From assembly GCA_964424775.1 (NCBI GenBank), contig CAYRJZ010000002.1, positions 73,736-137,735 of the forward strand: DNA of 64,000 bases, written 5' to 3'. This stretch comes from an uncultured Gammaproteobacteria bacterium (GTDB lineage: Bacteria > Patescibacteriota > Microgenomatia > Levybacterales > UBA12049). Every line of letters begins with the position of its first letter. Position 1 is the first letter of the stretch. Of this stretch, positions 1 through 64,000 are shown in pieces. The notes below the pieces were generated by a model, which worked only from the letters and a program-made list of their open reading frames with translations, was not told the origin of the DNA and did no database searches. Made by a program: the position numbers and the translations under genes.

Positions 1-1
1 A

Positions 2-1057
2 GAACCTGAAACATTTAAGAATTATATTCTAACAAAACAAATTACAATTATTCCTATTTATTATCCATTTAAAAAATTCAATTATTTTTCACATCGAACA
101 GAAGTTAAATATATTACAGAACAATTTGCAAAGTATTTTAAAAAACATAAAATATATAAAAATGATTATTTTTATTCATGTTCTGATTTTGCACCAGATG
201 TCTTACCTATTATTAAGCTTAAAAAACAATATAAATTTAAATGGATAGCTTCGCTTTTTCTTTTTATACCATCCCCCTTAGAAAATTTAATCAAAGGATA
301 TAAATTCCCATTTTTGAAATATATAGTTTATTTTTTCTACCAAAGATATCTATTTATTCCAATGCTGAAATATGCAGATTTGTTTTTAATAACAAATGAT
401 TATGATCGTAAAATGTTTAAGAATTTTCCTCAGAATAAAATTTTAGCAATTTATGGTGGTGTAAATACTGAGCATATTAAAAAACAAGTTAAGAGAAAAA
501 TAAAATATGACGCTGTTTTTTGCAGCCGGCTTCACCCACAAAAAGGAATTGCTCAGTTACTTGAAATATGGGTACAGATAATTCTAAAAAGACCTAAAGC
601 ACAACTTGCAATTCTTGGGAATGGAGAACCATCTTTTGAAAATTATTTAAAGCAAAGAGCAAGAGAGCTGGGTATAGAAAAGAATATAAAATGGTTTGGT
701 TTTGTAGATCATGAGGAAAAGTATAAAATCTATAGTCAGAGTAAAGTATTACTTCATTCAACTATTTACGATAATAATGGTATGGTAGCTGCGGAAGCGT
801 TATGTACTGGGCTTCCAGTAGTACTTTATGATCATGATTCATTAAAAACTCTTTATACAACAGGATGTGTCAAAATACCCATAGGAAATAAAAAAGAGTT
901 TTCGACCCTTGTAATCAAATTACTATCTGATAAAACATATTATAATACTGTTACTCCGATAGAAAGAGAAGTAAGATCTCTTCATAGCCAATGGAAATGG
1001 AAAAATAGAGCAAAAATATTCCGGCAATTTCTTGATAAGTATCAACAAAAAAGTTAA
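2..1057 (+). CDS. Glycosyltransferase, GT1/GT4-like; 5'-partial because the ORF runs in frame to the window edge
   Basis: The frame containing the 314 ATG stays open back to nt 2 with no stop. The C-terminal domain has the typical GT-B segment (KGIAQLLEIW..., NGMVAAEALCTGLPVV) of retaining GT4 enzymes. Confidence 0.55.
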   Translation, partial: EPETFKNYILTKQITIIPIYYPFKKFNYFSHRTEVKYITEQFAKYFKKHKIYKNDYFYSCSDFAPDVLPIIKLKKQYKFKWIASLFLFIPSPLENLIKGYKFPFLKYIVYFFYQRYLFIPMLKYADLFLITNDYDRKMFKNFPQNKILAIYGGVNTEHIKKQVKRKIKYDAVFCSRLHPQKGIAQLLEIWVQIILKRPKAQLAILGNGEPSFENYLKQRARELGIEKNIKWFGFVDHEEKYKIYSQSKVLLHSTIYDNNGMVAAEALCTGLPVVLYDHDSLKTLYTTGCVKIPIGNKKEFSTLVIKLLSDKTYYNTVTPIEREVRSLHSQWKWKNRAKIFRQFLDKYQQKS

Positions 1058-1103
1058 GACATTGAAAGAATGATTTTCATATGTTAGTGTACAGTTATCT
1101 GAG

Positions 1104-1685
1104 ATGAAAACACGCAAAGGCAAAATAAACAAAAATATCGATTTAATTTTATCTGAAATTGAGTCAGTTCTTGCCCAGGTTGACCAAGAGCAAGTTGATC
1201 TCTTTGTTAAAGAAATTAAAAAAGCAAAGACTATAGTTTTATGTGGCGCAGGTAGAGTAGGTATGGCAACGAGAGGTTTTGCAATGAGACTGGGTCATAT
1301 GGGTTTTCGCTCATTTATGATCGGGGATGCCACTGTTCCATCGATTAAAAGAGGTGATTTGCTTATTGCATCTTCTGGATCAGGTGAGACTCAGACGATA
1401 TATGATTTAGTTGCGCTTGCGAAGAAAAATGGATCAAGAGTGGCATTAGTATCAAGTTATGTCGATCATAATAAATCGCGAATGGCTCGACTTGCTGATA
1501 CTATGGTAATACTAAATGCACCATCTAAAGTAAAACATATAGATGGATTTTATTCGCAGCAACCAATGACTACGCTCAATGAGCAATGTCTCGGGATTTT
1601 TTATGATGCTGTAGTTCTGCAATTAATGGAAGAATTAAAAGAATCTCATGAAAATATGTGGTCAAGGCATTCAAATCTTGAATAA
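1104..1685 (+). CDS. Single-SIS-domain sugar-phosphate isomerase, 6-phospho-3-hexuloisomerase (PHI/HxlB)-like
   Basis: About 190 aa. LCGAGRVGMATRGFAMRLGHMGF...IGDATVPSI...DLLIASSGSGETQT closely matches the PHI/SIS signature (GAGRSG...FAMRLMHLG...DLLIAISGSGET). Confidence 0.6.
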   Translation: MKTRKGKINKNIDLILSEIESVLAQVDQEQVDLFVKEIKKAKTIVLCGAGRVGMATRGFAMRLGHMGFRSFMIGDATVPSIKRGDLLIASSGSGETQTIYDLVALAKKNGSRVALVSSYVDHNKSRMARLADTMVILNAPSKVKHIDGFYSQQPMTTLNEQCLGIFYDAVVLQLMEELKESHENMWSRHSNLE

Positions 1686-1687
1686 AT

Positions 1688-2380
1688 ATGGTAAAAAGAA
1701 AGAATACGTTTAAACTTGCTGCTTCACTAATTTGTGGTAATTATTTATCACTTCAGGAGGATATCAGCTCGCTTATTCGAGGTAAGATCGATTATATTCA
1801 TTTTGATGTAATGGATGGAGTATTTGTACCAAGATACGGACTATTCCCAGAAATAATAACTCAAATGAGACAACAAACAGCAATTCCTATTGATATGCAT
1901 ATGATGGTATCAAATCCAGAAGCTTATATTAAGACATTTGTTGACGCTGGGGCCAATCAGAAAGATGATATTTATGTAGTACACGCTGAATCTACTGTGC
2001 ACTTGGATAGGATAATACGACGTATTCATGATCATGGGATAAAAGCAGGAGTCGCACTTAATCCTGCAACTCCTTTAGAGATTTTAAAGTATGTTTTAAA
2101 TGATATAGATCTTATCATGCTAATGGCAATTAACCCAGGTATAGTTGGTCATAAATTAATTCCTCATATGTTAAATAAAATTAAAGATGTGAAGCAAATG
2201 GTAGGGAATAGGGATATTCTTATTGAAGTAGATGGTGGAGTTAATTTTGAAAGTGCACCCCAGATGATAAAAAATGGTGCAAATATGTTAGTCTGTGGTA
2301 CTCAGACAATTTATAGACCTCACGAAGCTCCAATTGACAAGAAAATAAAAGAACTCAGGAAATTGCTAGATGCATCTTAG
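1688..2380 (+). CDS. Ribulose-phosphate 3-epimerase family protein (Rpe/AlsE-like TIM barrel)
   Basis: IHFDVMDGVFVP (the RPE H-x-D-x-MDG-x-FVP metal site), DMHMMV, GVALNPATPLE, IMLMAINPG and ILIEVDGGVN are all present. Confidence 0.7.
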   Translation: MVKRKNTFKLAASLICGNYLSLQEDISSLIRGKIDYIHFDVMDGVFVPRYGLFPEIITQMRQQTAIPIDMHMMVSNPEAYIKTFVDAGANQKDDIYVVHAESTVHLDRIIRRIHDHGIKAGVALNPATPLEILKYVLNDIDLIMLMAINPGIVGHKLIPHMLNKIKDVKQMVGNRDILIEVDGGVNFESAPQMIKNGANMLVCGTQTIYRPHEAPIDKKIKELRKLLDAS

Positions 2381-3084
2381 TGTAGTCTGCTGAAGGCATT
2401 ATCAAGAGATGTTAGGTTCCCTGTATCTACCCATTCTTTAAATACAACACTTTTGAATTTATACCCCTCTTTTATCATTTCTGAAATTGCTACACAATCA
2501 TTGAGCGAGGTATCCGAAGGATTATTACGATAGGATTTATTCAAGTACTCCCAAAACGCCTTATAATCTTTAACTCCGACAAGTCCAATATGTAAGTAAT
2601 TCCAATTATTTGAACCTTTTCCGTTAAGTTCAATAACATCTTCACCATTTGTCATTACTGAACTGTAACTTTGTGTGTTGAAAATTGACTGATCATTGCC
2701 TTCTGAAACCCCGTCCCAATTATACTCTTCAGGAGAAGGGATGCTCCCATTAATAATAGTATCGTTACAGTGGAATATGAATGGACACTGAAGGAAATCT
2801 TGTGCTTGAAGCATCGAGTATCCAAGAGATGATCCTAGACCTTCATATTTATCAATTTCGACAAAAGTTATATCACGTTCAGGATACATTTGTGATATAT
2901 ATTCCCGTACCTTATCTCCATAATAACCAATTGTAATAACTAGCTCTATCTCAGATGAATAAGAAGTAATTATATAATCGATAACTTTTTTTCCGTTTAT
3001 TTCGATGAGAGCTTTATTAGTATCCTTGGTCAATTCTTTAAGTCTTGATCCAGTACCTGATGTTGTTATGAGTACTTTGTACAT
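2377..3084 (-). CDS. Sugar/alcohol-phosphate nucleotidyltransferase (LicC-like GT-A fold NT), paralog of the N-domain of 3167..4756
   Basis: N-terminal ITTSGTGSRL (G-x-G-[ST]-R-L NTP-transferase motif). It shares long conserved blocks with the next gene: FVEIDKYEGLGSSLGYSML and LHIGLVGVKDYKAFW. Confidence 0.55.
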   Translation of the reverse strand: MYKVLITTSGTGSRLKELTKDTNKALIEINGKKVIDYIITSYSSEIELVITIGYYGDKVREYISQMYPERDITFVEIDKYEGLGSSLGYSMLQAQDFLQCPFIFHCNDTIINGSIPSPEEYNWDGVSEGNDQSIFNTQSYSSVMTNGEDVIELNGKGSNNWNYLHIGLVGVKDYKAFWEYLNKSYRNNPSDTSLNDCVAISEMIKEGYKFKSVVFKEWVDTGNLTSLDNAFSRLH

Positions 3085-3166
3085 TTTATAAATTTCCCTT
3101 GTAATGCTCTACTAATTATTATATAGTAAGATAAAATAGAGAACAAACGTTATATTCTCAATCTAA

Positions 3167-4756
3167 ATGAAAAATACCTCTAATTTAGTATTAATAACTG
3201 CCTCAGGGTCAAGTACCGGGCTTGGAGAGTTAACTAAGTATACAAATAAAACACTTATTCGAGTAGGTGATAAGCCAACTATTTCTCACATTATTGAAAG
3301 TTATCCTAAATCAGCACATTTTGTTATTACGTTAGGCTATTACGCCAAACAAGTTAAAGACTTCTTAACTTTAGCATATCCAAAACACCTTTTTACCTTT
3401 GTTGAGGTAGATAAGTATGAAGGGAAAGGAAGTAGTATGGGATATAGCATGTTGAAAGCATCTAAACATTTACAGCAGCCTTTTATATTTCATGCGTCTG
3501 ACACAATTGTCCACGATCAAATCCCTAAAGTTATAAGTAATTGGATTGGAGGCTATCGTGGTGAAGGGTCATCAAATTATACGTCTTTTAATATTCTCAA
3601 TAATAAAATTCAGAAGATTTTAGAGAAGGGAATAATCAATCCTGATTTTCTACATATAGGATTAGTTGGTGTTTATGATTATAAAAAGTTCTGGAAAACA
3701 CTTAATGATCTTTATGAAAAAAATACCTATGGAGATGCTTTGTCTGACTTTCATGCACTCAATCATATGATTGAAGATGGGGTTGATTTTAAAGTAAAAG
3801 AGATAACTCGGTGGTGGGATGTCGGAAATATTGATTCACTTAAAAAAACACGACAAGATTTTAAAAACCCCTTTAATGTTCTCGATAAACCAAGGGAATC
3901 GATTTTTATATTTAACGACTCAGTTATTAAGTTTTTTCATGATGAGTCAATGGTAAGGCAAAGAGTAAAGAGAGCAGAAAATCTTAAAGGATTAGTTCCA
4001 AAAATTAAAAAGTCATTAGGAAATTTTTATATCTATAACTATATTGATGGAGACTTATATGCAGATGTTGCAACTCCAGCTAACTTTTCAGACTTCCTGT
4101 TATGGTCTAAAAAAAATCTATGGAAGAGAGTACATGAGACATCTGTGAATAAATTTAAAAATATCTGCTATGACTTTTATTTTACAAAAACACAGGAAAG
4201 AATAGCAGAATTTCTCCTTACCCGTAATATGAAAGATACTGAGATCATAATAAATGACGAAAAGGTACCTTCATTCAAAGATATGTTAAAACAAATCGAT
4301 TTTGATTGGCTCTCAACGACTGATCAATCTCGATTTCACGGAGATTATATTCTCGACAATATTATAAAGACGAAAAAAGGGTATGTATTAGTTGACTGGA
4401 GACAAAATTTTGGTGGACTAACTCATGCTGGAGATATGTATTATGATCTTGCAAAACTAAATCATAACCTAACAATAAATCACGGTATAGTGAGTAAAGA
4501 ACTATTTACAATAAATGTTGGGACGCATAACGTCTATGTTGATATACATAGAAAAGAAACTTTAGTAGAATGTCAAAAGGTATTGTTTAAGTTTCTTGAT
4601 GAGAATAAATTGGATAAAAAAAAAGTTAAAATGTTAACTGCAATTGCATGGTTGAACATGTCACCTCTTCATGAACATCCATATGATACTTTCTTATATT
4701 ATTTTGGAAAGTTACAGTTATGGAGAGCAATAAAAGAAGTAAGCGATGAAAATTAA
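3167..4756 (+). CDS. Bifunctional protein: N-terminal nucleotidyltransferase (LicC-like) fused to a C-terminal aminoglycoside/choline-kinase-fold kinase
   Basis: The N-domain (ITASGSSTGLG, FVEVDKYEGKGSSMGYSML) is paralogous to 2377..3084. The C-domain carries the Brenner catalytic loop (FHGDYILDNII) and VLVDWRQNFGG, the Mg-binding D of the APH/ChoK fold. Confidence 0.55.
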   Translation: MKNTSNLVLITASGSSTGLGELTKYTNKTLIRVGDKPTISHIIESYPKSAHFVITLGYYAKQVKDFLTLAYPKHLFTFVEVDKYEGKGSSMGYSMLKASKHLQQPFIFHASDTIVHDQIPKVISNWIGGYRGEGSSNYTSFNILNNKIQKILEKGIINPDFLHIGLVGVYDYKKFWKTLNDLYEKNTYGDALSDFHALNHMIEDGVDFKVKEITRWWDVGNIDSLKKTRQDFKNPFNVLDKPRESIFIFNDSVIKFFHDESMVRQRVKRAENLKGLVPKIKKSLGNFYIYNYIDGDLYADVATPANFSDFLLWSKKNLWKRVHETSVNKFKNICYDFYFTKTQERIAEFLLTRNMKDTEIIINDEKVPSFKDMLKQIDFDWLSTTDQSRFHGDYILDNIIKTKKGYVLVDWRQNFGGLTHAGDMYYDLAKLNHNLTINHGIVSKELFTINVGTHNVYVDIHRKETLVECQKVLFKFLDENKLDKKKVKMLTAIAWLNMSPLHEHPYDTFLYYFGKLQLWRAIKEVSDEN

Positions 4757-5270
4757 GAATTTTATAATAGACGTTGATGGCGTTTTTACTGATGGGACTT
4801 TTTATTACACGGAACAAGGAAAGATAATGAAGAAGTTTGGACCGGAAGACGCAGATGCTCTTTCATTATTAAAGAATAAGATGAATATTCATGTTGTATC
4901 TGGAGATAAAAGAGGTTTTGCAATTACAAAAAAACGAATTCAAGATGATATGAAATTAAAATTAGATCTTGTAAGTACATTCGAAAGAATAGAATGGCTC
5001 TCTCAGTTATATGATCCAAAAGAGTCTATATACATGGGAGATGGAATTTTTGATCCTCTTGTTTTTAAAAAAGTAGCCTACAGTATTGCTCCTGCAAATG
5101 CATTCTACACGACAAAGAAAGAAGCTGATTATGTGACAAATGCAAAAGGAGGGGAAGGTGCAGTTGCAGAGGCTGTACTCCACATACTAGATAACATTCT
5201 AAAAGAACCTTTTGATGTTCACTCTCTTACATTTGCACACGGCTCTGGAGCATGGAGTAAATCAAAATGA
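4746..5270 (+). CDS. HAD-superfamily sugar-phosphate phosphatase, KdsC (Kdo-8-P phosphatase) family
   Basis: IIDVDGVFTDG matches the KdsC N-terminal DxDGVxTDG motif. About 170 aa with YMGDGIFD (second HAD Asp motif). Confidence 0.65.
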   Translation: MKIKNFIIDVDGVFTDGTFYYTEQGKIMKKFGPEDADALSLLKNKMNIHVVSGDKRGFAITKKRIQDDMKLKLDLVSTFERIEWLSQLYDPKESIYMGDGIFDPLVFKKVAYSIAPANAFYTTKKEADYVTNAKGGEGAVAEAVLHILDNILKEPFDVHSLTFAHGSGAWSKSK

Positions 5271-6403
5271 AAATTAATTATATAGATCGAAATCATAACG
5301 TAATAACACAAGAAAATACTCTCGAAAAACTATATGTATTTAATAATTTTCCAATTTATATTGGATGTACAGATAAACCTCAGAGTGAGGATGTTACGGC
5401 AGATCTTTCATTGGCAATCTGTCAAAAAACAGGAGTAATGCAATTAGATAAAGTACTTCCACTTGAAGTTGTATATGGAGACTATCATTCTGAAGCACTT
5501 GGCCCACTTTGGAATGAACATCACTTAAGTTTTGTTGAGTTCCTTATTAAATATAATTCAAAAAATATACTTGAAATAGGTGGGTCTAATGGTTTTATTG
5601 CTAAGGAATCTGTGAAGAAAAATAAAAATATTAATAAATGGATTATGGTAGAACCTGCTCCTGCATATGGAGGAGATTCTAAGATTGAGGTAATTGAAAA
5701 AAGTTTTGACGAGAATTTTATTTATGATGGAAAAGTTGATTGTATAGTTCATTCACATACATTCGAACATATTTATGAGCCTGGATTATTTATGAATAGT
5801 ATAGGTAGATATATGAAAATAGGTGATTTTCAAATATTTTCAGTTCCAAATTTATATAAATATTTACTAAATAAGCAAGCGAACTGGATAAATTTTGAAC
5901 ACACAGTTTTTTTAACTGAATATTACATTGATTTTCTACTTAACAAAAATGGTTTAGAAATATTAGAAAAAAAATATTTCTATGAACACAGTATTTTCTA
6001 CGCAACCAAAAAAATTAGAAATGAAGATAAATCAGTTACCATAACAAATAAGTATAAAGAAAATAAGAAGCTCTTTAATGACTACATTAACTTCTATAAA
6101 CATGAAGTAGCTAAGTATAATGATCAGATCAAAAAATTCTCTGGCAAAATTTATCTTTTCGGAGCACATATATTCTCTCAGTTTCTTGTTCTTAACGGAT
6201 TGACTGGGAATATCATTGGTGTTCTTGATAACTCCAAAATTAAAAAAGGTAAAAGACTCTATGGCACATCACTTACTGTTTTTGCTCCAGATGTGATTAA
6301 AGACGAAAAAGACGTGATGGTTATTCTTAAAGCAGGAGCTTATCAGAAAGAAGTGAAGGATCAACTATTATCATTAAATCCACGTGTAATTATTCTTGAG
6401 TAA
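5267..6403 (+). CDS. Class I SAM-dependent methyltransferase with extra N- and C-terminal domains
   Basis: ILEIGGSNGFIAKE (motif I, GxGxG), then an acidic beta-strand (IMVEP) and DCIVHSHTFEHI. Confidence 0.45.
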   Translation: MKINYIDRNHNVITQENTLEKLYVFNNFPIYIGCTDKPQSEDVTADLSLAICQKTGVMQLDKVLPLEVVYGDYHSEALGPLWNEHHLSFVEFLIKYNSKNILEIGGSNGFIAKESVKKNKNINKWIMVEPAPAYGGDSKIEVIEKSFDENFIYDGKVDCIVHSHTFEHIYEPGLFMNSIGRYMKIGDFQIFSVPNLYKYLLNKQANWINFEHTVFLTEYYIDFLLNKNGLEILEKKYFYEHSIFYATKKIRNEDKSVTITNKYKENKKLFNDYINFYKHEVAKYNDQIKKFSGKIYLFGAHIFSQFLVLNGLTGNIIGVLDNSKIKKGKRLYGTSLTVFAPDVIKDEKDVMVILKAGAYQKEVKDQLLSLNPRVIILE

Positions 6404-7667
6404 TATGAGAATAATTTTTCACAATCCTCATTCGAGTCTTGTCATAGGAAAAACACTTCTTGACTTCATATTAAGGATACACAGTTATAAAAAGTATTCT
6501 TATTTATTAGATTATATTCGACAAAGCAGAAATGATTTTGCTTTTTATATAGATAATCATGATTCATCACTTCCGTCTATTGCTGCAAGAATAATTCCGG
6601 CAAAGGTTGAGGTGTATCTGTGGATGATAGTAAATAAAATAAACCCACTTAAAGTAAAACTAGTTTGGAATATTGATGAACTGAAGAAAGATGATATCTT
6701 TTTTTCTTTCTCTTTGAAAAACCTCGATACAAATTACAGTGGAACTGATAATATTTTTAATAAAAAGTTTTTAAAAATATTTCATATAACTCACTTTGTT
6801 CAAAACACCTCACTCATCGCTGAAAATGCAAAAAGACTACAAATTAATTTTTTTGTAGCTGAAAATAACTTATCTAAAAACTCAAAATATTTTAAAAAAT
6901 ATTTATCTTTTTATAAGAAAGATGTTTACACCCTACCTTTTGTTGCACAGAAAAGATTTAAAAAGATAAATAATTTTAATAATAGGATTAACAAATGTCT
7001 GGCTACCGGAACTGTTGTAAATATTACTAAAACAGGCAATCCAAGTGATTTTAAGGACTTTCGAAAGTTCTATAAGACAGACGTACTCCAACCAATTCGA
7101 AATGAGATACTTCAAAAAAAAGATGAACTAAAAGACATTATCGACTGCTCAATTGGAGAACTATATGAAAAAGAATTAAAAAGGACGTCATCTAAGAATT
7201 TATTGCAAAAACTTTTTGCTAAATTGTATAACGCGCTTTTTGCCACAAAGAGATCTTATTTTAAATTTGATATTGTTGAGAGATATAATTCATATAAAAT
7301 GTTTATAAATGGTGAAGAGATAAATGATTTGCCGGGGATAGGTTTTGTTGAGGGAATGGCATGTGGAGCTGCTTATATTGGACAGATAAGTGATATGTAC
7401 ACAGACCTTGGACTAGTACCTGGTGTCCATTATATTGGATATAATGGAACTCTGAATGATTTGAAAAGAAAAATAAGATATTATCAAACACATTCAAAAA
7501 AGCTCGAAAAAATCGCTGAAGCTGGACATGCATTTGTTATCAATAATTTTACAGAAAAAAGCGTAGCTAGGAAATTTTTCTCTGATCTTAAGGATCTTTC
7601 TGAACAGTATAAAAAAAAGAAATACAAGACTGATCAATTAGAATTTAAGTGTTCATTTGTAAAGTAA
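6396..7667 (+). CDS. Hypothetical protein, possible degenerate GT-B glycosyltransferase
   Basis: C-terminal GIGFVEGMACGAAYIG resembles the GT1/GT4 EX7E-region (EGFGLxxLEAMACGxPVI). The N-terminal half is very K/N-rich and unassignable. Confidence 0.3.
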   Translation: MSNMRIIFHNPHSSLVIGKTLLDFILRIHSYKKYSYLLDYIRQSRNDFAFYIDNHDSSLPSIAARIIPAKVEVYLWMIVNKINPLKVKLVWNIDELKKDDIFFSFSLKNLDTNYSGTDNIFNKKFLKIFHITHFVQNTSLIAENAKRLQINFFVAENNLSKNSKYFKKYLSFYKKDVYTLPFVAQKRFKKINNFNNRINKCLATGTVVNITKTGNPSDFKDFRKFYKTDVLQPIRNEILQKKDELKDIIDCSIGELYEKELKRTSSKNLLQKLFAKLYNALFATKRSYFKFDIVERYNSYKMFINGEEINDLPGIGFVEGMACGAAYIGQISDMYTDLGLVPGVHYIGYNGTLNDLKRKIRYYQTHSKKLEKIAEAGHAFVINNFTEKSVARKFFSDLKDLSEQYKKKKYKTDQLEFKCSFVK

Positions 7668-8245
7668 TGATAAAAAATATTCTTTCATTAATTTCATATT
7701 ATCAAAGTAAAAAAGGCTTTTCTTCTTTTGGTAAAAAATCACTTATCAAATTCCCGTATAAAATATGGGGTAGAGATCGTATTTCTATTGGAGAAAATGT
7801 ATTTATTGCAGAAAATTCATATTTTGCTGTCTCCAAAAAATTTAAAAATCAAAAATTTTCTCCCACTATATCCATTGGAAATAATACATGCATTGGTAGT
7901 AATTTTTTTCTTGCATCTATAGATGAAATTGTTATTGAAGATGATGTATTAATATCAGATCGAGTTTTCATATCTGATCATATCCATAATTATGAAGATA
8001 TTAAAACTCCCATTATCGAACAACCATTAAAGAAAAAAGGGAAAGTATTAATAAAAAAGGGAAGCTTTATTGGAGTGAATGCTGTTATTATGCCTGGGGT
8101 AACTATTGGGAAAAATAGTGTTATTGGTGCATCAAGTGTTGTTATTAAAGATGTTCCTGACTTCGCTGTTGCTACTGGTAATCCAGCAAGAATTATTAAG
8201 AAATATTCCCAAAAATCAAAAACGTGGGTAAAAGAAAAGAAATAA
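7667..8245 (+). CDS. Hexapeptide-repeat (LbH) sugar O-acetyltransferase
   Basis: Tandem hexapeptide repeats (ISIGENVFIAENSYF...ISIGNNTCIGSNFF...IGVNAVIMPGVTIGKNSVIGASSVV) and a maltose/galactoside acetyltransferase-like C-terminus. The start was moved from the GTG at 7649 to the ATG at 7667, which overlaps the upstream stop (TAATG). Confidence 0.6.
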   Translation: MIKNILSLISYYQSKKGFSSFGKKSLIKFPYKIWGRDRISIGENVFIAENSYFAVSKKFKNQKFSPTISIGNNTCIGSNFFLASIDEIVIEDDVLISDRVFISDHIHNYEDIKTPIIEQPLKKKGKVLIKKGSFIGVNAVIMPGVTIGKNSVIGASSVVIKDVPDFAVATGNPARIIKKYSQKSKTWVKEKK

Positions 8246-8246
8246 A

Positions 8247-8966
8247 ATGTTGAATTATACTCCTTATATATTAAAAGAAATTAAAAAAATTAATAAAAAA
8301 GATCAAAGTGTACTAGATGTTGGGTGTGGTATTGGACAGTATTTCCCATACTTAAAAGGGAAAATAACAGGTTTTGATTTTGATAAAAAAAATGTTGAGA
8401 GAGCGAAAAAAAAGTTTCCTGAAGCTAAAGTATTTCATTTTGATTTAACAAAAAGACCACTACCTGGTTTGAAAAAATATGATGTCGTAATTTGTCTTGA
8501 GGTCGTCGAACATATGAAGAAAAGAGATGCTCTCTTATTAATAAAAGAATTAGAGAAAAAGACAAATGGTTACCTTCTTATCTCTACACCCAATATAAAT
8601 AACTTTACATCTCTTCTCCGTTTTCTTATGACGCGAAAGGTGGAAATAGCAGGTGAGGCAAACGTAGTTGAAAAAATTTTATACTTTATTTTAAATAGAA
8701 AATTTCCACCAAAAAATAATAAATATTACGTCATGGAATCTGATAGTCCTGATCTCATCTCCAATAAAAGCCTTCATTATCATGTGTCAAATTTCAGTTC
8801 AGGAGATTTCAAAAAAATGGGTTATAGAGTAGTAGGAGGACTTGGGCAAGTTAACTACGACATTATCGGAAATCAAATGCTAAAAAATTTTATTGAAAAG
8901 ATATTTTATTATTTCCCATATTTGGCTGGTTCATTTTTAGCAATTAAAGAAATTCGCACGAAATAG
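8247..8966 (+). CDS. Class I SAM-dependent methyltransferase
   Basis: VLDVGCGIGQY (motif I), DVVICLEVVEHM (motif II/III region). Confidence 0.6.
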   Translation: MLNYTPYILKEIKKINKKDQSVLDVGCGIGQYFPYLKGKITGFDFDKKNVERAKKKFPEAKVFHFDLTKRPLPGLKKYDVVICLEVVEHMKKRDALLLIKELEKKTNGYLLISTPNINNFTSLLRFLMTRKVEIAGEANVVEKILYFILNRKFPPKNNKYYVMESDSPDLISNKSLHYHVSNFSSGDFKKMGYRVVGGLGQVNYDIIGNQMLKNFIEKIFYYFPYLAGSFLAIKEIRTK

Positions 8967-9010
8967 TTTACTGTTGTGTTTGAAAAAGAAATATATGCTT
9001 AAATTTATAT

Positions 9011-11131
9011 ATGGTAAATAGAAAGAAAAATGAAATTATTTCCTTAGTACTATTGCTCATAGTAGGTATCATTGTTTATCATAGATGGCTGAATATATCT
9101 GCATTTGCTTTTGGAGATTGGGGATTTGGATTTAGAGAAGTTTATTCAGAGATAATATTTCCATATACAGGTGGTGTTTTTGGTCCAAATATTCTTCTTT
9201 GGAAATATCCATTTTTCTTAATAAATGGGTTAGTAAGTCTTTTAGGTTTTAACTCAAATGTTATTGAGAAAGTTATTGTTTTCTGGCCAATTATTCTACT
9301 TACACCAATTAGTGGGTTTCTAATAGTTAAAAAAATTACTCGTTCAAATACAGCTGGGGTAATAGGATCACTTATTTTCTCGTATAACACTTATTTTCTC
9401 TCAATTAGTACTCAAGGCCATCTTCTTTTACCACTTGCATATGCATGGGGTGCATTTGCATGTATAACTTTTATTAATTTGTTAGAAAATAAAAAACTTA
9501 TTTGGCTACCAATAACTGCACTGCTTCTTTTTGTTGTTGGAGCTACAGACTTGAGAAGTCTCTACGTCATTTCAATGATTCTCTGTCTTTATGCACTTTA
9601 CCATCAACTCTTTATTGAAAGAAAAATTAAGGAAAATTTCTTTAAAAATATTTTAAGGTGTTTTTCTGTCTTTTTTATCTTATTTTTGTTAAATATTTTT
9701 TGGATTCTACCTGCAATTACTATTCAAAATTTAACATCTGGTGCTGTTTTTTATAGTGAATTGTTTGGCGGTGAATTTTATAACATTCAAAATGCTATCT
9801 CATTCTTCTATCCTTTTTGGACTGGCAAAGAAACAGCATGGTTGCAGCTCCAAGAAATACCATTGTCATTTTGGTTGTTCCCATTGGTAGCGTTCTCAGG
9901 GCTCTTAGTAGGAAGACGAAATAAAAAAATTGTCTTCTTTGGTCTTATTGCACTTTTTGGCATTTTCTTATCCAAACAAGAATCCCAGCCATTCCCACAG
10001 GTTTATCCATGGCTTTTCCAACATATTCCAGGTTTTGCTGCATTTCGTGAGGCAAGCAAATTTAACTTTTTAATCGTGTTAGGTTATGCAGTTCTTTTTG
10101 CAAGTTTTTCACTCTTTATTAAAAACTATTTTAAGGAGAAAAAATACTTAGCGAGTATAATTATTTTCTTTTTGGCATTGTTGCCTCTTTGGAATACTAT
10201 ACCTTTTATAACAGGAGAAATAAAATCTCTTTATATTCCAAAGACAGTCCCTGAAGATTTTATAAAACTTAGTAATTATTTTAAGAAAGAGAATAACTTT
10301 CAAAGAGTATTTGCCATTAATAATAATATTTACTGGTTATATTCAACTTCAAATCATCCAGTCACCGATGCGGTTGGATCTGTGAGAAATTATTGGGCTG
10401 AAACAAAAATGTATGATGTTGAGTCAGATATGACTGAGGGAAAACGCATTACCCTTTTCCTTACATCAGATTCAGGACGACGATTACTTTCAAATGCGTC
10501 AGTTGGACATCTTGTTGTAAACATAAAAGATGTAGAAACAAACAGTAATGTTAGACGAGATTTTGGAGAAAATAGAGAATTTTTCGAAAAGTCATTTGAT
10601 AAAGTAAATTTTTTGGAAAAGAAAGATATCGGACTTAAAAATACTCTTCTTTATGAAAATAAACAGGTACGACCACTTATCTACTTAACTCAAGAAAAAG
10701 AGAGTTTGAAGAAAGATATTCCATTTGAACGTGTTCAATTTACAACAATTAATCCAACTGAACACCGTATCTCAATTATGAATTTAAGAAACCCTATGTA
10801 TCTCAATTTTGCTGGACTTTATCATCCAGACTGGAAGTTAAGAGTAGGCAGCTTTCATTGGAAAGATGCAGTAGGAAACAAATCATATTTCATTGAGAGT
10901 AAATTTCATCAAAAAAATGAAGTTCTTCAAAATACTTTTTTACTTGACCCAGAGTATTTAAAAAAGAATGATGATGCTGACATAACTGTAAATGAAGACG
11001 GATCAATAAATATGATATTCACGCTCTTTTTTAGACCACAAGCTTATTTATATCTGGGACTCCTTATAAGCACGACTGTATTTGTCTTATCGTTATTCTC
11101 AATCGTTATTCTATTTAAATGGAAAAAATAA
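9011..11131 (+). CDS. Polytopic membrane protein with a large C-terminal extracytoplasmic domain, GT-C-like (YfhO/ArnT/PMT-type)
   Basis: About 12 predicted TM helices over the first roughly 400 aa, a roughly 250 aa soluble domain, then a C-terminal TM. This architecture is typical of GT-C glycosyltransferases that use polyprenyl-phosphate sugars. Confidence 0.4.
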   Translation: MVNRKKNEIISLVLLLIVGIIVYHRWLNISAFAFGDWGFGFREVYSEIIFPYTGGVFGPNILLWKYPFFLINGLVSLLGFNSNVIEKVIVFWPIILLTPISGFLIVKKITRSNTAGVIGSLIFSYNTYFLSISTQGHLLLPLAYAWGAFACITFINLLENKKLIWLPITALLLFVVGATDLRSLYVISMILCLYALYHQLFIERKIKENFFKNILRCFSVFFILFLLNIFWILPAITIQNLTSGAVFYSELFGGEFYNIQNAISFFYPFWTGKETAWLQLQEIPLSFWLFPLVAFSGLLVGRRNKKIVFFGLIALFGIFLSKQESQPFPQVYPWLFQHIPGFAAFREASKFNFLIVLGYAVLFASFSLFIKNYFKEKKYLASIIIFFLALLPLWNTIPFITGEIKSLYIPKTVPEDFIKLSNYFKKENNFQRVFAINNNIYWLYSTSNHPVTDAVGSVRNYWAETKMYDVESDMTEGKRITLFLTSDSGRRLLSNASVGHLVVNIKDVETNSNVRRDFGENREFFEKSFDKVNFLEKKDIGLKNTLLYENKQVRPLIYLTQEKESLKKDIPFERVQFTTINPTEHRISIMNLRNPMYLNFAGLYHPDWKLRVGSFHWKDAVGNKSYFIESKFHQKNEVLQNTFLLDPEYLKKNDDADITVNEDGSINMIFTLFFRPQAYLYLGLLISTTVFVLSLFSIVILFKWKK

Positions 11132-12009
11132 GAAATATTATTTTTATTCTCACAGTGTTGGGTATGATTATCGTACTAACAATTATCACTTTGCTTCAAA
11201 GTGATAATTTGACTGGGTTTTCAATTTTTTATCCAAATGACGTGATAATTACATACCCAAGGGGTGAACTCTATAAGGATCAATCAATAAAACTCGATCT
11301 CAATGTAAATGAGAACTATCTTGGACAGGTAGCAGTACGATTTTATAATTATGATCGAATAAACGAGGACTCCGTACTCTTTAGAATTAGGGAAAAAGGC
11401 TCGAAGTCATGGTATTACGAGCATATCTATAAAACTGACCAGTTCCAGCCACATCACTTATTTCCATTTGGATTTCCGGTCATTCATAATTCAAGGGATA
11501 AGCAGTATCAAATTGAGATAATTTCCCAGAGCGGGAAGCCTGATGATGCAGTTACTTTAAGCTCCCATCAGCCTAAAGTCACAAGTGCACATCAATATCC
11601 CAAACAAGAGCTGTTATCAAATCCATCATTACTGATAGAATTTGTCGTAAATAAGGTAAAGTATAGTCATGTCAGTCTTGATACCTTTATTTCATTTGGG
11701 AAATATGTCCACATAATTACGTTATCTACGGTATTTCTTTATCTTTTCATTAATAGTGTAATAGTCAAGTTTTCTCAATTTCGACAGAATTTAAGTACTG
11801 TGATGCTCATTAGTGGACTTGTGTTGCTGATGAGCGGCGCTCTTCTCCACTATGTCCACCTATTTTCGGTTTCATCGATACTTATTATCACCTCTTATTT
11901 CCTTTTTCTTATGAGTACAGTACTATTTCTTATAGAGAATAAGAAAAATGAAGGCGAGAAGAGGCCATCAATGCGTGAGAAAGTTGTTCGTAAAAGGAAA
12001 AAAGTATGA
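11119..12009 (+). CDS. Hypothetical membrane protein (N-terminal signal anchor, soluble domain, C-terminal TM bundle)
   Basis: Hydrophobicity pattern only. Confidence 0.35.
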   Translation: MEKIRNIIFILTVLGMIIVLTIITLLQSDNLTGFSIFYPNDVIITYPRGELYKDQSIKLDLNVNENYLGQVAVRFYNYDRINEDSVLFRIREKGSKSWYYEHIYKTDQFQPHHLFPFGFPVIHNSRDKQYQIEIISQSGKPDDAVTLSSHQPKVTSAHQYPKQELLSNPSLLIEFVVNKVKYSHVSLDTFISFGKYVHIITLSTVFLYLFINSVIVKFSQFRQNLSTVMLISGLVLLMSGALLHYVHLFSVSSILIITSYFLFLMSTVLFLIENKKNEGEKRPSMREKVVRKRKKV

Positions 12010-13589
12010 GAATTCTTTCAAAAAGACAGAATCTTTTTTTAGTTATAGTTTTACTTCTGATTATTGTAACTCTTTCACTGCTTCTTCGAATTCATTCCTT
12101 TAGTGGTGGTAATTTTTATTTTCTTTTAGACCAGGCAAGAGATATGACTCTTGTTAAAGAGATAGTAGAAAATAGAGATATCACTCTTATTGGTGCCAGG
12201 TCAGGAATAGGGGGAATATTTCATGGCCCACTCTGGCTTTATTTACTTGTTCCAACGTTTGTTTTGAGTGGAGGAAATCCTTATTTTACTCTTGTTCCCA
12301 TTTTTATTCTTTTAACAGTGATTCTAGTTTTGTCCGGATTTTATATTGGATGGAAATTATATGGAGCAAAATATGGACTACTTATAGCTCTTTTCCTTGG
12401 AATTTCCTCTTCTTTTATTGAAAGTATGGCTAATTTTTCTAATGCCCATGTTATGCCACTGATTTTTCTCTTCTTTCTTTACACACTCATACGCTATCTC
12501 AGAGGATATGAAAAAGCTCTCATTGGTAGTGCGTTCTTGATTGGTATTGGTATTCATTTCGAAGCTGCCTTTGCAATTTTTTTAATACCGATTACACTTC
12601 TTACTTTTGTATGGAAGAGAAAATTTCCTCAAATGAAGACCTTATTTAAAAGCACAGTCGTATTTTTCATTACTGTAATAAATTATGTTCTTTTTGAGTT
12701 GAAAAATGGCTTTATTATGACTCGTGCAGCTCTGAATTTAATACTTGGTCATTCAGGTCCAATGGAAGGGTATGAGCAGTATTCAGATGTGTTTTTCAGA
12801 ATAAATGATAGGGTAAGTGTCTTTGTTAATTCTTTTTTTACGCCTTTATTCACACAAACTCAATTAAGTAAAGTGTTGCTGATAATTATTATTATTTCTT
12901 CTTTTGTTTTTACTCTTATACATTTGAAGAAAAAGAAAAGAGAAAAAGATAATTCAGAGTTTTTGTTTCTTCTCCTCATACCTCTAATTATTTCAGCGTT
13001 ATTAGTGATATATCCACATCCTATTTGGCCTCATTATATCCTTCCTTTAGTAATTTCATCAGTGTTTCTATTAGTTTTAGGAATGAAAATCATATCTAAG
13101 CATAAGTTGGGTCATTATTATTCTTGGTTCGCACTTTTAATATTCCTTATCCCAACACTTGGATGGATAGACAATACATATATAAAAGGATACTCTGTGC
13201 CATTATCAAATGGGGCTACATTTCAAAAACAATTAGAAGTTGTAGACTGGGTATTGAATGACGCGGGAAATGAGAAGTTTGGGTATCTTGCTTATACACC
13301 TCAAGTTTTGACATATAACATGGATTATTTAATGTGGTGGAGAAGTAGAGATAAAGGTGTATCACATTATGTCAATAACAAAGAAAGAATTACCTATCTT
13401 CTTCTTCTTCCTCCAAAAGAAGGAGACCTCAAAGCTCATGATTTCTGGAAGAAAAATGTGATACGGACTAATGGGAAAGTGATTGAACGAAAAGTATTTA
13501 GCACAGGTCTTATGGTTGAAAAACTCGAAATTTCCAAGCAAGAACCTCCTGTTGAGTCAACATATTTCCACGGTGCACTCTTCCGATAA
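12006..13589 (+). CDS. GT-C family membrane glycosyltransferase (ArnT/PMT-like)
   Basis: N-terminal TM, then the first-loop acidic motif (LLDQARDM) before a run of about 12 TM helices. The C-terminal soluble domain and layout match the ArnT/PMT_2 family. Confidence 0.45.
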   Translation: MRILSKRQNLFLVIVLLLIIVTLSLLLRIHSFSGGNFYFLLDQARDMTLVKEIVENRDITLIGARSGIGGIFHGPLWLYLLVPTFVLSGGNPYFTLVPIFILLTVILVLSGFYIGWKLYGAKYGLLIALFLGISSSFIESMANFSNAHVMPLIFLFFLYTLIRYLRGYEKALIGSAFLIGIGIHFEAAFAIFLIPITLLTFVWKRKFPQMKTLFKSTVVFFITVINYVLFELKNGFIMTRAALNLILGHSGPMEGYEQYSDVFFRINDRVSVFVNSFFTPLFTQTQLSKVLLIIIIISSFVFTLIHLKKKKREKDNSEFLFLLLIPLIISALLVIYPHPIWPHYILPLVISSVFLLVLGMKIISKHKLGHYYSWFALLIFLIPTLGWIDNTYIKGYSVPLSNGATFQKQLEVVDWVLNDAGNEKFGYLAYTPQVLTYNMDYLMWWRSRDKGVSHYVNNKERITYLLLLPPKEGDLKAHDFWKKNVIRTNGKVIERKVFSTGLMVEKLEISKQEPPVESTYFHGALFR

Positions 13590-13636
13590 GTTTCTTTCTT
13601 TGTATACGCTCAGCTGTTTTTGTTACAATAGATCTT

Positions 13637-14563
13637 ATGATATCAATTGTAGTTCCTGTTTTTAACGAAGAAGACGCATTGAAGCCTTTTTATACTGAAT
13701 TAAAAAGAGTATTAAAAGAGCATAAGTACACATACGAAATTATCTTTATTGAAGATGGTTCAACTGATCTGTCGTTAGATATCCTTAAGTCTTTTGAATC
13801 TGATGATAAATCAGTGAAGGTATTTTCTTTTCGCCGAAATTTGGGGAAAGCTGATGCTTTAACATTAGGATTTCAAAAAGCACAAGGAGATGTTGTTATT
13901 ACAATGGATGCAGATCTTCAAGATCAGCCGAGCGAAATACCACTTTTTCTTACCAAACAAAAAGAAGGCATTGAAGTCGTATGTGGATGGAGAAAGAACA
14001 GAAAAGATAAGTCTCGAATGAAGTTCATCTCAAAATTATTCAATGGTGTCGTTCACAAAGCATTTGATATTCCAGTTCACGATTATAATTGTGGCTTTAA
14101 ACTGTATACACATGAAGCTGCAAAAAGCCTACGCCTCTATGGAGGGCAACATCGTTTTATTCCTGTTCTTGCTGCTGAACAAGGGTTTGTCGTTGATGAA
14201 GTCGAAGTAAAACATGAACCTCGAAAGTTCGGATACTCAAAATATGGGTTCTCAAAAATATTTAAAGATCTTCCTGATATGTTCTCAATACTTTTTCTTG
14301 TAAAGTATCGAAAACGACCACTTCATTTTTTTGGAGCTATGGGGGGTGCGATGACTCTTGTTGGTACATTTCTTTTTATCTATCTGACGATACTTCGACT
14401 GACGGGTGAAAGAATTGGGGATAGGCCTCTGTTGATCTTTTCAGTACTTCTCATACTCGCTGGACTGCAGGTTTTCTTTACAGGATTCTTGGCTGAACTT
14501 TTAACGAACGTCACTCAACGTGACAAGATGAACTTTCCTATCAAATATCAGTCTAAAAATTAA
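13637..14563 (+). CDS. GT2 polyprenyl-phosphate glycosyltransferase (ArnC/GtrB/CsbB/DPM1-like)
   Basis: ISIVVPVFNEE, FIEDGSTD, VITMDADLQDQP (DxD), and a C-terminal two-TM anchor. This is the typical lipid-phosphate sugar synthase that partners GT-C enzymes. Confidence 0.75.
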   Translation: MISIVVPVFNEEDALKPFYTELKRVLKEHKYTYEIIFIEDGSTDLSLDILKSFESDDKSVKVFSFRRNLGKADALTLGFQKAQGDVVITMDADLQDQPSEIPLFLTKQKEGIEVVCGWRKNRKDKSRMKFISKLFNGVVHKAFDIPVHDYNCGFKLYTHEAAKSLRLYGGQHRFIPVLAAEQGFVVDEVEVKHEPRKFGYSKYGFSKIFKDLPDMFSILFLVKYRKRPLHFFGAMGGAMTLVGTFLFIYLTILRLTGERIGDRPLLIFSVLLILAGLQVFFTGFLAELLTNVTQRDKMNFPIKYQSKN

Positions 14564-14565
14564 AC

Positions 14566-15099
14566 ATGAGAATTGGTATTGATATTTCCCAACTTGCATA
14601 TAGTAATACTGGTGTTGCTAATCTTCTTAAAAATCTCGTGAACACACTTACAGAAGAAGGGAAAAACCATGAGTTTATACTGTTCTATTCTTCTCTTAGA
14701 AGACCTTTTAATAATGAGTGGATAATAAGCCGTCCTAATGTTTCCATAAAGCAATTCAAACTTCCTCCTTCTCTTTTAGATCTATTATGGAATAGGCTTC
14801 ATATTCTTCCAGTTGAGTATTTTATTGGAGAAGTTGATTTGTTTATATCATCGGATTGGACTGAGCCACCAACTAAAAATGCTCAAAAAGTTACTATTCT
14901 TTACGACCTTGTTGTACTGAAGTACCCTCAGGAAAGTACAGAAAAAATTGTGGATACTCAAAAGAGAAAATTGCACTGGGTGCAAAAAGAGACAGAGAAG
15001 ATACTCTGCATTTCTGAATCTACCCTACATGATGCAAGAGAACTCCTCCATATCCAACCCGATAAATTATCTGTTGTTTACCCCGGATTAACTGCTTAG
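14566..15099 (+). pseudogene. Truncated GT4 glycosyltransferase, N-terminal domain only (177 aa); likely remnant of a paralog
   Basis: MRIGIDISQLAYSNTGVANLL aligns with the N-termini of the full-length GT4s at 15139 and 22577 (M.FGIDA...GV, MKVGIDARFWNETGVGRY). It ends before any GT-B C-domain. Confidence 0.4.
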
Positions 15100-15138
15100 T
15101 TTATTTCTTGAGCGGGATAAATAGACTATACTAAAAAT

Positions 15139-16269
15139 ATGATATTTGGAATTGATGCAAATGAAGCAAATGTTGAGAGAAAAGTCGGTGTGAGTGAGTA
15201 TTCTTTTGAATTACTTCGTCAGTTCAATGAGTTATCTCCTGAAGAATCTGAGTGGCAGATATATCTAAAAAATTCACCAAGAGATGAATTCCCAAAAGAA
15301 AGAAGAAATTGGAAATATAACGTCTTTGGTCCAACAAAGTTGTGGACACAAATTGCTCTCCCCTTGATGCTATATAGACAAAAGAACAAACCAGATGTCT
15401 TTTTCTCTCCAGGTCATTATGCTCCTCGATTTAGTCCAGTTCCACGGGTAATCTCGATTATGGACTTAGCTTTTTTTCATTTTCCTGAATACTTTACCAA
15501 AAAAGACTTAATACAACTTCATAATTGGACGAAGTATTCTGTCAAGGCTGCAAAGAAAATTATCACCATAAGTGAGGCAACGAAGAATGATATAATCAAA
15601 TTGTACAGTGTTCCCGAGGAGAAAATAGAGGTCATTTATCCTGGAATAAAACACACTTTTTTAACATTAAAGAGTATGAGTAAAGCTGACATTCAAGAAA
15701 AATATGACATTTCCGACCACTATGTGCTTTTCGTTGGGACACTTCAGCCACGTAAAAATATTGAAAAGCTTATTGAAGCATTTGCTCTCGCAAAAAAATC
15801 TTTAGTGGATACCTGTCAAGGTCTCCAACTTGTCATTGTAGGGAAAAAAGGGTGGCAATTTGAATCTATTTTATCTGCACCACAGCGTTTTAATGTTGAG
15901 GAGAGCGTTAAATTTCTTGATTTTGTTCCTGATGATGATCTTGCAGCTCTCTATAAAAATGCCCAACTTTTTGCATTTCCGAGTCTTTATGAAGGGTTTG
16001 GATTGCCAGTGCTTGAAGCTATGAGGTATGGTTGTCCAGTTCTGACAAGTAATATTAGTTCATTGCCTGAAGCTGGCGGAGACGCTGCATATTACATCAA
16101 TCCAAATGACGCAAAAGATATTGCACAAGGAATAGAGAAAATTATTTCTAACTCTAGGCTTCGTTCAGAGATGATAGAAAAGGGAAAAAAACAAATAGCT
16201 AAGTTCAGCTGGGAAAAAGCGGCAAAAGAAACACTTGCAGTCCTTGAAGAAGTAGGAAACAATAAGTAA
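15139..16269 (+). CDS. GT4 glycosyltransferase
   Basis: Complete GT-B: N-domain MIFGIDANE..., C-domain YVLFVGTLQPRKN...FAFPSLYEGFGLPVLEAMRYGCPVLTS (EX7E). Confidence 0.8.
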   Translation: MIFGIDANEANVERKVGVSEYSFELLRQFNELSPEESEWQIYLKNSPRDEFPKERRNWKYNVFGPTKLWTQIALPLMLYRQKNKPDVFFSPGHYAPRFSPVPRVISIMDLAFFHFPEYFTKKDLIQLHNWTKYSVKAAKKIITISEATKNDIIKLYSVPEEKIEVIYPGIKHTFLTLKSMSKADIQEKYDISDHYVLFVGTLQPRKNIEKLIEAFALAKKSLVDTCQGLQLVIVGKKGWQFESILSAPQRFNVEESVKFLDFVPDDDLAALYKNAQLFAFPSLYEGFGLPVLEAMRYGCPVLTSNISSLPEAGGDAAYYINPNDAKDIAQGIEKIISNSRLRSEMIEKGKKQIAKFSWEKAAKETLAVLEEVGNNK

Positions 16270-16274
16270 TACAT

Positions 16275-16829
16275 ATGATTCCGAGAGTAAAAAGAAGAAT
16301 TACAACCGTTGTGTCTGAATATATTGTTTTTTGGCTTCATATTATTGGAACTGTTCCTTCACATACAATAAGGCGTTTTTTCTATCGTCTATCCGGAATT
16401 GAGATTGGAAGAGGATCTACTATTCATATGGGAGCTCGTTTCTATCAACCGGCAAATATCTCAATTGGTAAAGATACCATTGTCGGAGAAGGAGTTGTCT
16501 TAGATGGGAGAGCCAAACTTATTATTGGTAATCATGTAGCAGTAGCATCTGACGTTATGATCTATAACGCTGAACATGATATCCACAGCACAACATTTCA
16601 TGCGATCACGGGAGATGTCTTTATACATGACTATGTCTTTATTGGCCCTCGGGCAATAATTTTACCAGGTGTAACGATTGGAAAAGGCGCTGTCGTTGCC
16701 GCAGGAGCTGTTGTGACGAAAGATGTTAAGCAATACTCAATAGTTGGTGGTGTGCCAGCAAAAGAAATTGGAGAACGAAAAGAAAGAGATCTCACTTATA
16801 GATTGGGGAGATCTGCCTGGTTCAGATAA
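16275..16829 (+). CDS. Hexapeptide-repeat (LbH) acetyltransferase
   Basis: ISIGKDTIVGEGVVLDG...IGNHVAVASDVMIYN...FIGPRAIILPGVTIGKGAVVAAGAVV. Confidence 0.65.
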   Translation: MIPRVKRRITTVVSEYIVFWLHIIGTVPSHTIRRFFYRLSGIEIGRGSTIHMGARFYQPANISIGKDTIVGEGVVLDGRAKLIIGNHVAVASDVMIYNAEHDIHSTTFHAITGDVFIHDYVFIGPRAIILPGVTIGKGAVVAAGAVVTKDVKQYSIVGGVPAKEIGERKERDLTYRLGRSAWFR

Positions 16830-16830
16830 T

Positions 16831-19800
16831 ATGAAGAAATTTTTAAATTTTATAAGTAATAACTCGCTTCTTATCCTTACTTTATTTTTTATTGCATTTA
16901 TTCCTCTTTATCCCAAGCTCCCATTATTTGATATCAAGCATACATGGGTGTATATCCGACTTGAAGATTTATTAGTAGCACTCACATGGGGGGTATTTCT
17001 AATACACCTTATATTGCGTAAAGCAACTCTTAAAACTCCACTTACAGTACCTATATTTACCTTCTGGATTATAGGCGCCTTAGCTACCTTCAATGGTGTA
17101 CTTTTTATTTTTCCAGAGTTACGTGATGTTTTCCCGCAAATAGCTTTTCTACATTATTTGAGAAGGCTTGAATATCTTTCTTTCTTTTTCCTTGCATTTT
17201 CTGCAATCAAGAAAAAATCCTCACTTACACCTGTAATTGTTACTCTCACTGTAACACTTATTGCAATTGTCATATATGGAATCGGGCAGAGAGTATATGG
17301 ATTCCCCGCATTTCTTACGATGAACGAAGAGTTTGCTAAAGGTGTTCCACTTCGCTTATCACCACTCTCACGCGTGGCATCAACTTTTGCAGGTCATTAT
17401 GATTTAGCAGCATACCTTATCCTCCTTATTCCGATAATGGGAGGACTCGTTTTTGGATTTAAGAAGATTTGGCAGAAAGCAATTTTCTTATTTGCTGGAA
17501 CTGGGGCACTTATTCTTCTTTTGATGACTAATTCTCGGGTCTCATTTAGTGTCTATATGGTCTCTATAGTTGTTCTTCTGGTTCTTCTTAAGAAAAAGTT
17601 ATTTATTATTCCTGTTCTAGCACTCAGTATTCTGTTACTCCAATCGTTCCCGGGAATTTCTCAACGATTTGCAAGTACATTTACCCAGGTCGATTTAGCT
17701 GTTGATTCACGAACAGGCAAGCCAATTGGTATCGTTTCAGAAGGAGGAGAGAATGACGGAAAAATTGTTATTGAGGACAAACAATCAACAGGGGAAAATC
17801 TCCCTCAGGGTTCAAAGTATATAAATATTCCATCTACGTCAGGAAGTGAGTTTACATCTGAGATAGTCTATAAAAAACTCCGTCCGGGATCAGGTCAGGA
17901 AAAAATTATCAGTAGGACAGGAGAAGTAATTGTTAAAAAAGCCTTTGCCTATGATGTTTCTTTTACAACACGCCTCCAAGGTGAATGGCCTCGTGCGACA
18001 GAAGCATTTCTGAGAAATATTCTTCTTGGAAGTGGATATTCTTCAATTAATTTAGCAACTGACAACAACTATCTTCGAATATTAGGTGAGACTGGATCAC
18101 TCGGCTTCCTCTCTTTCTTCTTTATTTTTCTGACAATCGGAATATATGCATTTAAAATCCTTCCTGATATTACTGATGCAAGAGCTCGGGCATTTGTCAT
18201 TGGTACAATGAGTGGAATTTTCGGATTATCTTTAAATGCAGTCCTCATTGATGTTTTCGAAGCATCGAAAGTCGCGTTCAGTCTTTGGCTCCTGGTGGGT
18301 GTCCTTATGGGAGTACTCGTTCAATATCAGAAAAAGCCCATACATCTATTTAAAGAAATTAAAGACATTCTATTATCAGTCCCTGCACTGCTCTTGTATC
18401 TTGGAGGGATTGGATTTTTAGTATTTTTATCTGGACTGTCAAATTATTTTGTAGGTGATGATTTTACCTGGTTGAGATGGGCTGCTGATTGTCAGGCAGC
18501 TTTATCACAAAATACAAATGCATGTGGATCTTTCGTCCAGACGATAATTGGCTACTTTACAGATTCACAAAATTTCTTTTATCGACCTGGAACCAAAACA
18601 TACTTTTTCTTGATGTATCCGATATTTGAGCTCTTTCCACTTCCATTTCATGTTGTTTCAGTATTACTTCATGTCGCAGCGGCTTCTTTAATATTTTTTA
18701 TTTTAAATAAATTGTTCGGAAGTAGATTGTGGTCTTTTGTAGGTGCTGTGTTATTTTCAGTATTAAGTACTCACGCCGAGTCTGTGTACTGGATTTCAGT
18801 GACGGGTACCCTCATTACAGCAAATCTTATTCTTTTCAGTCTGCTTATTTTTCTTTACTGGCGAGAAAATAAAAATATTTTTCTATTCCTTCTTATGCTT
18901 CCATCATTACTTGTTGCAACATTCTTTCAGGAATTTGGAGTCATTGGTCCTGTCATGCTTATAGCCTTGGATAGTGTCCTTTCACGAGAAAATGGAGGAG
19001 TTAAAACATTGAGAAAAAATCTACTTTGGTATCTACTTTTATTTGTTCCGGTCATTCTCTATTATATCCTTCGACAAAATGCACAAAGTATTTGGTTTAG
19101 TGGTGATTATAGTTACAATTTGATGAAACTTCCGTTCAATTTTCTAGGCAATGCTGTCGGATATATTTTACTCGCTCTATTTGGTCCCTCATCACTCTCC
19201 TTTTATTCTTTCTTTAGAAATTTGAGCTCTGATAATGTCATAGTTGTTACTCTTTTTGGATTTGTACTGCTAGGAATTGGGTTTTATATTGTTCGAAAAT
19301 ATTACAGTACTATTTCAAAGAAGACATCGTTATACATTATTTTTGGTTTAACTCTCTTTGTTACTTCTCTCCTTCCTTTTTTGGGACTGGGAAATATAGC
19401 ACCACGTTATAATTACCTCGCTTCTTTTGGAATAATAATTATTGTAGTCGTCCTTCTGAGATCAGCTTACACACGGCTCAGTAAGAGATCAAAAGAGACA
19501 GCTATTGCAGTCATTTTTATAACAATTGCACTCTTTGCTTTTTATCATGTCCGGGAACTTCAAAGAATTCAACAAGACTGGAAGAAAGCAGGGGAGATTA
19601 CCAATAATACTTTAGTCAGCTTAAGCTATGCGTATCGAAATACCGATGAAGCCACACCATCTGCTAAAACTTTCTTTTTTGTAAACAAACCTATCAGATA
19701 TGGCGAAGCATGGGTGTTTCCGGTTGGCTTAAATGATGCACTTTGGTTTAGTTTTCAGAGTAAGGATATCAGAATTATCGAATCAAGTGCTGAAGATGAA

Positions 19801-19914
19801 GCATTTAAGAGTGCTCAGAAATTATTGAATGCGCATGTATTTAAATATTTAGACAATGGAGATCTTGTTGAGGTCAGAACAGCTACATCTCCCGCTGAAT
19901 TGAATGAAGAATAA
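16831..19914 (+). CDS. Large (1,027 aa) O-antigen-ligase (Wzy_C) domain fusion membrane protein with a second polytopic domain and a C-terminal soluble domain
   Basis: The start was moved to the in-frame ATG at 16831 (MKKFLNF...); the ORF-track start at 16744 overlaps the upstream gene. Wzy_C signatures are present: MTNSRVSF (T-x-SR) and the periplasmic-loop motif ATDNNYLRILGETGSLGF (H/N-N-Y-L-x-x-L-x-E-x-G). After a soluble linker, a second block of about 10 TM helices follows, then a C-terminal soluble domain. Confidence 0.55.
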   Translation: MKKFLNFISNNSLLILTLFFIAFIPLYPKLPLFDIKHTWVYIRLEDLLVALTWGVFLIHLILRKATLKTPLTVPIFTFWIIGALATFNGVLFIFPELRDVFPQIAFLHYLRRLEYLSFFFLAFSAIKKKSSLTPVIVTLTVTLIAIVIYGIGQRVYGFPAFLTMNEEFAKGVPLRLSPLSRVASTFAGHYDLAAYLILLIPIMGGLVFGFKKIWQKAIFLFAGTGALILLLMTNSRVSFSVYMVSIVVLLVLLKKKLFIIPVLALSILLLQSFPGISQRFASTFTQVDLAVDSRTGKPIGIVSEGGENDGKIVIEDKQSTGENLPQGSKYINIPSTSGSEFTSEIVYKKLRPGSGQEKIISRTGEVIVKKAFAYDVSFTTRLQGEWPRATEAFLRNILLGSGYSSINLATDNNYLRILGETGSLGFLSFFFIFLTIGIYAFKILPDITDARARAFVIGTMSGIFGLSLNAVLIDVFEASKVAFSLWLLVGVLMGVLVQYQKKPIHLFKEIKDILLSVPALLLYLGGIGFLVFLSGLSNYFVGDDFTWLRWAADCQAALSQNTNACGSFVQTIIGYFTDSQNFFYRPGTKTYFFLMYPIFELFPLPFHVVSVLLHVAAASLIFFILNKLFGSRLWSFVGAVLFSVLSTHAESVYWISVTGTLITANLILFSLLIFLYWRENKNIFLFLLMLPSLLVATFFQEFGVIGPVMLIALDSVLSRENGGVKTLRKNLLWYLLLFVPVILYYILRQNAQSIWFSGDYSYNLMKLPFNFLGNAVGYILLALFGPSSLSFYSFFRNLSSDNVIVVTLFGFVLLGIGFYIVRKYYSTISKKTSLYIIFGLTLFVTSLLPFLGLGNIAPRYNYLASFGIIIIVVVLLRSAYTRLSKRSKETAIAVIFITIALFAFYHVRELQRIQQDWKKAGEITNNTLVSLSYAYRNTDEATPSAKTFFFVNKPIRYGEAWVFPVGLNDALWFSFQSKDIRIIESSAEDEAFKSAQKLLNAHVFKYLDNGDLVEVRTATSPAELNEE

Positions 19915-21352
19915 AGCTTTATTGTTACTCTTACTTATATTTTTAGGCTCAATTTTTGTTCGATTATATCGTTTTGATAATCCTGTTGCTGATTGGCATT
20001 CATGGAGACAGGCAGATACAGCATCTGTAACACGAAATTTTGTACAAGAAGGGTATACTCCTTTCTTTCCAAAATTTGACGTATTAAATTCCCTCAACGA
20101 GACATTTACTCCTAATCCAAATAGATATTTTTTTGCAGAGTTTCCACTTTATAACTCATTGACGTATTTTGGATTTATCCTTTTTGATTTTTTCACCCTT
20201 GAACAGTGGGGAAGGGTAATTAGTATAGGAGCATCGTCATTAACTGTCATAGTTCTTTACTTTTTAGTAAAGCATTATTCGAATTCAAGAATTGCGATGT
20301 TTGCTTCTTTCCTCTTTGCATTTCTTCCTTTTAATATTTATTGGGGAAGAGTAATTATGCCTGATGCATTGCATATTTTTTTAAGTGTTTTTACATTTTT
20401 TCTTGTTACACGGTGGCTCGATTCCAAAAAAATACTTTATGCACTCCTTGCCAGCATTATCTATGCAGGAGCGTTACTCACCAAACCATATGCACTCGTT
20501 CTCCTATTACCACTTGTATATTTAATACTTCGAACATATAAATTTTCTGTCTGGAAACAGTATGCTGTTTATTTGTTTTTTATCCTTTCACTGGCTCCTT
20601 TATTTCTTTGGAGATGGCATATAAGTCAGTATCCAGAGGGAATGTTTGGGACGACATGGCTTTATAATCAAGGTGGAATAAGATTTACAGGTGCTTTTTT
20701 CCGATGGATTATTTATGATCGGATGAATAGATTGATCTTTGCAACTGGAGGTTTTGTATTATTTTGGCTTGGGGTTATAAGTGGATATAACAAAAAAGAA
20801 GGATGGTTTTATTTGTTATGGCTGGTAAGTATTTTTGTCTTCATTACTGTTATTGCTAGAGGAAATGTAACTCATGATTATTATCAACTTCCACTCGTTC
20901 CAATAGGCTGTATTTTTATGGCAAAAGGAATTGATTTTCTTATTACCTATAAGAATACTTTGTTTCAAAGGGCAATTAATATAGGAATTATTGGAGTATT
21001 ATTAGCACTTCTTTTTGCCTTCGGATGGTATGAAATAAGAGGATACTATTATGTAAATAATCCATCGATAATTAAAGCAGGACAATATGTTGATAAAAAT
21101 CTTCCTCAAGATGCTATTGTCATTGCTCCATACCAGAACGACACAGCTTTTCTCTATCAAACGAATAGACATGGGTATACAGTAGGAGAAGGAAAAATTG
21201 AAGAATACAGAGAAGAAGGCGCAACACATTTGGTTTCCGTCAATTTTGATGATGCAACAAATGAATGGGCTAAAAGATGCACCGTAATTGAAAAAAATAA
21301 GGATTTTATTGTCGTTGACCTCACTGAGTGTGCTGCAGGGGAAGAAAAATGA
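19904..21352 (+). CDS. GT-C glycosyltransferase, ArnT/PMT (GT83/GT39-like) family
   Basis: VRLYRFDNPVADWHSWRQADTASVTRNF is the hallmark first-loop region of ArnT/PMT-type GT-C enzymes. Many TM helices follow, then a C-terminal soluble domain. Confidence 0.65.
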   Translation: MKNKALLLLLLIFLGSIFVRLYRFDNPVADWHSWRQADTASVTRNFVQEGYTPFFPKFDVLNSLNETFTPNPNRYFFAEFPLYNSLTYFGFILFDFFTLEQWGRVISIGASSLTVIVLYFLVKHYSNSRIAMFASFLFAFLPFNIYWGRVIMPDALHIFLSVFTFFLVTRWLDSKKILYALLASIIYAGALLTKPYALVLLLPLVYLILRTYKFSVWKQYAVYLFFILSLAPLFLWRWHISQYPEGMFGTTWLYNQGGIRFTGAFFRWIIYDRMNRLIFATGGFVLFWLGVISGYNKKEGWFYLLWLVSIFVFITVIARGNVTHDYYQLPLVPIGCIFMAKGIDFLITYKNTLFQRAINIGIIGVLLALLFAFGWYEIRGYYYVNNPSIIKAGQYVDKNLPQDAIVIAPYQNDTAFLYQTNRHGYTVGEGKIEEYREEGATHLVSVNFDDATNEWAKRCTVIEKNKDFIVVDLTECAAGEEK

Positions 21353-21353
21353 C

Positions 21354-22553
21354 ATGAAAATTCTTATTGTTGCATCATACCTTCCCTTTCCTCTTCTGAA
21401 TGGAGGGAATATCCGGCTTTTCAATCTTATTAAAGAGTTATCCTCCCGTCATGAAATTACTCTTATATGTGAAAAACGCATACATCAAACACAAAAAGAT
21501 ATAGACGAGGTTAAGAAATACTGTACCAAAGTAGTAACATTTCCTCGTCGAAAACAATGGAGTGTGAAAAATATATTTTTGTCTGGCTTATCGCAAAAAT
21601 CTTTTCTGACAACAGGTCACAGACTGCCTGATATGACTGCAGGAATTGAAAAAGAACTAAAAGAAAGTAAATATGATGTTATTCATGTTGAAACATTTTA
21701 TGTTCAGCAAAATCTTCCTCCCACATCTCTTCCAGTAGTACTCATTGAGCATAATATTGAGTATCTTGTTTATGAACGATACATGAGAAATGCCTTTCCT
21801 CTTTTACAGCCACTCTTATCACTGGACATTAAAAAAATAAAGAGAGAGGAAGAACAATGTTGGAAACAAGCAACAGTTGTCGCGACTGTTTCCGAAGAAG
21901 AGAAAAAGTATATAAAAAAAGATAAGGTTTATGTAGTACCTAACGGTGTAGATATGAAGCAATTCACTCTTAAGAAAGTACCGGATAATTTTGAAAAAAA
22001 AGAAAAAAGAATTTTATATATTGGGGATTATAAATGGATTCAAAATAGCGACGCTGCTTCGTATATCATAAAAGATGTATGGCCAGAAATAAAAAAAAGA
22101 CTCTCAACTTCTCGTTTTGAGTATTACTTGTGGATCGTTGGGAGAAATATGTCTGTAGGACTTAAAAAATTAGGTGTGGATGATTCGTCAATTATTTTTG
22201 ATGACAATAACTCTGACCCAACAAATAAAATATTTACCTATGCAGATGTTCTCTTAGCGCCAAAGAGAGTGGGTGGCGGGACGAGCTATAAAATAATTGA
22301 ATCAATGGCAGTTGGCACACCAGTTGTAACAACTCCATTAGGACTTGAAGGATTAGATATAAAGGCGAGTAGAGATATTCTTGTTGGAGATACTCCAGAT
22401 GAGCTTGCTGAAGCAGTGTGTACCGTTTTAACGAATGAGGAAGAGTATAAGAGAATTTCAGCTAGGTCTCGTCAGGCTGTTGAAGAGAAATATGCGTGGC
22501 CAGCAATTACTTCCCGACTTGAGCAAGCTTATAAAGAAGCTCTACAGAAATAA
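21354..22553 (+). CDS. GT4 glycosyltransferase
   Basis: The start was taken at ATG 21354 (MKILIVASYLPFPLLNGG), two nt after the upstream TGA. The C-domain has GGGTSYKIIESMAVGTPVVTT. Confidence 0.75.
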   Translation: MKILIVASYLPFPLLNGGNIRLFNLIKELSSRHEITLICEKRIHQTQKDIDEVKKYCTKVVTFPRRKQWSVKNIFLSGLSQKSFLTTGHRLPDMTAGIEKELKESKYDVIHVETFYVQQNLPPTSLPVVLIEHNIEYLVYERYMRNAFPLLQPLLSLDIKKIKREEEQCWKQATVVATVSEEEKKYIKKDKVYVVPNGVDMKQFTLKKVPDNFEKKEKRILYIGDYKWIQNSDAASYIIKDVWPEIKKRLSTSRFEYYLWIVGRNMSVGLKKLGVDDSSIIFDDNNSDPTNKIFTYADVLLAPKRVGGGTSYKIIESMAVGTPVVTTPLGLEGLDIKASRDILVGDTPDELAEAVCTVLTNEEEYKRISARSRQAVEEKYAWPAITSRLEQAYKEALQK

Positions 22554-22576
22554 CTGATTTCACGTATAATAGTCAC

Positions 22577-23674
22577 ATGAAAGTTGGTATTGACGCTCGT
22601 TTTTGGAATGAAACAGGGGTTGGACGATACATTCGCAATCTTGTTTTGAATCTTCAAACTATTGATAAAAAAAATGAATATGTTCTTTTTGTTACTCCAA
22701 AGGACAAAGAAGCTGTTGAAAGTGTGCTCACTAACTCACATTTTCAAATAAAAGTTGTCAATATTCCCTGGCATTCATTCTCCGAACAGATACAACTGCC
22801 ACCTGCGATTAGCAAAGAAGACGTAGACCTCATGCATTTCCCTTATTTTGCTGTTCCTCTTTTTTATAAAAACCCATTTGTGGTTACTATTCATGATTTG
22901 ATCCTTCATCATTTTCCAACTGGTGAGGCATCAACCCTTCCAACAATTATGTACAGAGCAAAATTATTAGCATACAAATTTATCATTAAAAATGCTGCAA
23001 AACAGGCAGAGAGAGTAATTGTTGTTTCAGAAGCAACAAAAGATGAAGTCATTGACCACTTGAAGATACAGAAAGATAAAATTGATGTCATTTATGAAGG
23101 CTATGAACTTCCTAAAAAAACTTCCCTTTCTTTCGTTCTTAAAAAACCCTATTTTTTACATATTGGTAATGTCTATCCGCACAAAAACTCAAAAGTTCTT
23201 GTAGATGCTTTTGAAAGATTTTCGAAAGATACATATTTATACTTTGTCGGAAGGAGCGACTTTTTTACTGATAAATTGAAAAAGTATATAGATAAAAAGC
23301 AGATTCAAAATATTTCCTTTCTTCACAGGGTCAATGATAAGGAATTAAGCACAATGTATGCAGAAGCAAGTGCTGTTGTCATTCCCTCATTTATGGAGGG
23401 TTTTGGACTTCCTGCAATTGAATCTATGTCTCATCAAACTCCCGTTATAGCATCAGATATTCCATCTCTTCGAGAAATTACTGGTGGAAATGCTCTGTTT
23501 TTCAATCCTAACTCTCAACAGGAGTTAGAACAGAAAATGCAGCTTGTGTTGAAGTCAAAAAATGAATTAAAAGATATAACAACAAGCGCTCAAAAATATA
23601 TCGAGAAATATGATTGGAAAAAAATGGCTGAGCAAACACTTAAAATTTATGAAAGTAGCACTCGTATACGATAG
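22577..23674 (+). CDS. GT4 glycosyltransferase
   Basis: MKVGIDARFWNETGVGRY, FLHIGNVYPHKN, FMEGFGLPAIESMSHQTPVIAS. Confidence 0.8.
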   Translation: MKVGIDARFWNETGVGRYIRNLVLNLQTIDKKNEYVLFVTPKDKEAVESVLTNSHFQIKVVNIPWHSFSEQIQLPPAISKEDVDLMHFPYFAVPLFYKNPFVVTIHDLILHHFPTGEASTLPTIMYRAKLLAYKFIIKNAAKQAERVIVVSEATKDEVIDHLKIQKDKIDVIYEGYELPKKTSLSFVLKKPYFLHIGNVYPHKNSKVLVDAFERFSKDTYLYFVGRSDFFTDKLKKYIDKKQIQNISFLHRVNDKELSTMYAEASAVVIPSFMEGFGLPAIESMSHQTPVIASDIPSLREITGGNALFFNPNSQQELEQKMQLVLKSKNELKDITTSAQKYIEKYDWKKMAEQTLKIYESSTRIR

Positions 23675-24740
23675 AGTAAATAAATGGGGTGGAGCTGAAC
23701 GTGTCCTCTTAGCACTTCACTCACTTTTTCCTGATGCTCCTTTATACACCTCAGTATATAATTCTGAGACTGCAGGGTGGGCAGATGAGATAGAAGTTAT
23801 TCCATCATTTCTTCAGAATCTTCCTTTTGCAAAAAGGGCTCATGAATTTTATCCCTTATTAATGCCTGCTGCATTTGAATCATTCAATTTTGATGAATAT
23901 GATCTTGTCATTTCAGTTACAAGTGAATCAGCAAAGGGGATTTTGACCAAACCGCATACCAGACATATTTGTTACTGTCTTACACCGACACGCTATCTCT
24001 GGAGCGGATATGAAGAATACTTCACCAATAAAGCACTCAAATTGCTTTCAACACCGGCAGTAAAATATCTTCGCGAGTGGGACAAAGTTAGTTCTGCGCG
24101 TCCGGATGCCTTTATTTCCATTTCTCAGGAAGTACAATCACGAGTAAAAAAATATTATGGAAGAGAATCAGAAGTTATCCATCCACCTGTCTCATTATTT
24201 GAAGGAGTGGATGAAGTGCAGAAGTTAGCTAACCAGGAAGACTATTACCTTGTCGTCTCACGACTTGTTCCCTATAAAAGAGTCGATTTAGCGATAAAGG
24301 CATGCAATAAGTTAAAAAAGAAGCTCATTATTATCGGAACAGGATCAGAAGAAGCATACTTACGAAGTATAGCTGGTCCTACAGTTAAGTTTATTGGTTA
24401 TGTGTCAGATGACGTTTTAAGGCAATTTTATGTATCTAGTAAAGCTCTCATTTTTCCTGGACTTGAAGATTTTGGTATCACTATGGTTGAGGCGCAGGGA
24501 TTGGGTGTTCCTGTCATTGCATATGGTAAAGGTGGTGCAAGTGAGATTGTTATCGATAAAAAAACAGGGATACTATTTCAAAGACAGAGTATTGAGGCAC
24601 TAAGTGAAGCAATTACGATGTGTGAACAAATGGATTTTCATAAAGGTTATCTTTACGAACAAGCTCAGCTTTTCTCATTAACTCGTTTTGAAAAAGAAAT
24701 GAAAAAATATATTGCTAATTACTTTGCTAATTTAGGATAA
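23649..24740 (+). CDS. GT4 glycosyltransferase
   Basis: The start was taken at ATG 23649 (MKVALVYDRVNKWGGAERV, the canonical GT4 N-terminus). The C-domain has GLEDFGITMVEAQGLGVPVIAYGKGG. Confidence 0.75.
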   Translation: MKVALVYDRVNKWGGAERVLLALHSLFPDAPLYTSVYNSETAGWADEIEVIPSFLQNLPFAKRAHEFYPLLMPAAFESFNFDEYDLVISVTSESAKGILTKPHTRHICYCLTPTRYLWSGYEEYFTNKALKLLSTPAVKYLREWDKVSSARPDAFISISQEVQSRVKKYYGRESEVIHPPVSLFEGVDEVQKLANQEDYYLVVSRLVPYKRVDLAIKACNKLKKKLIIIGTGSEEAYLRSIAGPTVKFIGYVSDDVLRQFYVSSKALIFPGLEDFGITMVEAQGLGVPVIAYGKGGASEIVIDKKTGILFQRQSIEALSEAITMCEQMDFHKGYLYEQAQLFSLTRFEKEMKKYIANYFANLG

Positions 24741-24764
24741 TATAGATATAATACTTATTAACTC

Positions 24765-25847
24765 ATGAAAATTATTGTTTTTGCAGGAGGTGTTGGTTCT
24801 CGACTTTGGCCACTCTCACGAAAGAATACTCCAAAACAATTCGGGCAGATTATTGGTGAAGAATCAACGCTGCAATCAACAATAAATCGTCTCCTTCCTG
24901 AATTTAAAGCTGAAGATATCTATATTGCTACCGGAAAACAATACGCAAATGTTGTTCGTGAACAACTCCCGATGATTCCAGCAGAAAATTTTATACTTGA
25001 ACCAGCAACACGAGATGTAGGACCAGCAATTGGACTTAACGCTTTTTTGCTTGATAAAAAATTTAGTGATGAACCTATTGCGATATTGTGGAGCGATCAT
25101 ATGGTCAAAAATGAAGTTATGTTTCGTCATGTTTTACGACTTGCTGAGTCAAGTGTCCTCAACCACAATGGGAAATTTGTATTTATTGCACAAAAACCAC
25201 GTTTTGCAAATCAGAATTTAGGTTGGATTGAGCTTGGAGATAAGTTAAAAGAGGAAGAGGGAGCGGAAATCTATAGATTCCAAAGGCTTCGGTATAGACC
25301 AAAGCTTGAAGATGCACAGCTTTTCTTTAAAAATGCCTCCTTTGTCTGGAATTTGGGATATTTTGTAACTACTCCTCGAACTTTGGTAAATCTTTTTCAG
25401 GAGTATGCTCCAGACATGCATAACCAACTTATGGAAATTAGGGATGCGTGGGGAACTGATGCATATGAACAGAAGTTAGAAGAAATCTATCCTACACTTG
25501 AGAAAATCAGTTTTGACGATGCAATATTAGTAAAGATGACACCTGATGATGTCTATGTGATCGCAACTGATCTTGGGTGGAGTGATATTGGAGCGTGGGA
25601 TGCCCTCAAAGAAGCACTATCAGAAGAGAGTTCACAGAATATTACCAAAGGTAATGTTCTCCTTGAAGATACACAAGACACTCTTGCATTCAACTACACG
25701 AATCAATTAGCTGTTGGAATAGATTTAAGCGAGCTTCTCATAATTAACACTGAAGATGTTCTTCTTATTTGTCCAAAGCAGTCGGTACCTAAGATTAAGA
25801 AACTGGTCGAAAGTCTCTCTGGGACACCACTTGAGCATCTTGCTTAA
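24765..25847 (+). CDS. manC: Mannose-1-phosphate guanylyltransferase (GDP-mannose pyrophosphorylase); no PMI domain
   Basis: MKIIVFAGGVGSRLWPLSR.NTPKQF (the GG-x-G-x-RLWPLS signature of ManC/CpsB); 360 aa. Confidence 0.75.
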   Translation: MKIIVFAGGVGSRLWPLSRKNTPKQFGQIIGEESTLQSTINRLLPEFKAEDIYIATGKQYANVVREQLPMIPAENFILEPATRDVGPAIGLNAFLLDKKFSDEPIAILWSDHMVKNEVMFRHVLRLAESSVLNHNGKFVFIAQKPRFANQNLGWIELGDKLKEEEGAEIYRFQRLRYRPKLEDAQLFFKNASFVWNLGYFVTTPRTLVNLFQEYAPDMHNQLMEIRDAWGTDAYEQKLEEIYPTLEKISFDDAILVKMTPDDVYVIATDLGWSDIGAWDALKEALSEESSQNITKGNVLLEDTQDTLAFNYTNQLAVGIDLSELLIINTEDVLLICPKQSVPKIKKLVESLSGTPLEHLA

Positions 25848-25852
25848 CACCC

Positions 25853-26518
25853 ATGCCCTACAAAGAAATTAAAAAAAGTGAATACTACGAGATTGTAAAA
25901 CGCCTTCTGGATATTTTATTTGCATCAATACTTTTAATCATTTTTTCTCCAGTTATTTTGTTGGTAACTCTAGCAATCAAACTTAATTCACCAGGTCCAG
26001 TCCTCGCTGATACCCCTGAGCGGGTAGGGAAAAACGGCAAACCATTTAAAATGTTCAAATTTCGATCTATGATCCAAAATGCGCACACAATCCTTCGGGA
26101 AGATCCTGAATTTGCAAAGTTATATGAAATGTACAAACAAGGTAGTTATAAATTAAAAAATGATCCTCGTATAACAAGTGTTGGGAAAATTATTCGCAAA
26201 TTTTCTTTGGATGAAGTTCCACAATTATTCAATATATTGATAGGAGATATGAGTCTTGTTGGCCCACGTGCATATTATCCTGATGAACTTCGGGAGCAGC
26301 AAAAAAAATATCCTGAGACACAGGAGTCGGTAAAAATAGTACTTTCTGTCAAACCAGGTCTCACTGGCTTTTGGCAAGTTTCAGGAAGAAGTGAGATCAA
26401 CTTTGATAAGAGGATCGAGATGGATGCTGAGTACGTGAGAAAGCGTTCAATTGTGTATGATTTTTATATTATCGCACGTACACCATGGGCTATGATTTCA
26501 GGAAAAGGTGCACTCTAG
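25853..26518 (+). CDS. Small initiating phosphoglycosyltransferase (bacterial sugar transferase, PglC/WbaP C-domain type)
   Basis: One N-terminal re-entrant helix, [25 protein letters not shown] and [11 protein letters not shown], which are the PF02397 signatures. Confidence 0.8.
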
Positions 26519-26559
26519 AGATTTGACATAAAAAAAAGTGAACTGTATCATAGAAAGAT

Positions 26560-28521
26560 ATGGCTGGTTTTGAAAAAATTGATCTGGTTTCACGGACGAG
26601 AAGTAGACTTCAGCCTAAAGAAGAGGACAATACTATGGGAAGACAAAGAAATAGAAAGAAATTATTTAGAATTACTCGAAAAAATGTCGGGAAAGTTGTT
26701 GGAATTGCACTAGTAATAATTCTTTTGTTAACTTTTGGATTGATCCTTCCGGGAGTGAGACTTGCTAAATCCGCACAAGCGACCTATACCCAGGCAAGAG
26801 TTTTATCTAGTGCACTAAAGCAACAAAATATTGAGCTTGCGTCAGTTGAACTTGAAAAAACAAAAGCAGCACTTTCAGATACACAGAACAAGATGAAACC
26901 TCTTATCTATCTGAAGTTTATTCCAATTGTTAATTTTTATTACAATGATGCAGAACATGGATTAAAAGCAGGTGAAGAGGGAATGAAAGCTGCAACAATA
27001 GTTGTTGACTCACTCAAACCTTACGCTGACGTTTTAGGACTCAAAGGTCAGGGATCTTTTGCTGGTGGTTCTGCAGAAGACCGAATTAAAACAGCAGTAC
27101 TTTCCATGGGAAAGATTACACCTCGTATTGATGAAATTTCAGACAGTCTTGTTAAAGTAAGGGCAGAAGTTGATCAGATAAATCCTGATCACTATCCCGA
27201 ATTTTTGTTCGGAAAGAAAATAAAATCTCAACTCACTCAGGCAAAGCTTCTCACAGATCAGGGTGTAGAATTCGTTGATGAGGCACGTCCACTTATTAAA
27301 GTTTTACCTTCGCTTCTTGGTGAGAAAGAAGAGAAAAAGTACTTAGTTCTTTTCCAGAATGACAAAGAACTTCGCCCAACTGGAGGATTTATTACTGCGT
27401 ATGCAATTTTTAGACTTGATAAGGGTGTTATTAAGCTTGATCGTTCAGATGATATTTATGTTCTTGATGACTCAATTCCCAACAAACCAAAAGCACCTGC
27501 GCCTATTTTAAAATATCTTCCAAAGGTTCCAACTCTTAACCTTCGTGATTCAAATCTTTCTCCAGATTTTATTGAGTCAATGAAGGAGTTCAATAAACTC
27601 TACGATCGGGCAGGTCAGAAAGTAGAGGTAGATGGTATTATCGCTATTGATACAAATGTTCTTGTTGAAACTATCCGTGTACTTGATGATCAAATTACCG
27701 TCAACGGTACAACATATAATACAAAAGAAGATTCACGATGCGATTGTCCTCAAGTTATTTATGAGCTAGAGAATAACATCTCCCGCCCTGTGAATTATGT
27801 TAGAACAGATAGAAAAGCACTTCTGGGGGACATGTTAACTGCTCTTATGAGTAAAGCGCTTTCATCTTCTCCCAAACAGTACTGGGGACCTCTTTTCCAG
27901 ACAATGTTAAATCAAACATATCAAAAACACGTGATGTTCTACTTATATGATGAAAATGCTCAGTCTGGTATTGAGGCACTCAATGCAGCAGGGCGCATAC
28001 TGCCATTTGAAGGAGACTATCTCCATATCAATGACACTAACTTTGGAGGGGCAAAGTCCAATCTCTTTGTAGAGCAGGAAATTGAGGTAAATTATGAAGT
28101 AAGTGGAGATGGAAGAGTAGTAAAAACTGTTACGGCTGATTATAAAAATACCTATCCACCATCAGATTGTAATTTAGAACGTGGAGGACTGTGTCTGAAC
28201 GCAGAGTTAAGAGATTGGGTCAGGCTATATGTTCCCAAAGGAAGTAAATACATAAAAAATACAGGATCTGAAGTGAAAATGACGACAAGTGAGGATTTGG
28301 GAAAGACTGTTATCGAAGGATTTATTACAGTTCGTCCGCTTGGAAAAACAAAGCTAACAGTTACCTATGAACTTCCATTCAAAGTAGAAAATGGCACATT
28401 ACCTGTACTTATTCAAAAACAGCCTGGCACATATGGACCTTCGTACACGATTAAAGTTAACGGAAAAACAGTTGAAAAGTTTGATCTCCTTACCGATAAA
28501 GAATTAAAACTTCGAGTATAA
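26560..28521 (+). CDS. Membrane-anchored large extracytoplasmic protein (DUF4012-like; function unknown)
   Basis: Basic N-terminus, single TM (VVGIALVIILLLTFGLIL) and a roughly 580 aa exodomain. The motif QNDKELRPTGGFI recalls the DUF4012 family, but that family call is uncertain. Confidence 0.35.
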   Translation: MAGFEKIDLVSRTRSRLQPKEEDNTMGRQRNRKKLFRITRKNVGKVVGIALVIILLLTFGLILPGVRLAKSAQATYTQARVLSSALKQQNIELASVELEKTKAALSDTQNKMKPLIYLKFIPIVNFYYNDAEHGLKAGEEGMKAATIVVDSLKPYADVLGLKGQGSFAGGSAEDRIKTAVLSMGKITPRIDEISDSLVKVRAEVDQINPDHYPEFLFGKKIKSQLTQAKLLTDQGVEFVDEARPLIKVLPSLLGEKEEKKYLVLFQNDKELRPTGGFITAYAIFRLDKGVIKLDRSDDIYVLDDSIPNKPKAPAPILKYLPKVPTLNLRDSNLSPDFIESMKEFNKLYDRAGQKVEVDGIIAIDTNVLVETIRVLDDQITVNGTTYNTKEDSRCDCPQVIYELENNISRPVNYVRTDRKALLGDMLTALMSKALSSSPKQYWGPLFQTMLNQTYQKHVMFYLYDENAQSGIEALNAAGRILPFEGDYLHINDTNFGGAKSNLFVEQEIEVNYEVSGDGRVVKTVTADYKNTYPPSDCNLERGGLCLNAELRDWVRLYVPKGSKYIKNTGSEVKMTTSEDLGKTVIEGFITVRPLGKTKLTVTYELPFKVENGTLPVLIQKQPGTYGPSYTIKVNGKTVEKFDLLTDKELKLRV

Positions 28522-28528
28522 TAGTCTG

Positions 28529-29086
28529 GTGCGAAATCTCAAAACGTCAGGTATAGTCATAAAAAGGCGCAACTTCAACGAAGCAGACAGAATAATTACT
28601 CTTTATACGAGTGACTTTGGAAAAATTCAGGTAAAAGCTCAGGGAGTGAGAAAAATCACCAGTAGACGGTCTTCTCACATTGAGCAATTGAATGAAGTTC
28701 AGGTAAGTCTCTATAAAGGAGCTTCATTATACACACTTGTTGAGGCGCAGATGATAGAGACGTATCAAGAAATAAAATCGGATCTTCAAAAAACCGGTGC
28801 TGCATATCATGTCTGTGAGTTAATTGAAGGACTTTGTCCTGAAAATCAAGAACAGTCCTCAATATATGAACTTGTCATAAATACGCTCAGAGAACTAGAA
28901 GAAGCTGACAGTGATTCGCTTGAATTTTTGCTTCATACATTTGAAGTCGAGTTATTAACTCACTTAGGATATTGGCATGGAAGTCCTGACGGCTCTCGTA
29001 CACTCAATACACATCAATTTATTGAAGGAATTCTTGAGAGAAAATTACGTAGTCACCGAATATTTGAGAGAATCGACGCGAAATAA
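28529..29086 (+). CDS. recO: DNA repair protein RecO (short form)
   Basis: N-terminal OB fold (GIVIKRRNFNEADRIITLYTSDFGKI), then a helical domain ending LLTHLGYW. Size and pattern match RecO. Confidence 0.55.
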   Translation: MRNLKTSGIVIKRRNFNEADRIITLYTSDFGKIQVKAQGVRKITSRRSSHIEQLNEVQVSLYKGASLYTLVEAQMIETYQEIKSDLQKTGAAYHVCELIEGLCPENQEQSSIYELVINTLRELEEADSDSLEFLLHTFEVELLTHLGYWHGSPDGSRTLNTHQFIEGILERKLRSHRIFERIDAK

Positions 29087-29132
29087 TACTCAACTTCTTT
29101 TTTAAATAGGTATTTTCTGTTATCATAGGCTC

Positions 29133-30602
29133 ATGAATGAAGTAACTATGGAAAAAATTCAATCTCTCATGAAGAGACGGGGATTTGTCTATCCTGGCTC
29201 AGAACTCTATGGAGGTCTTGCGAATACATACGATTATGGTCCAGTTGGTGTCGAGCTATTAAGAAATATTAAAAATTTGTGGTGGAAAATATTTGTGACT
29301 AAGCGTGATGACATGGTAGGACTTGATGCAAGTGTCATTTCTCATCAAAGGGTATGGGAAGCATCAGGTCACGTTGCAGGATTTGCAGATGCGATGGTGG
29401 ATTGTAAAAACTGTAAAACGCGTATTCGTGCAGATCACTTAATTGAAGAATACTTAGAGAAAAACAAAGCTACTCTTGAAGAACTAGAACTTGAAAATAT
29501 AACAATTCCAACTGACCTATCAAAAGAAACTATAATTTCCTATATTCAGTCTCAAAAAGTTGAAGGACTGACTGAAAAGCAACTCTCTTCAATAATTGCA
29601 CTCCATGAGATTCCTTGCCCGAATTGTGGTGAATTCTCCTGGACTGAGGTGCGGAAATTTAATCAGTTATTTCCTGTGAGGCTTGGAATTGTCGTAGGAG
29701 ATGAGAGTCTTGCGTATCTACGAGGAGAAACAGCTCAGGGAATGTTTGTTGACTTTGAGAATGTTATTAATTCATCCCGCGTGAGATTACCTTTTGGTAT
29801 TGCTCAGATAGGAAAGTCATTTCGTAATGAGATAACACTCGGCAATTCGGTTTTTAGAACGATTGAATTTGAGCAAGGTGAGATAGAGTATTTTTTCCAC
29901 CCGATAAAGACAAAATGGGAAGAAGTCTTTGAGAACTGGCAGAGTGAAATGTGGAAATTTGTAACAGTTACACTTGGTGTAAAAGAAGATAAGTTAAGAT
30001 GGCGTGAACACGAGGATCAGGAAAGATCATTTTATAGTAAGCGAACTGTTGACCTGGAGTATAAATTTCCATTTGGCTTTAAAGAACTATGGGGACTTGC
30101 TTACAGAACAGACTATGATCTCAAGCAGCATAGAGAGTATTCAGGAAAAGACTTAGCAATTGTTGATCCAGAGACACAAGAAAAAGTCATACCTCATGTA
30201 ATAGAGCCTGCAGTTGGTATTAATAGACTTTTCCTGATGACGCTCATTGATGCCTATACCGAAGAAGATGAGAGAGTAGTTGTAAAGCTGCATCCCAAGA
30301 TTGCTCCATATAAAGTTGCTGTCTTTCCACTTTTAAAGAATAAGCCTGAGCTTATAGACAAAGCAAAAGAGGTATATCATCACTTGAAAGAATCAATTGA
30401 TGGGAAAGTCATATGGGATGATAGAGGAAATATTGGTAAGAGATATTTGAGTCAGGATGAAGTGGGTACACCTTGGTGTGTAACAATCGACTTCGATACA
30501 CTTATAGATGGTACGGTCACAGTTCGTGACAGAGATACAGCTCAACAAGAACGTATGCAAATTGATGCGCTTGCAAATTATTTTAGTAGCAGGTTATCAT
30601 AA
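29133..30602 (+). CDS. glyQS: Glycine--tRNA ligase (alpha2 class II GlyRS)
   Basis: RRGFVYPGSELYGGLANTYDYGPVGVELLRNIKNLWW, FRNEIT, and a C-terminal anticodon-binding domain. Confidence 0.85.
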   Translation: MNEVTMEKIQSLMKRRGFVYPGSELYGGLANTYDYGPVGVELLRNIKNLWWKIFVTKRDDMVGLDASVISHQRVWEASGHVAGFADAMVDCKNCKTRIRADHLIEEYLEKNKATLEELELENITIPTDLSKETIISYIQSQKVEGLTEKQLSSIIALHEIPCPNCGEFSWTEVRKFNQLFPVRLGIVVGDESLAYLRGETAQGMFVDFENVINSSRVRLPFGIAQIGKSFRNEITLGNSVFRTIEFEQGEIEYFFHPIKTKWEEVFENWQSEMWKFVTVTLGVKEDKLRWREHEDQERSFYSKRTVDLEYKFPFGFKELWGLAYRTDYDLKQHREYSGKDLAIVDPETQEKVIPHVIEPAVGINRLFLMTLIDAYTEEDERVVVKLHPKIAPYKVAVFPLLKNKPELIDKAKEVYHHLKESIDGKVIWDDRGNIGKRYLSQDEVGTPWCVTIDFDTLIDGTVTVRDRDTAQQERMQIDALANYFSSRLS

Positions 30603-30608
30603 AGTATA

Positions 30609-31106
30609 GTGAGCGAAAACCTGCGACAAGTTTCTCTACCACATATAGATTTACGTGTTCCACATCGCAAACTTGGTATAGGACTTCCTGAATCTCGTGT
30701 AAAAGGCGTTGGGATAAAAGTTCCAGTAACTGAGGGAAATGTTCTTACCTCAGTAAGCAATATATTAACGGAATTTGGATCATCACTACAGTTAATTGGA
30801 GTGATTACAGCTGATAATAAACTTCTCGAAAATGAACAGAGTTCCTTTCAGAAAGAAGCAAATAAAGATCTTCTTGAGCGAAATGCAGACGTTTTTGGAT
30901 ATGATTCATCAAGGGAAACTATAGATACATTAATTTCACAATATACGGATGTTATAGCTCGCCGAAATGAACATATTGGATATTCAGGGAATCTTCCTCA
31001 CGTAAAAACAGAAGATACTCATCAGGGTGAGTTAGATTTATTTCCTGAGCGTGGAGGAGTTATAATCGACTTTACCGATTTACAAATGCAAAATGCTGCT
31101 GACTGA
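30609..31106 (+). CDS. Hypothetical protein
   Basis: ORF only. Confidence 0.3.
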   Translation: MSENLRQVSLPHIDLRVPHRKLGIGLPESRVKGVGIKVPVTEGNVLTSVSNILTEFGSSLQLIGVITADNKLLENEQSSFQKEANKDLLERNADVFGYDSSRETIDTLISQYTDVIARRNEHIGYSGNLPHVKTEDTHQGELDLFPERGGVIIDFTDLQMQNAAD

Positions 31107-31107
31107 G

Positions 31108-31135
31108 TTGACAAAGTCAGGAGAGTTGCTACAAT
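31108..31135 (+). promoter_or_regulatory. Candidate sigma70-type promoter, TTGACA-16 nt-TACAAT, about 12 nt upstream of ATG 31147 (near-leaderless)
   Basis: TTGACA at 31108-31113 and TACAAT at 31130-31135, read directly. Confidence 0.45.
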
Positions 31136-31146
31136 AATTTCAATCT

Positions 31147-31641
31147 ATGAATAAGAATTTACTTATTGGAGTTGGTGCAGTTGTATTACTTCTTCTTGGA
31201 CTAGGAGGATATTTTGTCATGTCCAATAGATCAGCTGAGCCAGTAGAACCAGTTGAAGAATCCCTTGAGAACGAAGCAATTTCAATCAAGCCTGAAGAAA
31301 TTGGTCTTGAGTTGGAAGCAACGCCAAATAAAAAGCAGGTAAAATTTATTATTAGTAAAGCAATAGGTATTACGGCTCTTGAGTATGAACTTTCTTATGA
31401 GGCTGATTCAACCGGAGGGACGGATGATGGTGATGGTGGAGGAAGAATTTCAAGAGGCGTAGCGGGAGAAGATGAACTCGATGGCACTGAAGAGTCATAT
31501 GAGTCAAAATTACTTGATCTAGGAAGTTGTTCAAGTGGAACATGCAGATACGATACAGGCGTTACTGATGTTCAATTACTTCTTAAAATTACAAAAGACG
31601 ATGGAAAAGTGTATGCGGTAGAAGATACGCTTGAACTCTAA
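31147..31641 (+). CDS. Hypothetical membrane-anchored protein with an acidic, Gly/Asp-rich exodomain
   Basis: N-terminal TM (LLIGVGAVVLLLLGLGGYFV); DDGDGGGRISRG. Confidence 0.35.
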   Translation: MNKNLLIGVGAVVLLLLGLGGYFVMSNRSAEPVEPVEESLENEAISIKPEEIGLELEATPNKKQVKFIISKAIGITALEYELSYEADSTGGTDDGDGGGRISRGVAGEDELDGTEESYESKLLDLGSCSSGTCRYDTGVTDVQLLLKITKDDGKVYAVEDTLEL

Positions 31642-31736
31642 GAACTCCTCAATTTTCACATTTATTTTCTTACATTTTCACACACTACTGCTTGTGTTCT
31701 AATTTTTCACGGACACTACTTCCCCTTTTCACAGGA

Positions 31737-31766
31737 TTGACATGGTTCAGTAAATGATGCAATATA
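31737..31766 (+). promoter_or_regulatory. Candidate mra promoter: -35 TTGACA (31737-31742), TG-extended -10 AATATA (31761-31766)
   Basis: Read directly. The spacer is 18 nt with TG at 31758-31759. Confidence 0.4.
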
Positions 31767-31772
31767 TATAAA

Positions 31773-31810
31773 AGTAGTGATAAGTAGTGAAGAGTAGTGA
31801 AATGTGTGAT
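31773..31810 (+). promoter_or_regulatory. Putative MraZ operator: three perfect AGTAGTGA direct repeats at exact 10-bp phasing, plus a degenerate fourth (TGTGTGAT)
   Basis: aaAGTAGTGAtaAGTAGTGAagAGTAGTGAaaTGTGTGAt, which is 50-87 bp upstream of the mraZ ATG and just downstream of the candidate -10. MraZ proteins bind 3x direct repeats upstream of mraZ in E. coli, B. subtilis and Mollicutes. Confidence 0.55.
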
Positions 31811-31859
31811 AGTATACAACTCATACGATTTCATTTGACCAATTGATCGTTAACAATTC

Positions 31860-32297
31860 ATGATTCTGGGACAAGTTGAAGGAAGAATTACAAAAAAACA
31901 TCAGATAGCCTTACCGAAAGTGTTTCGAGAAGAGATGGGAGATCAACTCATTGTAACAAAGGGAATAAATGAATACTTACAGGTGATCTCACAAAAAAAT
32001 TGGGAAGTATTATTGGAAGGTACAAGAGGAAAACCGTTTACAGACAAAGCAACACGGGAGTTACAAAGATATCTTTTTGGAAATGCGACAGAAATAACAC
32101 TTGATAATCAAGGAAGAATGGTACTCCCTGAGTATTTGGTGACATATGCAAAATTTCAGGAAGAGATCATTTTTATTGGAGTAGAGCGGTATGTAGAGAT
32201 GTGGGACAAAAGAAGTTACAAAGTATATGAGGAGAAAGTCTCAAAATCAGCTGAATTGTTAACTATTGATATTGGACATTCACAAGGACATGAATAA
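31860..32297 (+). CDS. mraZ: Transcriptional regulator MraZ
   Basis: Two SpoVT/AbrB-like halves (ITKKHQIALPKVFRE..., DNQGRMVLPEYLVTYAKF), about 145 aa, first gene of the dcw cluster. Confidence 0.85.
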   Translation: MILGQVEGRITKKHQIALPKVFREEMGDQLIVTKGINEYLQVISQKNWEVLLEGTRGKPFTDKATRELQRYLFGNATEITLDNQGRMVLPEYLVTYAKFQEEIIFIGVERYVEMWDKRSYKVYEEKVSKSAELLTIDIGHSQGHE

Positions 32298-33174
32298 TTA
32301 TCACACAAGCGTTCTTTTACAAGAAGTAATCGATTTTTTAAAAATCAAACCTGGGCATAAGTATATAGATGCTACGTTGGGTGGTGGTGGGCATACTGTA
32401 GAAATGTTACGACAAGGTGGAGATGTGTTGGGAATTGATGTTGATAGTGACGCTCATGCATATGTAGAATCACTTATTTCGTCAAGGAAAGAAGAGTTAA
32501 ATGGATCATTCAGAAGTGCTTATGGAAATTTCGAAAAAATTGATGAGATAGCACATCAGCATCACTTTATATCTGTCTCAGGTATCATTTTCGATTTGGG
32601 AGTATCAAGTCATCAATTTGATACACCTGAAAGAGGGTTTAGTTTTCAACCAGGTCCTCTTGATATGAGGATGGATGGTGAGCTAACTGTTACAGCAGCT
32701 GATCTCATAAATGGGCTAACACGAGTTGAGCTCATTGAACTCTTTGAGAAGTATGGGGAAGAGCCATTTGCACGAAAAATTGCAGGAAGTATCGCTGAGA
32801 GACGAATAAAATCACCGTTCAGAACAACAGAAGACTTAGCAGAGGTCATTAAACGAGCAGTTCCAAAGAGTGATGGTATTCATCCAGCAACACGGGTCTT
32901 TCAGGCCTTACGAATCGCTGTTAATGATGAGATGCATGTTCTAGAAAATGCTTTACCAAAAGCATTAAGGCTTCTTGAGAACGAAGGAAGATTGACTGTT
33001 ATATCTTTTCATTCTCTTGAAGACAGAATTGTGAAATATGCATTTGAAGCTTTTGAAAAAGCCGGTGAAGGAGAAATTATAACAAAAAAACCGATTATTC
33101 CTACACAAAAAGAACAAGAAGAAAATAGAAGAAGTAGAAGCGCAAAGCTTCGAGTCTTTGAAAGAAAAATATGA
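32290..33174 (+). CDS. rsmH: 16S rRNA (cytosine1402-N4)-methyltransferase RsmH (MraW)
   Basis: Start taken at ATG 32290 (MNNYHTSVLLQEVIDFL...DATLGGGGHT, the canonical RsmH N-terminus); GIIFDLGVSSHQFD. Confidence 0.9.
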   Translation: MNNYHTSVLLQEVIDFLKIKPGHKYIDATLGGGGHTVEMLRQGGDVLGIDVDSDAHAYVESLISSRKEELNGSFRSAYGNFEKIDEIAHQHHFISVSGIIFDLGVSSHQFDTPERGFSFQPGPLDMRMDGELTVTAADLINGLTRVELIELFEKYGEEPFARKIAGSIAERRIKSPFRTTEDLAEVIKRAVPKSDGIHPATRVFQALRIAVNDEMHVLENALPKALRLLENEGRLTVISFHSLEDRIVKYAFEAFEKAGEGEIITKKPIIPTQKEQEENRRSRSAKLRVFERKI

Positions 33175-33452
33175 AAAAACCATTATTAGTTGTCATGTTA
33201 AACGGATTTATTATTCTTTGCTTATCACTCGTGCAAGTAGTTGTTGCGAATAGTATCTCTACAACTGGAATTGAGCTTGGGAAAATTGAGAATGAAATAG
33301 CGGCATATAAAAAGAAAAATGCTGTTCTTCACGAACAGGTACTTATTTCATCATCTTTGACAAATATTGCTTCAGAGGCTTCTCGACTTGGTTTTGAAGA
33401 ATCAAAGTCTCAACTTGTTGTTGAGAGTCCTCTCCCCATTGCAAAAAGATGA
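33171..33452 (+). CDS. ftsL: Cell division protein FtsL-like (small bitopic coiled-coil protein)
   Basis: 93 aa with a single TM and a heptad region; it sits between rsmH and ftsI. Confidence 0.5.
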   Translation: MKKPLLVVMLNGFIILCLSLVQVVVANSISTTGIELGKIENEIAAYKKKNAVLHEQVLISSSLTNIASEASRLGFEESKSQLVVESPLPIAKR

Positions 33453-35143
33453 CAGATTGGAGATATCGTTCTGTACTACTTTTTTTCACTGTTCTCTTAT
33501 TATTTGTTACAGTGAGACTTTTTTACTGGCAAATTGTCAGAGCTTCTGAACTTGCATCAATTGGTCAGTCTCAGTATGGTCAAAATGTTAAACTCGTTCC
33601 TAAGAGAGGTGAGATTCGCACATCTGATGGATTTCCATTAGCATCAAATAAAGTTACCTATCTTGTTTTTGCCAATCCGAAGGAGATTAAGGAAAAAGAT
33701 AAAACCTCCCGACTCCTTGCACCAATTCTTCAAAAGGATGTAGCCTCAATTTCTGCTCTTTTAGACCTTAATAGATACTGGGTAGCTGTAGGAAGTAAAA
33801 TAAGTACTGTTCAGAAGGAAGAAGTTGAGAAGCTAGATTTACCTGGAATTGGGTTTGATGATCAATCGATTCGTTTTTATCCTGAAGCTTCAGTTGGTGC
33901 GAAATTACTCGGATTCGTTGGGAAAAATGAACTGGGTGATGATATCGGGCAATTTGGACTTGAAGGGTACTATGATAGACAACTAAGAGGAAAAGAAGGA
34001 GTAGCTAAGCAAATTCATGATGCTCTAGGAAGACCGATTCTTGCAAAACTGCATAATTCATCAGGTGAAATTGATGGACGAAACCTCAATTTACATATAG
34101 ATCGAGTTCTTCAGTTCGTTCTAGAAGATGAGTTAAAGACAGGAATTGAACAGTATGGTGCAGTAGGAGGGATGGCAGCGATGATGGATCCTAAAACTGG
34201 GGGGATATTAGCAATGGCTTCATTTCCTTCTTTTGATCCAGCCAAATATTACGAGCATTCAGCTGAGGAATTTAAAAATGCTTTTATAACTGATACGTAT
34301 GAACCTGGATCAACATTCAAACCTTTAGTGATGGCTGCTGCAATAAATGAAGGACTAGTCAAACCTGAAACTGTCTGTCCGAATTGTAATGGCCCCATTG
34401 AGATAGGGGGATACACGATTAAGACATGGAATGATAAATATCAGGAAAATCTCACCATGACACAGGCGATACAATACTCAGATAATACCGGGATGGTTTT
34501 TGTCGGACAAAAGTTAGGGTTGGACAGGATGCTGAATTATTTTGATAAATATGGACTTGGTAAAGCAACAGGAATTGACCTCCAGGGTGAAGTAACACCC
34601 TCGATAAGGCCGCGAAGTAATTGGTATCCAATTGATCTTGCAACATCGAGTTTTGGTCAGGGAATTTCCATTACACCAATTGAGTTACTCGCTGCTTTTT
34701 CTTCTCTTGCAAATAAAGGAGTGAGAATGGAGCCACATGTTGTCGCATCAGTCGAAACGCCTGAGGGAGAGGTCATAACAATTCCTCCAAAAAAGATAAA
34801 TCAACCAGTGAGTGAGAAGACAGCAAAAATAATGACAGAGATCCTGGTGAATGCAGTTGAAAAAGGGGAAGCAAAATGGGCAAAGCCTAAGGGGTATCGA
34901 ATTGCTGGAAAGACAGGTACTGCCCAAATTCCGGTTGAGGGGCATTATGATCCAAATCAGACTATTCCATCATTTATTGGGTTTGCTCCTGCTGATGATC
35001 CGAAATTTGTAATGCTTGTTGTTCTTGATAGACCGACTAAATCAATTTACGGGTCAGAGACAGCTGCTCCAATATTTTTTAGAATTGCAAAGAAAGCCCT
35101 CACTTATTACAACATTGCACCTACAGAAAGTTTGAGTGAGTAA
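33449..35143 (+). CDS. ftsI: Class B penicillin-binding protein / peptidoglycan D,D-transpeptidase FtsI
   Basis: N-terminal TM, dimerisation domain, and the transpeptidase motifs STFKP (SxxK), SDNTG (SxN) and KTGTA (KTG). Confidence 0.85.
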   Translation: MTDWRYRSVLLFFTVLLLFVTVRLFYWQIVRASELASIGQSQYGQNVKLVPKRGEIRTSDGFPLASNKVTYLVFANPKEIKEKDKTSRLLAPILQKDVASISALLDLNRYWVAVGSKISTVQKEEVEKLDLPGIGFDDQSIRFYPEASVGAKLLGFVGKNELGDDIGQFGLEGYYDRQLRGKEGVAKQIHDALGRPILAKLHNSSGEIDGRNLNLHIDRVLQFVLEDELKTGIEQYGAVGGMAAMMDPKTGGILAMASFPSFDPAKYYEHSAEEFKNAFITDTYEPGSTFKPLVMAAAINEGLVKPETVCPNCNGPIEIGGYTIKTWNDKYQENLTMTQAIQYSDNTGMVFVGQKLGLDRMLNYFDKYGLGKATGIDLQGEVTPSIRPRSNWYPIDLATSSFGQGISITPIELLAAFSSLANKGVRMEPHVVASVETPEGEVITIPPKKINQPVSEKTAKIMTEILVNAVEKGEAKWAKPKGYRIAGKTGTAQIPVEGHYDPNQTIPSFIGFAPADDPKFVMLVVLDRPTKSIYGSETAAPIFFRIAKKALTYYNIAPTESLSE

Positions 35144-35148
35144 AAAGA

Positions 35149-35481
35149 TTAACGAATTGTTGACCCAGGAGCTACTGGTTCAAGGGGAATAAGGGGGAGT
35201 GGTTTGTTTCCACCTTCTGCAGCAAGAATCATCCCTTCTGAGAATTCACCCATCATTTTTCTTGGTTCAAGATTAAGAACAAAAATAAAATTTTTGCCGA
35301 TAAGCTCATCTGGATCATACCAGGCTGCAATTCCTGAGAGGATATTCTTTTCGCCTTCCTCACCAAAATCTACCGTTAGTCTCAGTAACTTATCTGATCC
35401 TTCTTTTTTTTCACAGTTAATAACTCGACCTACCCGCAAATCTAGTTTTGCAAAATCTTCAAAAGCAATTTGATCTTTCAT
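35149..35481 (-). CDS. tRNA-binding domain protein (CsaA/EMAP-like OB fold)
   Basis: FAKLDLRVGRVINCEK...DKLLRLTVDFGEEGEKNILSGIA...FVLNLEPRKMMGEFSEGMILAA is the Myf/tRNA_bind domain. Confidence 0.65.
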   Translation of the reverse strand: MKDQIAFEDFAKLDLRVGRVINCEKKEGSDKLLRLTVDFGEEGEKNILSGIAAWYDPDELIGKNFIFVLNLEPRKMMGEFSEGMILAAEGGNKPLPLIPLEPVAPGSTIR

Positions 35482-35522
35482 AGAGGTATTTTACAAGTCA
35501 AAAGAATCAATGTAAAGAAGAG

Positions 35523-35855
35523 TTATACAAATTCCAACGTATCACCCTTTGTCGTATGTGACTTCTGTATTGTCCCGGCTGGAAGTTCAAGTACCTGTGA
35601 ATACAATGGATTCCAAAGAAAGATTCTCTTTGGCTTGAGTTCTTGATGAAGTGCAACAACTTCATTTTTTTTATTTAAAATAACTACATCAATTGAGTAT
35701 AATACGCCAAAAGTATGTATACCAAAATGTGTTGAGAACATAATTGCCTGACTCACAGTACTCCCAATAAGACCTCTGTTTTTTGCAAAAAAAGAGGTCT
35801 TTTCCTGAATATGCGGAACAAGGACAGTTTGTTTTGTTTTATTCATAACTTTCAT
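35523..35855 (-). CDS. DUF192-like protein
   Basis: About 110 aa. The pattern (…GLIG...AIMF...FGIHTFGVLYSIDVVIL..., ...FLWNPLYSQVLELPAGT) fits COG1430/DUF192 only weakly. Confidence 0.35.
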   Translation of the reverse strand: MKVMNKTKQTVLVPHIQEKTSFFAKNRGLIGSTVSQAIMFSTHFGIHTFGVLYSIDVVILNKKNEVVALHQELKPKRIFLWNPLYSQVLELPAGTIQKSHTTKGDTLEFV

Positions 35856-35886
35856 GGATATAGTATAGCTTAGAATAGGTACCTGT

Positions 35887-36480
35887 ATGATTTGCTATAC
35901 TGTTGAGGTGACAGGAAGAACACACGATTTAGCAGCATTTACTGCCCTCAATATTGTATTGGTAACAGTACCTCTTGAAAAAATGACACTTGCAACAGCT
36001 CTTGTTGCATTCACTGCAAACATGATTGGAGGACTCGCTCCTGATCTTGATCAACCAACTGCAAATTTGTGGAGGAGAATGAGAGGTGGAACACTTATAG
36101 GGAAATTTTTATCTCCCCTTCTTGGTGGACATCGATTTATTTCTCATTCAATCATTGGAATTGTCATGTTTGGAGTGATTACGCAGATAATTTTAGAATT
36201 ACTTAGCTCATTTTTGCTCGTTGATATGAATATTGTCTGGTGGGCTTTTATGATCGGCTTTGTCTCACATCTTATTATGGATACTTTTACCCGGGAAGGA
36301 GTGCCGTGGCTTTTCCCAATCCCACTACACTTCGGAATTCCGCCTATTCGTCTCTTACGTATGAAAACAGGTGGTCTTGCTGAAAAATCCTTTGTTTTTC
36401 CTGTCCTTATTTTTTGTAATGGTGTGCTTATTTATCTTTATTATGAGAAAGTTCTTGAGTTCTTTAAACTTCTAAGATAA
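35887..36480 (+). CDS. Membrane-bound metal-dependent hydrolase, YdjM-like (PF04307)
   Basis: GHRFISHSIIG and HLIMDTFTREGVPWLFPI motifs within a four to five TM protein. Confidence 0.4.
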   Translation: MICYTVEVTGRTHDLAAFTALNIVLVTVPLEKMTLATALVAFTANMIGGLAPDLDQPTANLWRRMRGGTLIGKFLSPLLGGHRFISHSIIGIVMFGVITQIILELLSSFLLVDMNIVWWAFMIGFVSHLIMDTFTREGVPWLFPIPLHFGIPPIRLLRMKTGGLAEKSFVFPVLIFCNGVLIYLYYEKVLEFFKLLR

Positions 36481-36499
36481 CTAGGTATACTACACACGT

Positions 36500-37675
36500 A
36501 TGTGGCAAGATATTAAAAACATTTATCATCTAGGAAAAGCTTTTGGAGCAAATGTGCTCAATGGATATCCGGCAAAGTCATTAACAGTCATTGGGGTTAC
36601 CGGGACAGATGGGAAAACGACAACTGCCACTTTCATTTACAGTATACTTAAGGAGGCAGGTTTCAAGACTGCGCTTATCTCAACAGTTTCAGCAAAAATT
36701 GGGGATAAAGAATATGATACAGGCTTCCACGTCTCGACACCTGACTCTTTAGCACTTCAGTCTTACTTAAAAAGAGCAAAAAAGGATGGAGTAACTCATT
36801 TAGTACTTGAAGTGACATCTCATTCACTAGACCAACATAGGGTTTTTGGAATTCCATTTGCTGTTGGGGTACTCACCAACATTTCTCGTGAGCATCTCGA
36901 CTATCACAAGACAATGGAAAGATATATGTTAGCCAAAGCTCGCTTGTTAAAAAATTCTCGTATAGTTGTTCTGAATAAAGATGATGACAGTTACTCTTTT
37001 TATTCAGATCTTTTGAATGAAAAGAAAATTCTCACTTATTCTTTACATGATAAAAATTCATATACTCCTTCATCAGTTAACATCCATTCTTCTTTACCGG
37101 GTGATTTTAATACATATAATATGCTTGCAGCATATACAGCAACAAAAGCAATTGATATTGACGATAAGATTATCCTAAAAGCTCTTGAAAAAGCACTGTT
37201 GCCAGAAGGAAGATATGACGTTATCTACGATAAAGATTTTAAAATAATTGTTGACTTTGCACATACACCTCGCTCTATTGAACAAGTGCTCCAGACAGTG
37301 AAAGATAGTACCAAAGGACGAGTAATACATGTCTTTGGAAGTGCCGGTCAAAGAGATAAAGGAAAAAGATCACTGATGGGGAAAGCCTCAGCAAAATATG
37401 CTGATGTTATCATTCTTACATCAGAGGACCCGAGGGGAGAAACTGTAGATGAAATCAATAAAATGATAAGAAAAGGAATGAGTGGAAAAGAAAAAGTGCT
37501 TGAGATACCAGATCGAAGTGAGGCAATTCTCAAAGCAGTAACTGAAGCAAAAAAGGGAGATTGTGTCATAATTACAGGAAAAGGTCATGAAAAATCAATG
37601 AATTTTGGAAAAGGTGAAGAACAGTGGAGTGATCATGAGGCTGTTTTGAGCGCATTAAAGGAGAAGAAACTATGA
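36500..37675 (+). CDS. murE: Mur ligase, MurE-like (UDP-MurNAc-L-Ala-D-Glu:diamino acid ligase); lacks the usual N-terminal domain
   Basis: P-loop GVTGTDGKTTT, DFAHTP, GSAGQRDKGKRSLMG (the MurE D-R-D-x-x-K-R-x-x-MG motif). Only 391 aa. Confidence 0.55.
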   Translation: MWQDIKNIYHLGKAFGANVLNGYPAKSLTVIGVTGTDGKTTTATFIYSILKEAGFKTALISTVSAKIGDKEYDTGFHVSTPDSLALQSYLKRAKKDGVTHLVLEVTSHSLDQHRVFGIPFAVGVLTNISREHLDYHKTMERYMLAKARLLKNSRIVVLNKDDDSYSFYSDLLNEKKILTYSLHDKNSYTPSSVNIHSSLPGDFNTYNMLAAYTATKAIDIDDKIILKALEKALLPEGRYDVIYDKDFKIIVDFAHTPRSIEQVLQTVKDSTKGRVIHVFGSAGQRDKGKRSLMGKASAKYADVIILTSEDPRGETVDEINKMIRKGMSGKEKVLEIPDRSEAILKAVTEAKKGDCVIITGKGHEKSMNFGKGEEQWSDHEAVLSALKEKKL

Positions 37676-39093
37676 GTAAAGTTCGGTCAATTCATTTTGT
37701 CGGAATAAAAGGTGTAGGATTAACCCCGCTTGCTTTGATTGCGAAAGAAGCAGGAATTGAGGTAACAGGAAGTGATATTAATGAAGAATTTATAACTGAT
37801 TCCGCGTTGAAGAAAGTAGGTATAACGCCACTTGTCGGTTTTGATCCTGTCCATGTTCAAAATGTTGACATCGTGATCACCACGGGTGCACATGGTGGAT
37901 ATCAAAATCCAGAAGTTGTCGAGGCGAAGAGAAAAGGCATCCCTGTCTTAACGCGTGCGGAAGCTGTTGGAGAGTTTATGAAAGGCACGCTTTTTGGAAG
38001 AAGTTTTCGTGGGATCTCAGTTGCAGGGACACACGGGAAAACAACGACGACTGCCATGGTGATTACTATTTTGAAACAAGCAGGCATAGACCCATCTTAC
38101 CTTGTTGGAACAAGTGATATAGGTGGAGTTGATCTTCCAGGCCATTTTGGAAAGGGGAATTATTTTGTTGCTGAGGCTGATGAGTATGCTACAGAACCAC
38201 AATCAGATCATAAAGCAGCATTTTTATGGCATTATCCAGATATAGCCCTTTTTACCAATATAGAGCATGATCATCCCGATATTTATCCTGATATTCAATC
38301 AGTTGAAGAAGTCTTTTCCCAATTTACAGAACAAGTAAATGATACGATCATCGGCTGTGGAGATGACGAACGAGTCTATTCAATTTTAAAGAATAGTTCT
38401 AAGCGAACTATAACCTATGGTTTTTCACCCAAGAACGATTATGTCTTGGAGCGTGTCTCCGTCTCAGGGGATCAGACTTTTTTCCATGTCTCGTCAATGG
38501 GTGTTGATCTGGGTGAGTTCAGGATGAGGGTAATGGGAGATCATAATGCCTTAAATGCACTCGGTGCATTGATTGTCTGTCTTGAAGTAGGAGTTTCACT
38601 CGAAAAGATTCGAGACGGACTAAGTACCTTTAGAGGTACAAAGAGAAGACAGGAGTTTAAGGGAAAAATGAAAAATGGTGCAGATGTGTACGATGATTAT
38701 GCTCATCATCCGACAGAGATTAAAAAAACTCTTCATGCTCTTCGTCAACGGTACACGAAAGAGGAGATAGTCTGTGTTTTTCAACCACATACCTTTACAC
38801 GTACAAAAGCTCTTTATCAAGAATTCATTCATGCTTTCGATGATGCATCTAGACTTATTCTTACAGATATTTATGGATCTTTACGTGAAGAAAGGGATGA
38901 GAGTATCAGTTCACAAAGACTGGCTGATGATATCGCACGGGTGAAAAAAAATGTTCAGTATGTTCCCCTTACCGAAGTCGCTTCAGTCATAAATAATAGC
39001 AAATTGGATCATACAACAGTCGTTATTTTTATGGGTGCTGGGGATGTTTATAAGGAGATAGAACACCTCGAAATGAGAGAAAGAAAAGAGTAA
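37672..39093 (+). CDS. murC: UDP-N-acetylmuramate--L-alanine ligase MurC
   Basis: N-terminal IHFVGIKGVGLTPLA (the MurC Rossmann signature HFxGIGGxGMS), P-loop GTHGKTTTT, and ADEYA...TNIEHDHPD. Confidence 0.8.
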   Translation: MSKVRSIHFVGIKGVGLTPLALIAKEAGIEVTGSDINEEFITDSALKKVGITPLVGFDPVHVQNVDIVITTGAHGGYQNPEVVEAKRKGIPVLTRAEAVGEFMKGTLFGRSFRGISVAGTHGKTTTTAMVITILKQAGIDPSYLVGTSDIGGVDLPGHFGKGNYFVAEADEYATEPQSDHKAAFLWHYPDIALFTNIEHDHPDIYPDIQSVEEVFSQFTEQVNDTIIGCGDDERVYSILKNSSKRTITYGFSPKNDYVLERVSVSGDQTFFHVSSMGVDLGEFRMRVMGDHNALNALGALIVCLEVGVSLEKIRDGLSTFRGTKRRQEFKGKMKNGADVYDDYAHHPTEIKKTLHALRQRYTKEEIVCVFQPHTFTRTKALYQEFIHAFDDASRLILTDIYGSLREERDESISSQRLADDIARVKKNVQYVPLTEVASVINNSKLDHTTVVIFMGAGDVYKEIEHLEMRERKE

Positions 39094-39134
39094 GATAATT
39101 TGTGAAAACTCGAGTTTGACGGTATAATGCATCA

Positions 39135-40466
39135 ATGATTGAAGAAAAATTTATAGTCAGAGGTGGAAAAAGTCTACACGGATCTGTCTCAGTATCCGGG
39201 GCAAAAAATGTTGTCCTCAAAGCGTATGTTGCAGCGTGTCTGACAGATGAAGAAGTCATCCTCCATAACATTCCTCTTATCTCAGACCTTCGCATCATGG
39301 GGGAGATTATTGAGGATCTGGGTGGCACTGTTACCATTACTGATCACACGGTAAAAATTCGTATAGAGAAATTTAAAAAGAGTGATATCACTCTTGATCA
39401 GGCGTCACATATTCGTACCTCATCTATGTTCCTGGCCCCACTACTTATTCGAAATAAAGAAGCGATCATCCCCAATCCAGGCGGGTGTAGGCTTGGTGCG
39501 CGACCAATAGATAGAACAATTGATGGATTGAGACAAATGGGCGCTGATATCAATTATCTCAGTGATGATGGTTATTTTCACGCAAAAGCTGAAAAACTAC
39601 ACGGTGTGACATATCGATTTGATAAAAACACTCATACAGGAACTGAGACTATGATAATTGCGGCAGTTCGCGCTGAAGGAAAGACAGTTCTGGAGAATGC
39701 TGCTGAGGAACCTGAGATTGATGAGTTGATCGATCTTTTGAATGCGATGGGAGCAAAGGTTAAAAGAACAGCACAGAGAGTTATTGAGATCGAAGGTGTG
39801 GATAGGCTACATGGTGCAGAAGTCACCATCAAGCCAGATAGAAATGAAGTTGTTACTTTTGCAATTGCCGCAGTTGTAACAAGAGGAGATATTACCGTAA
39901 AAGGAGCAAGTAAGAAAGAGTTAGAGGCATTCCATACAAAATTTGAAGAGGTTGGAGCCGGAGTTGAGGAAGTCGCTGAGGGAATGCGATTTTTCTATAA
40001 AGGTCCGATAAAGGCAACAGAGATAACAACTGCGCCATACCCAGGTTTTATGACTGACTGGCAGGCTCCATGGGCTGTTCTGATGACACAGGCTGAAGGG
40101 ACGTCGGTAATACATGAAACAGTTTTTGAAAATAAATTACAGTATGTAACTGATTTAAAAAAGATGGGTGCGAAAGCAGATCTATTTAATCCTCCTGTTG
40201 AAAATAAAGAAGAAGTTTATAACTTTAATTTAGATGATGATCGTCCAGACTATTATCATGCTGTACGAATTCACGGTCCTAAAAAGCTTCACAACGCAAT
40301 TGTAACAATGCATGATATTAGAGCTGGTGCAGCTGTCCTCTTAGCCGCTCTTGCTGCAACTGGTGAGACAACAATTCATGGAATTCATCTTATAGAGCGT
40401 GGATACGAAAAAGTTGATGAACGTCTTCGCTCTCTTGGTGCTGATATCCAAAAAGTAACACAATAA
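39135..40466 (+). CDS. murA: UDP-N-acetylglucosamine 1-carboxyvinyltransferase MurA
   Basis: FIVRGGKSLHGSVSVSGAKN, the active-site Cys loop PGGCRLGARPID, 443 aa. Confidence 0.9.
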   Translation: MIEEKFIVRGGKSLHGSVSVSGAKNVVLKAYVAACLTDEEVILHNIPLISDLRIMGEIIEDLGGTVTITDHTVKIRIEKFKKSDITLDQASHIRTSSMFLAPLLIRNKEAIIPNPGGCRLGARPIDRTIDGLRQMGADINYLSDDGYFHAKAEKLHGVTYRFDKNTHTGTETMIIAAVRAEGKTVLENAAEEPEIDELIDLLNAMGAKVKRTAQRVIEIEGVDRLHGAEVTIKPDRNEVVTFAIAAVVTRGDITVKGASKKELEAFHTKFEEVGAGVEEVAEGMRFFYKGPIKATEITTAPYPGFMTDWQAPWAVLMTQAEGTSVIHETVFENKLQYVTDLKKMGAKADLFNPPVENKEEVYNFNLDDDRPDYYHAVRIHGPKKLHNAIVTMHDIRAGAAVLLAALAATGETTIHGIHLIERGYEKVDERLRSLGADIQKVTQ

Positions 40467-40467
40467 T

Positions 40468-41223
40468 ATGGCAAATAAATCCTCTATATCAGCAGTAATT
40501 CTAGCAGCAGGGAAAGGAAAAAGAATGAATATGCTGGAATCAAATAAAGTGACTGCCAATCTTTTAGATCGGCCCATTGTCACGCATATTGTTTCATTTA
40601 TGGAGGAGTTGGGACTTGGTGCAATTATCGTAGTTGTCGGACATGCAAAAGAGTCTGTTATGGACGCATTGGCAAATAGACCAGTTATATTTACCGAACA
40701 AAAAGAACAGCTAGGAACAGGACACGCGTTATCATGCGCATTAGAAGTGCTTCCAGAAAATATTACTGATCTTTTTGTCGTGTATGGAGATGATGCTGTC
40801 TTTTATAACAAAAATAATAAAGAAATTATGGAATCACTTTTTACCAAACACGCCGAATCAGGAGCGGCAATAACATTTTTAACTATTGAACAGGATAATC
40901 CTCAGGGACTTGGGAGAATTGTGAGAAGTAATGAGGGAAAAGTGAGTGCAATAGTTGAGGAAAAGGATGCATCTGAGGAACAGAAAAGAATAACAGAGAT
41001 CAATCCTGGATGCTTCTTATTTAATGTTGAATTTGTCAAAAAATATCTTCCTCTGGTTGAAAAAAGTCCAGCGACAGGAGAGTATTATCTAACAAGTCTT
41101 ATTGATATAGCTATTGAGCATGAAGAGTTAGTTGAAACGGTTCGTGGTGGGAAATTGGCTTGGAGAGGTGTTAATACGCCAGAAGAATTAGAAGAAGCAG
41201 AAAAAATGATGAAGTCTTTTTAA
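40468..41223 (+). CDS. GlmU-like sugar-1-phosphate uridylyltransferase domain protein (no LbH acetyltransferase domain)
   Basis: AVILAAGKGKRM and QLGTGHAL match the GlmU N-domain motifs. Only 251 aa. Confidence 0.6.
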   Translation: MANKSSISAVILAAGKGKRMNMLESNKVTANLLDRPIVTHIVSFMEELGLGAIIVVVGHAKESVMDALANRPVIFTEQKEQLGTGHALSCALEVLPENITDLFVVYGDDAVFYNKNNKEIMESLFTKHAESGAAITFLTIEQDNPQGLGRIVRSNEGKVSAIVEEKDASEEQKRITEINPGCFLFNVEFVKKYLPLVEKSPATGEYYLTSLIDIAIEHEELVETVRGGKLAWRGVNTPEELEEAEKMMKSF

Positions 41224-41224
41224 T

Positions 41225-41668
41225 ATGGAAAATAATATTATTATTGAAGAAGCGACATTCCATTCACAAGAAATTCATAATGCGATTAAGCATCTTGTCA
41301 AACAGCTTGGTAAAGGTGGTCAGGAATTAATGTCTGAGGATACCAAGCAGATGATCGACTCTCCGACGACTTTTCTTTTTCTTGCAAAAGTTCAGGATAC
41401 GCAGGAAATAGTCGGGATGATAACACTTATCACCTATAGAATTCCTTACAAAATGAAAGGAATACTTGAAGACTTTGTCGTTGATGAGTCATTTAGGGGT
41501 AAAAAAATTGGTGAGAAACTTCTGATGCATGCACTTGAAAAAGCACGTAGTCTCTCAATTAGTTCAGTTGATTTAACATCACATCCGTCCCGCGAAGCTG
41601 CCAATAGGTTATATAATAAAATGGGATTTGAAAAGAGAGAAACAAATGTCTACAGAGTACACCTTTAG
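41225..41668 (+). CDS. GNAT-family N-acetyltransferase
   Basis: DFVVDESFRGKKIGEKLLMHALEKAR is the acetyl-CoA binding motif A (R/Q-x-x-G-x-G/A). Confidence 0.6.
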   Translation: MENNIIIEEATFHSQEIHNAIKHLVKQLGKGGQELMSEDTKQMIDSPTTFLFLAKVQDTQEIVGMITLITYRIPYKMKGILEDFVVDESFRGKKIGEKLLMHALEKARSLSISSVDLTSHPSREAANRLYNKMGFEKRETNVYRVHL

Positions 41669-41669
41669 T

Positions 41670-42368
41670 TTATATTTCAATTGAGAGAGGTAAGTGATCT
41701 GACGCCTCTGATGAATGGATAAGAAAATTTCTTGACGGGATATTTCTGGAAGTAAAGATATAGTCAATTCTATATGTTGTCTTATCCGGATCTTTAAGAT
41801 CAGTAAATGAAGACTGAGTGAGCTCACTGTCAGTATTTATTAGAAGTGAGGAAAACGTTGCAATGACTCGACTTGTTGGAACTGAATTGAAATCTCCCAT
41901 AAGGATGACATTCTCACGGTCTTGTATAAGTTGAACTAATTTTCCTGTTTGTCTGTCTCGAAGGTCTGATTCACCAAATTTTTCTGAATAACCAAGGTGC
42001 GTTGAGAAAATTGTCAGTCTCGAATTGTGATAAGGTATCGTAACTTCAACAGCTGTCCGTGGTTCTGTAACAGATGAGCCTTTATAATCCTCAAGACTAC
42101 TTAATTCATGACAAACGGAGGAGAGTGGTTTGTCTTTTGTGAGAATTGCATTTCCTAAATCGTAGACTGGGGTGTGCCGATCTGTTGTAAAAGATTTACA
42201 GTAACTGACGTGATAACCAAGTTGTTGTGCGAGGTATTCAGCATGATTGACTCCATTCAGTGTCTTCACTTCCTGGAGTCCAATAACGTCAGGTTTTTGT
42301 TTCTGAAGAAATTCTTTTACCTCTTCAAGATTTTTTCCTCCCCAAATATTCCATGTCACAATGAACAT
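41670..42368 (-). CDS. Endonuclease/exonuclease/phosphatase (EEP) family protein
   Basis: VTWNIWGG, GLQEV, LMGDFNS and SDHLPL, which are the EEP catalytic motifs. Confidence 0.7.
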   Translation of the reverse strand: MFIVTWNIWGGKNLEEVKEFLQKQKPDVIGLQEVKTLNGVNHAEYLAQQLGYHVSYCKSFTTDRHTPVYDLGNAILTKDKPLSSVCHELSSLEDYKGSSVTEPRTAVEVTIPYHNSRLTIFSTHLGYSEKFGESDLRDRQTGKLVQLIQDRENVILMGDFNSVPTSRVIATFSSLLINTDSELTQSSFTDLKDPDKTTYRIDYIFTSRNIPSRNFLIHSSEASDHLPLSIEI

Positions 42369-42444
42369 AGGTAGATTTTAGCACATGAGGTAGAATGAAG
42401 CATTTTCAGATAACAGTTCTTGTGATACTATTTGGGGATAAAAT

Positions 42445-44205
42445 ATGTGTGGAATATTTGGGTATATTGGTGAGAAAAATAATGCTTCAGAAATCGTCCT
42501 TTCAGGCCTTAAAAAATTAGAGTATAGAGGGTATGATTCATGGGGAATTGCTTCGCAAGTACAAAAAACAATTGAGATAGATAAGCATGTAGGCAAAATT
42601 GGAAATGCCATTACATCAGATCACCCTTCATCTCTTGCGATAGGCCATACGAGGTGGGCGACTCATGGCGGTGTTACTGTCGAAAACGCACATCCGCATT
42701 TCGACTGTTCACAGCAAATCGCTCTTCTTCACAATGGTATTGTTGAAAATCATGAAGACGTAAAAAATAATTTACTGCAAAGAAAACACACGTTTCGTTC
42801 CCAAACAGATACTGAGGTAGTTGTCCATCTTATTGAGGAATTAGCAAAAGATTATTCATTTGAAGAAGCAGTGAGGAAAGCTTTTCTTCAGCTCCATGGA
42901 CTCAATGCAATTGTAGTTATCAATAATAATGATAATAAAATTATTGCGTGTAAAAATGGTTCGCCTCTTGTTGTGGGAGTTGGGGAGAAAGAGTTATTTC
43001 TTGCCTCAGATGCTTCAGGAATTATCTCACATACTCGAAAACTCATTTTTTTGAAAGACAATGAGATGGCAACTCTTACGGATAAAGTTGTCATCCACTC
43101 TATTTCAACAGGAAAAGAAATTGCATCAGAAATTGAAGAAGTTGATTGGGAAATAAGTAATACTAAACTTGGAGCTTTTGACCATTACATGTTGAAAGAA
43201 ATATATGATCAGGAACAGATAATTAAGAATATGAGTATGACCTCAACTGACGAAATCAATCATATTGTTGAGGTCATTAAAAATGCAAAAGGTACATTTT
43301 TTATAGGTGCGGGAACTGCGTATTATGCATGTCTTATGGGAACATACCTTTTTTCAAAAATAGCAGGAAAGCATGTCAATACAGCTGTTGCGTCTGAATT
43401 TAATTATCTGGAAGATTTTCTCAATGAGAAAAGTCTCGTCATTGCTTTTTCTCAATCAGGAGAAACAATTGATGTTATTGAACCATTACAACGTGCAAAG
43501 AAGAGAGGATCTCGAATAGTTGGAATAGTAAATTCATTGGGGTCAACAATTTATCGAATGGCAGATAACAAAGTTCTTTTGAATGCAGGCCCTGAGTTGG
43601 CAGTCGCGTCGACAAAAGCATATACAGCAAAGTTAAGTACTCTTCTCCTCATGGCTGGACTTTTAAGTAATAAAAAAGAAGATATTCAAAAAAGTCTCCT
43701 GCGAGCTTCTGAAGAAGTAAAAAGACTTCTTCTTCCACAATCTATTCAGGTCATAAAAAGTTTGGCTCAAGAACTTTCTGATGTAGAACATATTTATACA
43801 ATTGGACGAGGAATTTCCTATCCGTCGGCACTTGAGGCTGCTTTAAAAATAAAAGAAGTGACGTATATTCATACAGAGGGGCTCGCCGGTGGCGAATTAA
43901 AACATGGAACAATTGCACTTATTTCGAAAGGGACACCATGTATTGTTTTTGCACCAAATGATGAAACCTATGAAGCGATCATTTCAAACGCCACAGAAAT
44001 AAAAGCACGTGGAGGGAAAATAATTGGAATAAGTTACCGGCCAAATTCTGTTTTTGATCACTATATTGAAGTGAAAGATTGTCTGGATGCATCAGGAATT
44101 GCACAAATTATTCCGGTACAACTTCTCGCATATTATCTTGCTCTCGAGAAGAAATTAGACCCAGACAAACCTCGTAATCTAGCAAAAAGTGTCACAGTTA
44201 AATAA
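42445..44205 (+). CDS. glmS: Glutamine--fructose-6-phosphate aminotransferase GlmS
   Basis: MCGIFGYIG (Ntn Cys1), two SIS domains, and a C-terminal ...KPRNLAKSVTVK. Confidence 0.9.
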   Translation: MCGIFGYIGEKNNASEIVLSGLKKLEYRGYDSWGIASQVQKTIEIDKHVGKIGNAITSDHPSSLAIGHTRWATHGGVTVENAHPHFDCSQQIALLHNGIVENHEDVKNNLLQRKHTFRSQTDTEVVVHLIEELAKDYSFEEAVRKAFLQLHGLNAIVVINNNDNKIIACKNGSPLVVGVGEKELFLASDASGIISHTRKLIFLKDNEMATLTDKVVIHSISTGKEIASEIEEVDWEISNTKLGAFDHYMLKEIYDQEQIIKNMSMTSTDEINHIVEVIKNAKGTFFIGAGTAYYACLMGTYLFSKIAGKHVNTAVASEFNYLEDFLNEKSLVIAFSQSGETIDVIEPLQRAKKRGSRIVGIVNSLGSTIYRMADNKVLLNAGPELAVASTKAYTAKLSTLLLMAGLLSNKKEDIQKSLLRASEEVKRLLLPQSIQVIKSLAQELSDVEHIYTIGRGISYPSALEAALKIKEVTYIHTEGLAGGELKHGTIALISKGTPCIVFAPNDETYEAIISNATEIKARGGKIIGISYRPNSVFDHYIEVKDCLDASGIAQIIPVQLLAYYLALEKKLDPDKPRNLAKSVTVK

Positions 44206-44225
44206 TCCTGCTCTTTTCAATAAAT

Positions 44226-45809
44226 ATGGATACAGATTTACTCTTTATTTTGACGTCCGTTTGTTTTTTTCTATGGACATTCCGTTCAATTTTTTACTGG
44301 CTTGAAGCATGGCAGAGAGTAGATTATAAACCCCAGGATATTGTTTCCAATGTATTTATTAAAAGACGATTTATTCGATATTTTTTTTCTCCAACATCTC
44401 TTGTAACGTGGGGTAGTATTGGTGCTGCGCTTTATATAAGTATTTCAGATATTCCTATTGAATGGTATCAACTTCTTATTCTGGGAGTGTTTTGCATCAA
44501 AGCGAGTATTGTCTTAATAGGTATTATTAAAAATTCAGTTGTTAAGGCGAAAATTAATCTACGGTCATCCATGATAATGCTTATCTCTTTTTTAATTCTC
44601 CTTTTACTGTTTATGTTTCCACTTACTGAAAAATATTTATGGTTGCTTGTCATTGATCGGCTAAAAATGTTTGTAGTTGGAGGTGTTATTTCACTATTTG
44701 TATTCCCCAGTGAAATTTATGAAGATATTGTTTTTCGTAGAGCAGTCTCAAAATTACAAAATTTTAAAAAAATAAAGATAATTCTCTTTGTAGGTGATGG
44801 AAATGCAGAGATTACAAAGTGGTATACCTCAAAATTTTTGAAAAAGATAGGCAGAGTGCTTGTGGCACCAGAGAGTCAGAATGTCTCAGATCTTGCTCAC
44901 TTTATTAACAAAAGTTTGACACAAGAACATAAATTCCTGTTACTTACTCTTTCATCTCTAAAAGATGAAAAATTAATATCTTTTGTTCAGTCACTATCTA
45001 TTGATACCTGTGTCTGGACAAATACGATAACAGATAGCAAACACAAACTCATACAGGGAAGAATTAAAGTGAAAAAATTAATTATTCCTGAGGAGTTATT
45101 TATTCAGGATAGAACATATGTAAAAGGCAACAAAATTATTTTACTTTCTACCAAACAAATTGAGAAGGAAATCCCTCATACGAGTAATGTTTGTATACAA
45201 AATTTGTCTGAACATAAAAATATAACAAAAGTTGAATTATTGACAAATATTCATGAGTATATTCTTGTCTTTCCATTTGTCAGTTCTATTCATACCCAAG
45301 CTGCTTTACTGGCTGTTATAGTAGCTTATCATGAAGGATTAACAAAAAAAGAGATAGAAAAAACTTCAAAAGATCTTTTCTCCTATCCACACACTCTTAC
45401 ACAGCATCTGCAAAGAAATGGTGACGTCGTTATTGATAATACAAGTGTATTTGCTCTTCTCTTTCTCAAAGATGGAATGAAGATAATGTCAAAAATGAAA
45501 AAAAAGAAAGTTATTATTCTGGGTGTTGAAGACACCAATCTAACAAAAAATGAAAGCACGCGAATTGGTGATGAACTTAAGGGGAAAGCTGATTATGTCA
45601 TTCTTCTCAATTCAAATAATGAATTTAATAAACATATTCGTAAAACACTCCACACCAAGAGTAATTCAACTTTGGTCATGAATAGTAATGAGAAAAAGGC
45701 TCTGCAATTTTTTCAAGATCATGAAAGTAATTCTGTGTACTTTTTTCACGGTCAAAAAGCACAAAAGTTATGTGAACGAACAATTGCATCTTTTGGATCA
45801 ACAGCATAA
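44226..45809 (+). CDS. Divergent MurF-like protein: N-terminal four-TM region replaces the MurF N-domain, and the P-loop is degenerate
   Basis: It sits in the murF slot immediately upstream of mraY. The central segment KIILFVGDGNAEITKW aligns with the MurF VxITGSNGKTTTK, but the GKT lysine and threonine are lost. EHKFLLLTLSSLKDEKL aligns with EHDFAVIEMGANHQGEI, and VWTNTITDSKH with VNNLAAAH. In the C-domain, VVIDNTS...KKVIILGVEDTNLTKNESTRIGDELKGKADYVILLN aligns with LIDDSYNAN...VLVVGDMAELG...HxxVGxxxxxxxIDxVxxxG. Confidence 0.45.
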   Translation: MDTDLLFILTSVCFFLWTFRSIFYWLEAWQRVDYKPQDIVSNVFIKRRFIRYFFSPTSLVTWGSIGAALYISISDIPIEWYQLLILGVFCIKASIVLIGIIKNSVVKAKINLRSSMIMLISFLILLLLFMFPLTEKYLWLLVIDRLKMFVVGGVISLFVFPSEIYEDIVFRRAVSKLQNFKKIKIILFVGDGNAEITKWYTSKFLKKIGRVLVAPESQNVSDLAHFINKSLTQEHKFLLLTLSSLKDEKLISFVQSLSIDTCVWTNTITDSKHKLIQGRIKVKKLIIPEELFIQDRTYVKGNKIILLSTKQIEKEIPHTSNVCIQNLSEHKNITKVELLTNIHEYILVFPFVSSIHTQAALLAVIVAYHEGLTKKEIEKTSKDLFSYPHTLTQHLQRNGDVVIDNTSVFALLFLKDGMKIMSKMKKKKVIILGVEDTNLTKNESTRIGDELKGKADYVILLNSNNEFNKHIRKTLHTKSNSTLVMNSNEKKALQFFQDHESNSVYFFHGQKAQKLCERTIASFGSTA

Positions 45810-45850
45810 CTCCACTATGAAGGAGAGCCACACGGGTGTATAATACATGA

Positions 45851-46861
45851 ATGGCAACATTGCTGGGACTAACAATTTTTTCATTTTTCTTTACTATCAT
45901 TCTCCTTATTCCATTTATTGATTTTCTTTACCGAATTAAACTTCGAAGACAACATCAGGTCACCAAGGATATGTTCGATCAACATACACCCTTATTTGAT
46001 AAATATCATAAGTGGAAAGCAGGCACTCCCATTGGAGGTGGAATACTTGTTATTTTTCTTACCTCAATTATTACCATGTGGGCGTACGGCATACTTTCTA
46101 TAAATGTAAAGCCCTGGGAGTTATTTGTTATCTTCTTCTCTTTTATAAGTTTTGGAATTCTTGGTTTGTATGATGATGCAAAAAAGTTAGTTGACTCAAA
46201 GAATGCTACATTTTTTGGTCTCCGTTTTCGACATAAATTTATTATCCAGTGGGTACTCGCACTCATTATTGCTACCGTTTTCTATGTGCAACTCGGATAT
46301 TCCTTTGTCTATATACATGGATTTGGGTTAGTCAGTATCGGTGCACTTTTTATTCCATTTGCAGCATTTGTTATTGTTTCATTTGTAAATGCTGTGAATA
46401 TTGCAGATGGTCTTGATGGATTGGCGTCAGGACTTCTTGTTATATGTCTTGTTGCTTTTCTCGCAATTAACTCCCAGCAAATTGATCGCTCGCTGGGAGT
46501 ATTTATTTCTGTATTGTTGGGGTCAGTAATGGCATTTCTTTACTTCAATATTTATAAAGCTCGAATTTGGTTAGGGGATGTCGGAGCGTTGTCTCTTGGT
46601 GCTGCTCTTGCAGTCATTGGGTTATTAACAGGGAAGACTTTGACTCTTGCAGTTGTTGGAGGAGTATTTATCATTGAGATTGCATCATCACTTCTTCAAA
46701 TTTTGAGCAAGAAATATTTACACAAAAAATTATTTCCTGCAGCGCCATTTCATCTTTTTCTTCAACAGAGAGGATGGGAGGAACCAAAGATTGTTATGAG
46801 GGCATGGCTCATCGGAATATTTTTTGGAGTACTTGGTGTTTATCTTGCTTTCTTAACATAA
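45851..46861 (+). CDS. mraY: Phospho-N-acetylmuramoyl-pentapeptide transferase MraY
   Basis: NAVNIADGLDGLASG, ARIWLGDVGALSLGAALAVIG, about 10 TM. Confidence 0.9.
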   Translation: MATLLGLTIFSFFFTIILLIPFIDFLYRIKLRRQHQVTKDMFDQHTPLFDKYHKWKAGTPIGGGILVIFLTSIITMWAYGILSINVKPWELFVIFFSFISFGILGLYDDAKKLVDSKNATFFGLRFRHKFIIQWVLALIIATVFYVQLGYSFVYIHGFGLVSIGALFIPFAAFVIVSFVNAVNIADGLDGLASGLLVICLVAFLAINSQQIDRSLGVFISVLLGSVMAFLYFNIYKARIWLGDVGALSLGAALAVIGLLTGKTLTLAVVGGVFIIEIASSLLQILSKKYLHKKLFPAAPFHLFLQQRGWEEPKIVMRAWLIGIFFGVLGVYLAFLT

Positions 46862-46873
46862 ATTTTATTATTC

Positions 46874-47983
46874 ATGAGAACTGCCACTCAACTTCGTCGA
46901 CCTGATTTTATTCTTTTAGGCGCAACACTTTTTCTTGTTGTCTTTGGCCTCTTTATGATTTACAACGCTTCTTCAGTAATAGGGTTTCGTGATTTTGGAG
47001 ATAAATATTACTACATTAAAGAACAGTCATTTAATGCTATTTTTGGTTTTAGTGCATTGATTTTTTTCTTCTTCTTTGACTACAAAAGGCTTTATACTCT
47101 CGCTCTTCCCATTCTTTGTGCTGCGATAATTTTGCTTATTGCAGTCTTTTTACCGGGAGTCGGTGTCTATGCACTTGGTGCACATCGTTGGGTAAATATT
47201 GGATTCACTGTACTCCAGCCAGCAGAATTTGTGAAATTAAGTCTTGCTATTTATTTAGCTGCTTGGTTTTCAAATAAGGAAAGAGAACGGTTTTTAGCAT
47301 TCAGTATGCTGCTTGGACTAGTTCTTCTTCTTGTTATGCTTCAGCCAGATATGGGAACAGGATCAATCATACTTTTTGAAGCTATAGTTCTTTATTTTCT
47401 TTCCGGAGCAAGTATTTCTCATTTCCTGTTAATGATTCCTGCAGTTGGAGTCATTGGAGCTCTTCTTATATTACTTGCTCCCTATAGACTTGCGCGATTG
47501 ACAGCCTTTTTAAATATGGGACAAAATTTTGAGAATACGTCATATCATGTCAAGCAAATTCTCATCGCACTCGGGTCAGGCGGGTTGATGGGTGTAGGAG
47601 CCGGTAACTCATTACAAAAATACGCTTATCTGCCAGAAAATGTAACAGACTCAATATTTGCAATCATTGCTGAAGAGTTTGGATTTTTAGGATCACTTGC
47701 TCTCATAATTGTCATTTTTACTGTTGTGTGGAGGGGTTTTTACATCTCAGTCCATGCAAAAGATATGTTTGGCAGACTTCTTGCAGCTGGTATTATCTCA
47801 TTCTTAGGAATTCAGGCTGTAATCAATTTAGCAGCCATGTCTGCTCTTATCCCACTCACTGGAGTTCCTCTGCCATTCATCTCATATGGAGGGTCTGCAC
47901 TTATTGTAGATTTGGCAGCAATAGGTATACTCCTCAACATTTCCATGCAGTCTCACCACGCAAAAAAAGGTATAATACACTAG
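46874..47983 (+). CDS. ftsW: SEDS-family peptidoglycan glycosyltransferase FtsW
   Basis: LQPDMGTG, EEFGFLGSL, PLTGVPLPFISYGGSALI. Confidence 0.85.
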   Translation: MRTATQLRRPDFILLGATLFLVVFGLFMIYNASSVIGFRDFGDKYYYIKEQSFNAIFGFSALIFFFFFDYKRLYTLALPILCAAIILLIAVFLPGVGVYALGAHRWVNIGFTVLQPAEFVKLSLAIYLAAWFSNKERERFLAFSMLLGLVLLLVMLQPDMGTGSIILFEAIVLYFLSGASISHFLLMIPAVGVIGALLILLAPYRLARLTAFLNMGQNFENTSYHVKQILIALGSGGLMGVGAGNSLQKYAYLPENVTDSIFAIIAEEFGFLGSLALIIVIFTVVWRGFYISVHAKDMFGRLLAAGIISFLGIQAVINLAAMSALIPLTGVPLPFISYGGSALIVDLAAIGILLNISMQSHHAKKGIIH

Positions 47984-47989
47984 AAGTAT

Positions 47990-49102
47990 ATGAAAATTGC
48001 ACTTATTGGAGGCCACCTTTCTCCATCCCTTGCAGTTATAGATAAAATTTCCTCAGATCATACACTCATTTTTTATGGAAGAAAGCATACTTTTGAAGGA
48101 GATACTGCTGTTAGTCTTGAATATAAAGTCATTACTGAAAAAAATATTCCTTTTATATCTTTGAGGACAGGTAGACTGCAACGCTCCTTAACTCGTCACA
48201 CACTTCCATCCCTTGGGAAATTACCTTTAGGATATTTTCAGTCACTTAAATCTCTAAAGAATGAGGGAGTTGATTGTGTTGTGTCATTCGGAGGCTATCT
48301 TTCCATTCCTGTTTGTACTGCAGCGCGGACACTACATATTCCTATTGTTATTCATGAACAAACGACAGAGGCGGGCTTTGCAAATAAAATGGTTGGGAAA
48401 TTTGCGAGTAAGGTCTGTATCTCATGGGAGTCATCAAGAGCTTTTTTCCCTAAAGAAAAGATCGTGTTAACTGGCAATCCACTACGTGTCTACAAAGATG
48501 AGAAAGCTTATAGAATTTTACAGACTGAAAAAGAAACTCCCTTACTCTATATTACAGGTGGAAGCTCGGGATCACACGTTCTGAATACACTTATTGAACA
48601 ATCCTTGCCTGAATTACTCAAAAAATACAGGGTTCTCCATCAGACGGGGGATGCACAAGAATTTAAAGACTATGATCGACTTGTAAGGCTCCGAGATACA
48701 CTTCCAACAGATCTCCAAAAGAGATATGAGCTCCATAAATTCATCACACCGGAAAGTGTCAAGTCCGTACTTACATCAAGTTCCTTAGTTATTAGCCGGT
48801 CGGGGATAAATACGGTCACCGAACTGTTGTTTTTTGGAGTACCGTCACTTTTGATCCCGCTTCCGACAGGCCAGAAAAATGAACAGTATACCAATGCACA
48901 GTTTTTGAAGAAAGTTGGGAGTGCTGAGGTCCTTGAGCAGAAAGACGCTACTGCTGAGGCACTACTAGACCATGTTGAGAGAATAGTACATAATAGATCA
49001 TACATGGAGAATGCTGTGAAGGGTCGATCTCTTGTTCGTCCTGACGCGGCAGAAAAAATTGTCCAGGTAATTATCGATGCTGCCCAGAAAAAGACTACTT
49101 AA
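47990..49102 (+). CDS. murG: Undecaprenyldiphospho-muramoylpentapeptide beta-N-acetylglucosaminyltransferase MurG
   Basis: MKIALIGGHLSP, ITGGSSGSH, SRSGINTVTELLFFGVPSLLIP. Confidence 0.85.
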   Translation: MKIALIGGHLSPSLAVIDKISSDHTLIFYGRKHTFEGDTAVSLEYKVITEKNIPFISLRTGRLQRSLTRHTLPSLGKLPLGYFQSLKSLKNEGVDCVVSFGGYLSIPVCTAARTLHIPIVIHEQTTEAGFANKMVGKFASKVCISWESSRAFFPKEKIVLTGNPLRVYKDEKAYRILQTEKETPLLYITGGSSGSHVLNTLIEQSLPELLKKYRVLHQTGDAQEFKDYDRLVRLRDTLPTDLQKRYELHKFITPESVKSVLTSSSLVISRSGINTVTELLFFGVPSLLIPLPTGQKNEQYTNAQFLKKVGSAEVLEQKDATAEALLDHVERIVHNRSYMENAVKGRSLVRPDAAEKIVQVIIDAAQKKTT

Positions 49103-49520
49103 AAAAGAAAAACATGTTCAAGCAAAAAAGAGAATGCTTTTTATCTCTTTTATAACCGGACTGCTTGGATTCTCTCTCATAGGAGTCGGGATCCTTGTTC
49201 TTCTCAAGGAGCCTCCATTTATCAGCCCGCTTCCTATTTTTCGACCTCTTCAGGCAGATGCAGAGAGTAAGGCAAAGAAGAAGGATATTGAACGTCTGTT
49301 AAAAGAAAAGAATATTGAGTATGAGAATATCCAGCAGGTTAAAAGTGGTATTTATACATTTGATGTTTCCGGACACGGTGAAGTGACAATTAGCACGAAA
49401 AAAGAGCTAAATCCGCAACTGTCCTCTTTACAAGTCATCCTTGTTCGACTTACAATGGAAGGTAAGAAATTTAAGAGGCTTGACGTGCGCTTCGACAGGC
49501 CGATTATTGTGTTGCAATGA
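49077..49520 (+). CDS. Small bitopic protein in the ftsQ/divIB slot (FtsQ-like, no POTRA domain)
   Basis: Basic N-terminus, one TM, and a roughly 100 aa beta-rich ectodomain between murG and ftsA. The assignment is positional. Confidence 0.35.
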   Translation: MLPRKRLLKKEKHVQAKKRMLFISFITGLLGFSLIGVGILVLLKEPPFISPLPIFRPLQADAESKAKKKDIERLLKEKNIEYENIQQVKSGIYTFDVSGHGEVTISTKKELNPQLSSLQVILVRLTMEGKKFKRLDVRFDRPIIVLQ

Positions 49521-50818
49521 AACAAAATGCAGTTGACGGAAAAATTGTAGTAGGAATTGATGTAGGTACGTATAAGATTGTGACTGTCATCGCGAAAGTT
49601 GATGAACAAGTTCACATCCTCGGGGTCTCTGAAGTAAAATCTGCAGGAATTAGAAAAGGTCAAATTGTAGATATAGAAGAGGCCGTTAACACCATTAATT
49701 CATCTATTGAAGCAGCAGAGAGAATGGCTGGATACTCAGTGTCCCATGTCTTTATCTCAATTGGCGGAAGTCAAATTGAGAGTCAGAACTCTCGTGGTGT
49801 TGTCGCAGTCTCAACTCCGCAAGGGGAAATTACTCCAACTGATCTCTTCCGTGTTATCGATGCTGCAAAAGCCATATCTCTCCCATCCACTCGTGAAATA
49901 ATTCATGTCCTTCCACGAAATTATATCGTTGATGGACAGGAAGGCATTAAAGATCCAGTTGGTATGTCTGGAGTAAGACTTGAAGTAGACACACATATTA
50001 TTACTGCAAATAGCATTGCTGTTCGAAATTTGGAAAAAGCTTTTTCAGAAGTTGGCGTTGATGTCAGTGGATTTGTCTTTAACGGGTATGCGAGTTCGCT
50101 CTCTGTTCTTTCTGAGACAGAACGTGAGTTAGGCGTTGTTCTCATCGATATAGGAGCTGGAACAACTGATATTTCAATTTATACAGAAGGTTCTGTTGCT
50201 TATTCATCAGTGTTAGCAATTGGTGCACGACACATTACGAACGACTTAGCGATCGGACTTCGTATCTCTTTGGAAAGTGCTGAGAAGATCAAGTTATTCC
50301 TTTCACAAAATCAGTCTCGTCGAATTCTCAGACCAGAGGATGATGATGACAAGCCAAAGGAGAAGGCAAGTGATGAGATAGATTTATCCTCTCTCAATTT
50401 ACCTGAGGAAGTACGTAAAGTCTCACAAAAGACTCTTGTTGAAGGAATTATTAGACCTCGACTCAATGAGATCTTTACCATGGTCGGAATTGAGCTCAAA
50501 AAGAGTGGCTATGGCGGACAGACTCCAGCAGGTATTGTCATTACAGGTGGAGGAGCTCTCACCGTTGGAATTAAAGATTCTGCAAAGAGAATGCTCGCAA
50601 TGCCTGTTCGAGTAGGAGAGCCTACAGATCTCAAAGGAATTATAGATGAAGTTCAGAGTCCAGCATACTCAACTGCTGTTGGACTTATTATGTATGGAGC
50701 GAAAAATGACACTGGAAGAGCAGCATCATTTGGAGGATTTTCTATGCCAAAAGTTCCCGGTGCATCCGGCAAATCAATAAAGAAGATAATCGATATCATC
50801 AAATCGTTTATTCCGTAA
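49517..50818 (+). CDS. ftsA: Cell division protein FtsA
   Basis: VVGIDVGTYKIV (actin-fold phosphate 1), DIGAGTTDIS, and a C-terminal amphipathic tail. Confidence 0.85.
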   Translation: MKQNAVDGKIVVGIDVGTYKIVTVIAKVDEQVHILGVSEVKSAGIRKGQIVDIEEAVNTINSSIEAAERMAGYSVSHVFISIGGSQIESQNSRGVVAVSTPQGEITPTDLFRVIDAAKAISLPSTREIIHVLPRNYIVDGQEGIKDPVGMSGVRLEVDTHIITANSIAVRNLEKAFSEVGVDVSGFVFNGYASSLSVLSETERELGVVLIDIGAGTTDISIYTEGSVAYSSVLAIGARHITNDLAIGLRISLESAEKIKLFLSQNQSRRILRPEDDDDKPKEKASDEIDLSSLNLPEEVRKVSQKTLVEGIIRPRLNEIFTMVGIELKKSGYGGQTPAGIVITGGGALTVGIKDSAKRMLAMPVRVGEPTDLKGIIDEVQSPAYSTAVGLIMYGAKNDTGRAASFGGFSMPKVPGASGKSIKKIIDIIKSFIP

Positions 50819-50889
50819 GTATCCCAGCAGTTCTGAATAGTCTGTTATATTGCATTTGCAATCTGTATCTGTTAGGATGACTCCATCCT

Positions 50890-52101
50890 ATGCTCATTAG
50901 ACCACAAACCACCAACTTCGCTAAGATCAGAGTTATAGGTATCGGTGGTGGAGGCGGAAATGCTATCGCCTCAATGATCAATCACTCCAACATTCAGGGT
51001 GTCGACTTCGTCGCTATCAACACAGACGCTCAGGCACTCCTTCTCAATCCCGCAACAACGAAATTACAAATAGGTGAAAATCTCACCAAAGGACTTGGCT
51101 CTGGTGGAGATCCGGAAATAGGTCGACAGGCAGCTGAGGAATCAGCAGAAAAAATTAAAGATATGCTTGAGGGATCTGACATGGTCTTTTTGACAGCTGG
51201 AATGGGTGGAGGATCAGGAACGGGAGCAACACCTGTTGTTGCGAAAATTGCTAAAGAAGTAGGAGCGCTCACCGTTGCTGTTGTGACCAAGCCATTTACT
51301 TTTGAAGGAACACGCCGAGCTGTCTCAGCTGATGAAGGTATTGAAGGACTTAAAGACAAAGTTGACACTCTTATCGTTATCCCAAATCAGCGAATTATGG
51401 ATGTTGTTGACCGCAAGTTATCTCTTCTTGAAGCGTTCAAAGTTGCTGACTCAGTGCTCAGTCAGGGTGTACAGGGAATTTCAGAGATTATCACGCTTCC
51501 AGGACTTATCAACGTTGACTTTGCCGATGTTCGAACGATCATGTCAAATGCGGGTAGTGCTCTTATGGGTATCGGAACAGGCATTGGTGAGAATAGAGCA
51601 CAAGCAGCAGCACGGGCAGCTATCGCATCACCTCTTCTTGAAGTAACGATGGAAGGAGCACGTGGAGTTCTCTTTAATATTGTTGGAGGAAATGATCTGA
51701 CGATGACTGAAGTAGATGAAGCAGCAAAGATCATCTCAAGTGCAGCTGATTCAGATGCAAATATCATTTTCGGAGCAACTATAGATGAGTCAATGCATGA
51801 TCAGATCAGAATTACTGTTGTCGCAACAGGCTTTGATCAGACCAAACAGCGTCTTCAGCAATTTGTCGCACCACACCTTCGCATGCCATCCCAGGCACAG
51901 GAAGAAGTCAAACAGTACATCAACACTGTTACAGGTCGGCCAGTTGAGCCACACGAGACACCACAGCACAATACGATTCAGCCTATGCCACAACAGCAAC
52001 AACAGCAGCCACAACAAAATTCAGCTCCTCAACAGCAGGAGCAGCGCCCATCAGAAGAAGATGAATGGGATATCCCCGCATTCCTAAGACAGAGAAATTA
52101 G
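50890..52101 (+). CDS. ftsZ: Cell division GTPase FtsZ with a Gln/Pro-rich linker and a conserved C-terminal peptide
   Basis: [11 protein letters not shown], the tubulin signature [13 protein letters not shown], and a C-terminal [10 protein letters not shown]. Confidence 0.9.
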
Positions 52102-52105
52102 AGTT

Positions 52106-52714
52106 ATGGTAATGCTTGAAAATCATCTAGAACTTCAAAGGTGTCCTCATTGTAACGTAGATTCACCCAGCCTTGTTCTTCAATCTACGCATAATACTAC
52201 TGATCATTCTGGTAACTTTAGTAGACTTTGGAATGTATATGTATGTAAGAGATGTGGTGGGGTAGTTATTGCTTGGGCTTATCATAAGGGAGGAGATGTT
52301 CAAGAGATATTTCCTTCTGATAAATCTGTTTCCGATTCAATTCCAGATAAGGCACGAGCTTATCTTAATCAAGCTATGGATAGTATTCATGCTCCAGCTG
52401 GTTCAATTATGTTGTCAGCGAGTGCTGTAGATGCGATGTTGAAAAATAAAGGTTATAAAGAAGGAAGTCTATATACAAGAATTAATCAAGCTGTTAATAA
52501 TCATCTAATAACAAAAGGAATGGCAGATTGGGCACATGAAGTCAGATTAGATGCCAATGATGAAAGACATGCAGATGAGGATAATTTGTTACCTACGGAA
52601 TCTGATGCAAAAAAATGTTTAGAGTTTGCTTTTGCGTTTGGTGATTTCCTTTTTGTTTTACCAGAGAGAGTAACGAGAGGAATTCAATCTGCTAAAAGTG
52701 ATATTGACTCATAA
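52106..52714 (+). CDS. Zinc-ribbon plus DUF4145-like (HEPN-related) domain protein
   Basis: C4 ribbon CPHC...CKRCGG. The C-terminal alpha domain has SAVDAMLKNKG...LYTRINQAV...WAHEVRLDANDERHAD...AKKCLEFAFAFGDFLF, which matches the DUF4145 R-x3-N-x3-H core. Confidence 0.45.
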   Translation: MVMLENHLELQRCPHCNVDSPSLVLQSTHNTTDHSGNFSRLWNVYVCKRCGGVVIAWAYHKGGDVQEIFPSDKSVSDSIPDKARAYLNQAMDSIHAPAGSIMLSASAVDAMLKNKGYKEGSLYTRINQAVNNHLITKGMADWAHEVRLDANDERHADEDNLLPTESDAKKCLEFAFAFGDFLFVLPERVTRGIQSAKSDIDS

Positions 52715-52766
52715 ATATTTCCCCAATATTCCTAAAATTGAAATCTTTTAAATAAATTATTTAGAT

Positions 52767-53273
52767 ATGGTTAATAAATTTGGGTATAAATTAAAAATTA
52801 TATATAAAATTGAGAAAGAATTAAAAAATTTAGATTCAGAAGCCCAAGTTGTTTATATTCTAACTCAAATATTTCGTATCATTGAATCGAAAAATCAGGA
52901 AGTTGAGTATCCATGTATAAATTTCTATAGAAATTGGACAGTGCATTCAAAAATTGATAGAAACTTTAAACCTCAAATCAAATTAATTCTATTATATTTC
53001 ATTAAAAATCCAGGAAGTAGAGAGTTTTTTTTATTTCATAATGAACTTATACTTGAGATGTTCAAGTTTTTTAAAGAGCATAGTGTTTCCGAGTTAGATG
53101 TTGAGCAGGTGGAAAAATTTATATTTCTGCTAAGTAAAGTCTTATCTGATACTCCAGTGAAGATCAAAATTGATAATTCTATCTATATAGTTGAATTATC
53201 AGAACCCAAAAATATTGGTAAGACTGGGGTTTACAAGATTGATGTAGAGGTAAATGTACCTTTCTTGAAATAG
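52767..53273 (+). CDS. Hypothetical protein (very AT-rich gene)
   Basis: ORF only. A 60-nt line inside it counts about 22% GC. Confidence 0.3.
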   Translation: MVNKFGYKLKIIYKIEKELKNLDSEAQVVYILTQIFRIIESKNQEVEYPCINFYRNWTVHSKIDRNFKPQIKLILLYFIKNPGSREFFLFHNELILEMFKFFKEHSVSELDVEQVEKFIFLLSKVLSDTPVKIKIDNSIYIVELSEPKNIGKTGVYKIDVEVNVPFLK

Positions 53274-53344
53274 CGTCAATAAATTATTTTTAGTACATGG
53301 ACTAACATGTTTTAATGCTCAGCTTCATTTGATATACTTCATCT

Positions 53345-53812
53345 ATGATTAGTCATGCTCCTGAGAATTACATTTGTCCTTTTTGCGAAATTGCTGAGGG
53401 GAAAGACACGAGTGATGGACAGACGAAAGATGAATTTGTCTTTTACTCAGATGAAAATACGGTCGCATTTATTTCCTCAATGACATGGCCCCACAACGCG
53501 GGAAATGTTTTAATTATTCCCAGACATCACTTTGAAAATATTTATGACATTTCACCAGATGCACTTTCTCAGACATACATCACAGCTAAAAAAGTAGCTA
53601 CTGCGATGAAAGAACTTTATAAATGCGATGCAACTTCCATGAGACAACACAATGAGCCAGATGGCAATCAAAGTGTCTGGCATTTTCATGTCCATGTGCT
53701 GCCCCGATATAAAGATGACAATTTATACCTCAATCATAAAAATAAAAGAATGATGAGTGATGATGAGAGAAAGAAATATGCTGATCTATTAAAAAAGCAT
53801 TTTTCTAAATAA
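53345..53812 (+). CDS. HIT-family nucleotide hydrolase/transferase
   Basis: Zn ribbon CPFC at the N-terminus and the histidine triad VWHFHVHVLPRY. Confidence 0.75.
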   Translation: MISHAPENYICPFCEIAEGKDTSDGQTKDEFVFYSDENTVAFISSMTWPHNAGNVLIIPRHHFENIYDISPDALSQTYITAKKVATAMKELYKCDATSMRQHNEPDGNQSVWHFHVHVLPRYKDDNLYLNHKNKRMMSDDERKKYADLLKKHFSK

Positions 53813-53874
53813 AAGTACAACAAACACTACCGGCATAAGCAAGTGCTCTACTTAATTTTTGATATACTTCACAT

Positions 53875-54423
53875 ATGGAAAATGGTAATCGTGTGATCAT
53901 TAAATCATGGCATGACTTGACTCGAGACGAACTGGACGAGATGAATGAAAGTCATGCACGAGAATGGAATATCTCATCAATGAATCCAGATTATCATGCA
54001 GAAAATATATTTTTTTTATTGAAAGACAGTGAAAAAAATATTCTCGCCCAAGGTCAACTCGTTCCAATTAAAGGTGTCGTTTTTAATGGTGAGACATTTG
54101 ATATTTTTGGAATTGGCGGAATTATTGCCAATAAAAAAGGAGAAGGGTATGGAAGACAAATAATGAATGCGATTAAGGATTATTTAACATCACATAATAC
54201 AACAGGAGTTGGATTTACTGGATTTTCAGGATTTTATGAAAAGTGTGGATTTAATGTCGATCGGGATGCAATAAAGCGTTTTATCTATATGACTGATGGT
54301 AAAGAAGTTGTGAATACAGAGAGTGATAGAGTATGTTTTTTGGATGCTGAGGATAATTTTATGGAGAAGGTAATTCAGAACCAACACGAATTAGTTTATT
54401 TACCACGTACTCCTGACTGGTAA
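53875..54423 (+). CDS. GNAT-family acetyltransferase
   Basis: IANKKGEGYGRQIMNAIKDYL (motif A). Confidence 0.5.
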   Translation: MENGNRVIIKSWHDLTRDELDEMNESHAREWNISSMNPDYHAENIFFLLKDSEKNILAQGQLVPIKGVVFNGETFDIFGIGGIIANKKGEGYGRQIMNAIKDYLTSHNTTGVGFTGFSGFYEKCGFNVDRDAIKRFIYMTDGKEVVNTESDRVCFLDAEDNFMEKVIQNQHELVYLPRTPDW

Positions 54424-54651
54424 ATTTTTAAACACTTATATTTTGAGTGAACAGCTCAGTTGTGTTAAAATCCCTCTAATTTAAAAGTATAAATGAGTAA
54501 TTGCACTCGCTGAATACTTTTGAATTATTCTTTTCGCTCGTTAATAATTTCAGTTGTTTAAAAAGTGTTTCAAGCTGTTCCTACGAGGTCTTAATTATTC
54601 TGACTTGGTAGGTGCAGCTTGTGCACTACGTGAATCACAAGGAGATCCGTC

Positions 54652-55179
54652 ATGACTCAAAGGTCGAGTGGTTCGGAAGTGCCACAGGATCCCATCGGAA
54701 TCGACGGAAAGGAAGTACAACTTCCTTCCTCGTCCAATAGGCGATTGGTTCGGCTCGATTATAAGTGCAGCTTCTGCAACAAGCAGCAAGAGGAGGTGAA
54801 GCGCCTCATCGCTGGTCCGAACAAGGTCTACATTTGCGACGAGTGCGTCAGCCTCTGCAACGAGATCATCGGCGATGAATACGACCAGCCAGGCGAAGTT
54901 GTAGAGAAGATCGACAGCATCGCTGATGAACTCAGGGAACGAGGAAAGAGTGATGAAGGTCTAGAGCAGGTACTTGCTGCTCTGAGTGTGATGAGGCAAC
55001 TGGTCTCCTCGCATCAAGCCTTTCTCCCACCAGAATTCCCTGTGTTTCTCGTCAAAGCAGCTACCTTTGCTTCCGACAGGTTCCTCTCCGGAGAACATGT
55101 TGGGTCTTCAACTGATGGTGAAGATCACAAAGCAGAGGATCCAACTGCGAAAGCAGATACCAACGCTAACGACAACTGA
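54652..55179 (+). CDS. Stand-alone ClpX-type C4 zinc-binding domain protein (no AAA+ module) with an acidic C-terminal tail
   Basis: [40 protein letters not shown] is close to the ClpX N-terminal ZBD ([34 protein letters not shown]). AAGGAG sits 7 nt before the ATG. Confidence 0.65.
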
Positions 55180-55188
55180 CAAACGAGC

Positions 55189-55262
55189 GAAACACCCCAG
55201 TGATTCCGAGAGGGATCTCTCCACGAAAGTGGTTTCCGCAAGGATAGGGGTGTTTTTGCTTT
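55189..55262. terminator. Structured intergenic element between convergent genes: 9-bp outer stem (AAACACCCC/GGGGTGTTT) enclosing two small hairpins, followed by a T-tract
   Basis: Outer stem 55190-55198 with 55247-55255. Inner hairpins are GAGAG-GGAT-CTCTC (55208-55221) and C(C)AC-GAAA-GTGG (55221-55232). TTTTTGCTTTTTATATTTT follows. Confidence 0.4.
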
Positions 55263-56183
55263 TTATATTTTCTTGGGGAAGATAACAGAGAGGATCATCG
55301 AGATAGCGAGTGCTAGCATGATAATGCCGAAGGAGACTATTGATGATAGATGTATTCCAAAAATATCGATCAGCATTTTGCCTCCAATAAAGATCAGGAT
55401 AAATGCCAAACCTTTTTGAAGATGGTGAAATCTGTGAAGAACATCTTCAAGAAGGAAGAACAATGCACGAAGCCCCATAATCGCAAAAACATTTGAGGTG
55501 AAGATAATAAATGGATCTCTCGTTATTGCAAATGCTGCAGGAATTGAATCAATTGCAAAGACAATATCAGTTGCTTCGACCATAAGGACGATGAGAAAAA
55601 GCGTTGTAAAATACCATTTGCCATTTTCCCGAAGAACAAATTTGCCATTATGTTCAGATGTCGTGAAAGGAAGATACTTACGAGAAGCACGTACAACTTT
55701 ACTTTTTTCAAGATCGACATGTTCTTCTTTTTTATCCTTAAAAAGTTTGATACCCGTATACACTAATAATGCACCGAAAATGTATAACACCCAGTGGAAC
55801 TGACTAATAATAATTGATCCAATTCCAATAAAAAGTCCTCTGAAAAAAATTGCTCCGATAATTCCCCAGAAGAGAACTCGATGATGATATTTTTCTTCAA
55901 TTTTGAAAAAACTAAATATCAAGGCAATAACAAATAAATTATCAACGGAGAGCATTTTTTCTGTAACATATGCACTCATGAATTCAGCTGCTTTACTAGG
56001 TCCGAGAAGGAAAAAGAGAAGTATGCCGAAGACAAATGCTATTGCTATCCAGAAAAGTGACTGGAGAAGTGCTGATTTGGGAGCAACTCTATGGGCTCGT
56101 CTATTGAGAAATCCAAGATCTAGGATAAGAAATCCGACAACAACTGCACCAAAGATAAGAAGTAATATTGTTTGTATATCCAT
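55263..56183 (-). CDS. TerC-family integral membrane protein (Alx/MeeY/YkoY-like)
   Basis: SVDNLFVIALIFSFF, GIIGAIFFRGLFIG, 306 aa, about nine TM. Confidence 0.8.
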   Translation of the reverse strand: MDIQTILLLIFGAVVVGFLILDLGFLNRRAHRVAPKSALLQSLFWIAIAFVFGILLFFLLGPSKAAEFMSAYVTEKMLSVDNLFVIALIFSFFKIEEKYHHRVLFWGIIGAIFFRGLFIGIGSIIISQFHWVLYIFGALLVYTGIKLFKDKKEEHVDLEKSKVVRASRKYLPFTTSEHNGKFVLRENGKWYFTTLFLIVLMVEATDIVFAIDSIPAAFAITRDPFIIFTSNVFAIMGLRALFFLLEDVLHRFHHLQKGLAFILIFIGGKMLIDIFGIHLSSIVSFGIIMLALAISMILSVIFPKKI

Positions 56184-56360
56184 AATGTCTAATCGAAGTG
56201 AAAAGAAGAAGAAGTCTTACTAAAAAGACCTTCAACCACTTATTCACTGAGAATAAAGGCCAAAGGTCTGACTATGCGAGGTGCATTGATAGAACCAGGA
56301 ATTCCGAGATTGTTGATTCTACCTCCGGTATTGTTCCGGCAGCTACTCCCCCTTGGAGAA
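56184..56360 (-). promoter_or_regulatory. yybP-ykoY (Mn2+) riboswitch-like leader with a terminator-type expression platform upstream of the TerC gene
   Basis: The minus-strand RNA reads CCAAGGGGGAGUAGCUGCCGG...CCGGAGGUAG...GCAUAGUCAGACCUUUGG. The 5' GGGGAGUAGC block and the 3' GACCUUUGG block that closes P1 are the hallmark conserved segments of yybP-ykoY. Downstream, GGUCUU-UUUAGU-AAGACU followed by UCUUCUUCUUUU (plus-strand 56201-56233) looks like an intrinsic terminator. Confidence 0.55.
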
Positions 56361-56524
56361 TTTTATTTTACAAAATTTATGATGTTTTGCCAATAGCTCA
56401 AGGATACGAAGAATATAGTGATTGTTAATGCTTTACATTTGTAAGTAAACTTATCAATTTCTTACAATTTTCTTTATGAAGATTTGTTGTATTCGTTGGT
56501 ATTGTTGCGTAATAATAAACAATC

Positions 56525-58075
56525 ATGAGTTCATCTAATTTTAGAAATCATAATAATTATCAACAGTCTGAATATGAGAAATATTTGGAGAGTATTATAG
56601 ATACCATCCGGGAAGCTTTATTAATATTAGATAAAAATCTAAGAGTTGTTTCAGCTAATAAAACTTTTTATCAAAGATTTAAAGTCAATAAAAAAGATAC
56701 GGAAGGTATACTCGTTTATGAACTTGGAAATGGACAATGGAATATTCCTGATCTGAAAAAGCTTCTTGAAGATATACTCCCTTCACATAATCCGTTTAAT
56801 GGTTTTAGAGTTGAATATAACTTCCCAAAAATTGGAAGAAAGGTAATGTTGCTTAATGCTAGACAAATTAAAGAAAAAGGATCATGGCAAGATAGAGTCC
56901 TACTCGCAATTGAGGACATTACATTATTTGATAAAGATAGACAGGAACGTGACGCAGGTATAGAACGTGAGCGATCAATTTCAAAAGAACTAAAAAAAAG
57001 TGAGCAAAAATTTAAAACACTCGCAGACAATATTCCGAATCTGTGTTGGATGGCAGATGCTGATGGATATATCTATTGGTATAATTCCAGATGGTATGAA
57101 TATACAGGAAAAAAACCTGCGGAAATGGTAGGTTGGGGATGGAAATCTGTCCATGATCCTGCCATATTGCCAAAAGTACTTGAAAGATGGAAAAACTCTC
57201 TTAAAACTGGAGTACCATTTGAAATGATTTTTCCTCTAAAATCAAAAACAGGAGAATATAATCCATTTTTAACTCTCATTGTTCCGGTTCATGACGAAAA
57301 AGGGAAAGTTATTCAATGGTTTGGGACAAATACTAATGTTTCAAAACAAGTAGAGTTAGAAAGGCAAAAAGATGAATTTTTAGGCATTGCTTCTCATGAA
57401 TTAAAAACACCAGTTACAAGTATAAAAGCATATGGTCAAGTGCTTCAGACGATGTTCCAGAGAAAAGGGGATGTAAAGGCTGTAGAAGCACTTCAAAAGA
57501 TGGACTCTCAGATAAATAAACTAACAAATCTCATTGGTGATCTCTTAGATGTTACAAAAATTCAGTCAGGAAGATTAGAATTTCATAAAGAGTATTTTGA
57601 CTTTAATGAGTTAGTATATGAAATAATTGATGAAATGCAATTAACGACAGAAAGACACATTTTAACAAAAGATCTTGCACAGACAAAGAGTGTATATGGT
57701 GATAGAGAAAGAATTGGACAGGTGTTGATCAATCTCATTTCAAACGCAATTAAGTATTCACCTCATACAGATAAAATAATAATTACTACAAATAATGATA
57801 AAGGAAATGTGAAATTATGTGTTCAGGATTTTGGAGTAGGAATTCCAAAAGAAAAACAAGATAAAATTTTCGAGCAGTTTTTCAGAATAAGTGGGCCTCA
57901 CTATAATACTGTTCCTGGTTTGGGTTTGGGATTATATATTTCTAGCGAAATTATTAAAAGACAAAAAGGTAAAATCTGGGTTGAAAGTATTGTTGGAAAA
58001 GGTTCATCTTTTTGTTTTTCATTACCTATCAGTAAAAAAAAGACTGTACCTGAAAATAAAAATATACTTTCTTAG
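56525..58075 (+). CDS. Cytoplasmic PAS-domain sensor histidine kinase
   Basis: Two PAS-like regions, HisKA (LGIASHELKTPVTSIKAYGQVL), and HATPase_c (N-box NLISNAIKYS, DFGVGIP, GLGLGLYIS). Confidence 0.8.
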   Translation: MSSSNFRNHNNYQQSEYEKYLESIIDTIREALLILDKNLRVVSANKTFYQRFKVNKKDTEGILVYELGNGQWNIPDLKKLLEDILPSHNPFNGFRVEYNFPKIGRKVMLLNARQIKEKGSWQDRVLLAIEDITLFDKDRQERDAGIERERSISKELKKSEQKFKTLADNIPNLCWMADADGYIYWYNSRWYEYTGKKPAEMVGWGWKSVHDPAILPKVLERWKNSLKTGVPFEMIFPLKSKTGEYNPFLTLIVPVHDEKGKVIQWFGTNTNVSKQVELERQKDEFLGIASHELKTPVTSIKAYGQVLQTMFQRKGDVKAVEALQKMDSQINKLTNLIGDLLDVTKIQSGRLEFHKEYFDFNELVYEIIDEMQLTTERHILTKDLAQTKSVYGDRERIGQVLINLISNAIKYSPHTDKIIITTNNDKGNVKLCVQDFGVGIPKEKQDKIFEQFFRISGPHYNTVPGLGLGLYISSEIIKRQKGKIWVESIVGKGSSFCFSLPISKKKTVPENKNILS

Positions 58076-58084
58076 CAATTATTT

Positions 58085-58450
58085 ATGAAGAATAAAATAC
58101 TCATCGCAGATGATGATCCTGCTATTTGTGATTCTATAAAAATGATATTAGAACTTGAAGGATATGAGGTAGATACTACAGTAAATGGAGAAACGATTTA
58201 TAAAATTGAACAAGACTATCCGGATTTACTCATACTTGATATTTGGATGAGTGGGCAGGATGGTAGGGATATATGTAAATATTTGAAAAAGAAATCTTAT
58301 ACAAAACATATACCAGTAATTATGATATCTGCAAGTAGGGATGTTCAAACAAGTGCTGTAGAATCTGGTGCTAATGATTTTTTAGCAAAACCATTCGAGC
58401 AACAGGATTTATTAGCAAAAATCTCAAAGTTTATAGGAAAACCTGTATAA
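58085..58450 (+). CDS. Stand-alone response-regulator receiver domain (CheY-like)
   Basis: ILIADDDPAI, D of LILDIWM (phospho-acceptor), and ...K of AKPF. Confidence 0.8.
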   Translation: MKNKILIADDDPAICDSIKMILELEGYEVDTTVNGETIYKIEQDYPDLLILDIWMSGQDGRDICKYLKKKSYTKHIPVIMISASRDVQTSAVESGANDFLAKPFEQQDLLAKISKFIGKPV

Positions 58451-58508
58451 ATACACTATTTTAATATGTAAGTAATTTTGTAGAAAATATGGTACTATTG
58501 TACTCTCC

Positions 58509-59177
58509 ATGTCCCAGCAGTTCTCGTATAAAATTCAGAAATCAAAAAGACGATCTCTTGCATTGCAAATAACACCTGCCGGAGAATTAATTGTCAAAAC
58601 ACCACTACATCTTCCAGAACGATTGATTGATAAATTTCTCAATGAACATGAAGATTGGATAAAAGAAAAATTAGAAAAAATAAAGAAGAGGCCAAAAACT
58701 CCCTCCCATACTTATGCCAATGGTGATATATTTTTATTTTTGGGTCAGGAAGTAAAATTGCAGGTCGGAGATTTTAAAGAGATATCAGTGAGTAATGGTT
58801 CACTTTTTTTTCCAATAGGACTTTTATTTCGGATACAGAAAGAAATTGAAAATTTTTATATACGTGAAGCGCGACAATTGATAACGAGTCAGACAGAGAA
58901 ATTTGCAAAAGAAATGGGAACGTCATTTAGAGAAATCACTTTTTCAGATACGAGATCTCAATGGGGAAGATGTACAGTTGATAATAGACTGCAATTTAGC
59001 TGGAGGCTCATTATGGCACCACTCTTAACTTTGAATTATGTTGTCATTCATGAACTCGCACATACAGCTGAAAAGAATCACTCGAGAGCTTTCTGGAGTA
59101 CTGTTCGAAAATATACACCATCATATAAGCAACAAATAAAATGGCTTCATGACAATGGCACCCGGCTTATTATTTAG
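58509..59177 (+). CDS. YgjP-like (DUF45/SprT-like) zinc metallopeptidase
   Basis: VVIHELAHTAEKNHSRAFWSTV matches HExxH...HS..FW of PF01863. Confidence 0.6.
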   Translation: MSQQFSYKIQKSKRRSLALQITPAGELIVKTPLHLPERLIDKFLNEHEDWIKEKLEKIKKRPKTPSHTYANGDIFLFLGQEVKLQVGDFKEISVSNGSLFFPIGLLFRIQKEIENFYIREARQLITSQTEKFAKEMGTSFREITFSDTRSQWGRCTVDNRLQFSWRLIMAPLLTLNYVVIHELAHTAEKNHSRAFWSTVRKYTPSYKQQIKWLHDNGTRLII

Positions 59178-59403
59178 TAATTTTTTTTGCTAATTTTTGC
59201 GCGAGAAATGTTGCAGCATTTCCAATCTCATCTTTTGGTATATACAGTCGAAAACGTGATGGCATATTAAGATCTTTAAGAGTGAGTGTTCCAAAACCAT
59301 CTTCTTTAATTTTTGAGGGAATACCTGCTTTCACAAGAATTTCTTGTGCTAATTCTGCTTGTTCACGGGTCCGAAATATCCGAATACAACGGGGTTCGTT
59401 CAT
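59170..59403 (-). CDS. DUF2007-like small protein (putative signal-transducing protein fold)
   Basis: 77 aa; IRIFRTREQAELAQEILVKAGIP...RLYIPKDEIGNAATFL resembles PF09413. Confidence 0.4.
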   Translation of the reverse strand: MNEPRCIRIFRTREQAELAQEILVKAGIPSKIKEDGFGTLTLKDLNMPSRFRLYIPKDEIGNAATFLAQKLAKKITK

Positions 59404-59576
59404 AAGATGATTTTATCATGTAATAGGTATGTAAAAATTATGCCTGACAATGTATTGAGGACCTTGACTACTTCCTTTTTGGAAAGTATAAAAGGAGAAT
59501 GATTGATAATTCTTTTGTATGAGTACAATCAGTGACCGGAGTAATTCCGGTTTTTTTGTGGAAAGGAGGTGAAAAA

Positions 59577-60380
59577 ATGAATATAAAAAATACAGTAATG
59601 AGTGGTGCAGCTGCAGGCGTCATGATGCTTTCAAGTGTTCTTCCTGCTTTTGCTGCTACAACTGTTGTCACTCCAACAAATACACAAGGATGGAGTACAG
59701 CTGATACACGACCAGGAGGAGCGGTGACTTTTGTTGCAGACGCAGACGCTCCAGGTGGCGACGGTGCTCTACAGTTAACGACTGATGCAACTACGACATC
59801 TAAGGCGCAGTATATGCACGAAGCATCAACACCTATAACTGATATAACAGAGCTTTCGTATTACTCAAAACAGATAAGTGCTTCATTCCCTCAAGGCGAT
59901 GCATCATATCAGTTAGCAATTGATACAAATGGCACAGAAACAGGTGGTTTTACAACACTTGTCTATGAGCCATACCAGAATGGAACTGTTGTCCCAAATA
60001 CATGGACACAACATGATGTAGATCAAGGACAGTTCTGGTCATCACGAAGTATCACGTGCAGTAACGGATCTTTGACAGCTGGTGGAGGTGGAACACCTTT
60101 CTACACTCTTAGTGATGTAAAGACAATGTGTCCAGAAGCAGTAGTTGTTGGTTTTGGTGTCAATATTGGGTCAAGCAATCCAAGTTACACTATCAACACA
60201 GATCTCGTGACCTTTAATGGAACTACATATGACTTTGAGCTGGTAGAACCAGGTCCAGTTGTGAACGAACCAACAAGTAAAGATGCTTGTAAAAATGGTG
60301 GATATAAGACTTTGACAAATTCTGAAGGCGATGTTTTCAGGAATCAAGGTCAGTGCGTGAGTTATTTCAACCACATGTAG
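59577..60380 (+). CDS. Secreted Thr/Gly-rich protein with six Cys (function unknown)
   Basis: The start was taken at ATG 59577, behind AGGAGGTG. The signal peptide is MNIKNTVMSGAAAGVMMLSSVLPAFAA. Local GC is elevated, with one 60-nt line counting 60%. Confidence 0.45.
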   Translation: MNIKNTVMSGAAAGVMMLSSVLPAFAATTVVTPTNTQGWSTADTRPGGAVTFVADADAPGGDGALQLTTDATTTSKAQYMHEASTPITDITELSYYSKQISASFPQGDASYQLAIDTNGTETGGFTTLVYEPYQNGTVVPNTWTQHDVDQGQFWSSRSITCSNGSLTAGGGGTPFYTLSDVKTMCPEAVVVGFGVNIGSSNPSYTINTDLVTFNGTTYDFELVEPGPVVNEPTSKDACKNGGYKTLTNSEGDVFRNQGQCVSYFNHM

Positions 60381-60458
60381 TTGATATTAACGCATTTTTG
60401 ATGAAACCCTCGAGCAATCGGGGGTTTCATAGTAATCAGTCATGTATAATGCCAAAGT

Positions 60459-61085
60459 ATGACTGAAGGAATAAATTTTATACCAGAGTCTGAGTTAAAT
60501 AAAAAAACTAGTGGTGTAATCATAATGTATCCCGATCAAAGAACTACGGGAGGTGGAAAATTAACAAAAGAGGAATTAAGCGGAACATTTGAAGAGAGTT
60601 TCTTAGATACAGCGACAAATATCTTATCGAGATATAAAAGGCAAAATATCAAAATAAATGGAGTAGTTTTTGCAGATACTTTACCAACTCAATTTAGTTC
60701 TTTTTATCCTGAACATCTTTTTGATAACATTGTAGCTTTGAGAATAGGTTTTATGGACTGGAAGTCTGCTTCGCATTTAGACCTTCTTCAGGAGATTTAT
60801 AGTGATCTATCAATTGACGATTCAGGATCAGTTGTTGTTGGGGGCTATCATGCTTTTGATTGTGTTGTTGATATGACAAGAGTGCTAGAAGCTATGGGAA
60901 GAAAAGTTGAACCAAATCTGCTATTAACAGATCAGTTAGGTGAATTACTTGTCCAGCACAGTGCTCGTCGGATTTTGGCTCCCAATGATGTGGAAGAACG
61001 AGGAAGGGAAAGAGAAGTGTGGAGACAAAAATATGACCATTTTCAGAAACTGGTAAGATCAGAGGATATTTTTGTCGGAAAGTGA
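60459..61085 (+). CDS. Isochorismatase-like cysteine hydrolase family protein (tentative)
   Basis: SVVVGGYHAFDCVVDMTRVLEAMGRKV resembles the isochorismatase nucleophile segment (vvGxxxxxCVxxTxRxAxxxGyxV). Confidence 0.3.
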   Translation: MTEGINFIPESELNKKTSGVIIMYPDQRTTGGGKLTKEELSGTFEESFLDTATNILSRYKRQNIKINGVVFADTLPTQFSSFYPEHLFDNIVALRIGFMDWKSASHLDLLQEIYSDLSIDDSGSVVVGGYHAFDCVVDMTRVLEAMGRKVEPNLLLTDQLGELLVQHSARRILAPNDVEERGREREVWRQKYDHFQKLVRSEDIFVGK

Positions 61086-62423
61086 AATTTCTTCTCCATC
61101 TTTGGGAAGATAGACGTCTTTTATATGAAGTTCTGTCTGGATTTTTTCTCTCAGTGCTTCCTGTTGTGGGAGTTCACCATGAGTTAAGAATACTTTCTTT
61201 ACTCCTTTTATGTGACCGAGCCATTTCAAAAGACGTGGCTGGTCTGCGTGAGAACTGAGAGTTTTAATTTCTCTTATCTGAGCACGAACTTGATGTTGTC
61301 TTTTATCAATTACGACTTGTTTGGCCCCTTCAAGAATATCTCGACCAACTGTTTCCTCTGCCTGATAGCCAACGAAAAGTATTCTTGTCGATCCATTTGC
61401 CAGATAATTTTCTGCGTGGTGCAGAATACGTCCACCAGCCATCATGCCTGATCCGGCGATAATAACTTTAGGGGGAGTAGCTCTGATAATATCTTTACTG
61501 TCCCGTGGGCTATCGGTAATGACGAGTCCTTCAAAGTTAAAGGGAATAGTATCATGGGATCGGATCTCATCATTATAAAATGCATTAAAGTCTAAATAGA
61601 CAGTTGTTGCATCAATACCCATTGGACTATCTAAAAAGACCGGGGTATCTGGTCTGACTTTCCCATCTTTTTTTAAGTGGTGAATGATGTGGAGAATTTC
61701 CTGTGTGCGCTCAAGTGCAAAGGCTGGAATAAGAAGTACTCCACCTTCTTTCTCAATCGTATTTATTTCTTCCTGGATAACAAGAGATGGATCCTCATCA
61801 GGATGAGCGGAGTCACCGTATGTGGACTCCATAACAACATAATCAGCAGACTCAATATAGTGTGTTGGTTTGACAATTGATTGAGGTGTATTACCAAGGT
61901 CTCCACTGAAGACAATTTTGTCTTTTGAGTCACTTGAGGTATCAGTTATTTCTATACTTGCTGAACCGAGGATATGGCCGGCATCACGAAAGACAGCTGA
62001 AAAACTTCCTACAATTACTTCTTTATCATACTCAACTACCTGGATCATATTCATAACTTTCCAGACTTCTTCACTGGTATAAAGAGGAGTAATACTTTCT
62101 TTTTCTGCAATTCGTGCGGAGTCATTTAAAATGATTTCTACAAACGCTTTTGTCGGAGCGGTCATAAATATTTTCCCTTTGAACCCGCTATAAATGAGAA
62201 GAGGAAGTCTGCCTGTATGGTCTAAGTGAGCATGGGTAATAAAAACTGCTTGAAGACCGGAAATGTTATATGGAAGTGTCTCAAAATTTTTCTTTTCCAT
62301 TTTAGGACTTCCCTGAAACATACCAAAGTCAATAAGTGCTTGATTGTTATCATCTGCAGTAATGAGATAATTTGACCCGGTGACCTCTCCATTACTTGCG
62401 CCAAAAAATTCAATTTTCTTCAT
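61059..62423 (-). CDS. Metallo-beta-lactamase fold beta-CASP ribonuclease (RNase J / CPSF-like)
   Basis: VFITHAHLDHTGRLP (HxHxDH), a downstream D and H of the MBL fold, and a beta-CASP-type middle region; 454 aa. Confidence 0.7.
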   Translation of the reverse strand: MKKIEFFGASNGEVTGSNYLITADDNNQALIDFGMFQGSPKMEKKNFETLPYNISGLQAVFITHAHLDHTGRLPLLIYSGFKGKIFMTAPTKAFVEIILNDSARIAEKESITPLYTSEEVWKVMNMIQVVEYDKEVIVGSFSAVFRDAGHILGSASIEITDTSSDSKDKIVFSGDLGNTPQSIVKPTHYIESADYVVMESTYGDSAHPDEDPSLVIQEEINTIEKEGGVLLIPAFALERTQEILHIIHHLKKDGKVRPDTPVFLDSPMGIDATTVYLDFNAFYNDEIRSHDTIPFNFEGLVITDSPRDSKDIIRATPPKVIIAGSGMMAGGRILHHAENYLANGSTRILFVGYQAEETVGRDILEGAKQVVIDKRQHQVRAQIREIKTLSSHADQPRLLKWLGHIKGVKKVFLTHGELPQQEALREKIQTELHIKDVYLPKDGEEISLSDKNIL

Positions 62424-62473
62424 AAGCTTCAGTATAAAATGAAACAGAGGAAATTACTAGTTAACAACTAACA

Positions 62474-63229
62474 TTATTTGAGTATTTGATGATCTCTCAA
62501 AAGCGTTTCATATGCGCCAATCTTATGTAACTCTCTTTCAACAGTAGTCTTTCCAATTGATGTCCCACTTCGTATCTGTTTGAGGACACCTTCAGTTGCA
62601 GTTTGTGCACCACTGAAGAACGTATACACATCATGTGGAGCAATTCGCGCAATCGCAAGCTCTGTCTGGGTATCACTGGGTAAGTTCCATGCTGTCTCTA
62701 GTGGAGGCTTTGGGGTTTTTGTCTTTTCACGTTTATGACGAGCTATCTCTTCTTGTCTTTTTTCTAATTTTTCCTTTAATGAAATAAAGCATTGCTCACT
62801 TGCATCCCAATCAACTAATTGTTCATAAACTGACTCATCGTTTCTTGGAAATCCATTCATATGAATAAGGGCTTTTTCAAGGGCGAAATCTTCCTCACCT
62901 TTTTCCCACCGTCTATCATGTGGACCATAAATTGAATCATTTACATTTCTGATTCTTTCGAGCTCATCTGGAGGTGGTGTGTTGTACCAATTTATAACAA
63001 GTCCAGTTGGTCGATATATAAAAGCCATTGAAGGATTCCCTTCTCCTTTCCCTTTTTCCCCATAGAGCCAGAGTATATGCCCTCGTCCATGAATATCTTT
63101 TGCTGGATCATAATTGAGAAATTCATCCCTATCAGAATGAGTAAAGACAGGGAAATATCGTTTTACTCTGTTTTCTATTGTGAGTATGAGTGCTTCGTTT
63201 TCCTGAAAACCTGTGGTAGTCTCAGTCAT
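62474..63229 (-). CDS. Hypothetical protein
   Basis: ORF only. It is co-oriented with the beta-CASP RNase gene, 50 nt downstream of it. Confidence 0.3.
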   Translation of the reverse strand: MTETTTGFQENEALILTIENRVKRYFPVFTHSDRDEFLNYDPAKDIHGRGHILWLYGEKGKGEGNPSMAFIYRPTGLVINWYNTPPPDELERIRNVNDSIYGPHDRRWEKGEEDFALEKALIHMNGFPRNDESVYEQLVDWDASEQCFISLKEKLEKRQEEIARHKREKTKTPKPPLETAWNLPSDTQTELAIARIAPHDVYTFFSGAQTATEGVLKQIRSGTSIGKTTVERELHKIGAYETLLRDHQILK

Positions 63230-63268
63230 GGGTGAAGTATATCAAATTAAGAGTGCTATAATAACAGT

Positions 63269-63814
63269 GTGCTGAGTTCACTTACTTTTATTACTAGCAA
63301 TAGTGCGAAAGCTGATCAAATTGCTAGATATCTTGATTTCCCCATCAAACATCACAAGCTTGATTTAAAAGAAATTCAATCTCTTGACCTCGATGAGATA
63401 GTGAAAGCAAAAGTGAAAGAAGCATACATGCAACTTCTATCTCCGATCCTTGTTGAAGATACCTCACTGACCTTTAATGTGTTAGGGAAGTTGCCTGGAC
63501 CACTCATAAAATTTTTTCTTCACGAATTAAAAAATGAAGGACTATGTTCTTTACTTGATCATTATCCAGATAGATCAGCGGTAGCTGAGGTAACATTTGG
63601 TTTGCACACCGGAAAAGAGGTAAAGCTTTTCAACTCTAAAATTAAAGGTAAGATTGCTGCAAAGCCTAGAGGTCCTGAACTTTTTGGATTTGATCCAATA
63701 TTTATTCCAGAAGGGTCTGAGAAAACATGGGCAGAAATGAGCAAAGAAGAAAAAGATCAAACATCAATGAGAAAAGGCGCACTTATGAAAATAGAGCAAT
63801 TTCTTATAACTTAA
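63269..63814 (+). CDS. rdgB: Non-canonical purine NTP pyrophosphatase (RdgB/Ham1/ITPase family)
   Basis: FITSNSAK, LVEDTSL, FGFDPIFIPEG...T.AEM...K...SMRKGA are the Ham1 signatures. Confidence 0.75.
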   Translation: MLSSLTFITSNSAKADQIARYLDFPIKHHKLDLKEIQSLDLDEIVKAKVKEAYMQLLSPILVEDTSLTFNVLGKLPGPLIKFFLHELKNEGLCSLLDHYPDRSAVAEVTFGLHTGKEVKLFNSKIKGKIAAKPRGPELFGFDPIFIPEGSEKTWAEMSKEEKDQTSMRKGALMKIEQFLIT

Positions 63815-63818
63815 ATTT

Positions 63819-64000
63819 ATGCCAGCTCAAAAAATTAGTATCAATAGCGCAAAAAAAGAAAAACTCTTCTACTTCGTTGCAAATGTTGTTGTGTATAGGC
63901 GCCTTGATAAAAGGTGTCTTATTCTTCAAAGAGATGAAAGAGAAGTTGTGCATCCAGGAAAATTTGGTGTGGTAGGTGGAAAACTTGAATGGAAAGATTT
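63819..64000 (+). CDS. NUDIX hydrolase, 3'-partial at the window edge
   Basis: ATG 63819 gives MPAQKISINSAKKEKLFYFVANVVVYRRLDKRCLILQRDEREVVHPGKFGVVGGKLEWKD. This is the start of a Nudix fold, with GKFGVVGGKLE preceding the Nudix box. The ORF track's 63727 ORF is in another frame. Confidence 0.45.
   Translation, partial: MPAQKISINSAKKEKLFYFVANVVVYRRLDKRCLILQRDEREVVHPGKFGVVGGKLEWKD

Follow-up and report, generated by a model that had tools for sequence, protein, structure and literature searches.

The first 8966 bases of the window (the whole 64-kb stretch of DNA analysed here) carry a group of sugar-phosphate enzymes, and the question is what these enzymes make together. An initial annotation read them as a pathway devoted to sugar activation that supplies a surface-glycan locus, which our analysis supports, and its judgement that the genes fit none of the standard dTDP, UDP or CMP-Kdo routes is upheld. 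All the genes that it named were found at their coordinates, and Pfam and NCBIfam profiles and structure matches agree with its fold and family call for every protein. Its inventory left out one gene inside the block, the GT90-like gene at 6396–7667.

Contents and conservation of the core cassette

The core begins with a PHI-type SIS sugar-phosphate isomerase (1104–1685; forward strand, as are all genes below unless stated), which scores 181.9 bits against TIGR03127 HxlB (cut-off 160) and has YckF, AF1796 and MJ1247 as its nearest solved structures. A KdsD-type assignment was rejected, the KdsD model giving only 23 bits and BLASTP against RB69 gp55 an E value of 0.11. The adjacent gene (1688–2380) encodes an RPE-family (β/α)8 barrel (PF00834, 205 bits) of a distinct subfamily. 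It passes the subfamily model NF004076, scores 208.1 bits against TIGR01163, just below the cut-off of 212.6, and shares 35% identity with E. coli Rpe and 34% with AlsE. The cassette subfamily carries the motifs FVPR (canonically VPN), PGIVGHK (canonically PGFGGQ) and ASLiC. There follow a standalone LicC/RmlA-fold sugar-phosphate nucleotidyltransferase (NT) on the reverse strand (2377–3084; PF00483 and TIGR03992-like matches), an NT/kinase fusion (3167–4756) and a KdsC-like capless HAD-IIIA phosphatase (4746–5270). The HAD protein scores 79.6 bits against TIGR01670 (cut-off 106.95) and 70.9 bits against the KDN-9-P phosphatase model; among solved structures AQ2171 and KdsC are its best relatives, and the motifs DVDG and GDGIFD are found in its sequence.

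Homologues of the fusion protein number 2229 at E ≤ 1e-5. Gene neighbourhoods were compared in 38 informative loci, which are related loci, duplicates removed, where the fusion gene is flanked on each side by 3 kb or more. HAD is present in 35 of the 38, RPE in 33 and SIS likewise in 33, the SIS gene adjoining the fusion gene in 33; all three occur together within 8 kb in 32, almost always in the same order, SIS-RPE-[NT]-NTK-HAD-MT (NTK being the fusion and MT a methyltransferase). The carriers include Moranbacteria, Microgenomates, Andersenbacteria and Saccharibacteria, with Patescibacteria among the phyla, together with DPANN archaea and Bacteroidota. Because 32 of 38 loci keep SIS, RPE and HAD within 8 kb, the grouping goes far beyond what chance would give, and the SIS-RPE-[NT]-NT/kinase-HAD cassette is genuine and widely conserved among ultra-small (CPR) bacteria. 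The genes are thus conserved as a block in relatives; a scattered arrangement, which the initial annotation had said would refute its reading, is not what the loci show.

In a second form of the cassette (form B), a PMI-like cupin replaces SIS, and RPE gives way to a class-II-aldolase/GatZ-like protein. Among cellular loci, 35 have the SIS/RPE form (form A), three have form B and none has both (Fisher p = 4e-4), while form B is found in 77 of 80 viral loci; SIS/RPE and the GatZ-like gene never share a locus. The viral contigs additionally carry a small AfhF-like HAD, and several cellular form-B loci retain the KdsC-like HAD. Non-orthologous genes displace three of the four functions around the same fusion, which supports a scheme of epimerase, isomerase, kinase/NT and phosphatase. 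The RPE family is typically a 3-epimerase and GatZ-like proteins are typically 4-epimerases or aldolases, so that the same sugar is not expected from the two forms; despite these differing family-typical activities, the conserved kinase residues are the same in both, a discrepancy that weighs against the pathway proposed below.

The nucleotidyltransferase/kinase fusion and its phage relatives

The full-length fusion was modelled with a pLDDT of 86.5. Foldseek matches its N-terminal NT domain (3167–3871) to LicC 1jyk, UGPases, RmlA and MurU, with LicC 1jyk closest (TM 0.81 on the target). The C-terminal domain (3872–4756) has an APH/choline-kinase fold, as the initial annotation had suggested, so the missing kinase fold that would have told against that annotation is not seen: its model has a pLDDT of 89.9, and Foldseek matches it with probability 1.0 to ethanolamine/choline kinases, APH(2''), glucosamine kinase, maltokinase and FN3K. 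Invariant residues are K255, H391-G-D393-x4-N398 (HGDxxxxN) and D410-W-R412 (D-W-R). Sugar kinases with this fold mostly phosphorylate the anomeric position (NahK, AmgK, Mak and MtnK), and we propose that the domain is a putative anomeric kinase acting on a sugar ω-phosphate.

The standalone NT and the fused NT domain are paralogues (187 bits between them). In the fused domain the P-loop reads GSSTGLGE, the Arg of most homologues being replaced by G, whereas the standalone protein keeps it (SGTGSRLKE, with GTGSRL). The standalone gene occurs in 15 of 38 loci and is commoner where the fused domain lacks the Arg. Because of this residue, the standalone NT is probably the likelier pyrophosphorylase in this genome. 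The initial annotation had allowed for activation by one or both NTs; of these the standalone enzyme holds up as a candidate and the fused domain appears less likely.

Sequence comparison shows homology between the fusion and AfhE-type enzymes of phages (RB69 gp52:53). It aligns over its full length with the NT-kinase of Enterococcus phage Planchet (hhalign 98.9%, E = 1.4e-17, 462 columns, approximately 22% identity), which in turn matches RB69 gp52 by BLASTP at E = 1e-16; in a direct hhalign comparison with RB69 gp52 (E = 3.4e-5, 72%) the kinase half alone aligns. Motifs common to the fusion and the phage proteins are HGD..N, D-[WP]-R-x-x-[FY]-G, YD-AK and PLH. RB69 also has the gene order of the cassette: SIS (gp55), NT/kinase (gp53:52) and HAD (gp51).

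The biochemistry of the phage system was reported in 2026 (He et al., Nat Chem Biol 2026, cited second-hand through PMC13326640). The HY126 enzyme is reported to combine anomeric kinase activity on a sugar 5-phosphate with NDP-sugar pyrophosphorylase activity and, alongside a SIS isomerase and a HAD phosphatase, to yield UDP-D-arabinofuranose. HY126 AfhE is reported to be a D-arabinose-5-P kinase that also acts as a UDP-D-arabinose pyrophosphorylase, and AfhF a Mg-dependent phosphatase that turns Araf-1,5-P2 into Araf-1-P. The reported order is phosphorylation of a sugar 5-phosphate to the 1,5-bisphosphate, dephosphorylation by the HAD, and transfer by the NT to give the NDP-sugar. The cassette isomerase is of PHI type, whereas that of the phage is of KdsD type, and the phosphatase is KdsC-like, whereas the phage has a small PNKP-like HAD; substrate and step order could therefore differ.

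Tailoring and glycosyltransferase genes

Upstream of the core lies a GT4-family glycosyltransferase (2–1057; PF00534, 91.6 bits). Its listed ORF is 314–1057, but frame 2 stays open as far back as base 2, and the gene therefore leaves the window at its 5′ end and the cluster extends upstream. Downstream is a 378-aa SAM methyltransferase (5267–6403; Methyltransf_23, 27.9 bits; Methyltransf_14, 22.7 bits), for which a tailoring role is suggested. Its architecture bears a distant likeness to NDP-hexose C-methyltransferases, with a weak full-length match to D-mycarose 3-C-methyltransferase 4rv9 (E = 0.38). It is present in 21 of 38 loci; elsewhere a TylF-type O-methyltransferase occupies the same position. 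The GT90/Glyco_trans_1_2-like putative glycosyltransferase (6396–7667; PF13524, 35.3 bits; PF05686, 31.4 bits) matches POGLUT2 9w47 at E = 0.0022, and its gene lies immediately 3′ of the methyltransferase gene in 13 of 38 loci; it is a candidate dedicated transferase for the pathway product.

The remaining two genes encode a WbbJ/WcaF-like hexapeptide-repeat O-acetyltransferase (7649–8245; Hexapep, 53.6 bits; NF007240, 101 bits), found in just three of 38 loci, and a 239-aa class I SAM methyltransferase (8247–8966; Methyltransf_23, Methyltransf_11 and Methyltransf_25), with a strong homologue in a single locus (L006, 267 bits). Both are putative lineage-specific tailoring enzymes. The GC content of 1–8966 is 30.6% against 38.4% for the dcw region (32266–52101). 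The contrast drawn by the initial annotation is thus real, but it was overstated: the core genes have 31–37% and only the tailoring and glycosyltransferase genes 28–29%, which weakens the argument for an island.

Proposed pathway and alternatives

We consider it reasonably probable that the cassette encodes a de novo nucleotide-sugar pathway built on an AfhE-like bifunctional enzyme. The proposal draws on the folds, families, catalytic motifs and synteny observed here and on the phage homology of the fusion. The cassette encodes every activity that the pathway requires, with motifs intact. The RPE-family barrel, a putative ketose-phosphate epimerase, would epimerise a ketose phosphate of central metabolism, candidates being ribulose-5-P/xylulose-5-P or fructose-6-P. 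The SIS protein would then give a rare sugar ω-phosphate, by ketose-P to aldose-P or 2,3-keto isomerisation; the PHI family is known for the latter and not for the former, so the aldose-ketose step is an assumption. The kinase domain would phosphorylate the anomeric hydroxyl to a 1,ω-bisphosphate, the KdsC-like HAD would remove the terminal phosphate to leave the sugar 1-phosphate, and a LicC/RmlA-fold NT, here most likely the standalone one, would add NMP to form the NDP-sugar. There is no phosphomutase in the cassette, and the kinase and phosphatase pair would fill that role. Methylation by the 378-aa and 239-aa enzymes and acetylation could follow, and the GT90-like enzyme would move the sugar into the surface glycan of the surrounding 25-kb locus. 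We infer the anomeric regiochemistry, the choice of active NT and the GT90-like role, and the step order from distant homology to the phage system as described in PMC13326640.

The same genes would serve a salvage order, put forward in the initial annotation and comparable to Fkp, AmgK/MurU or NahK/GlmU, in which the HAD frees the rare sugar, the kinase rephosphorylates the anomeric position and the fused NT forms the NDP-sugar. The fusion would then channel the kinase product directly into the NT; NahK, AmgK and Mak, of the same fold, take unphosphorylated sugars, and glucosamine kinase and maltokinase are among the structural neighbours. However, the bifunctional HldE/GmhB heptose system shows that fusion need not mean direct channelling, and in a small cell diffusion would drain away any free rare sugar. 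Moreover, the sole characterised homologue, AfhE, is reported to act on a sugar 5-phosphate with the HAD following (PMC13326640). Because the fusion is homologous to AfhE/RB69 gp52:53, where the kinase reportedly acts before the HAD, the salvage order is probably the reverse of the true one, and we regard it as unlikely. It is also conceivable, at a very low probability, that SIS and RPE are ordinary RuMP/pentose-phosphate genes whose sole part is to supply Ru5P, which the phage pathway obtains from its host, giving NDP-D-arabinofuranose or similar with no dedicated epimerisation. SIS is above the NCBIfam HxlB threshold and RPE less than 5 bits short of the rpe equivalog threshold, no second RPE was found within the window, and small CPR genomes may reuse enzymes. 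Against this stand the synteny across phyla, including Bacteroidota with full central metabolism, the active-site-region substitutions conserved in the cassette RPE subfamily, which is equidistant from Rpe and AlsE, the replacement of SIS and RPE as a pair in form B, and the absence of HPS from the cassette.

A LicCA-like system, in which the kinase acts on a sugar, polyol or small alcohol at a primary hydroxyl to give a CDP-linked donor (as in CDP-choline, CDP-ribitol or CDP-6-fructose) for a phosphodiester-linked decoration, would account for the NT domain having LicC 1jyk as its best match among solved structures and for the kinase domain matching ethanolamine and choline kinases best, and LicC+LicA-type NT-kinase fusions exist in Treponema. 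Nevertheless it is highly improbable: a Pfam scan of the ORFs of 1–22.5 kb found no LicB-type permease or LicD-type phosphotransferase, a sugar already phosphorylated at its primary position would need neither phosphatase nor kinase, and sugar-phosphate epimerases/isomerases accompany the NT/kinase cassette in more than 100 loci. The homologous phage enzyme, too, makes an anomeric NDP-sugar (PMC13326640). LicABC is thus not the described pathway to which the cassette corresponds; the AfhE pathway of phages is a closely related one.

Under the de novo pathway, the cassette most likely converts a common sugar phosphate into a rare sugar, activated and methylated, that is destined for the cell surface. 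We see no preference for a rare ketose, as first suggested, over a rare aldose, and the product may be a pentofuranose or a hexose. The central enzyme of the cassette is akin to the phage enzyme used for placing arabinose on phage DNA.

Genes of the cassette and their conservation

Profile searches of bases 1-8966 confirm the set of open reading frames proposed in the initial annotation, and agree with it on the parts and on their general purpose. The SIS protein (1104-1685) scores 181.9 bits against the NCBIfam 6-phospho-3-hexuloisomerase model, above its cut-off of 160, and the RPE-family barrel (1688-2380) scores 205 bits against PF00834 and 208.1 bits against the rpe equivalog TIGR01163, whose cut-off is 212.6. 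The same searches identify a standalone sugar-phosphate nucleotidyltransferase (NT; 2377-3084, minus strand) and the NT-kinase fusion (3167-4756, 529 residues), which has its NT domain at the N-terminus and matches APH weakly towards the C-terminus. The remainder of the block consists of a KdsC-like HAD protein (4746-5270), which lies below the KdsC cut-offs; a 378-residue methyltransferase (5267-6403) with weak matches to both Methyltransf_23 and a C-methyltransferase C-terminal domain; a GT90/Glyco_trans_1_2-like protein (6396-7667), missing from the initial list; a WbbJ-like hexapeptide acetyltransferase (7649-8245); and a class I methyltransferase (8247-8966). The cluster extends to the left of the window, since the reading frame of its first glycosyltransferase is already open at base 2. 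We note that each half of the 378-residue methyltransferase matches a PHROG family of unknown function, phrog_37107 on the N-terminal side and phrog_24523 on the C-terminal side (176 bits), which indicates that a split version exists in phages.

Downstream, to approximately 25.8 kb, are GT2 and GT4 genes, Wzy_C-like and PMT_2-like proteins, other large polytopic membrane proteins, and a second acetyltransferase. This stretch (9011-25847) forms the remainder of a large glycan locus. Its polytopic membrane proteins are 706, 527, 1056 (Wzy_C-like) and 482 residues long (PMT_2, GT-C-like), and they are accompanied by a GT2 transferase of the polyprenyl-phosphate type, several GT4s, and the second acetyltransferase, again of the hexapeptide type. 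The 706-residue protein and the GT2 are found in identical order in L006, one of the loci carrying a fusion homologue. Further downstream lie a DUF4012 protein (26560-28521) and the dcw cluster (32266-52101: RsmH, PBP transpeptidase, Mur ligases, MurA, FtsW, MurG, FtsA and FtsZ); within the dcw region, the open reading frame at 42445-44205 has a weak SIS match and may be GlmS-like. The block does have a lower GC content than the dcw region (30.6% vs 38.4%), as originally pointed out, but the strong reading of it as a foreign GC island is rejected, because the core genes, at 31-37%, are near the genome-typical value, and only the tailoring and glycosyltransferase genes fall to 28-29%.

We then analyzed the occurrence of the fusion in other genomes. 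This analysis found 2229 homologues at E ≤ 1e-5, of which the best 120 are 53-65% identical and nearly all unannotated, those that are named coming from Patescibacteria lineages. A scan at one genome per species gave 68 loci, mostly from Patescibacteria with some from Bacteroidota and DPANN archaea, where several of the MAG taxon labels (e.g., 'uncultured Bdellovibrionales') are probably unreliable; tblastn against plasmids gave no matches. The contexts share a common gene order: Wzx flippase, SIS, RPE, (standalone NT), NT-kinase, small HAD, methyltransferase, and a putative transferase of 376-432 residues. Open reading frames were called from stop to stop in all loci and searched with the window proteins using phmmer score thresholds, and occurrences were counted in the 38 non-duplicate loci that have at least 3 kb on either side of the fusion gene. 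On this basis the HAD is present in 35 loci, and SIS and RPE in 33 each, with all three occurring within 8 kb in 32 of the 38. SIS and RPE are therefore dedicated parts of a module and not scattered genes of central metabolism. The other components are less constant: the 378-residue methyltransferase occurs in 21/38 loci, with a TylF-type O-methyltransferase substituting in others, the standalone NT in 15/38, the GT90-like protein in 13/38, and the acetyltransferase in 3/38. No description of the cellular cassette was found in the accessible literature.

Some loci show further variation. In about 15, the slot downstream of the 378-residue methyltransferase that is elsewhere GT90-like is occupied by a family of 376-406 residues (L001:13287-14417, L037:8429-9646, and homologues), whose only match is a weak C-terminal one to Cupin_2; its possible roles are those of a substitute transferase or of another enzyme that modifies the sugar. 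At L045:820-2091 an NT-SIS fusion replaces the separate SIS. In L047 and L050:14648-19016, from Saccharibacteria-labelled MAGs, the NT-kinase is found with a GatZ-like protein, a split transketolase, NUDIX, DegT aminotransferase, and SDR enzymes, a gene set that points to a more complex sugar, either branched or an amino sugar.

The NT-kinase fusion and its phage relatives

The Pfam APH match to the C-terminal part of the fusion reaches 21.5 bits, which is under its cut-off, and a family profile of this domain found no kinase among PDB sequences, the best match being a spurious one at E=0.16. A Foldseek search with the full-length model returned matches to the NT domain only, and the kinase domain was therefore modelled separately. 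The AlphaFold model of the C-terminal 294 residues has a pLDDT of 89.9, and its Foldseek matches are to ethanolamine and choline kinases, APH(2''), glucosamine kinase, maltokinase, and fructosamine-3-kinase, with a probability of 1.0 and TM scores of approximately 0.45-0.52. In an alignment of 20 family members K255, H391-G-D-x4-N398, and D410-W-R412 are invariant; these are the predicted Brenner and metal-binding motifs of the APH-type fold. The predicted APH-like kinase fold, whose loss the initial annotation regarded as fatal to its proposal, stands. The N-terminal domain superimposes best on LicC, and next on UGPases, RmlA, and MurU.

The P-loop reads GxGSRLG in most family members, and its Arg binds the NTP phosphates in RmlA/GlmU-type enzymes. 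In the window, the P-loop of the fused NT domain (3167-3230) reads GSSTGLG(E) and has lost the Arg, while the standalone NT keeps it (SGTGSRL). We infer from this that pyrophosphorylase activity in this genome probably comes from the standalone enzyme. Across the loci, the Arg of the fused domain, where it is lost, is replaced by K, G, D, H, or P, whereas the standalone NT always retains it. A standalone NT is found nearby for 6/8 of the Arg-lacking fusions and 8/31 of the Arg-keeping ones (p=0.016, in a Fisher test on non-duplicate loci with flanks that treats loci as independent and ignores phylogenetic relatedness). This tracking of Arg loss with the standalone paralogue suggests subfunctionalisation after duplication.

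When phage genomes were searched by tblastn with the fusion as query, a 543-residue protein was found in Denvervirus, a genus of Enterococcus phages (L078:6654-11430 in Enterococcus phage Planchet; L079:5622-10401 in phage 9183). The protein, which is annotated as 'Glycosyltransferase' or 'NDP-sugar pyrophosphorylase-like', comes after a 114-residue HAD and adjoins a thymidylate-synthase/pyrimidine-hydroxymethylase-like gene, dUTPase, nucleotide kinases, and two or three glycosyltransferases; from its gene content, the group looks like an undescribed DNA-base glycosylation module. In hhalign, the window family profile aligns with the Planchet NT-kinase over its full length (98.9%, E=1.4e-17), and the Planchet protein matches RB69 gp52 in BLASTP (E=1e-16). 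The family profile also aligns directly with RB69 gp52 (E=3.4e-5, 72%, 176 columns), with shared catalytic motifs. Judged through RB69 gp52 and Planchet, the window fusion is a homologue of the AfhE/RB69 gp52:53-type protein, a relationship to a phage pathway of which the initial annotation was unaware.

An Afh-type UDP-D-arabinofuranose pathway is reported to lead to arabinosyl-5-hydroxycytosine DNA in the phages HY126 (AfhE/AfhF), RB69, and DLP3 (gp81-83) (PMC13326640, PMC6024577). The first of these papers describes an SIS arabinose-5-phosphate isomerase that supplies Araf-5-P in the HY126 pathway, and AfhF as a Mg-dependent HAD phosphatase that converts Araf-1,5-bisphosphate to Araf-1-phosphate, the RB69 equivalents being gp55, gp52:53, and gp51 (PMC13326640). 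Diverged prokaryotic homologues of RB69 ORF53_52c have already been noted (PMC6024577).

The two systems share a four-function logic, in which a kinase and a phosphatase take the place of a mutase. In both, the bifunctional protein combines an N-terminal LicC/MurU-like NT with a C-terminal APH-like kinase, and the RB69 gene order (SIS, NT, kinase, HAD) is that of the window. However, the Afh isomerase is of the KdsD/GutQ type, whereas that of the window is of the PHI type (HxlB, 181.9 bits) and scores only 23 bits against the KdsD model (cut-off 505) and E=0.11 against RB69 gp55 in BLASTP. The Afh phosphatase is a small AfhF/PNKP-like HAD, while that of the window is KdsC-like, with BLASTP E=0.13 against RB69 gp51 and E=2.8 against the Enterococcus phage HAD. 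Unlike the Afh system, the window adds an RPE-family epimerase, methyltransferases, an acetyltransferase, and a GT90-like transferase, all within a cellular Wzx/Wzy-type surface-glycan locus, whereas the Afh genes form a DNA-modification module beside a cytosine hydroxylase. No ThyA-like cytosine 5-hydroxylase was found among the scanned open reading frames of 1-22.5 kb, where the neighbours of the cassette are GT2/GT4 transferases, a Wzy_C-like protein, and a PMT_2 protein, and none was identified as a DNA-arabinosyltransferase. The product in the window is probably something other than plain arabinofuranose, and we regard the cassette as a new, cellular version of this recently described kind of NDP-sugar pathway.

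Order of the reactions and nature of the sugar

Loci that lack SIS and RPE (here called form B) contain instead a cupin of 110-120 residues, which resembles the PMI domain of GMP/PMI enzymes and D-lyxose isomerase, and a class-II-aldolase/GatZ-KbaZ-like protein of approximately 335 residues. In IMG/VR, fusions 39-51% identical occur on at least 104 viral contigs; among the 80 contigs examined, 77 have form B and one has SIS/RPE. Some of the contigs are 100-280 kb long (examined loci L082-L161). The viral form-B order is small AfhF-like HAD (not in every locus), PMI-like cupin, NT-kinase, and class-II-aldolase/GatZ-like protein (e.g., L084:7273-10544). The small HAD is homologous to RB69 gp51 in many of the examined contigs, and AfhF-like small HADs were found in viral form-B loci only. 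Near the L084 cassette are a HAD_2-NT fusion, a DUF6492 protein, and two Methyltransf_24 O-methyltransferases. A cupin, an NT-kinase (46% identical), and a GatZ-like protein are also present at L081:9634-12474 in MH319741.1 ('Marine virus AG-345-E15'), an unannotated 66-kb single-cell 'virus' record, with a second cupin and NT 4 kb downstream. The GatZ-like gene never co-occurs with SIS/RPE. It follows that non-orthologous genes have replaced each of the three enzymes (isomerase, epimerase, and phosphatase), and their displacement around a conserved kinase and NT supports the four-function scheme.

In the best-supported order of reactions, the RPE-like epimerase and SIS isomerase would act first, the anomeric kinase would then yield a bisphosphate, the HAD phosphatase would follow, and the NT would act last, the kinase and phosphatase pair standing in for a mutase. 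The initial annotation, whose parts and general purpose hold, instead had the phosphatase act before the kinase, as in salvage. That order uses an identical gene set but conflicts with the one reported for the homologous phage enzyme; it is this reported order that makes kinase before phosphatase the better supported reading, and the salvage order is probably wrong.

In the heptose pathways a kinase plus phosphatase likewise replace a mutase. NDP-heptose is made by GmhA-HldE-GmhB (ADP-heptose) or GmhA-HddA-GmhB-HddC (GDP-heptose), using an SIS isomerase on a ketose phosphate, an anomeric kinase that gives a bisphosphate, a HAD phosphatase, and an NT; in HldE, kinase and NT are fused, as in the cassette. 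However, only this reaction logic is common, and the proteins are not orthologous. The NCBIfam matches listed for the block proteins include no GmhA, GmhB, HldE, or HddA model, and the standalone NT matches HddC weakly (23.8 bits; cut-off 300). The heptose kinases are of the ribokinase or GHMP type and the NT has a cytidylyltransferase fold, whereas the cassette has an APH-fold kinase and an RmlA/LicC-fold NT, together with an epimerase step that the heptose pathways lack. We therefore reject a heptose assignment, as an orthologous GmhA/kinase/GmhB/NT set is not found and the kinase is APH-fold. Phosphocholine activation by LicA/LicC offers the closest solved structures (LicC for the NT, choline/ethanolamine kinases for the kinase), and the LicCA fusion of Treponema has the same domain order as the window fusion. 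The likeness of the NT to LicC is nevertheless marginal in sequence (E=8.6e-4) and lies only in the fold, the APH match is under its Pfam cut-off, no LicB or LicD family match occurs in the open reading frames of 1-22.5 kb, and the cassette, unlike LicA/LicC, is obligatorily tied to genes for a sugar-phosphate isomerase, epimerase, and phosphatase. A LicABC(D) assignment is rejected on the missing LicB/LicD and the fold-level likeness to LicC.

The Kdo pathway is rejected because KdsA and KdsB have no NCBIfam matches among the block proteins and the HAD is under the cut-offs of TIGR01670 (79.6 bits; 106.95) and of KdsC proper (68.7; 208). The SIS and RPE genes share family membership with HxlB/PHI of the RuMP pathway, ribulose-5-P 3-epimerase, and AlsE, but the PHI of the cassette has no hexulose-phosphate synthase (HPS) partner and both genes sit within a glycan cassette. 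No HPS family match was found among the scanned open reading frames of 1-22.5 kb, and we saw none in the Pfam tables for loci L001-L006; the RuMP assignment is rejected for want of HPS in 1-22.5 kb, although the PHI-type protein passes the HxlB cut-off.

Fifty cassette RPEs were aligned with E. coli Rpe and AlsE. The cassette RPEs retain the metal and catalytic His/Asp motifs. They have FVPR where both references have VPN, PGIVGHK at the position of PGF(G/A)GQ, and ASLiC at strand 1, and on these motifs they appear to be a subfamily of their own. The window RPE is equidistant from the references (35% identical to Rpe, 34% to AlsE) and favours neither pentose nor hexose; the conserved subfamily motifs together with this equal distance argue for a substrate unlike that of either. 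No second RPE was found elsewhere in the 64-kb window.

The phage precedent favours pentoses derived from Ru5P/Xu5P (D-arabino-, xylo-, or lyxofuranose) as candidates for the sugar, and the PMI- and GatZ-like families of form B favour hexoses derived from F6P. The strongly conserved kinase residues show no systematic difference between the two forms (six form-B sequences compared), and a 3-epimerase versus 4-epimerase split is hard to reconcile with this. A more specific proposal, which we consider unlikely, is that the product is an NDP-activated, O-/C-methylated lyxo-type rare sugar, undescribed in any organism, with PHI and RPE as a C4-epimerising pair; candidates would be D-lyxofuranose/D-xylofuranose (from xylulose-5-P) and D-talose/D-tagatose (from tagatose-6-P). 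The PHI-type isomerase and RPE-like barrel would achieve net C4 epimerisation via a 3-keto intermediate, from F6P to 3-hexulose-6-P, then to its C4 epimer, and then to tagatose-6-P, and a single GatZ-type enzyme would carry out the same step in the viral form. That the pair catalyzes this net conversion of F6P to tagatose-6-P is speculative and doubtful. If true, it would explain why SIS+RPE and the GatZ-like protein exclude each other around an unchanged kinase, and a lyxo-type sugar would be a widespread component of surface (and viral) glycans in CPR bacteria, DPANN archaea, and large phages.

Implications for CPR and DPANN surface glycans

CPR/Patescibacteria and DPANN cells live attached to hosts, and their surface glycans are therefore likely to be central to this lifestyle; to our knowledge, almost nothing is known of the chemistry of these glycans. 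The cassette is among the most conserved glycan-precursor modules of these organisms, and its output appears to be a methylated rare sugar. Its kinship with phage DNA-arabinosylation enzymes provides a testable mechanism, and suggests that cellular glycan pathways and phage DNA hypermodification modules are evolutionarily connected. The displacement of three enzymes around one kinase/NT constitutes a clean natural experiment for the assignment of function, and the enzymes are possible biocatalysts for making rare NDP-sugars without a mutase. The chemistry of the cassette is largely predictable, and the module occurs very widely in organisms and viruses that are poorly understood.

Follow-up and report, generated by a model that had tools for sequence, protein, structure and literature searches.

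This locus raises the question of why two related nucleotidyltransferases (NTs), one of them joined to a kinase, are kept side by side, and of which copy does the chemistry. The two genes, ORFs A and B, lie near the start of the window, which denotes the whole 64,000-nucleotide stretch of DNA that was analyzed.

A pair of paralogous nucleotidyltransferases

2377..3084, minus strand: ORF A, free-standing LicC-like NT of 235 aa, the proposed catalytically competent copy
3085..3166, either strand: divergent gap of 82 bp that may hold two promoters, with one sigma-70-like match per strand
3167..4756, plus strand: ORF B, NT/kinase fusion of 529 aa
3167..3871, plus strand: N-terminal NT-like domain of ORF B (residues 1–235), the proposed pseudo-NT domain
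3872..4756, plus strand: C-terminal APH/choline-kinase-type kinase domain of ORF B (residues 236–529)
4337..4360, plus strand: kinase catalytic loop HGDYILDN (HGDxxxxN motif), read from the sequence

The original prediction described A and B as head-to-head paralogues, one of which is fused to a kinase. This arrangement was confirmed: the genes diverge from the 82-bp gap, all four of the quoted peptides (4/4) were found in the translations, and B carries a C-terminal APH/choline-kinase-type domain with HGDYILDN at residues 391–398 and D410-W411 at 4394–4399. A BLASTP alignment of residues 4–227 of A with residues 8–225 of B gave 103/224 identities (46%), 61% positives, 6 gaps, and E = 1e-59. 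The similarity hence spans the whole NT domain and is not limited to the quoted motifs, which supports the paralogy.

ORF A passes the Pfam model PF00483 NTP_transferase (32.5 bits, cut-off 21.2), while B scores 16.2 bits, below the same cut-off. The AF2 model of A (pLDDT 95.8) was compared using Foldseek, which gave IPCT (4jd0) and LicC (1jyk) as the best matches (TM 0.81–0.83) and a Rossmann-like SNT fold overall (TM 0.75–0.83 to IPCT, LicC, and MurU); MurU was among the top matches. Fold comparison in this family also brought up GMPPA/GMPPB and VTC1-KJC2. Against 1jyk, phmmer matched only the first 90–110 residues, with E-values of 2.8e-6 (A) and 8.6e-4 (B). The kinase domain of B scored 21.5 bits against Pfam PF01636 APH, just under the cut-off of 23.2, and was undetected by a sequence-only PDB search; its APH fold was found by fold comparison alone (AlphaFold model of B, pLDDT 91.4), which points to no single kinase subfamily. 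Neither its APH-type motif H391-G-D393-x4-N398 nor D410 varies among 35 fusions. The enzymes matching best by fold, LicC, IPCT, and PntC, have non-sugar phosphates as substrates, which counts against the sugar reading favored below.

The pair was also thought to have arisen recently by local duplication, with the plus-strand copy then gaining its kinase domain of about 280 aa. The adjacency of A and B and the long conserved motifs common to both would fit this view, but it is contradicted by the identity, orthologue, and phyletic data compared here, and we regard it as extremely improbable. Orthologues of both copies, at 57–65% identity, are present in many Patescibacteria, and each copy is closer to its own family than to its neighbor: free-standing orthologues in other genomes are 57–63% identical to A, and fusions in other genomes are 53–65% identical to B. 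The best A–B match at the DNA level is 44 nt at 75% complementarity, and a DNA-level search for recent gene conversion between A and B found none. The A/L006 and B/L006 pairs also group congruently in the tree. Since the orthologues of each copy are more alike than A is to B, and long DNA identity is absent, A and B are judged to be old paralogues.

The proposed direction of the change is probably reversed as well. The NT/kinase fusion has more than 2,200 homologues across CPR, DPANN, Bacteroidota, and Proteobacteria, is also found in Chlamydiae, and was seen in all phyla sampled, in most cases with no free-standing copy beside it. The free-standing NTs are 46% identical to CPR-type fusion domains versus 36% to distant fusions. 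The fusion is thus probably the ancestral form, and the free-standing copy an optional extra. In a first tree of 95 sequences the free-standing NTs formed a single clade, whereas a larger data set, for which truncated fusions at contig ends were not counted among the short NTs, split them into two old clades (30 and 14) and one singleton; all trees were built by neighbor-joining only. The number of duplications giving rise to free-standing NTs is hence put at one to three.

Loop loss is associated with a second nucleotidyltransferase

3040..3060, minus strand: intact GXGXR loop of A, S9-G-T-G-S-R-L15, read from the sequence
3203..3223, plus strand: degenerate loop in ORF B, S13-G-S-S-T-G-L19 (consensus of the family, S-G-x-G-S-R-L)

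The sugar nucleotidyltransferase fold has GXGXR as its canonical signature for nucleotide binding (PMC6981941). This signature is present in A (GTGSR) and missing from B (GSSTG). In the free-standing family G12 and R14 are invariant, and all copies retain G-x-G-S-R. The loop Arg was found in 62/62 aligned stand-alone NT-like ORFs, although 11 of these turned out on later flagging to be truncated fusions or NT-SIS fusions, and in 48/48 of the set retained later. A comparison of pocket residues, which had been suggested along with the original prediction, showed that A keeps 28/28 of the family-conserved positions and B 24/28, the departures of B being K7, G16, R18, and P122 only. D112 and D218, which by homology would be the metal-site acids, are conserved at 100% in all groups, and K28, the presumed lysine after the loop, is present in both A and B. 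Relaxation is restricted to the nucleotide loop (K7, 0.54; G16, 0.73; R18, 0; K28, 0.58) and is absent at D112, D218, W216, and G220 (all 1.0). Compared with the family consensus, the N-domain of B shows approximately 60% identity and the kinase domain 68%. It had been suggested that one copy gained a new specificity or became a regulatory pseudo-enzyme; the second part holds insofar as one copy is pseudo-enzyme-like, namely the fused B with its lost GXGXR, and the first is weighed below.

Because the nucleotide-binding loop is gone from the copy joined to the kinase, it is probably the free-standing one that carries out the chemistry. We infer that the N-domain of B is inactive and that labor is divided between A and B, although B could possibly have residual or altered activity, because this domain is well conserved and keeps K28 and both aspartates. 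The reading that we favor, and hold to be somewhat more probable than not, is that A is a working NT and B a kinase with a retained pseudo-NT domain, within a cassette that supplies a glycan of the cell surface with a rare sugar in nucleotide-activated form.

The loop was surveyed in 129 distinct fusions, which were scored for a second NT in the locus. The loop Arg was kept in 86/91 fusions without a second NT nearby and lost in 24/38 fusions with one, leaving 14 fusions that keep it despite a second NT and 5 that lack it without one. Contig ends account for 4 of these 5; in locus L028, Arg is absent and a second NT is absent within 4.4 kb. Among loci flanked on each side by 5 kb or more, the split was 39/7 versus 0/10 (Fisher p = 5e-7, computed on related sequences). 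Loop loss in the fused NT domain is hence associated with a second NT in the locus. On the kinase-domain tree, the losses are spread over approximately 14 clades, every one of which includes a second-NT locus; this suggests about 14 independent events, or recurrent decay in bacteria. A second NT alone does not imply decay, since 14 genomes keep both loops intact.

Those 14 fusions would also suit an alternative in which the two NT domains both work and have come to differ in nucleotide or sugar-phosphate specificity, so that two products are made and the B loop is an adaptation. The retention in B of K28, D112, D218, and most pocket positions, and the continued conservation of its NT domain, are in line with this idea. 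It is nevertheless unlikely, because the signature lost is the one canonical for the fold, and the residues replacing Arg (K, Q, D, H, G, P, L, N, Y, and E) are chemically unrelated and vary among close relatives, which argues for relaxed constraint rather than new function. In addition, domain erosion is visible in three lineages, where the NT domain of fusions with a second NT has shrunk to give a total length of 401–406 aa. Arg was replaced by Lys in seven lineages, and such loops might still function.

The roles could also be reversed, with B as the working bifunctional enzyme using a non-canonical loop and A as an accessory or regulatory subunit. Such a role for A would agree with its being optional in the cassette and missing from most loci, and accessory NT paralogues such as GMPPA are known. 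However, the complete set of conserved catalytic-site positions in A and the GXGSR kept in all free-standing copies speak against it, and motif loss, which typifies regulatory paralogues, is seen here in B, making this reading very unlikely.

If A is the working enzyme, as we favor, the NT-like domain of B, in which Gly and Arg of the triphosphate-binding loop are gone and the fold, both metal-binding aspartates, and the remaining pocket are kept, may be retained as a structural need of the kinase, or it may dock A, or bind the sugar phosphate or product. A fused NT could not be deleted without harm to the kinase, so that the loop would be lost repeatedly while the free copy stays intact. GMPPA is a non-catalytic paralogue that binds the product and regulates GMPPB (PMC11228364). 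In GMPPB/GMPPA, the small and large subunits of plant ADP-glucose pyrophosphorylase, and VTC1/KONJAC, a duplicate NT keeps the fold and pocket and loses the catalytic loop, as found for B, and the paralogue of the decayed NT stays active, as predicted for A. The present case differs in that decay has struck a domain joined to a kinase, which is predicted to be active, and in that it has recurred independently in bacteria. The A/B pair thus offers a clean evolutionary case with a testable annotation rule for which of two NTs is active, and the homologous loci a natural series for the origin of a pseudo-enzyme domain, from both loops intact through loop lost to domain eroding.

The gene cassette and its probable substrate

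1104..1685, plus strand: PHI-like SIS isomerase (NCBIfam TIGR03127 HxlB, 181.9, cut-off 160; PDB YckF)
1688..2380, plus strand: Rpe-family ketose-phosphate 3-epimerase (Pfam Ribul_P_3_epim, E = 8.5e-61)
4746..5270, plus strand: KdsC-like HAD phosphatase (TIGR01670, 79.6 bits, below the cut-off of 106.95)
5267..6403, plus strand: MT378, NDP-sugar 3-C-methyltransferase homologue (profile of 26 orthologues)
6396..7667, plus strand: X423, GT90/POGLUT-like putative transferase (Glyco_trans_1_2, E = 1.4e-8; Glyco_transf_90, E = 1.2e-7)

ORFs A and B, whose nearest relatives suggest a CPR-type bacterium as their carrier, sit in a conserved, widespread, operon-like cassette, which is composed of a front end, the NT/kinase fusion, the KdsC-like phosphatase, and the TcaB9/TylC3-like C-methyltransferase. 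Loci of CPR, Bacteroidota, and DPANN repeatedly show the order SIS-RPE-[NT]-FUS-HAD-MT378. The front end consists of the PHI-like isomerase and the Rpe-like epimerase or, instead, of a GatZ/KbaZ-like protein, and the two types are mutually exclusive (SIS+RPE in 74 loci, GatZ-like in 52, both in 0). GatZ and KbaZ are 4-epimerases converting fructose-6-phosphate to tagatose-6-phosphate (PMC11907403).

The SIS gene, found upstream of the fusion at 74 loci, exceeds the TIGR03127 cut-off and is predicted to encode a 6-phospho-3-hexuloisomerase (HxlB/PHI); its match to YckF (1m3s) has a value of 2e-30. The Rpe-like gene, whose stop overlaps that of ORF A by 4 bases, scores 208.1 against TIGR01163 (cut-off 212.6). 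Hexulose-phosphate synthase was considered for this gene and rejected, since the rpe model gave 208 bits and the models including that synthase only 16–24 bits. The KdsC-like phosphatase adjoins the fusion in most loci. The MT378 profile of 26 orthologues matched D-mycarose 3-C-methyltransferase (4rv9, 3.7e-11) and TcaB9 (3ndi, 8.6e-10) over positions 48–364, and the single sequence scored 22.7 against Pfam Methyltransf_14 (cut-off 23.5). Its homology to TcaB9/TylC3/KijD1 is full-length and includes the family-specific C-terminal domain, which points to putative C-methylation. X423 is a frequent member of the cassette and recurs in many loci.

LicC (CTP:phosphocholine cytidylyltransferase) and LicA (choline kinase) are fused in the LicCA protein of Treponema. 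ORF B resembles these proteins in the kinase-then-nucleotidyltransferase logic and in the order of an N-terminal NT and a C-terminal kinase, and one may ask whether the fusion is a LicA/LicC-type system in which choline, ethanolamine, a polyol, or another small alcohol is activated for phospho-transfer onto glycans, with the sugar-phosphate genes belonging to something separate. Some family members were labelled "choline kinase" by JGI annotators, and a TagF-like phosphotransferase is encoded in the Aliiglaciecola locus, as would be expected from such a system. Against this, identity to LicC and LicA is only 16–21%, and no NCBIfam equivalog was matched. The fusion is closely and almost universally linked to the phosphosugar front end and the KdsC-like phosphatase, the cassette core includes the sugar C-methyltransferase homologue, and an NT-SIS fusion protein is known in Uhrbacteria, with SIS joined to an NT domain in locus L046. 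The neighbors scanned comprised sugar-phosphate enzymes, methyltransferases, and glycosyltransferases, and no lic-type gene (choline transporter or LicD transferase) was found among them. A LicA/LicC-type role is hence quite improbable, and because of the low identity, the sugar-type gene context, and the absence of lic-type neighbors, the substrate of the fusion and cassette is probably a sugar.

Proposed pathway and comparable systems

From the cassette we infer the following order of steps and identity of the sugar. A hexose or ketose 6-phosphate from central metabolism would be re-configured by the PHI-like isomerase and the Rpe-like epimerase, a pair replaced elsewhere by one GatZ/KbaZ-like protein, and the resulting sugar phosphate is probably C-methylated by the TcaB9/TylC3-like methyltransferase. 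The KdsC-like phosphatase would then remove the original phosphate and the kinase domain of B add a phosphate at a new position, in either order. Finally, an NT would join the sugar phosphate to an NMP, for which CTP is the likely donor because the fold is LicC/IPCT-like. In most genomes this last step would be carried out by the fusion N-domain, and in the present genome by the free-standing duplicate A.

A more speculative extension, to which we give only a modest chance, is that the cassette forms an undescribed route from fructose-6-phosphate to a nucleotide-activated, C-methyl-branched sugar derived from a ketohexose, bypassing NDP-4-keto-6-deoxy intermediates. PHI with the Rpe-like enzyme (acting on 3-hexulose-6-phosphate) and the GatZ-like 4-epimerase would then be interchangeable front ends leading to the same C4-epimerised ketose phosphate. 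The fused NT would be a ligand-binding pseudo-enzyme that docks or regulates the active NT and couples the kinase to it, as a recurrent bacterial analogue of GMPPA/GMPPB.

The MupP-AmgK-MurU pathway consists of a MurNAc-6-P phosphatase, an APH-type anomeric sugar kinase, and a MurNAc-1-P uridylyltransferase (PMC5371407). It shares with the proposed pathway the same three activities and folds (HAD phosphatase, APH-fold kinase, and small NT), and the phosphate is similarly moved from the 6-position to an activating position before nucleotidylation. The present pathway would differ in being biosynthetic from central metabolites, in adding isomerase/epimerase and methyltransferase steps, and in having its kinase and NT fused. 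ORF A is also distant from MurU, scoring 27.9 versus 370 against NF045697 and 25.9 versus 250 against NF045761, and B gave no match.

The GDP-D-glycero-D-manno-heptose system (GmhA-HddA-GmhB-HddC) likewise groups genes for an SIS isomerase, kinase, HAD phosphatase, and nucleotidyltransferase, and the heptose pathway also has a kinase/NT fusion in the bifunctional HldE. However, the kinase there is of the GHMP or ribokinase type and here of the APH type, the SIS protein here is PHI-like unlike GmhA, and the HddC model NF049965 gave 23.8 against a cut-off of 300. FKP of Bacteroides, an L-fucokinase/GDP-fucose pyrophosphorylase, resembles the fusion in joining an N-terminal NT and a C-terminal sugar kinase in one polypeptide, and it yields an NDP-sugar. 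Its kinase, however, is of the GHMP type, and FKP acts in salvage, with no front end, phosphatase, or methyltransferase dedicated to it. A literature search on comparable sugar-activation pathways (PHI/NT polysaccharide, kinase/NT/phosphatase, ketose, and NDP-tagatose) gave nothing relevant.

Patescibacteria very commonly carry the NT-kinase fusion with its cassette, an uncharacterised sugar-nucleotide system. As an attached lifestyle of the Patescibacteria type depends on the cell surface, a conserved surface-sugar pathway would be a useful handle on this biology. The pathway can be approached by experiment in Aliiglaciecola lipolytica E3 (L073), a carrier that is in culture.

In the 82-bp gap between A and B, for which a bidirectional promoter had been suggested, the sigma-70-like matches are TTGTAA-17-TATAGT on the plus strand (3099–3127) and TTGAGA-17-TATTTT on the minus strand (3161–3133), each agreeing at 9/12 positions. 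Such 9/12 matches are not enriched in the gap over shuffled sequence, and an Rfam scan of the whole window found no structured RNA. The TATAG element of the gap is partly common to another locus, L087.

Gene pair, duplication and intergenic region

The two nucleotidyltransferase (NT) genes of the window lie head to head across 82 bp, as stated in the original prediction and borne out by their coordinates, and all peptides quoted there were located in the translations.

Features of the NT gene pair and its intergenic region
2377..3084, minus strand: ORF A, free-standing NT, 235 aa
3167..4756, plus strand: ORF B, NT-kinase fusion, 529 aa
4337-4360 (residues 391-398), plus strand: kinase motif HGDYILDN of ORF B
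Residues 410-411 of ORF B: kinase motif DW
3085..3166: intergenic region, 82 bp
3099-3127, plus strand: sigma-70-like TTGTAA-17-TATAGT, 9/12 positions
3161-3133, minus strand: sigma-70-like TTGAGA-17-TATTTT, 9/12 positions

BLASTP aligned residues 4-227 of ORF A with 8-225 of ORF B at 46% identity and 61% positives (E = 1e-59), so that the similarity extends beyond the short motifs first noticed and covers the whole NT domain. ORF A exceeded the Pfam NTP_transferase cut-off (32.5 bits vs 21.2), and ORF B fell slightly under those of both APH (21.5 vs 23.2) and NTP_transferase (16.2 vs 21.2). Confident AlphaFold models were obtained for both (pLDDT 95.8 for ORF A and 91.4 for ORF B), and the top fold matches of ORF A were inositol-1-phosphate cytidylyltransferase (IPCT), LicC, MurU, and PntC. 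The pair is ordinary in kind, being an NT paralogue pair with a kinase-NT fusion, and is hosted by an uncharacterised and very widespread cassette.

The observation of paralogy was confirmed, and its interpretation was supported in part: the duplication is not recent, and the proposed direction, in which the plus-strand copy gained the kinase, is probably reversed. ORF A belongs to a separate family of free-standing proteins of about 231-271 aa that are 46-63% identical to it, and it is therefore closer to foreign free-standing NTs than to ORF B. At the DNA level, the top match between the two genes was 44 nt at 75%. Homologues of ORF B number over 2,200; the top 120 all measure 520-546 aa, are 53-65% identical, and come mostly from Patescibacteria. 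The fusion was present in every sampled phylum (CPR, DPANN, Bacteroidota, Chlamydiae, Proteobacteria, Spirochaetes, and Firmicutes), mostly without a free-standing NT. Free-standing NTs shared 46% identity with CPR-type fusion domains and only 36% with distant fusions, the two types of fusion being 37% identical to each other, and they were nested among the CPR-type fusions in rooted NJ trees. Taken together, these sequence comparisons indicate that the free-standing gene is most likely a duplicate of the NT domain from an already fused gene, which is the reverse of the order first proposed. The free-standing NTs formed one clade in a small tree; a larger one split them into two clades and a singleton, so that there may have been one to three duplication events. 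ORF A and ORF B of the window each paired with their counterpart from the compared locus L006 in both subtrees. The head-to-head layout with a short gap is common to the window, L006, and another locus, L087, and an opposite-strand layout was found in only 6 of the 38 loci carrying both genes.

The stop codons of the plus-strand Rpe-like gene and the minus-strand ORF A converge and overlap by 4 bases (2377-2380), and no terminator-like site was found between these genes at the overlap. As the inverted ORF A breaks an otherwise co-directional cassette, ORF B and the later genes need their own promoter. The 9/12 promoter-like matches in the region of the 82-bp gap showed no excess over shuffled sequence; a TATAG element is partly common to the window and L087.

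Loss of the nucleotide-binding loop in the fused domain

GXGXR is the canonical nucleotide-binding loop of the sugar-NT fold (PMC6981941). This site reads G-T-G-S-R in ORF A and G-S-S-T-G in ORF B. ORFs were predicted, and every NT domain aligned, for two sets of 80 loci, one of genome loci carrying the fusion and the other of metagenome loci carrying a free-standing NT. The loop arginine was then tallied in 129 distinct fusions, counting a second NT within the locus.

Loop arginine of the fused NT domain and presence of a second NT in the locus
Arginine kept: 86 without second NT, 14 with second NT
Arginine lost: 5 without second NT, 24 with second NT

Four of the five exceptions in the second row were explained by contig ends: the contigs of L009 and L011 start at the fusion, L159 carries a truncated short NT at the contig edge, and L092, a close relative of L043, has a second NT 3.4 kb past the end of L043. 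When at least 5 kb of flank was available on both sides, arginine-keeping fusions numbered 39 without and 7 with a second NT, and arginine-less ones 0 and 10, respectively (Fisher p = 5e-7). The loop was kept in every free-standing copy aligned. The arginine was replaced by K, Q, D, H, G, P, L, N, Y, or E, and the arginine-less fusions fell into approximately 14 separate clades on the kinase-domain tree, each containing at least one locus with a second NT. The association of a second NT with decay of the fused loop is clear, recurrent, and testable.

Conservation was evaluated at 28 reference positions, each with a conservation of at least 90% among free-standing NTs as well as among arginine-keeping fusions. 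ORF A keeps all 28, and ORF B departs at K7L, G16S, R18G, and P122V. Among the arginine-less fusions, conservation dropped at the loop positions (K7 0.54, G16 0.73, R18 0, L19 0.73, and K28 0.58) and stayed at 1.0 for D112, D218, W216, G220, F106, and P105; relaxation is limited to the nucleotide loop. The ratio of NT to kinase domain conservation was 0.92 in these fusions vs 1.00, the NT domain being slightly less conserved. Three shrunken fusions of 401-406 aa (L076:7719-8924, L077:6503-7723, and L161:6248-7468) have a partly deleted NT domain with an unrecognisable loop, all with a free-standing NT next door, and appear to represent an advanced stage of this decay.

As the free-standing copy keeps all catalytic features and the fused domain lacks the triphosphate loop, the probable roles are active NT for ORF A and kinase bearing a pseudo-NT domain for ORF B. 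In fusion-only genomes, the N-domain of the fusion must be the NT. Such an asymmetry would arise if a decayed free-standing copy were simply deleted, while excision of a fused domain might endanger the kinase. The retained sugar pocket and metal ligands suggest that the fused domain has kept a role in ligand binding or in docking ORF A, by analogy with GMPPA, which does so for GMPPB (PMC11228364).

The host cassette and its predicted chemistry

The cassette is conserved on contigs with homologues in the order flippase, PHI-like SIS isomerase, Rpe-like epimerase, optional free-standing NT, and NT-kinase fusion, followed by a KdsC-like HAD phosphatase and the methyltransferase MT378 (375 aa), with a GT90-like protein often coming next. 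Exactly this gene set occupies 1104..7667 of the window. Its SIS protein exceeded the HxlB model cut-off (181.9 vs 160), the epimerase was slightly under that of rpe (208.1 vs 212.6), and the phosphatase, though KdsC-like, was under its own (79.6 vs 106.95). The ortholog profile of MT378 matched NDP-sugar 3-C-methyltransferases over nearly their full length, including TylC3-like 4rv9 (3.7e-11), TcaB9 (8.6e-10), and KijD1.

Among 166 loci, the SIS and Rpe-like pair was found in 74, a class-II-aldolase/GatZ-KbaZ-like protein in 52, and both in 0. Such mutually exclusive front ends suggest non-orthologous replacement of one step.

Examples of the GatZ/KbaZ-like front end (class-II-aldolase fold)
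L073:5333-6544
L114:6952-7965

E. coli GatZ and KbaZ produce tagatose-6-P from fructose-6-P (PMC11907403). In the SIS and Rpe-like route, PHI would turn fructose-6-P into 3-hexulose-6-P, which resembles ribulose-5-P seen from the phosphate end, so that the Rpe-like enzyme would invert C4; PHI would then move the carbonyl back to C2, giving tagatose-6-P, the same product as that of a GatZ-type 4-epimerase. Convergence of both front ends on tagatose-6-P is chemically plausible, and is put forward purely as a hypothesis. By analogy with MupP-AmgK-MurU (PMC5371407) and the heptose pathway, we infer four steps: the 6-phosphosugar from the front end would be modified, dephosphorylated by the HAD enzyme, phosphorylated at a new position by the APH-type kinase, and nucleotidylated by an NT. 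The modelled LicC/IPCT/PntC-like fold hints at CTP as the nucleotide.

An NT domain joined to the PHI-like SIS forms a 419-aa protein of Uhrbacteria, encoded upstream of the Rpe-like gene (L046:835-2094; also L106-L109); the NT domain of this protein has an intact GTGSR loop, with the lysine of the following NK replaced by proline, and an ordinary NT-kinase fusion lies downstream. The 419-aa fusion ties the NT to phosphosugar enzymes. Separately, the SIS protein of several loci carries an extra N-terminal domain of approximately 290-400 aa (MLT[VI]FGN..WNEDH..), which in L076 and L161 coincides with an eroding fused NT domain.

SIS proteins with the extra N-terminal domain
L076:5570-7000
L146:1-1431
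L161:4122-5543
L125:5892-7301
L165:5118-6533
L116:5315-7072

Taxonomic spread and the surrounding glycan cluster

The cultured gammaproteobacterium Aliiglaciecola lipolytica E3 (L073, NZ_BAEN01000049.1) carries the cassette core at 4807-13579, comprising the HAD, GatZ-like, MT378, and intact-loop fusion genes, and is a possible experimental handle. Beside the core lie genes for GT2 enzymes, an asparagine-synthase-like protein, and a TagF-like glycerophosphotransferase, and this setting hints at a possible transfer of the product as a phosphodiester. The fusion was also found in DPANN archaea (L039, L059, L075, L080; P0195), namely Nanoarchaeota, Woesearchaeota, Micrarchaeia, and Pacearchaeota, with one case of a free-standing NT, which suggests cassette transfer between episymbiotic bacteria and archaea. 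Several metagenome-assembled genomes (L006, L007, L010, L015, L018, L022, and L036) are labelled 'uncultured Gammaproteobacteria' or 'Bdellovibrionales'; their cassettes are CPR-type and 54-62% identical to that of the window, and such labels may be unreliable.

The other genes in the first 26 kb of the window form a glycan cluster, with GT2 and GT4 transferases, acetyltransferases, and one Wzy_C-like and one PMT-like protein. At its end, 24765-26518 encodes a ManC-like protein of 360 aa, which is a third NT unrelated to the pair (Pfam NTP_transferase, E = 6.5e-23), together with a Bac_transf priming sugar transferase; cell-wall and division genes come after it at 33-51 kb (PBP, Mur ligases, MurA, GlmS, and FtsA). 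Three consecutive large ORFs of the cluster (706, 296, and 527 aa; 9011-13589) gave no Pfam match at E <= 1e-4. At 14566-16269, a 177-aa ORF matching only the N-terminal GT4 domain, perhaps a gene fragment or part of a split glycosyltransferase, lies 40 bases before a complete 376-aa GT4 gene.

Follow-up and report, generated by a model that had tools for sequence, protein, structure and literature searches.

Three phased GTAGTGA boxes form a candidate MraZ operator at the mraZ locus of an uncultivated Levybacteria-like Patescibacterium

Gene content, repeat array and promoter of the mraZ locus

The window, by which we mean the whole 64 kb stretch of DNA analyzed here, carries a mraZ gene that is separated from the preceding hypothetical gene (31147–31641) by a 218-bp gap (Table 1). 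Judged from its sequence, the open reading frame at 31860–32297 is unambiguously an MraZ heading a dcw-type operon: its product matches the MraZ chains deposited in the PDB (1n0e, 9qlr, 9sx6 and 9qlg; E = 8e-18 to 3e-17, residues 1–125/132), and its alignment to the Mycoplasma genitalium protein (9qlr, E = 1.8e-17) is gapless, so that the same residue numbering applies to both. The second DXXXR motif (Asp82...Arg86) is present as D82-N-Q-G-R86, and Asp82 and Arg86 are invariant in the alignment of MraZ homologs. The first (Asp11...Arg15) is lost, with threonine at position 11, glutamine at position 15 and Lys13 kept; Gln15 recurs in 118 of the 120 MraZ homologs retrieved. The reading frames of mraZ, rsmH, the ftsL-like gene and the PBP gene overlap or abut and are presumably co-transcribed, and a convergent gene on the minus strand (35149–35481) closes the operon. 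This last gene encodes a tRNA-binding domain and marks the point at which the dcw-type cluster is split; a second block on the plus strand (36500–41223) holds two Mur ligases, MurA and a nucleotidyltransferase.

Table 1. Positions of the predicted regulatory elements and genes at the mraZ locus (window coordinates)
Feature	Position	Strand	Basis or remark
Upstream module, not MraZ-type	31665–31732	+	alignment of 27 loci
Module part TTTTCTTACA	31665–31674	+	
Module part CACTACTGCTTGTGTT	31683–31698	+	
Module part TTTTCACGGACACTAC	31704–31719	+	identical in the window and distant relatives L017, L018, L087, L115
Module part TTTTCAC	31726–31732	+	
-35 hexamer TTGACA, mra promoter	31737–31742	+	read directly; TTGAC upstream of the array in 121/128 loci
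-10 hexamer CAATAT (predicted), 17-nt spacer	31760–31765	+	family profile anchored on -35
MraZ box 1, AGTAGTGA (predicted)	31773–31780	+	conserved 7-mer GTAGTGA at 31774–31780
MraZ box 2, AGTAGTGA (predicted)	31783–31790	+	repeat and conservation
MraZ box 3, AGTAGTGA (predicted)	31793–31800	+	repeat and conservation
mraZ, predicted binder, 145 aa	31860–32297	+	Pfam PF02381, E = 1.3e-23, two stretches
DNA-reading loop 1, T11-K12-K13-H14-Q15	codons 31890–31904	+	
DNA-reading loop 2, D82-N83-Q84-G85-R86	codons 32103–32117	+	
rsmH	ATG 32290 (or TTG 32266) to 33174	+	Pfam Methyltransf_5, E = 2e-97
ftsL-like, FtsL-sized ORF	33171–33452	+	
Class B PBP/FtsI-like	33449–35143	+	PBP_dimer plus Transpeptidase

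Within the gap, 60–87 nt upstream of mraZ, the octamer AGTAGTGA occurs three times on the plus strand in exact 10-bp steps, confirming the three perfect copies one helical turn apart described in a first-pass annotation of this DNA; the segment from 31770 to 31809 reads AAAAGTAGTGATAAGTAGTGAAGAGTAGTGAAATGTGTGA, and Tandem Repeats Finder assigns the array a period of 10 with 3.3 copies over 31770–31802. All three copies of the octamer present on either strand of the window lie in the array, vs. a chance expectation of 1.8, a count that is not significant by itself; what is rare is their arrangement. The array unit is the sole 7- or 8-mer of the window found three times at exact 9–11 bp spacing, and of 500 windows simulated under a first-order Markov model, only 2 contained an 8-mer triple at that spacing. 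Outside the array neither GTAG-N6-GTAG nor a second array was found on either strand of the 64 kb. The degenerate fourth copy that had been proposed (ATGTGTGA, 31802–31809) does not hold up, matching at 5 of 8 bases with a 9-bp offset, and unit 4 is unconserved in every group of related loci. One other phased 6-mer triple exists in the window, GGATTT at 9-bp phase (54211–54234); it was rejected as a regulatory array, as it lies inside an open reading frame (53875–54423) where it encodes GFTGFSGFY and is a coding peptide repeat.

As proposed, the array lies between the mra promoter and mraZ; it begins 7 nt after the predicted -10 hexamer. As for the promoter itself, annotated as TTGACA/TG-AATATA, the -35 hexamer stands, while the alignment of relatives moves the -10 hexamer to CAATAT, at a 17-nt spacing. 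CAATAT is a weak match to TATAAT, and a consensus promoter scan made no call for the TTGACA/CAATAT pair, its sole plus-strand match overlapping the start codon. Because the consensus scan missed the promoter, family conservation was used instead, and the resulting profile contains a conserved CAnAAT at +23 to +28 from the -35 hexamer (CAAAAT, CATTAT or CAGAAT in relatives). Transcription is predicted to start at about 31772–31774, at the 5' edge of box 1, which would place the array at about +1 to +28. TTGAC and the G of box 1 are 35–39 nt apart in 110 of 121 loci, with a mode of 37 that is also the value in the window, whereas between the last box and the ATG there are anywhere from 5 to 86 nt. 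Given this near-fixed distance on one side and the variable one on the other, the array is anchored to the promoter and not to the start codon.

Related mraZ loci and co-variation of the boxes with MraZ residues

Related mraZ loci were collected from species-representative genomes (62) and from metagenomes (80), with MraZ identities of 31–68%, and removal of duplicates left 128 distinct loci, the window counted. By its homologs and related loci, the organism falls among the Levybacteria-like Patescibacteria. Nearly all 128 loci share a single layout, in which TTGACA, 17 nt, CAnAAT and about 7 nt are followed by two to three boxes in 10-bp phase. In 43 of the 61 genome loci the pattern GT[AG]G-N6-GT[AG]G-N6-GT[AG]G lies in the 150 nt preceding mraZ, and no further copy was present on either strand of 354,508 bp; at least two exact phased cores are found in 57 of the 61, the other four having one degenerate box. 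Every close relative found carries the array, so that the absence which the first-pass annotation had named as refuting its reading does not occur: L001, L002, L012, L063 and L065–L067 each carry three GTAGTGA-type boxes with diverged spacers, and the contig of L064 ends inside the array. Many public metagenome-assembled genome records that clearly have Levybacteria-type mraZ loci (L004, L007–L009, L012, L015 and others) are titled 'uncultured Gammaproteobacteria', 'Methylomirabilota' or 'Sulfotelmatobacter', which are probably placeholder or mis-assigned names.

What is conserved among the relatives is a 7-mer, GTAGTGA, followed by a variable 3-nt spacer. In the group of loci that share Gln15 and Gln84 with the window (n=17), the 7-mer is 71–100% conserved and the spacers vary; TAGT and GA of box 1 reach 94–100% and 88–100%, respectively, and GTAGTG of unit 3 stands at 100%. 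The octamer that had been put forward as the recognition sequence of the lineage is thus to be trimmed to GTAGTGA, the three copies and the 3-nt spacers being retained. The suggestion that the GTG of the octamer corresponds to the core of known MraZ boxes has to be given up, as it is in the wrong register: the homolog of GTG(G/T) is GTAG (31774–31777 and its two repeats), and the GTG within AGTAGTGA sits in the 3' portion of the box, a portion that varies with MraZ residue 84; most relatives lack this GTG, their boxes reading GTAGGAA. A canonical GTG(G/T) core is accordingly not found at the array, whose core is the variant GTAG, paired with the replacement of Arg15 by Gln.

This pairing holds across the collection. 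Loci encoding a Gln15 MraZ have GTAG boxes in 107 of 107 scorable cases, the window included, and those encoding an Arg15 MraZ have GTGG boxes in 20 of 20; counted by box, there are 298 Gln15/A and 46 Arg15/G combinations, with 2 odd boxes. Whole units can differ by one base (AAAGTAGGAA vs. AAAGTGGGAA; AAAGTAGTCC vs. AAAGTGGTCC in L123), and the register of the comparison is therefore unambiguous. The varying base is box position 3, the one contacted by Arg15 in the M. genitalium structure. A change from arginine to glutamine together with one from G to A is a textbook side-chain/base recognition pairing. Parsimony on a neighbor-joining MraZ tree with the DNA loops masked gives 5 switches at residue 15 (bootstrap range 3–9), and on a neighbor-joining RsmH tree 7 (bootstrap 5–10), vs. 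12–16 with shuffled tips; these counts rest on crude trees of single short proteins and are indicative and possibly inflated, and switches that look independent would also arise if mraZ and its promoter were transferred together.

A second co-variation concerns residue 84. TGA at box positions 5–7 is found exclusively with Gln84, namely in the window, in 16 relatives and in the Arg15/Gln84 locus L054; it is present in 34 of 44 boxes paired with Gln15/Gln84 and in 0 of about 250 paired with Lys84. In L054, whose boxes read GTGGTGA, both scored boxes have it, and the third, ATGGTGA, likewise ends in TGA. Lys84 goes with GAA or TCn and Arg84 with GAA or GAG, whereas the boxes of Asn84 proteins (Anaerolineae) have AGA or AAA at these positions. 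It is plausible, by pseudo-symmetry with Lys13, that residue 84 contacts the 3' side of the box; since M. genitalium MraZ has Ala84, such a contact would be absent from the structure of that protein.

Two further features of the boxes were observed. L008, compared with L006, is the sole locus in which Lys13 is replaced (by Gln); in two of its three boxes (ATAGTGA and TTAGTGA) the initial G is missing, a single case that would fit recognition of the 5' end by Lys13. In the Gln15/Lys84 loci (n=84; e.g., L017, L022 and L042), box 2 is almost always GTAGGAA and boxes 1 and 3 are often GTAGTCn, which hints at position-specific roles of the boxes within these arrays.

The operator reading and its alternatives

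MraZ operators have been described in several bacteria. In Bacillus subtilis, P_mra contains three GTGG[A/T]G boxes separated by 4 nt each, a triple that is unique in the genome, and these repeats are needed for MraZ autorepression of mraZ-rsmH-ftsL-pbpB (bioRxiv 10.1101/2022.02.09.479790). The window resembles this system in its three direct repeats with a 10-bp period, its mra promoter and its operon content, but differs in having GTAGTGA and Gln15 in place of GTGG[A/T]G, both DXXXR motifs and an essential Arg15; the GTGGTGA boxes of the Arg15/Gln84 locus L054 resemble the B. subtilis box. The P_mra of Burkholderia cenocepacia has four 7-nt repeats with 3-nt spacers that lie downstream of the -10 hexamer and overlap the transcription start, as in Escherichia coli, and a fragment of this promoter is bound by MraZ (PMC7761207). 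The window shares with these two species the 7-nt repeats and 3-nt spacers downstream of the -10 hexamer, but not their proteobacterial GTG/TGGGN-type cores and canonical Arg15. For E. coli, the P_mra operator with its MraZ repeats was reportedly described by Eraso et al. in 2014.

The M. genitalium operator consists of four boxes one helical turn apart, with a GTG(T/G) core and a transcription start inside box 1; adjacent subunits of the MraZ oligomer bind it cooperatively, and a reporter is repressed (PMC12957436). In the cryo-EM structures (9qlr, 9qlg and 9sx6), Arg15 contacts G25:C25' at what corresponds to box position 3, Arg86 position 4 and Lys13 the T of position 2, and alanine at Lys13, Arg15 or Arg86 abolishes binding (PMC12957436). 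The Arg15-to-Ala change inactivates the MraZ proteins of E. coli and B. subtilis too, and an MraZ without the first DXXXR motif might on that account be expected not to bind DNA. Helical-turn spacing of the boxes, the gapless protein alignment and the retention of Lys13, Asp82 and Arg86 are common to M. genitalium and the window, which differ in that the former has four boxes, a conserved 4-nt core and Ala84 and the latter three boxes with 7 conserved nucleotides. Between the two proteins, Asp11 is replaced by Thr, and Arg15 by Gln, the latter change being paired with G-to-A at the contacted base.

The array of close relatives, the phased layout in nearly all 128 loci and the co-variation with MraZ all speak for the candidate operator proposed in the first-pass annotation. 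We consider it highly probable that the three GTAGTGA boxes (31774–31800) are the operator of the MraZ encoded downstream, which would repress mraZ-rsmH-ftsL-PBP, autorepression being the most likely function of such a site. From these comparisons we infer that MraZ binds here, which of its residues touch which bases, where transcription starts and in which direction the regulation goes, and a mechanism can be proposed by analogy with M. genitalium. Adjacent subunits of the MraZ oligomer would each set a 'cradle' motif into a major groove, all of them on one face of the double helix, so that three of them occupy the three boxes, one per helical turn. Lys13 and Arg86 would read the invariant T and G at box positions 2 and 4, Gln15, in place of the canonical Arg15, the A that replaces the canonical G at position 3, and Gln84 the 3' TGA. 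With the boxes overlapping the predicted start region, MraZ bound there would cover about +1 to +28 and block access of RNA polymerase, resulting in negative autoregulation.

MraZ could instead bind the array and activate the operon, or both activate and repress it. MraZ is reportedly an activator in M. gallisepticum, and the conserved module upstream of the -35 hexamer shows that this promoter receives other regulatory input. Nonetheless, boxes about 7 nt after the -10 hexamer and at roughly +1 to +28 have the geometry of a repressor site, the same position is occupied in E. coli, B. cenocepacia and M. genitalium, where MraZ represses the reporter, and the repeats of B. subtilis are required for repression, all of which makes activation improbable here.

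The upstream module also bears on the possibility that the repeats bind a different protein, or are a generic promoter-proximal element, with the adjacency of mraZ being incidental. In Levybacteria-like loci the module, about 100 nt in extent and located upstream of the -35 hexamer, has the order TTTTCTTACA, CnCTACATnTTGT and ACACTAC, the last of these 16–17 nt before TTGACA, and can also be written as TTTCTTACA ... CTACATnTTGT ... ACACTAC. CACTA[CGT] is found upstream in 76 of 119 loci vs. 2% in the background, CTACAT in 55 of 119 vs. 0.4%, and TTTTCAC or GTGAAAA in 37 of 119 vs. 0.4%. The intergenic region holds further conserved motifs (CACTAC, TTTTCAC and TTTCTTACA) that are evidently not meant for MraZ, and in this respect another ligand for the boxes is conceivable. 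The upstream module is, however, the same in the Arg15 and Gln15 lineages, and its motifs serve as an internal control that does not follow residues 15 and 84, whereas the boxes follow both without exception in 127 loci; triple arrays, moreover, occur exclusively upstream of mraZ. This co-variation of the boxes with residues through which MraZ contacts DNA ties the site to MraZ and not to another factor, and we regard the alternative as very improbable. By the same reasoning the module, which does not track residue 15, probably serves another factor. Tentatively, and as part of a joint reading with the recognition code discussed below, it may be where a second cell-division regulator of these bacteria acts.

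Several other assignments within this region were considered and set aside. Because the mraZ intergenic region holds 5 of the window's 17 GTAGTG hexamers, the inverted copies ACACTACT further upstream (31682 and 31713; the reverse complement of AGTAGTGT) could be taken for distal MraZ boxes, but Arg15 lineages keep CACTA[CT] and do not change to CCAC. WhiA, whose motif is GACAC (PMC3781837, PMC10243135), is a weak lead as the factor acting on the module, with GACAC in only 36 of 119 loci, and no WhiA was found among the five window ORFs of 280–336 aa that were scanned. A likeness of TTTTCACA to a DnaA box, noted by eye, was set aside because the final A is not conserved in relatives, and a second upstream promoter (CTTACA ... 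TACAT) because its 11-nt spacing does not fit sigma-70. TTTTCAC itself occurs four times in the mraZ intergenic region (31653, 31675, 31704 and 31726) and 24 times window-wide, its complement included; in relatives, it or GTGAAAA is very often found within the -35/-10 spacer in either orientation (e.g., L017, L013 and L045).

An action of the repeats in the mRNA leader, through structure, stability or translation and not as DNA, is harder still to sustain. The boxes would be transcribed if transcription starts at about 31773, and the last box, GTAGGAA in many relatives, is there 5–25 nt from the ATG, where its AGGA is a possible ribosome-binding site. Against this, shuffled sequence folds as well as the predicted leader does (z=0.16), the leader has no Rfam match, the boxes stand at a fixed distance from the promoter but at a highly variable one from the ATG, and the boxes of the window contain no Shine-Dalgarno-like sequence, an element that is rare in this genome (4 of the 26 genes checked in the window); a role in RNA would also leave the co-variation with DNA-contacting MraZ residues unexplained. 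A functionless tandem repeat born of chance or slippage, for which one might cite the AT-rich intergenic DNA, where short repeats are common, and the octamer count of 3 vs. 1.8 expected, runs against the scarcity of phased triples in the simulations (2 of 500) and is effectively refuted by the comparative data, in which more than 100 species-level relatives have kept the position, the phase and the core of the array while their spacers have diverged.

A possible recognition code, its implications, and the mraZ leader

With the GTAGTGA array taken as the MraZ operator, a broader reading suggests itself, to which we give slightly less than even weight: residue 15 may read box position 3 and residue 84 positions 5–7, residue and base having switched together several times, with a second regulator acting on the upstream module. 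Were this so, the MraZ code would pair Arg with G and Gln with A at position 3, and at the 3' side Gln84 with TGA, Lys84 with GAA/TCn, Asn84 with AGA and Ala84 with no conserved sequence (M. genitalium). The 'essential' arginine of the first DXXXR motif would then be a determinant of specificity and not an obligatory DNA anchor. A small set of point mutants and probes would allow a direct test of such a residue-to-base code.

Few bacterial transcription factors are as widely conserved as MraZ, but its sites have been characterized in only a handful of cultivated species, all of them with GTG(G/T) cores and an essential Arg15. While MraZ operators are already known as a kind, what is new at this locus is the GTAG core combined with the loss of the 'highly conserved, essential' Arg15. 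In the searchable literature, we found no mention of a GTAG core with loss of Arg15 or of MraZ regulation in Patescibacteria. The locus would thus extend MraZ autoregulation to uncultivated members of this group, with the recognition sequence GTAGTGA in three copies and 3-nt spacers, and would represent a natural specificity swap, in which Arg15-to-Gln accompanies G-to-A at the very base contacted in the 2026 cryo-EM structure, joined by the pair at residue 84. In practical terms, it may become possible to predict MraZ regulons in Patescibacteria, whose genomes would yield nothing when searched with the canonical GTGG motif.

The mraZ leader differs from the 5' regions of other genes in the window. 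Besides the scarcity of Shine-Dalgarno-like sequences, a TATAAT-like hexamer is seen 6–12 nt before many ATGs (start codons at 22577, 24765, 39135, 45851, 47990 and others), and leaderless mRNAs therefore seem to be common here. An exception to this pattern is mraZ, whose predicted leader measures about 87 nt. The sequence GATCGTTAACAATTC (31845–31859) abuts the mraZ ATG on its 5' side and contains no Shine-Dalgarno sequence; it is identical in L001, L002, L012 and L063–L067, while the rest of the leader has diverged in these loci, and it may be a translation-initiation element or a second regulatory element.
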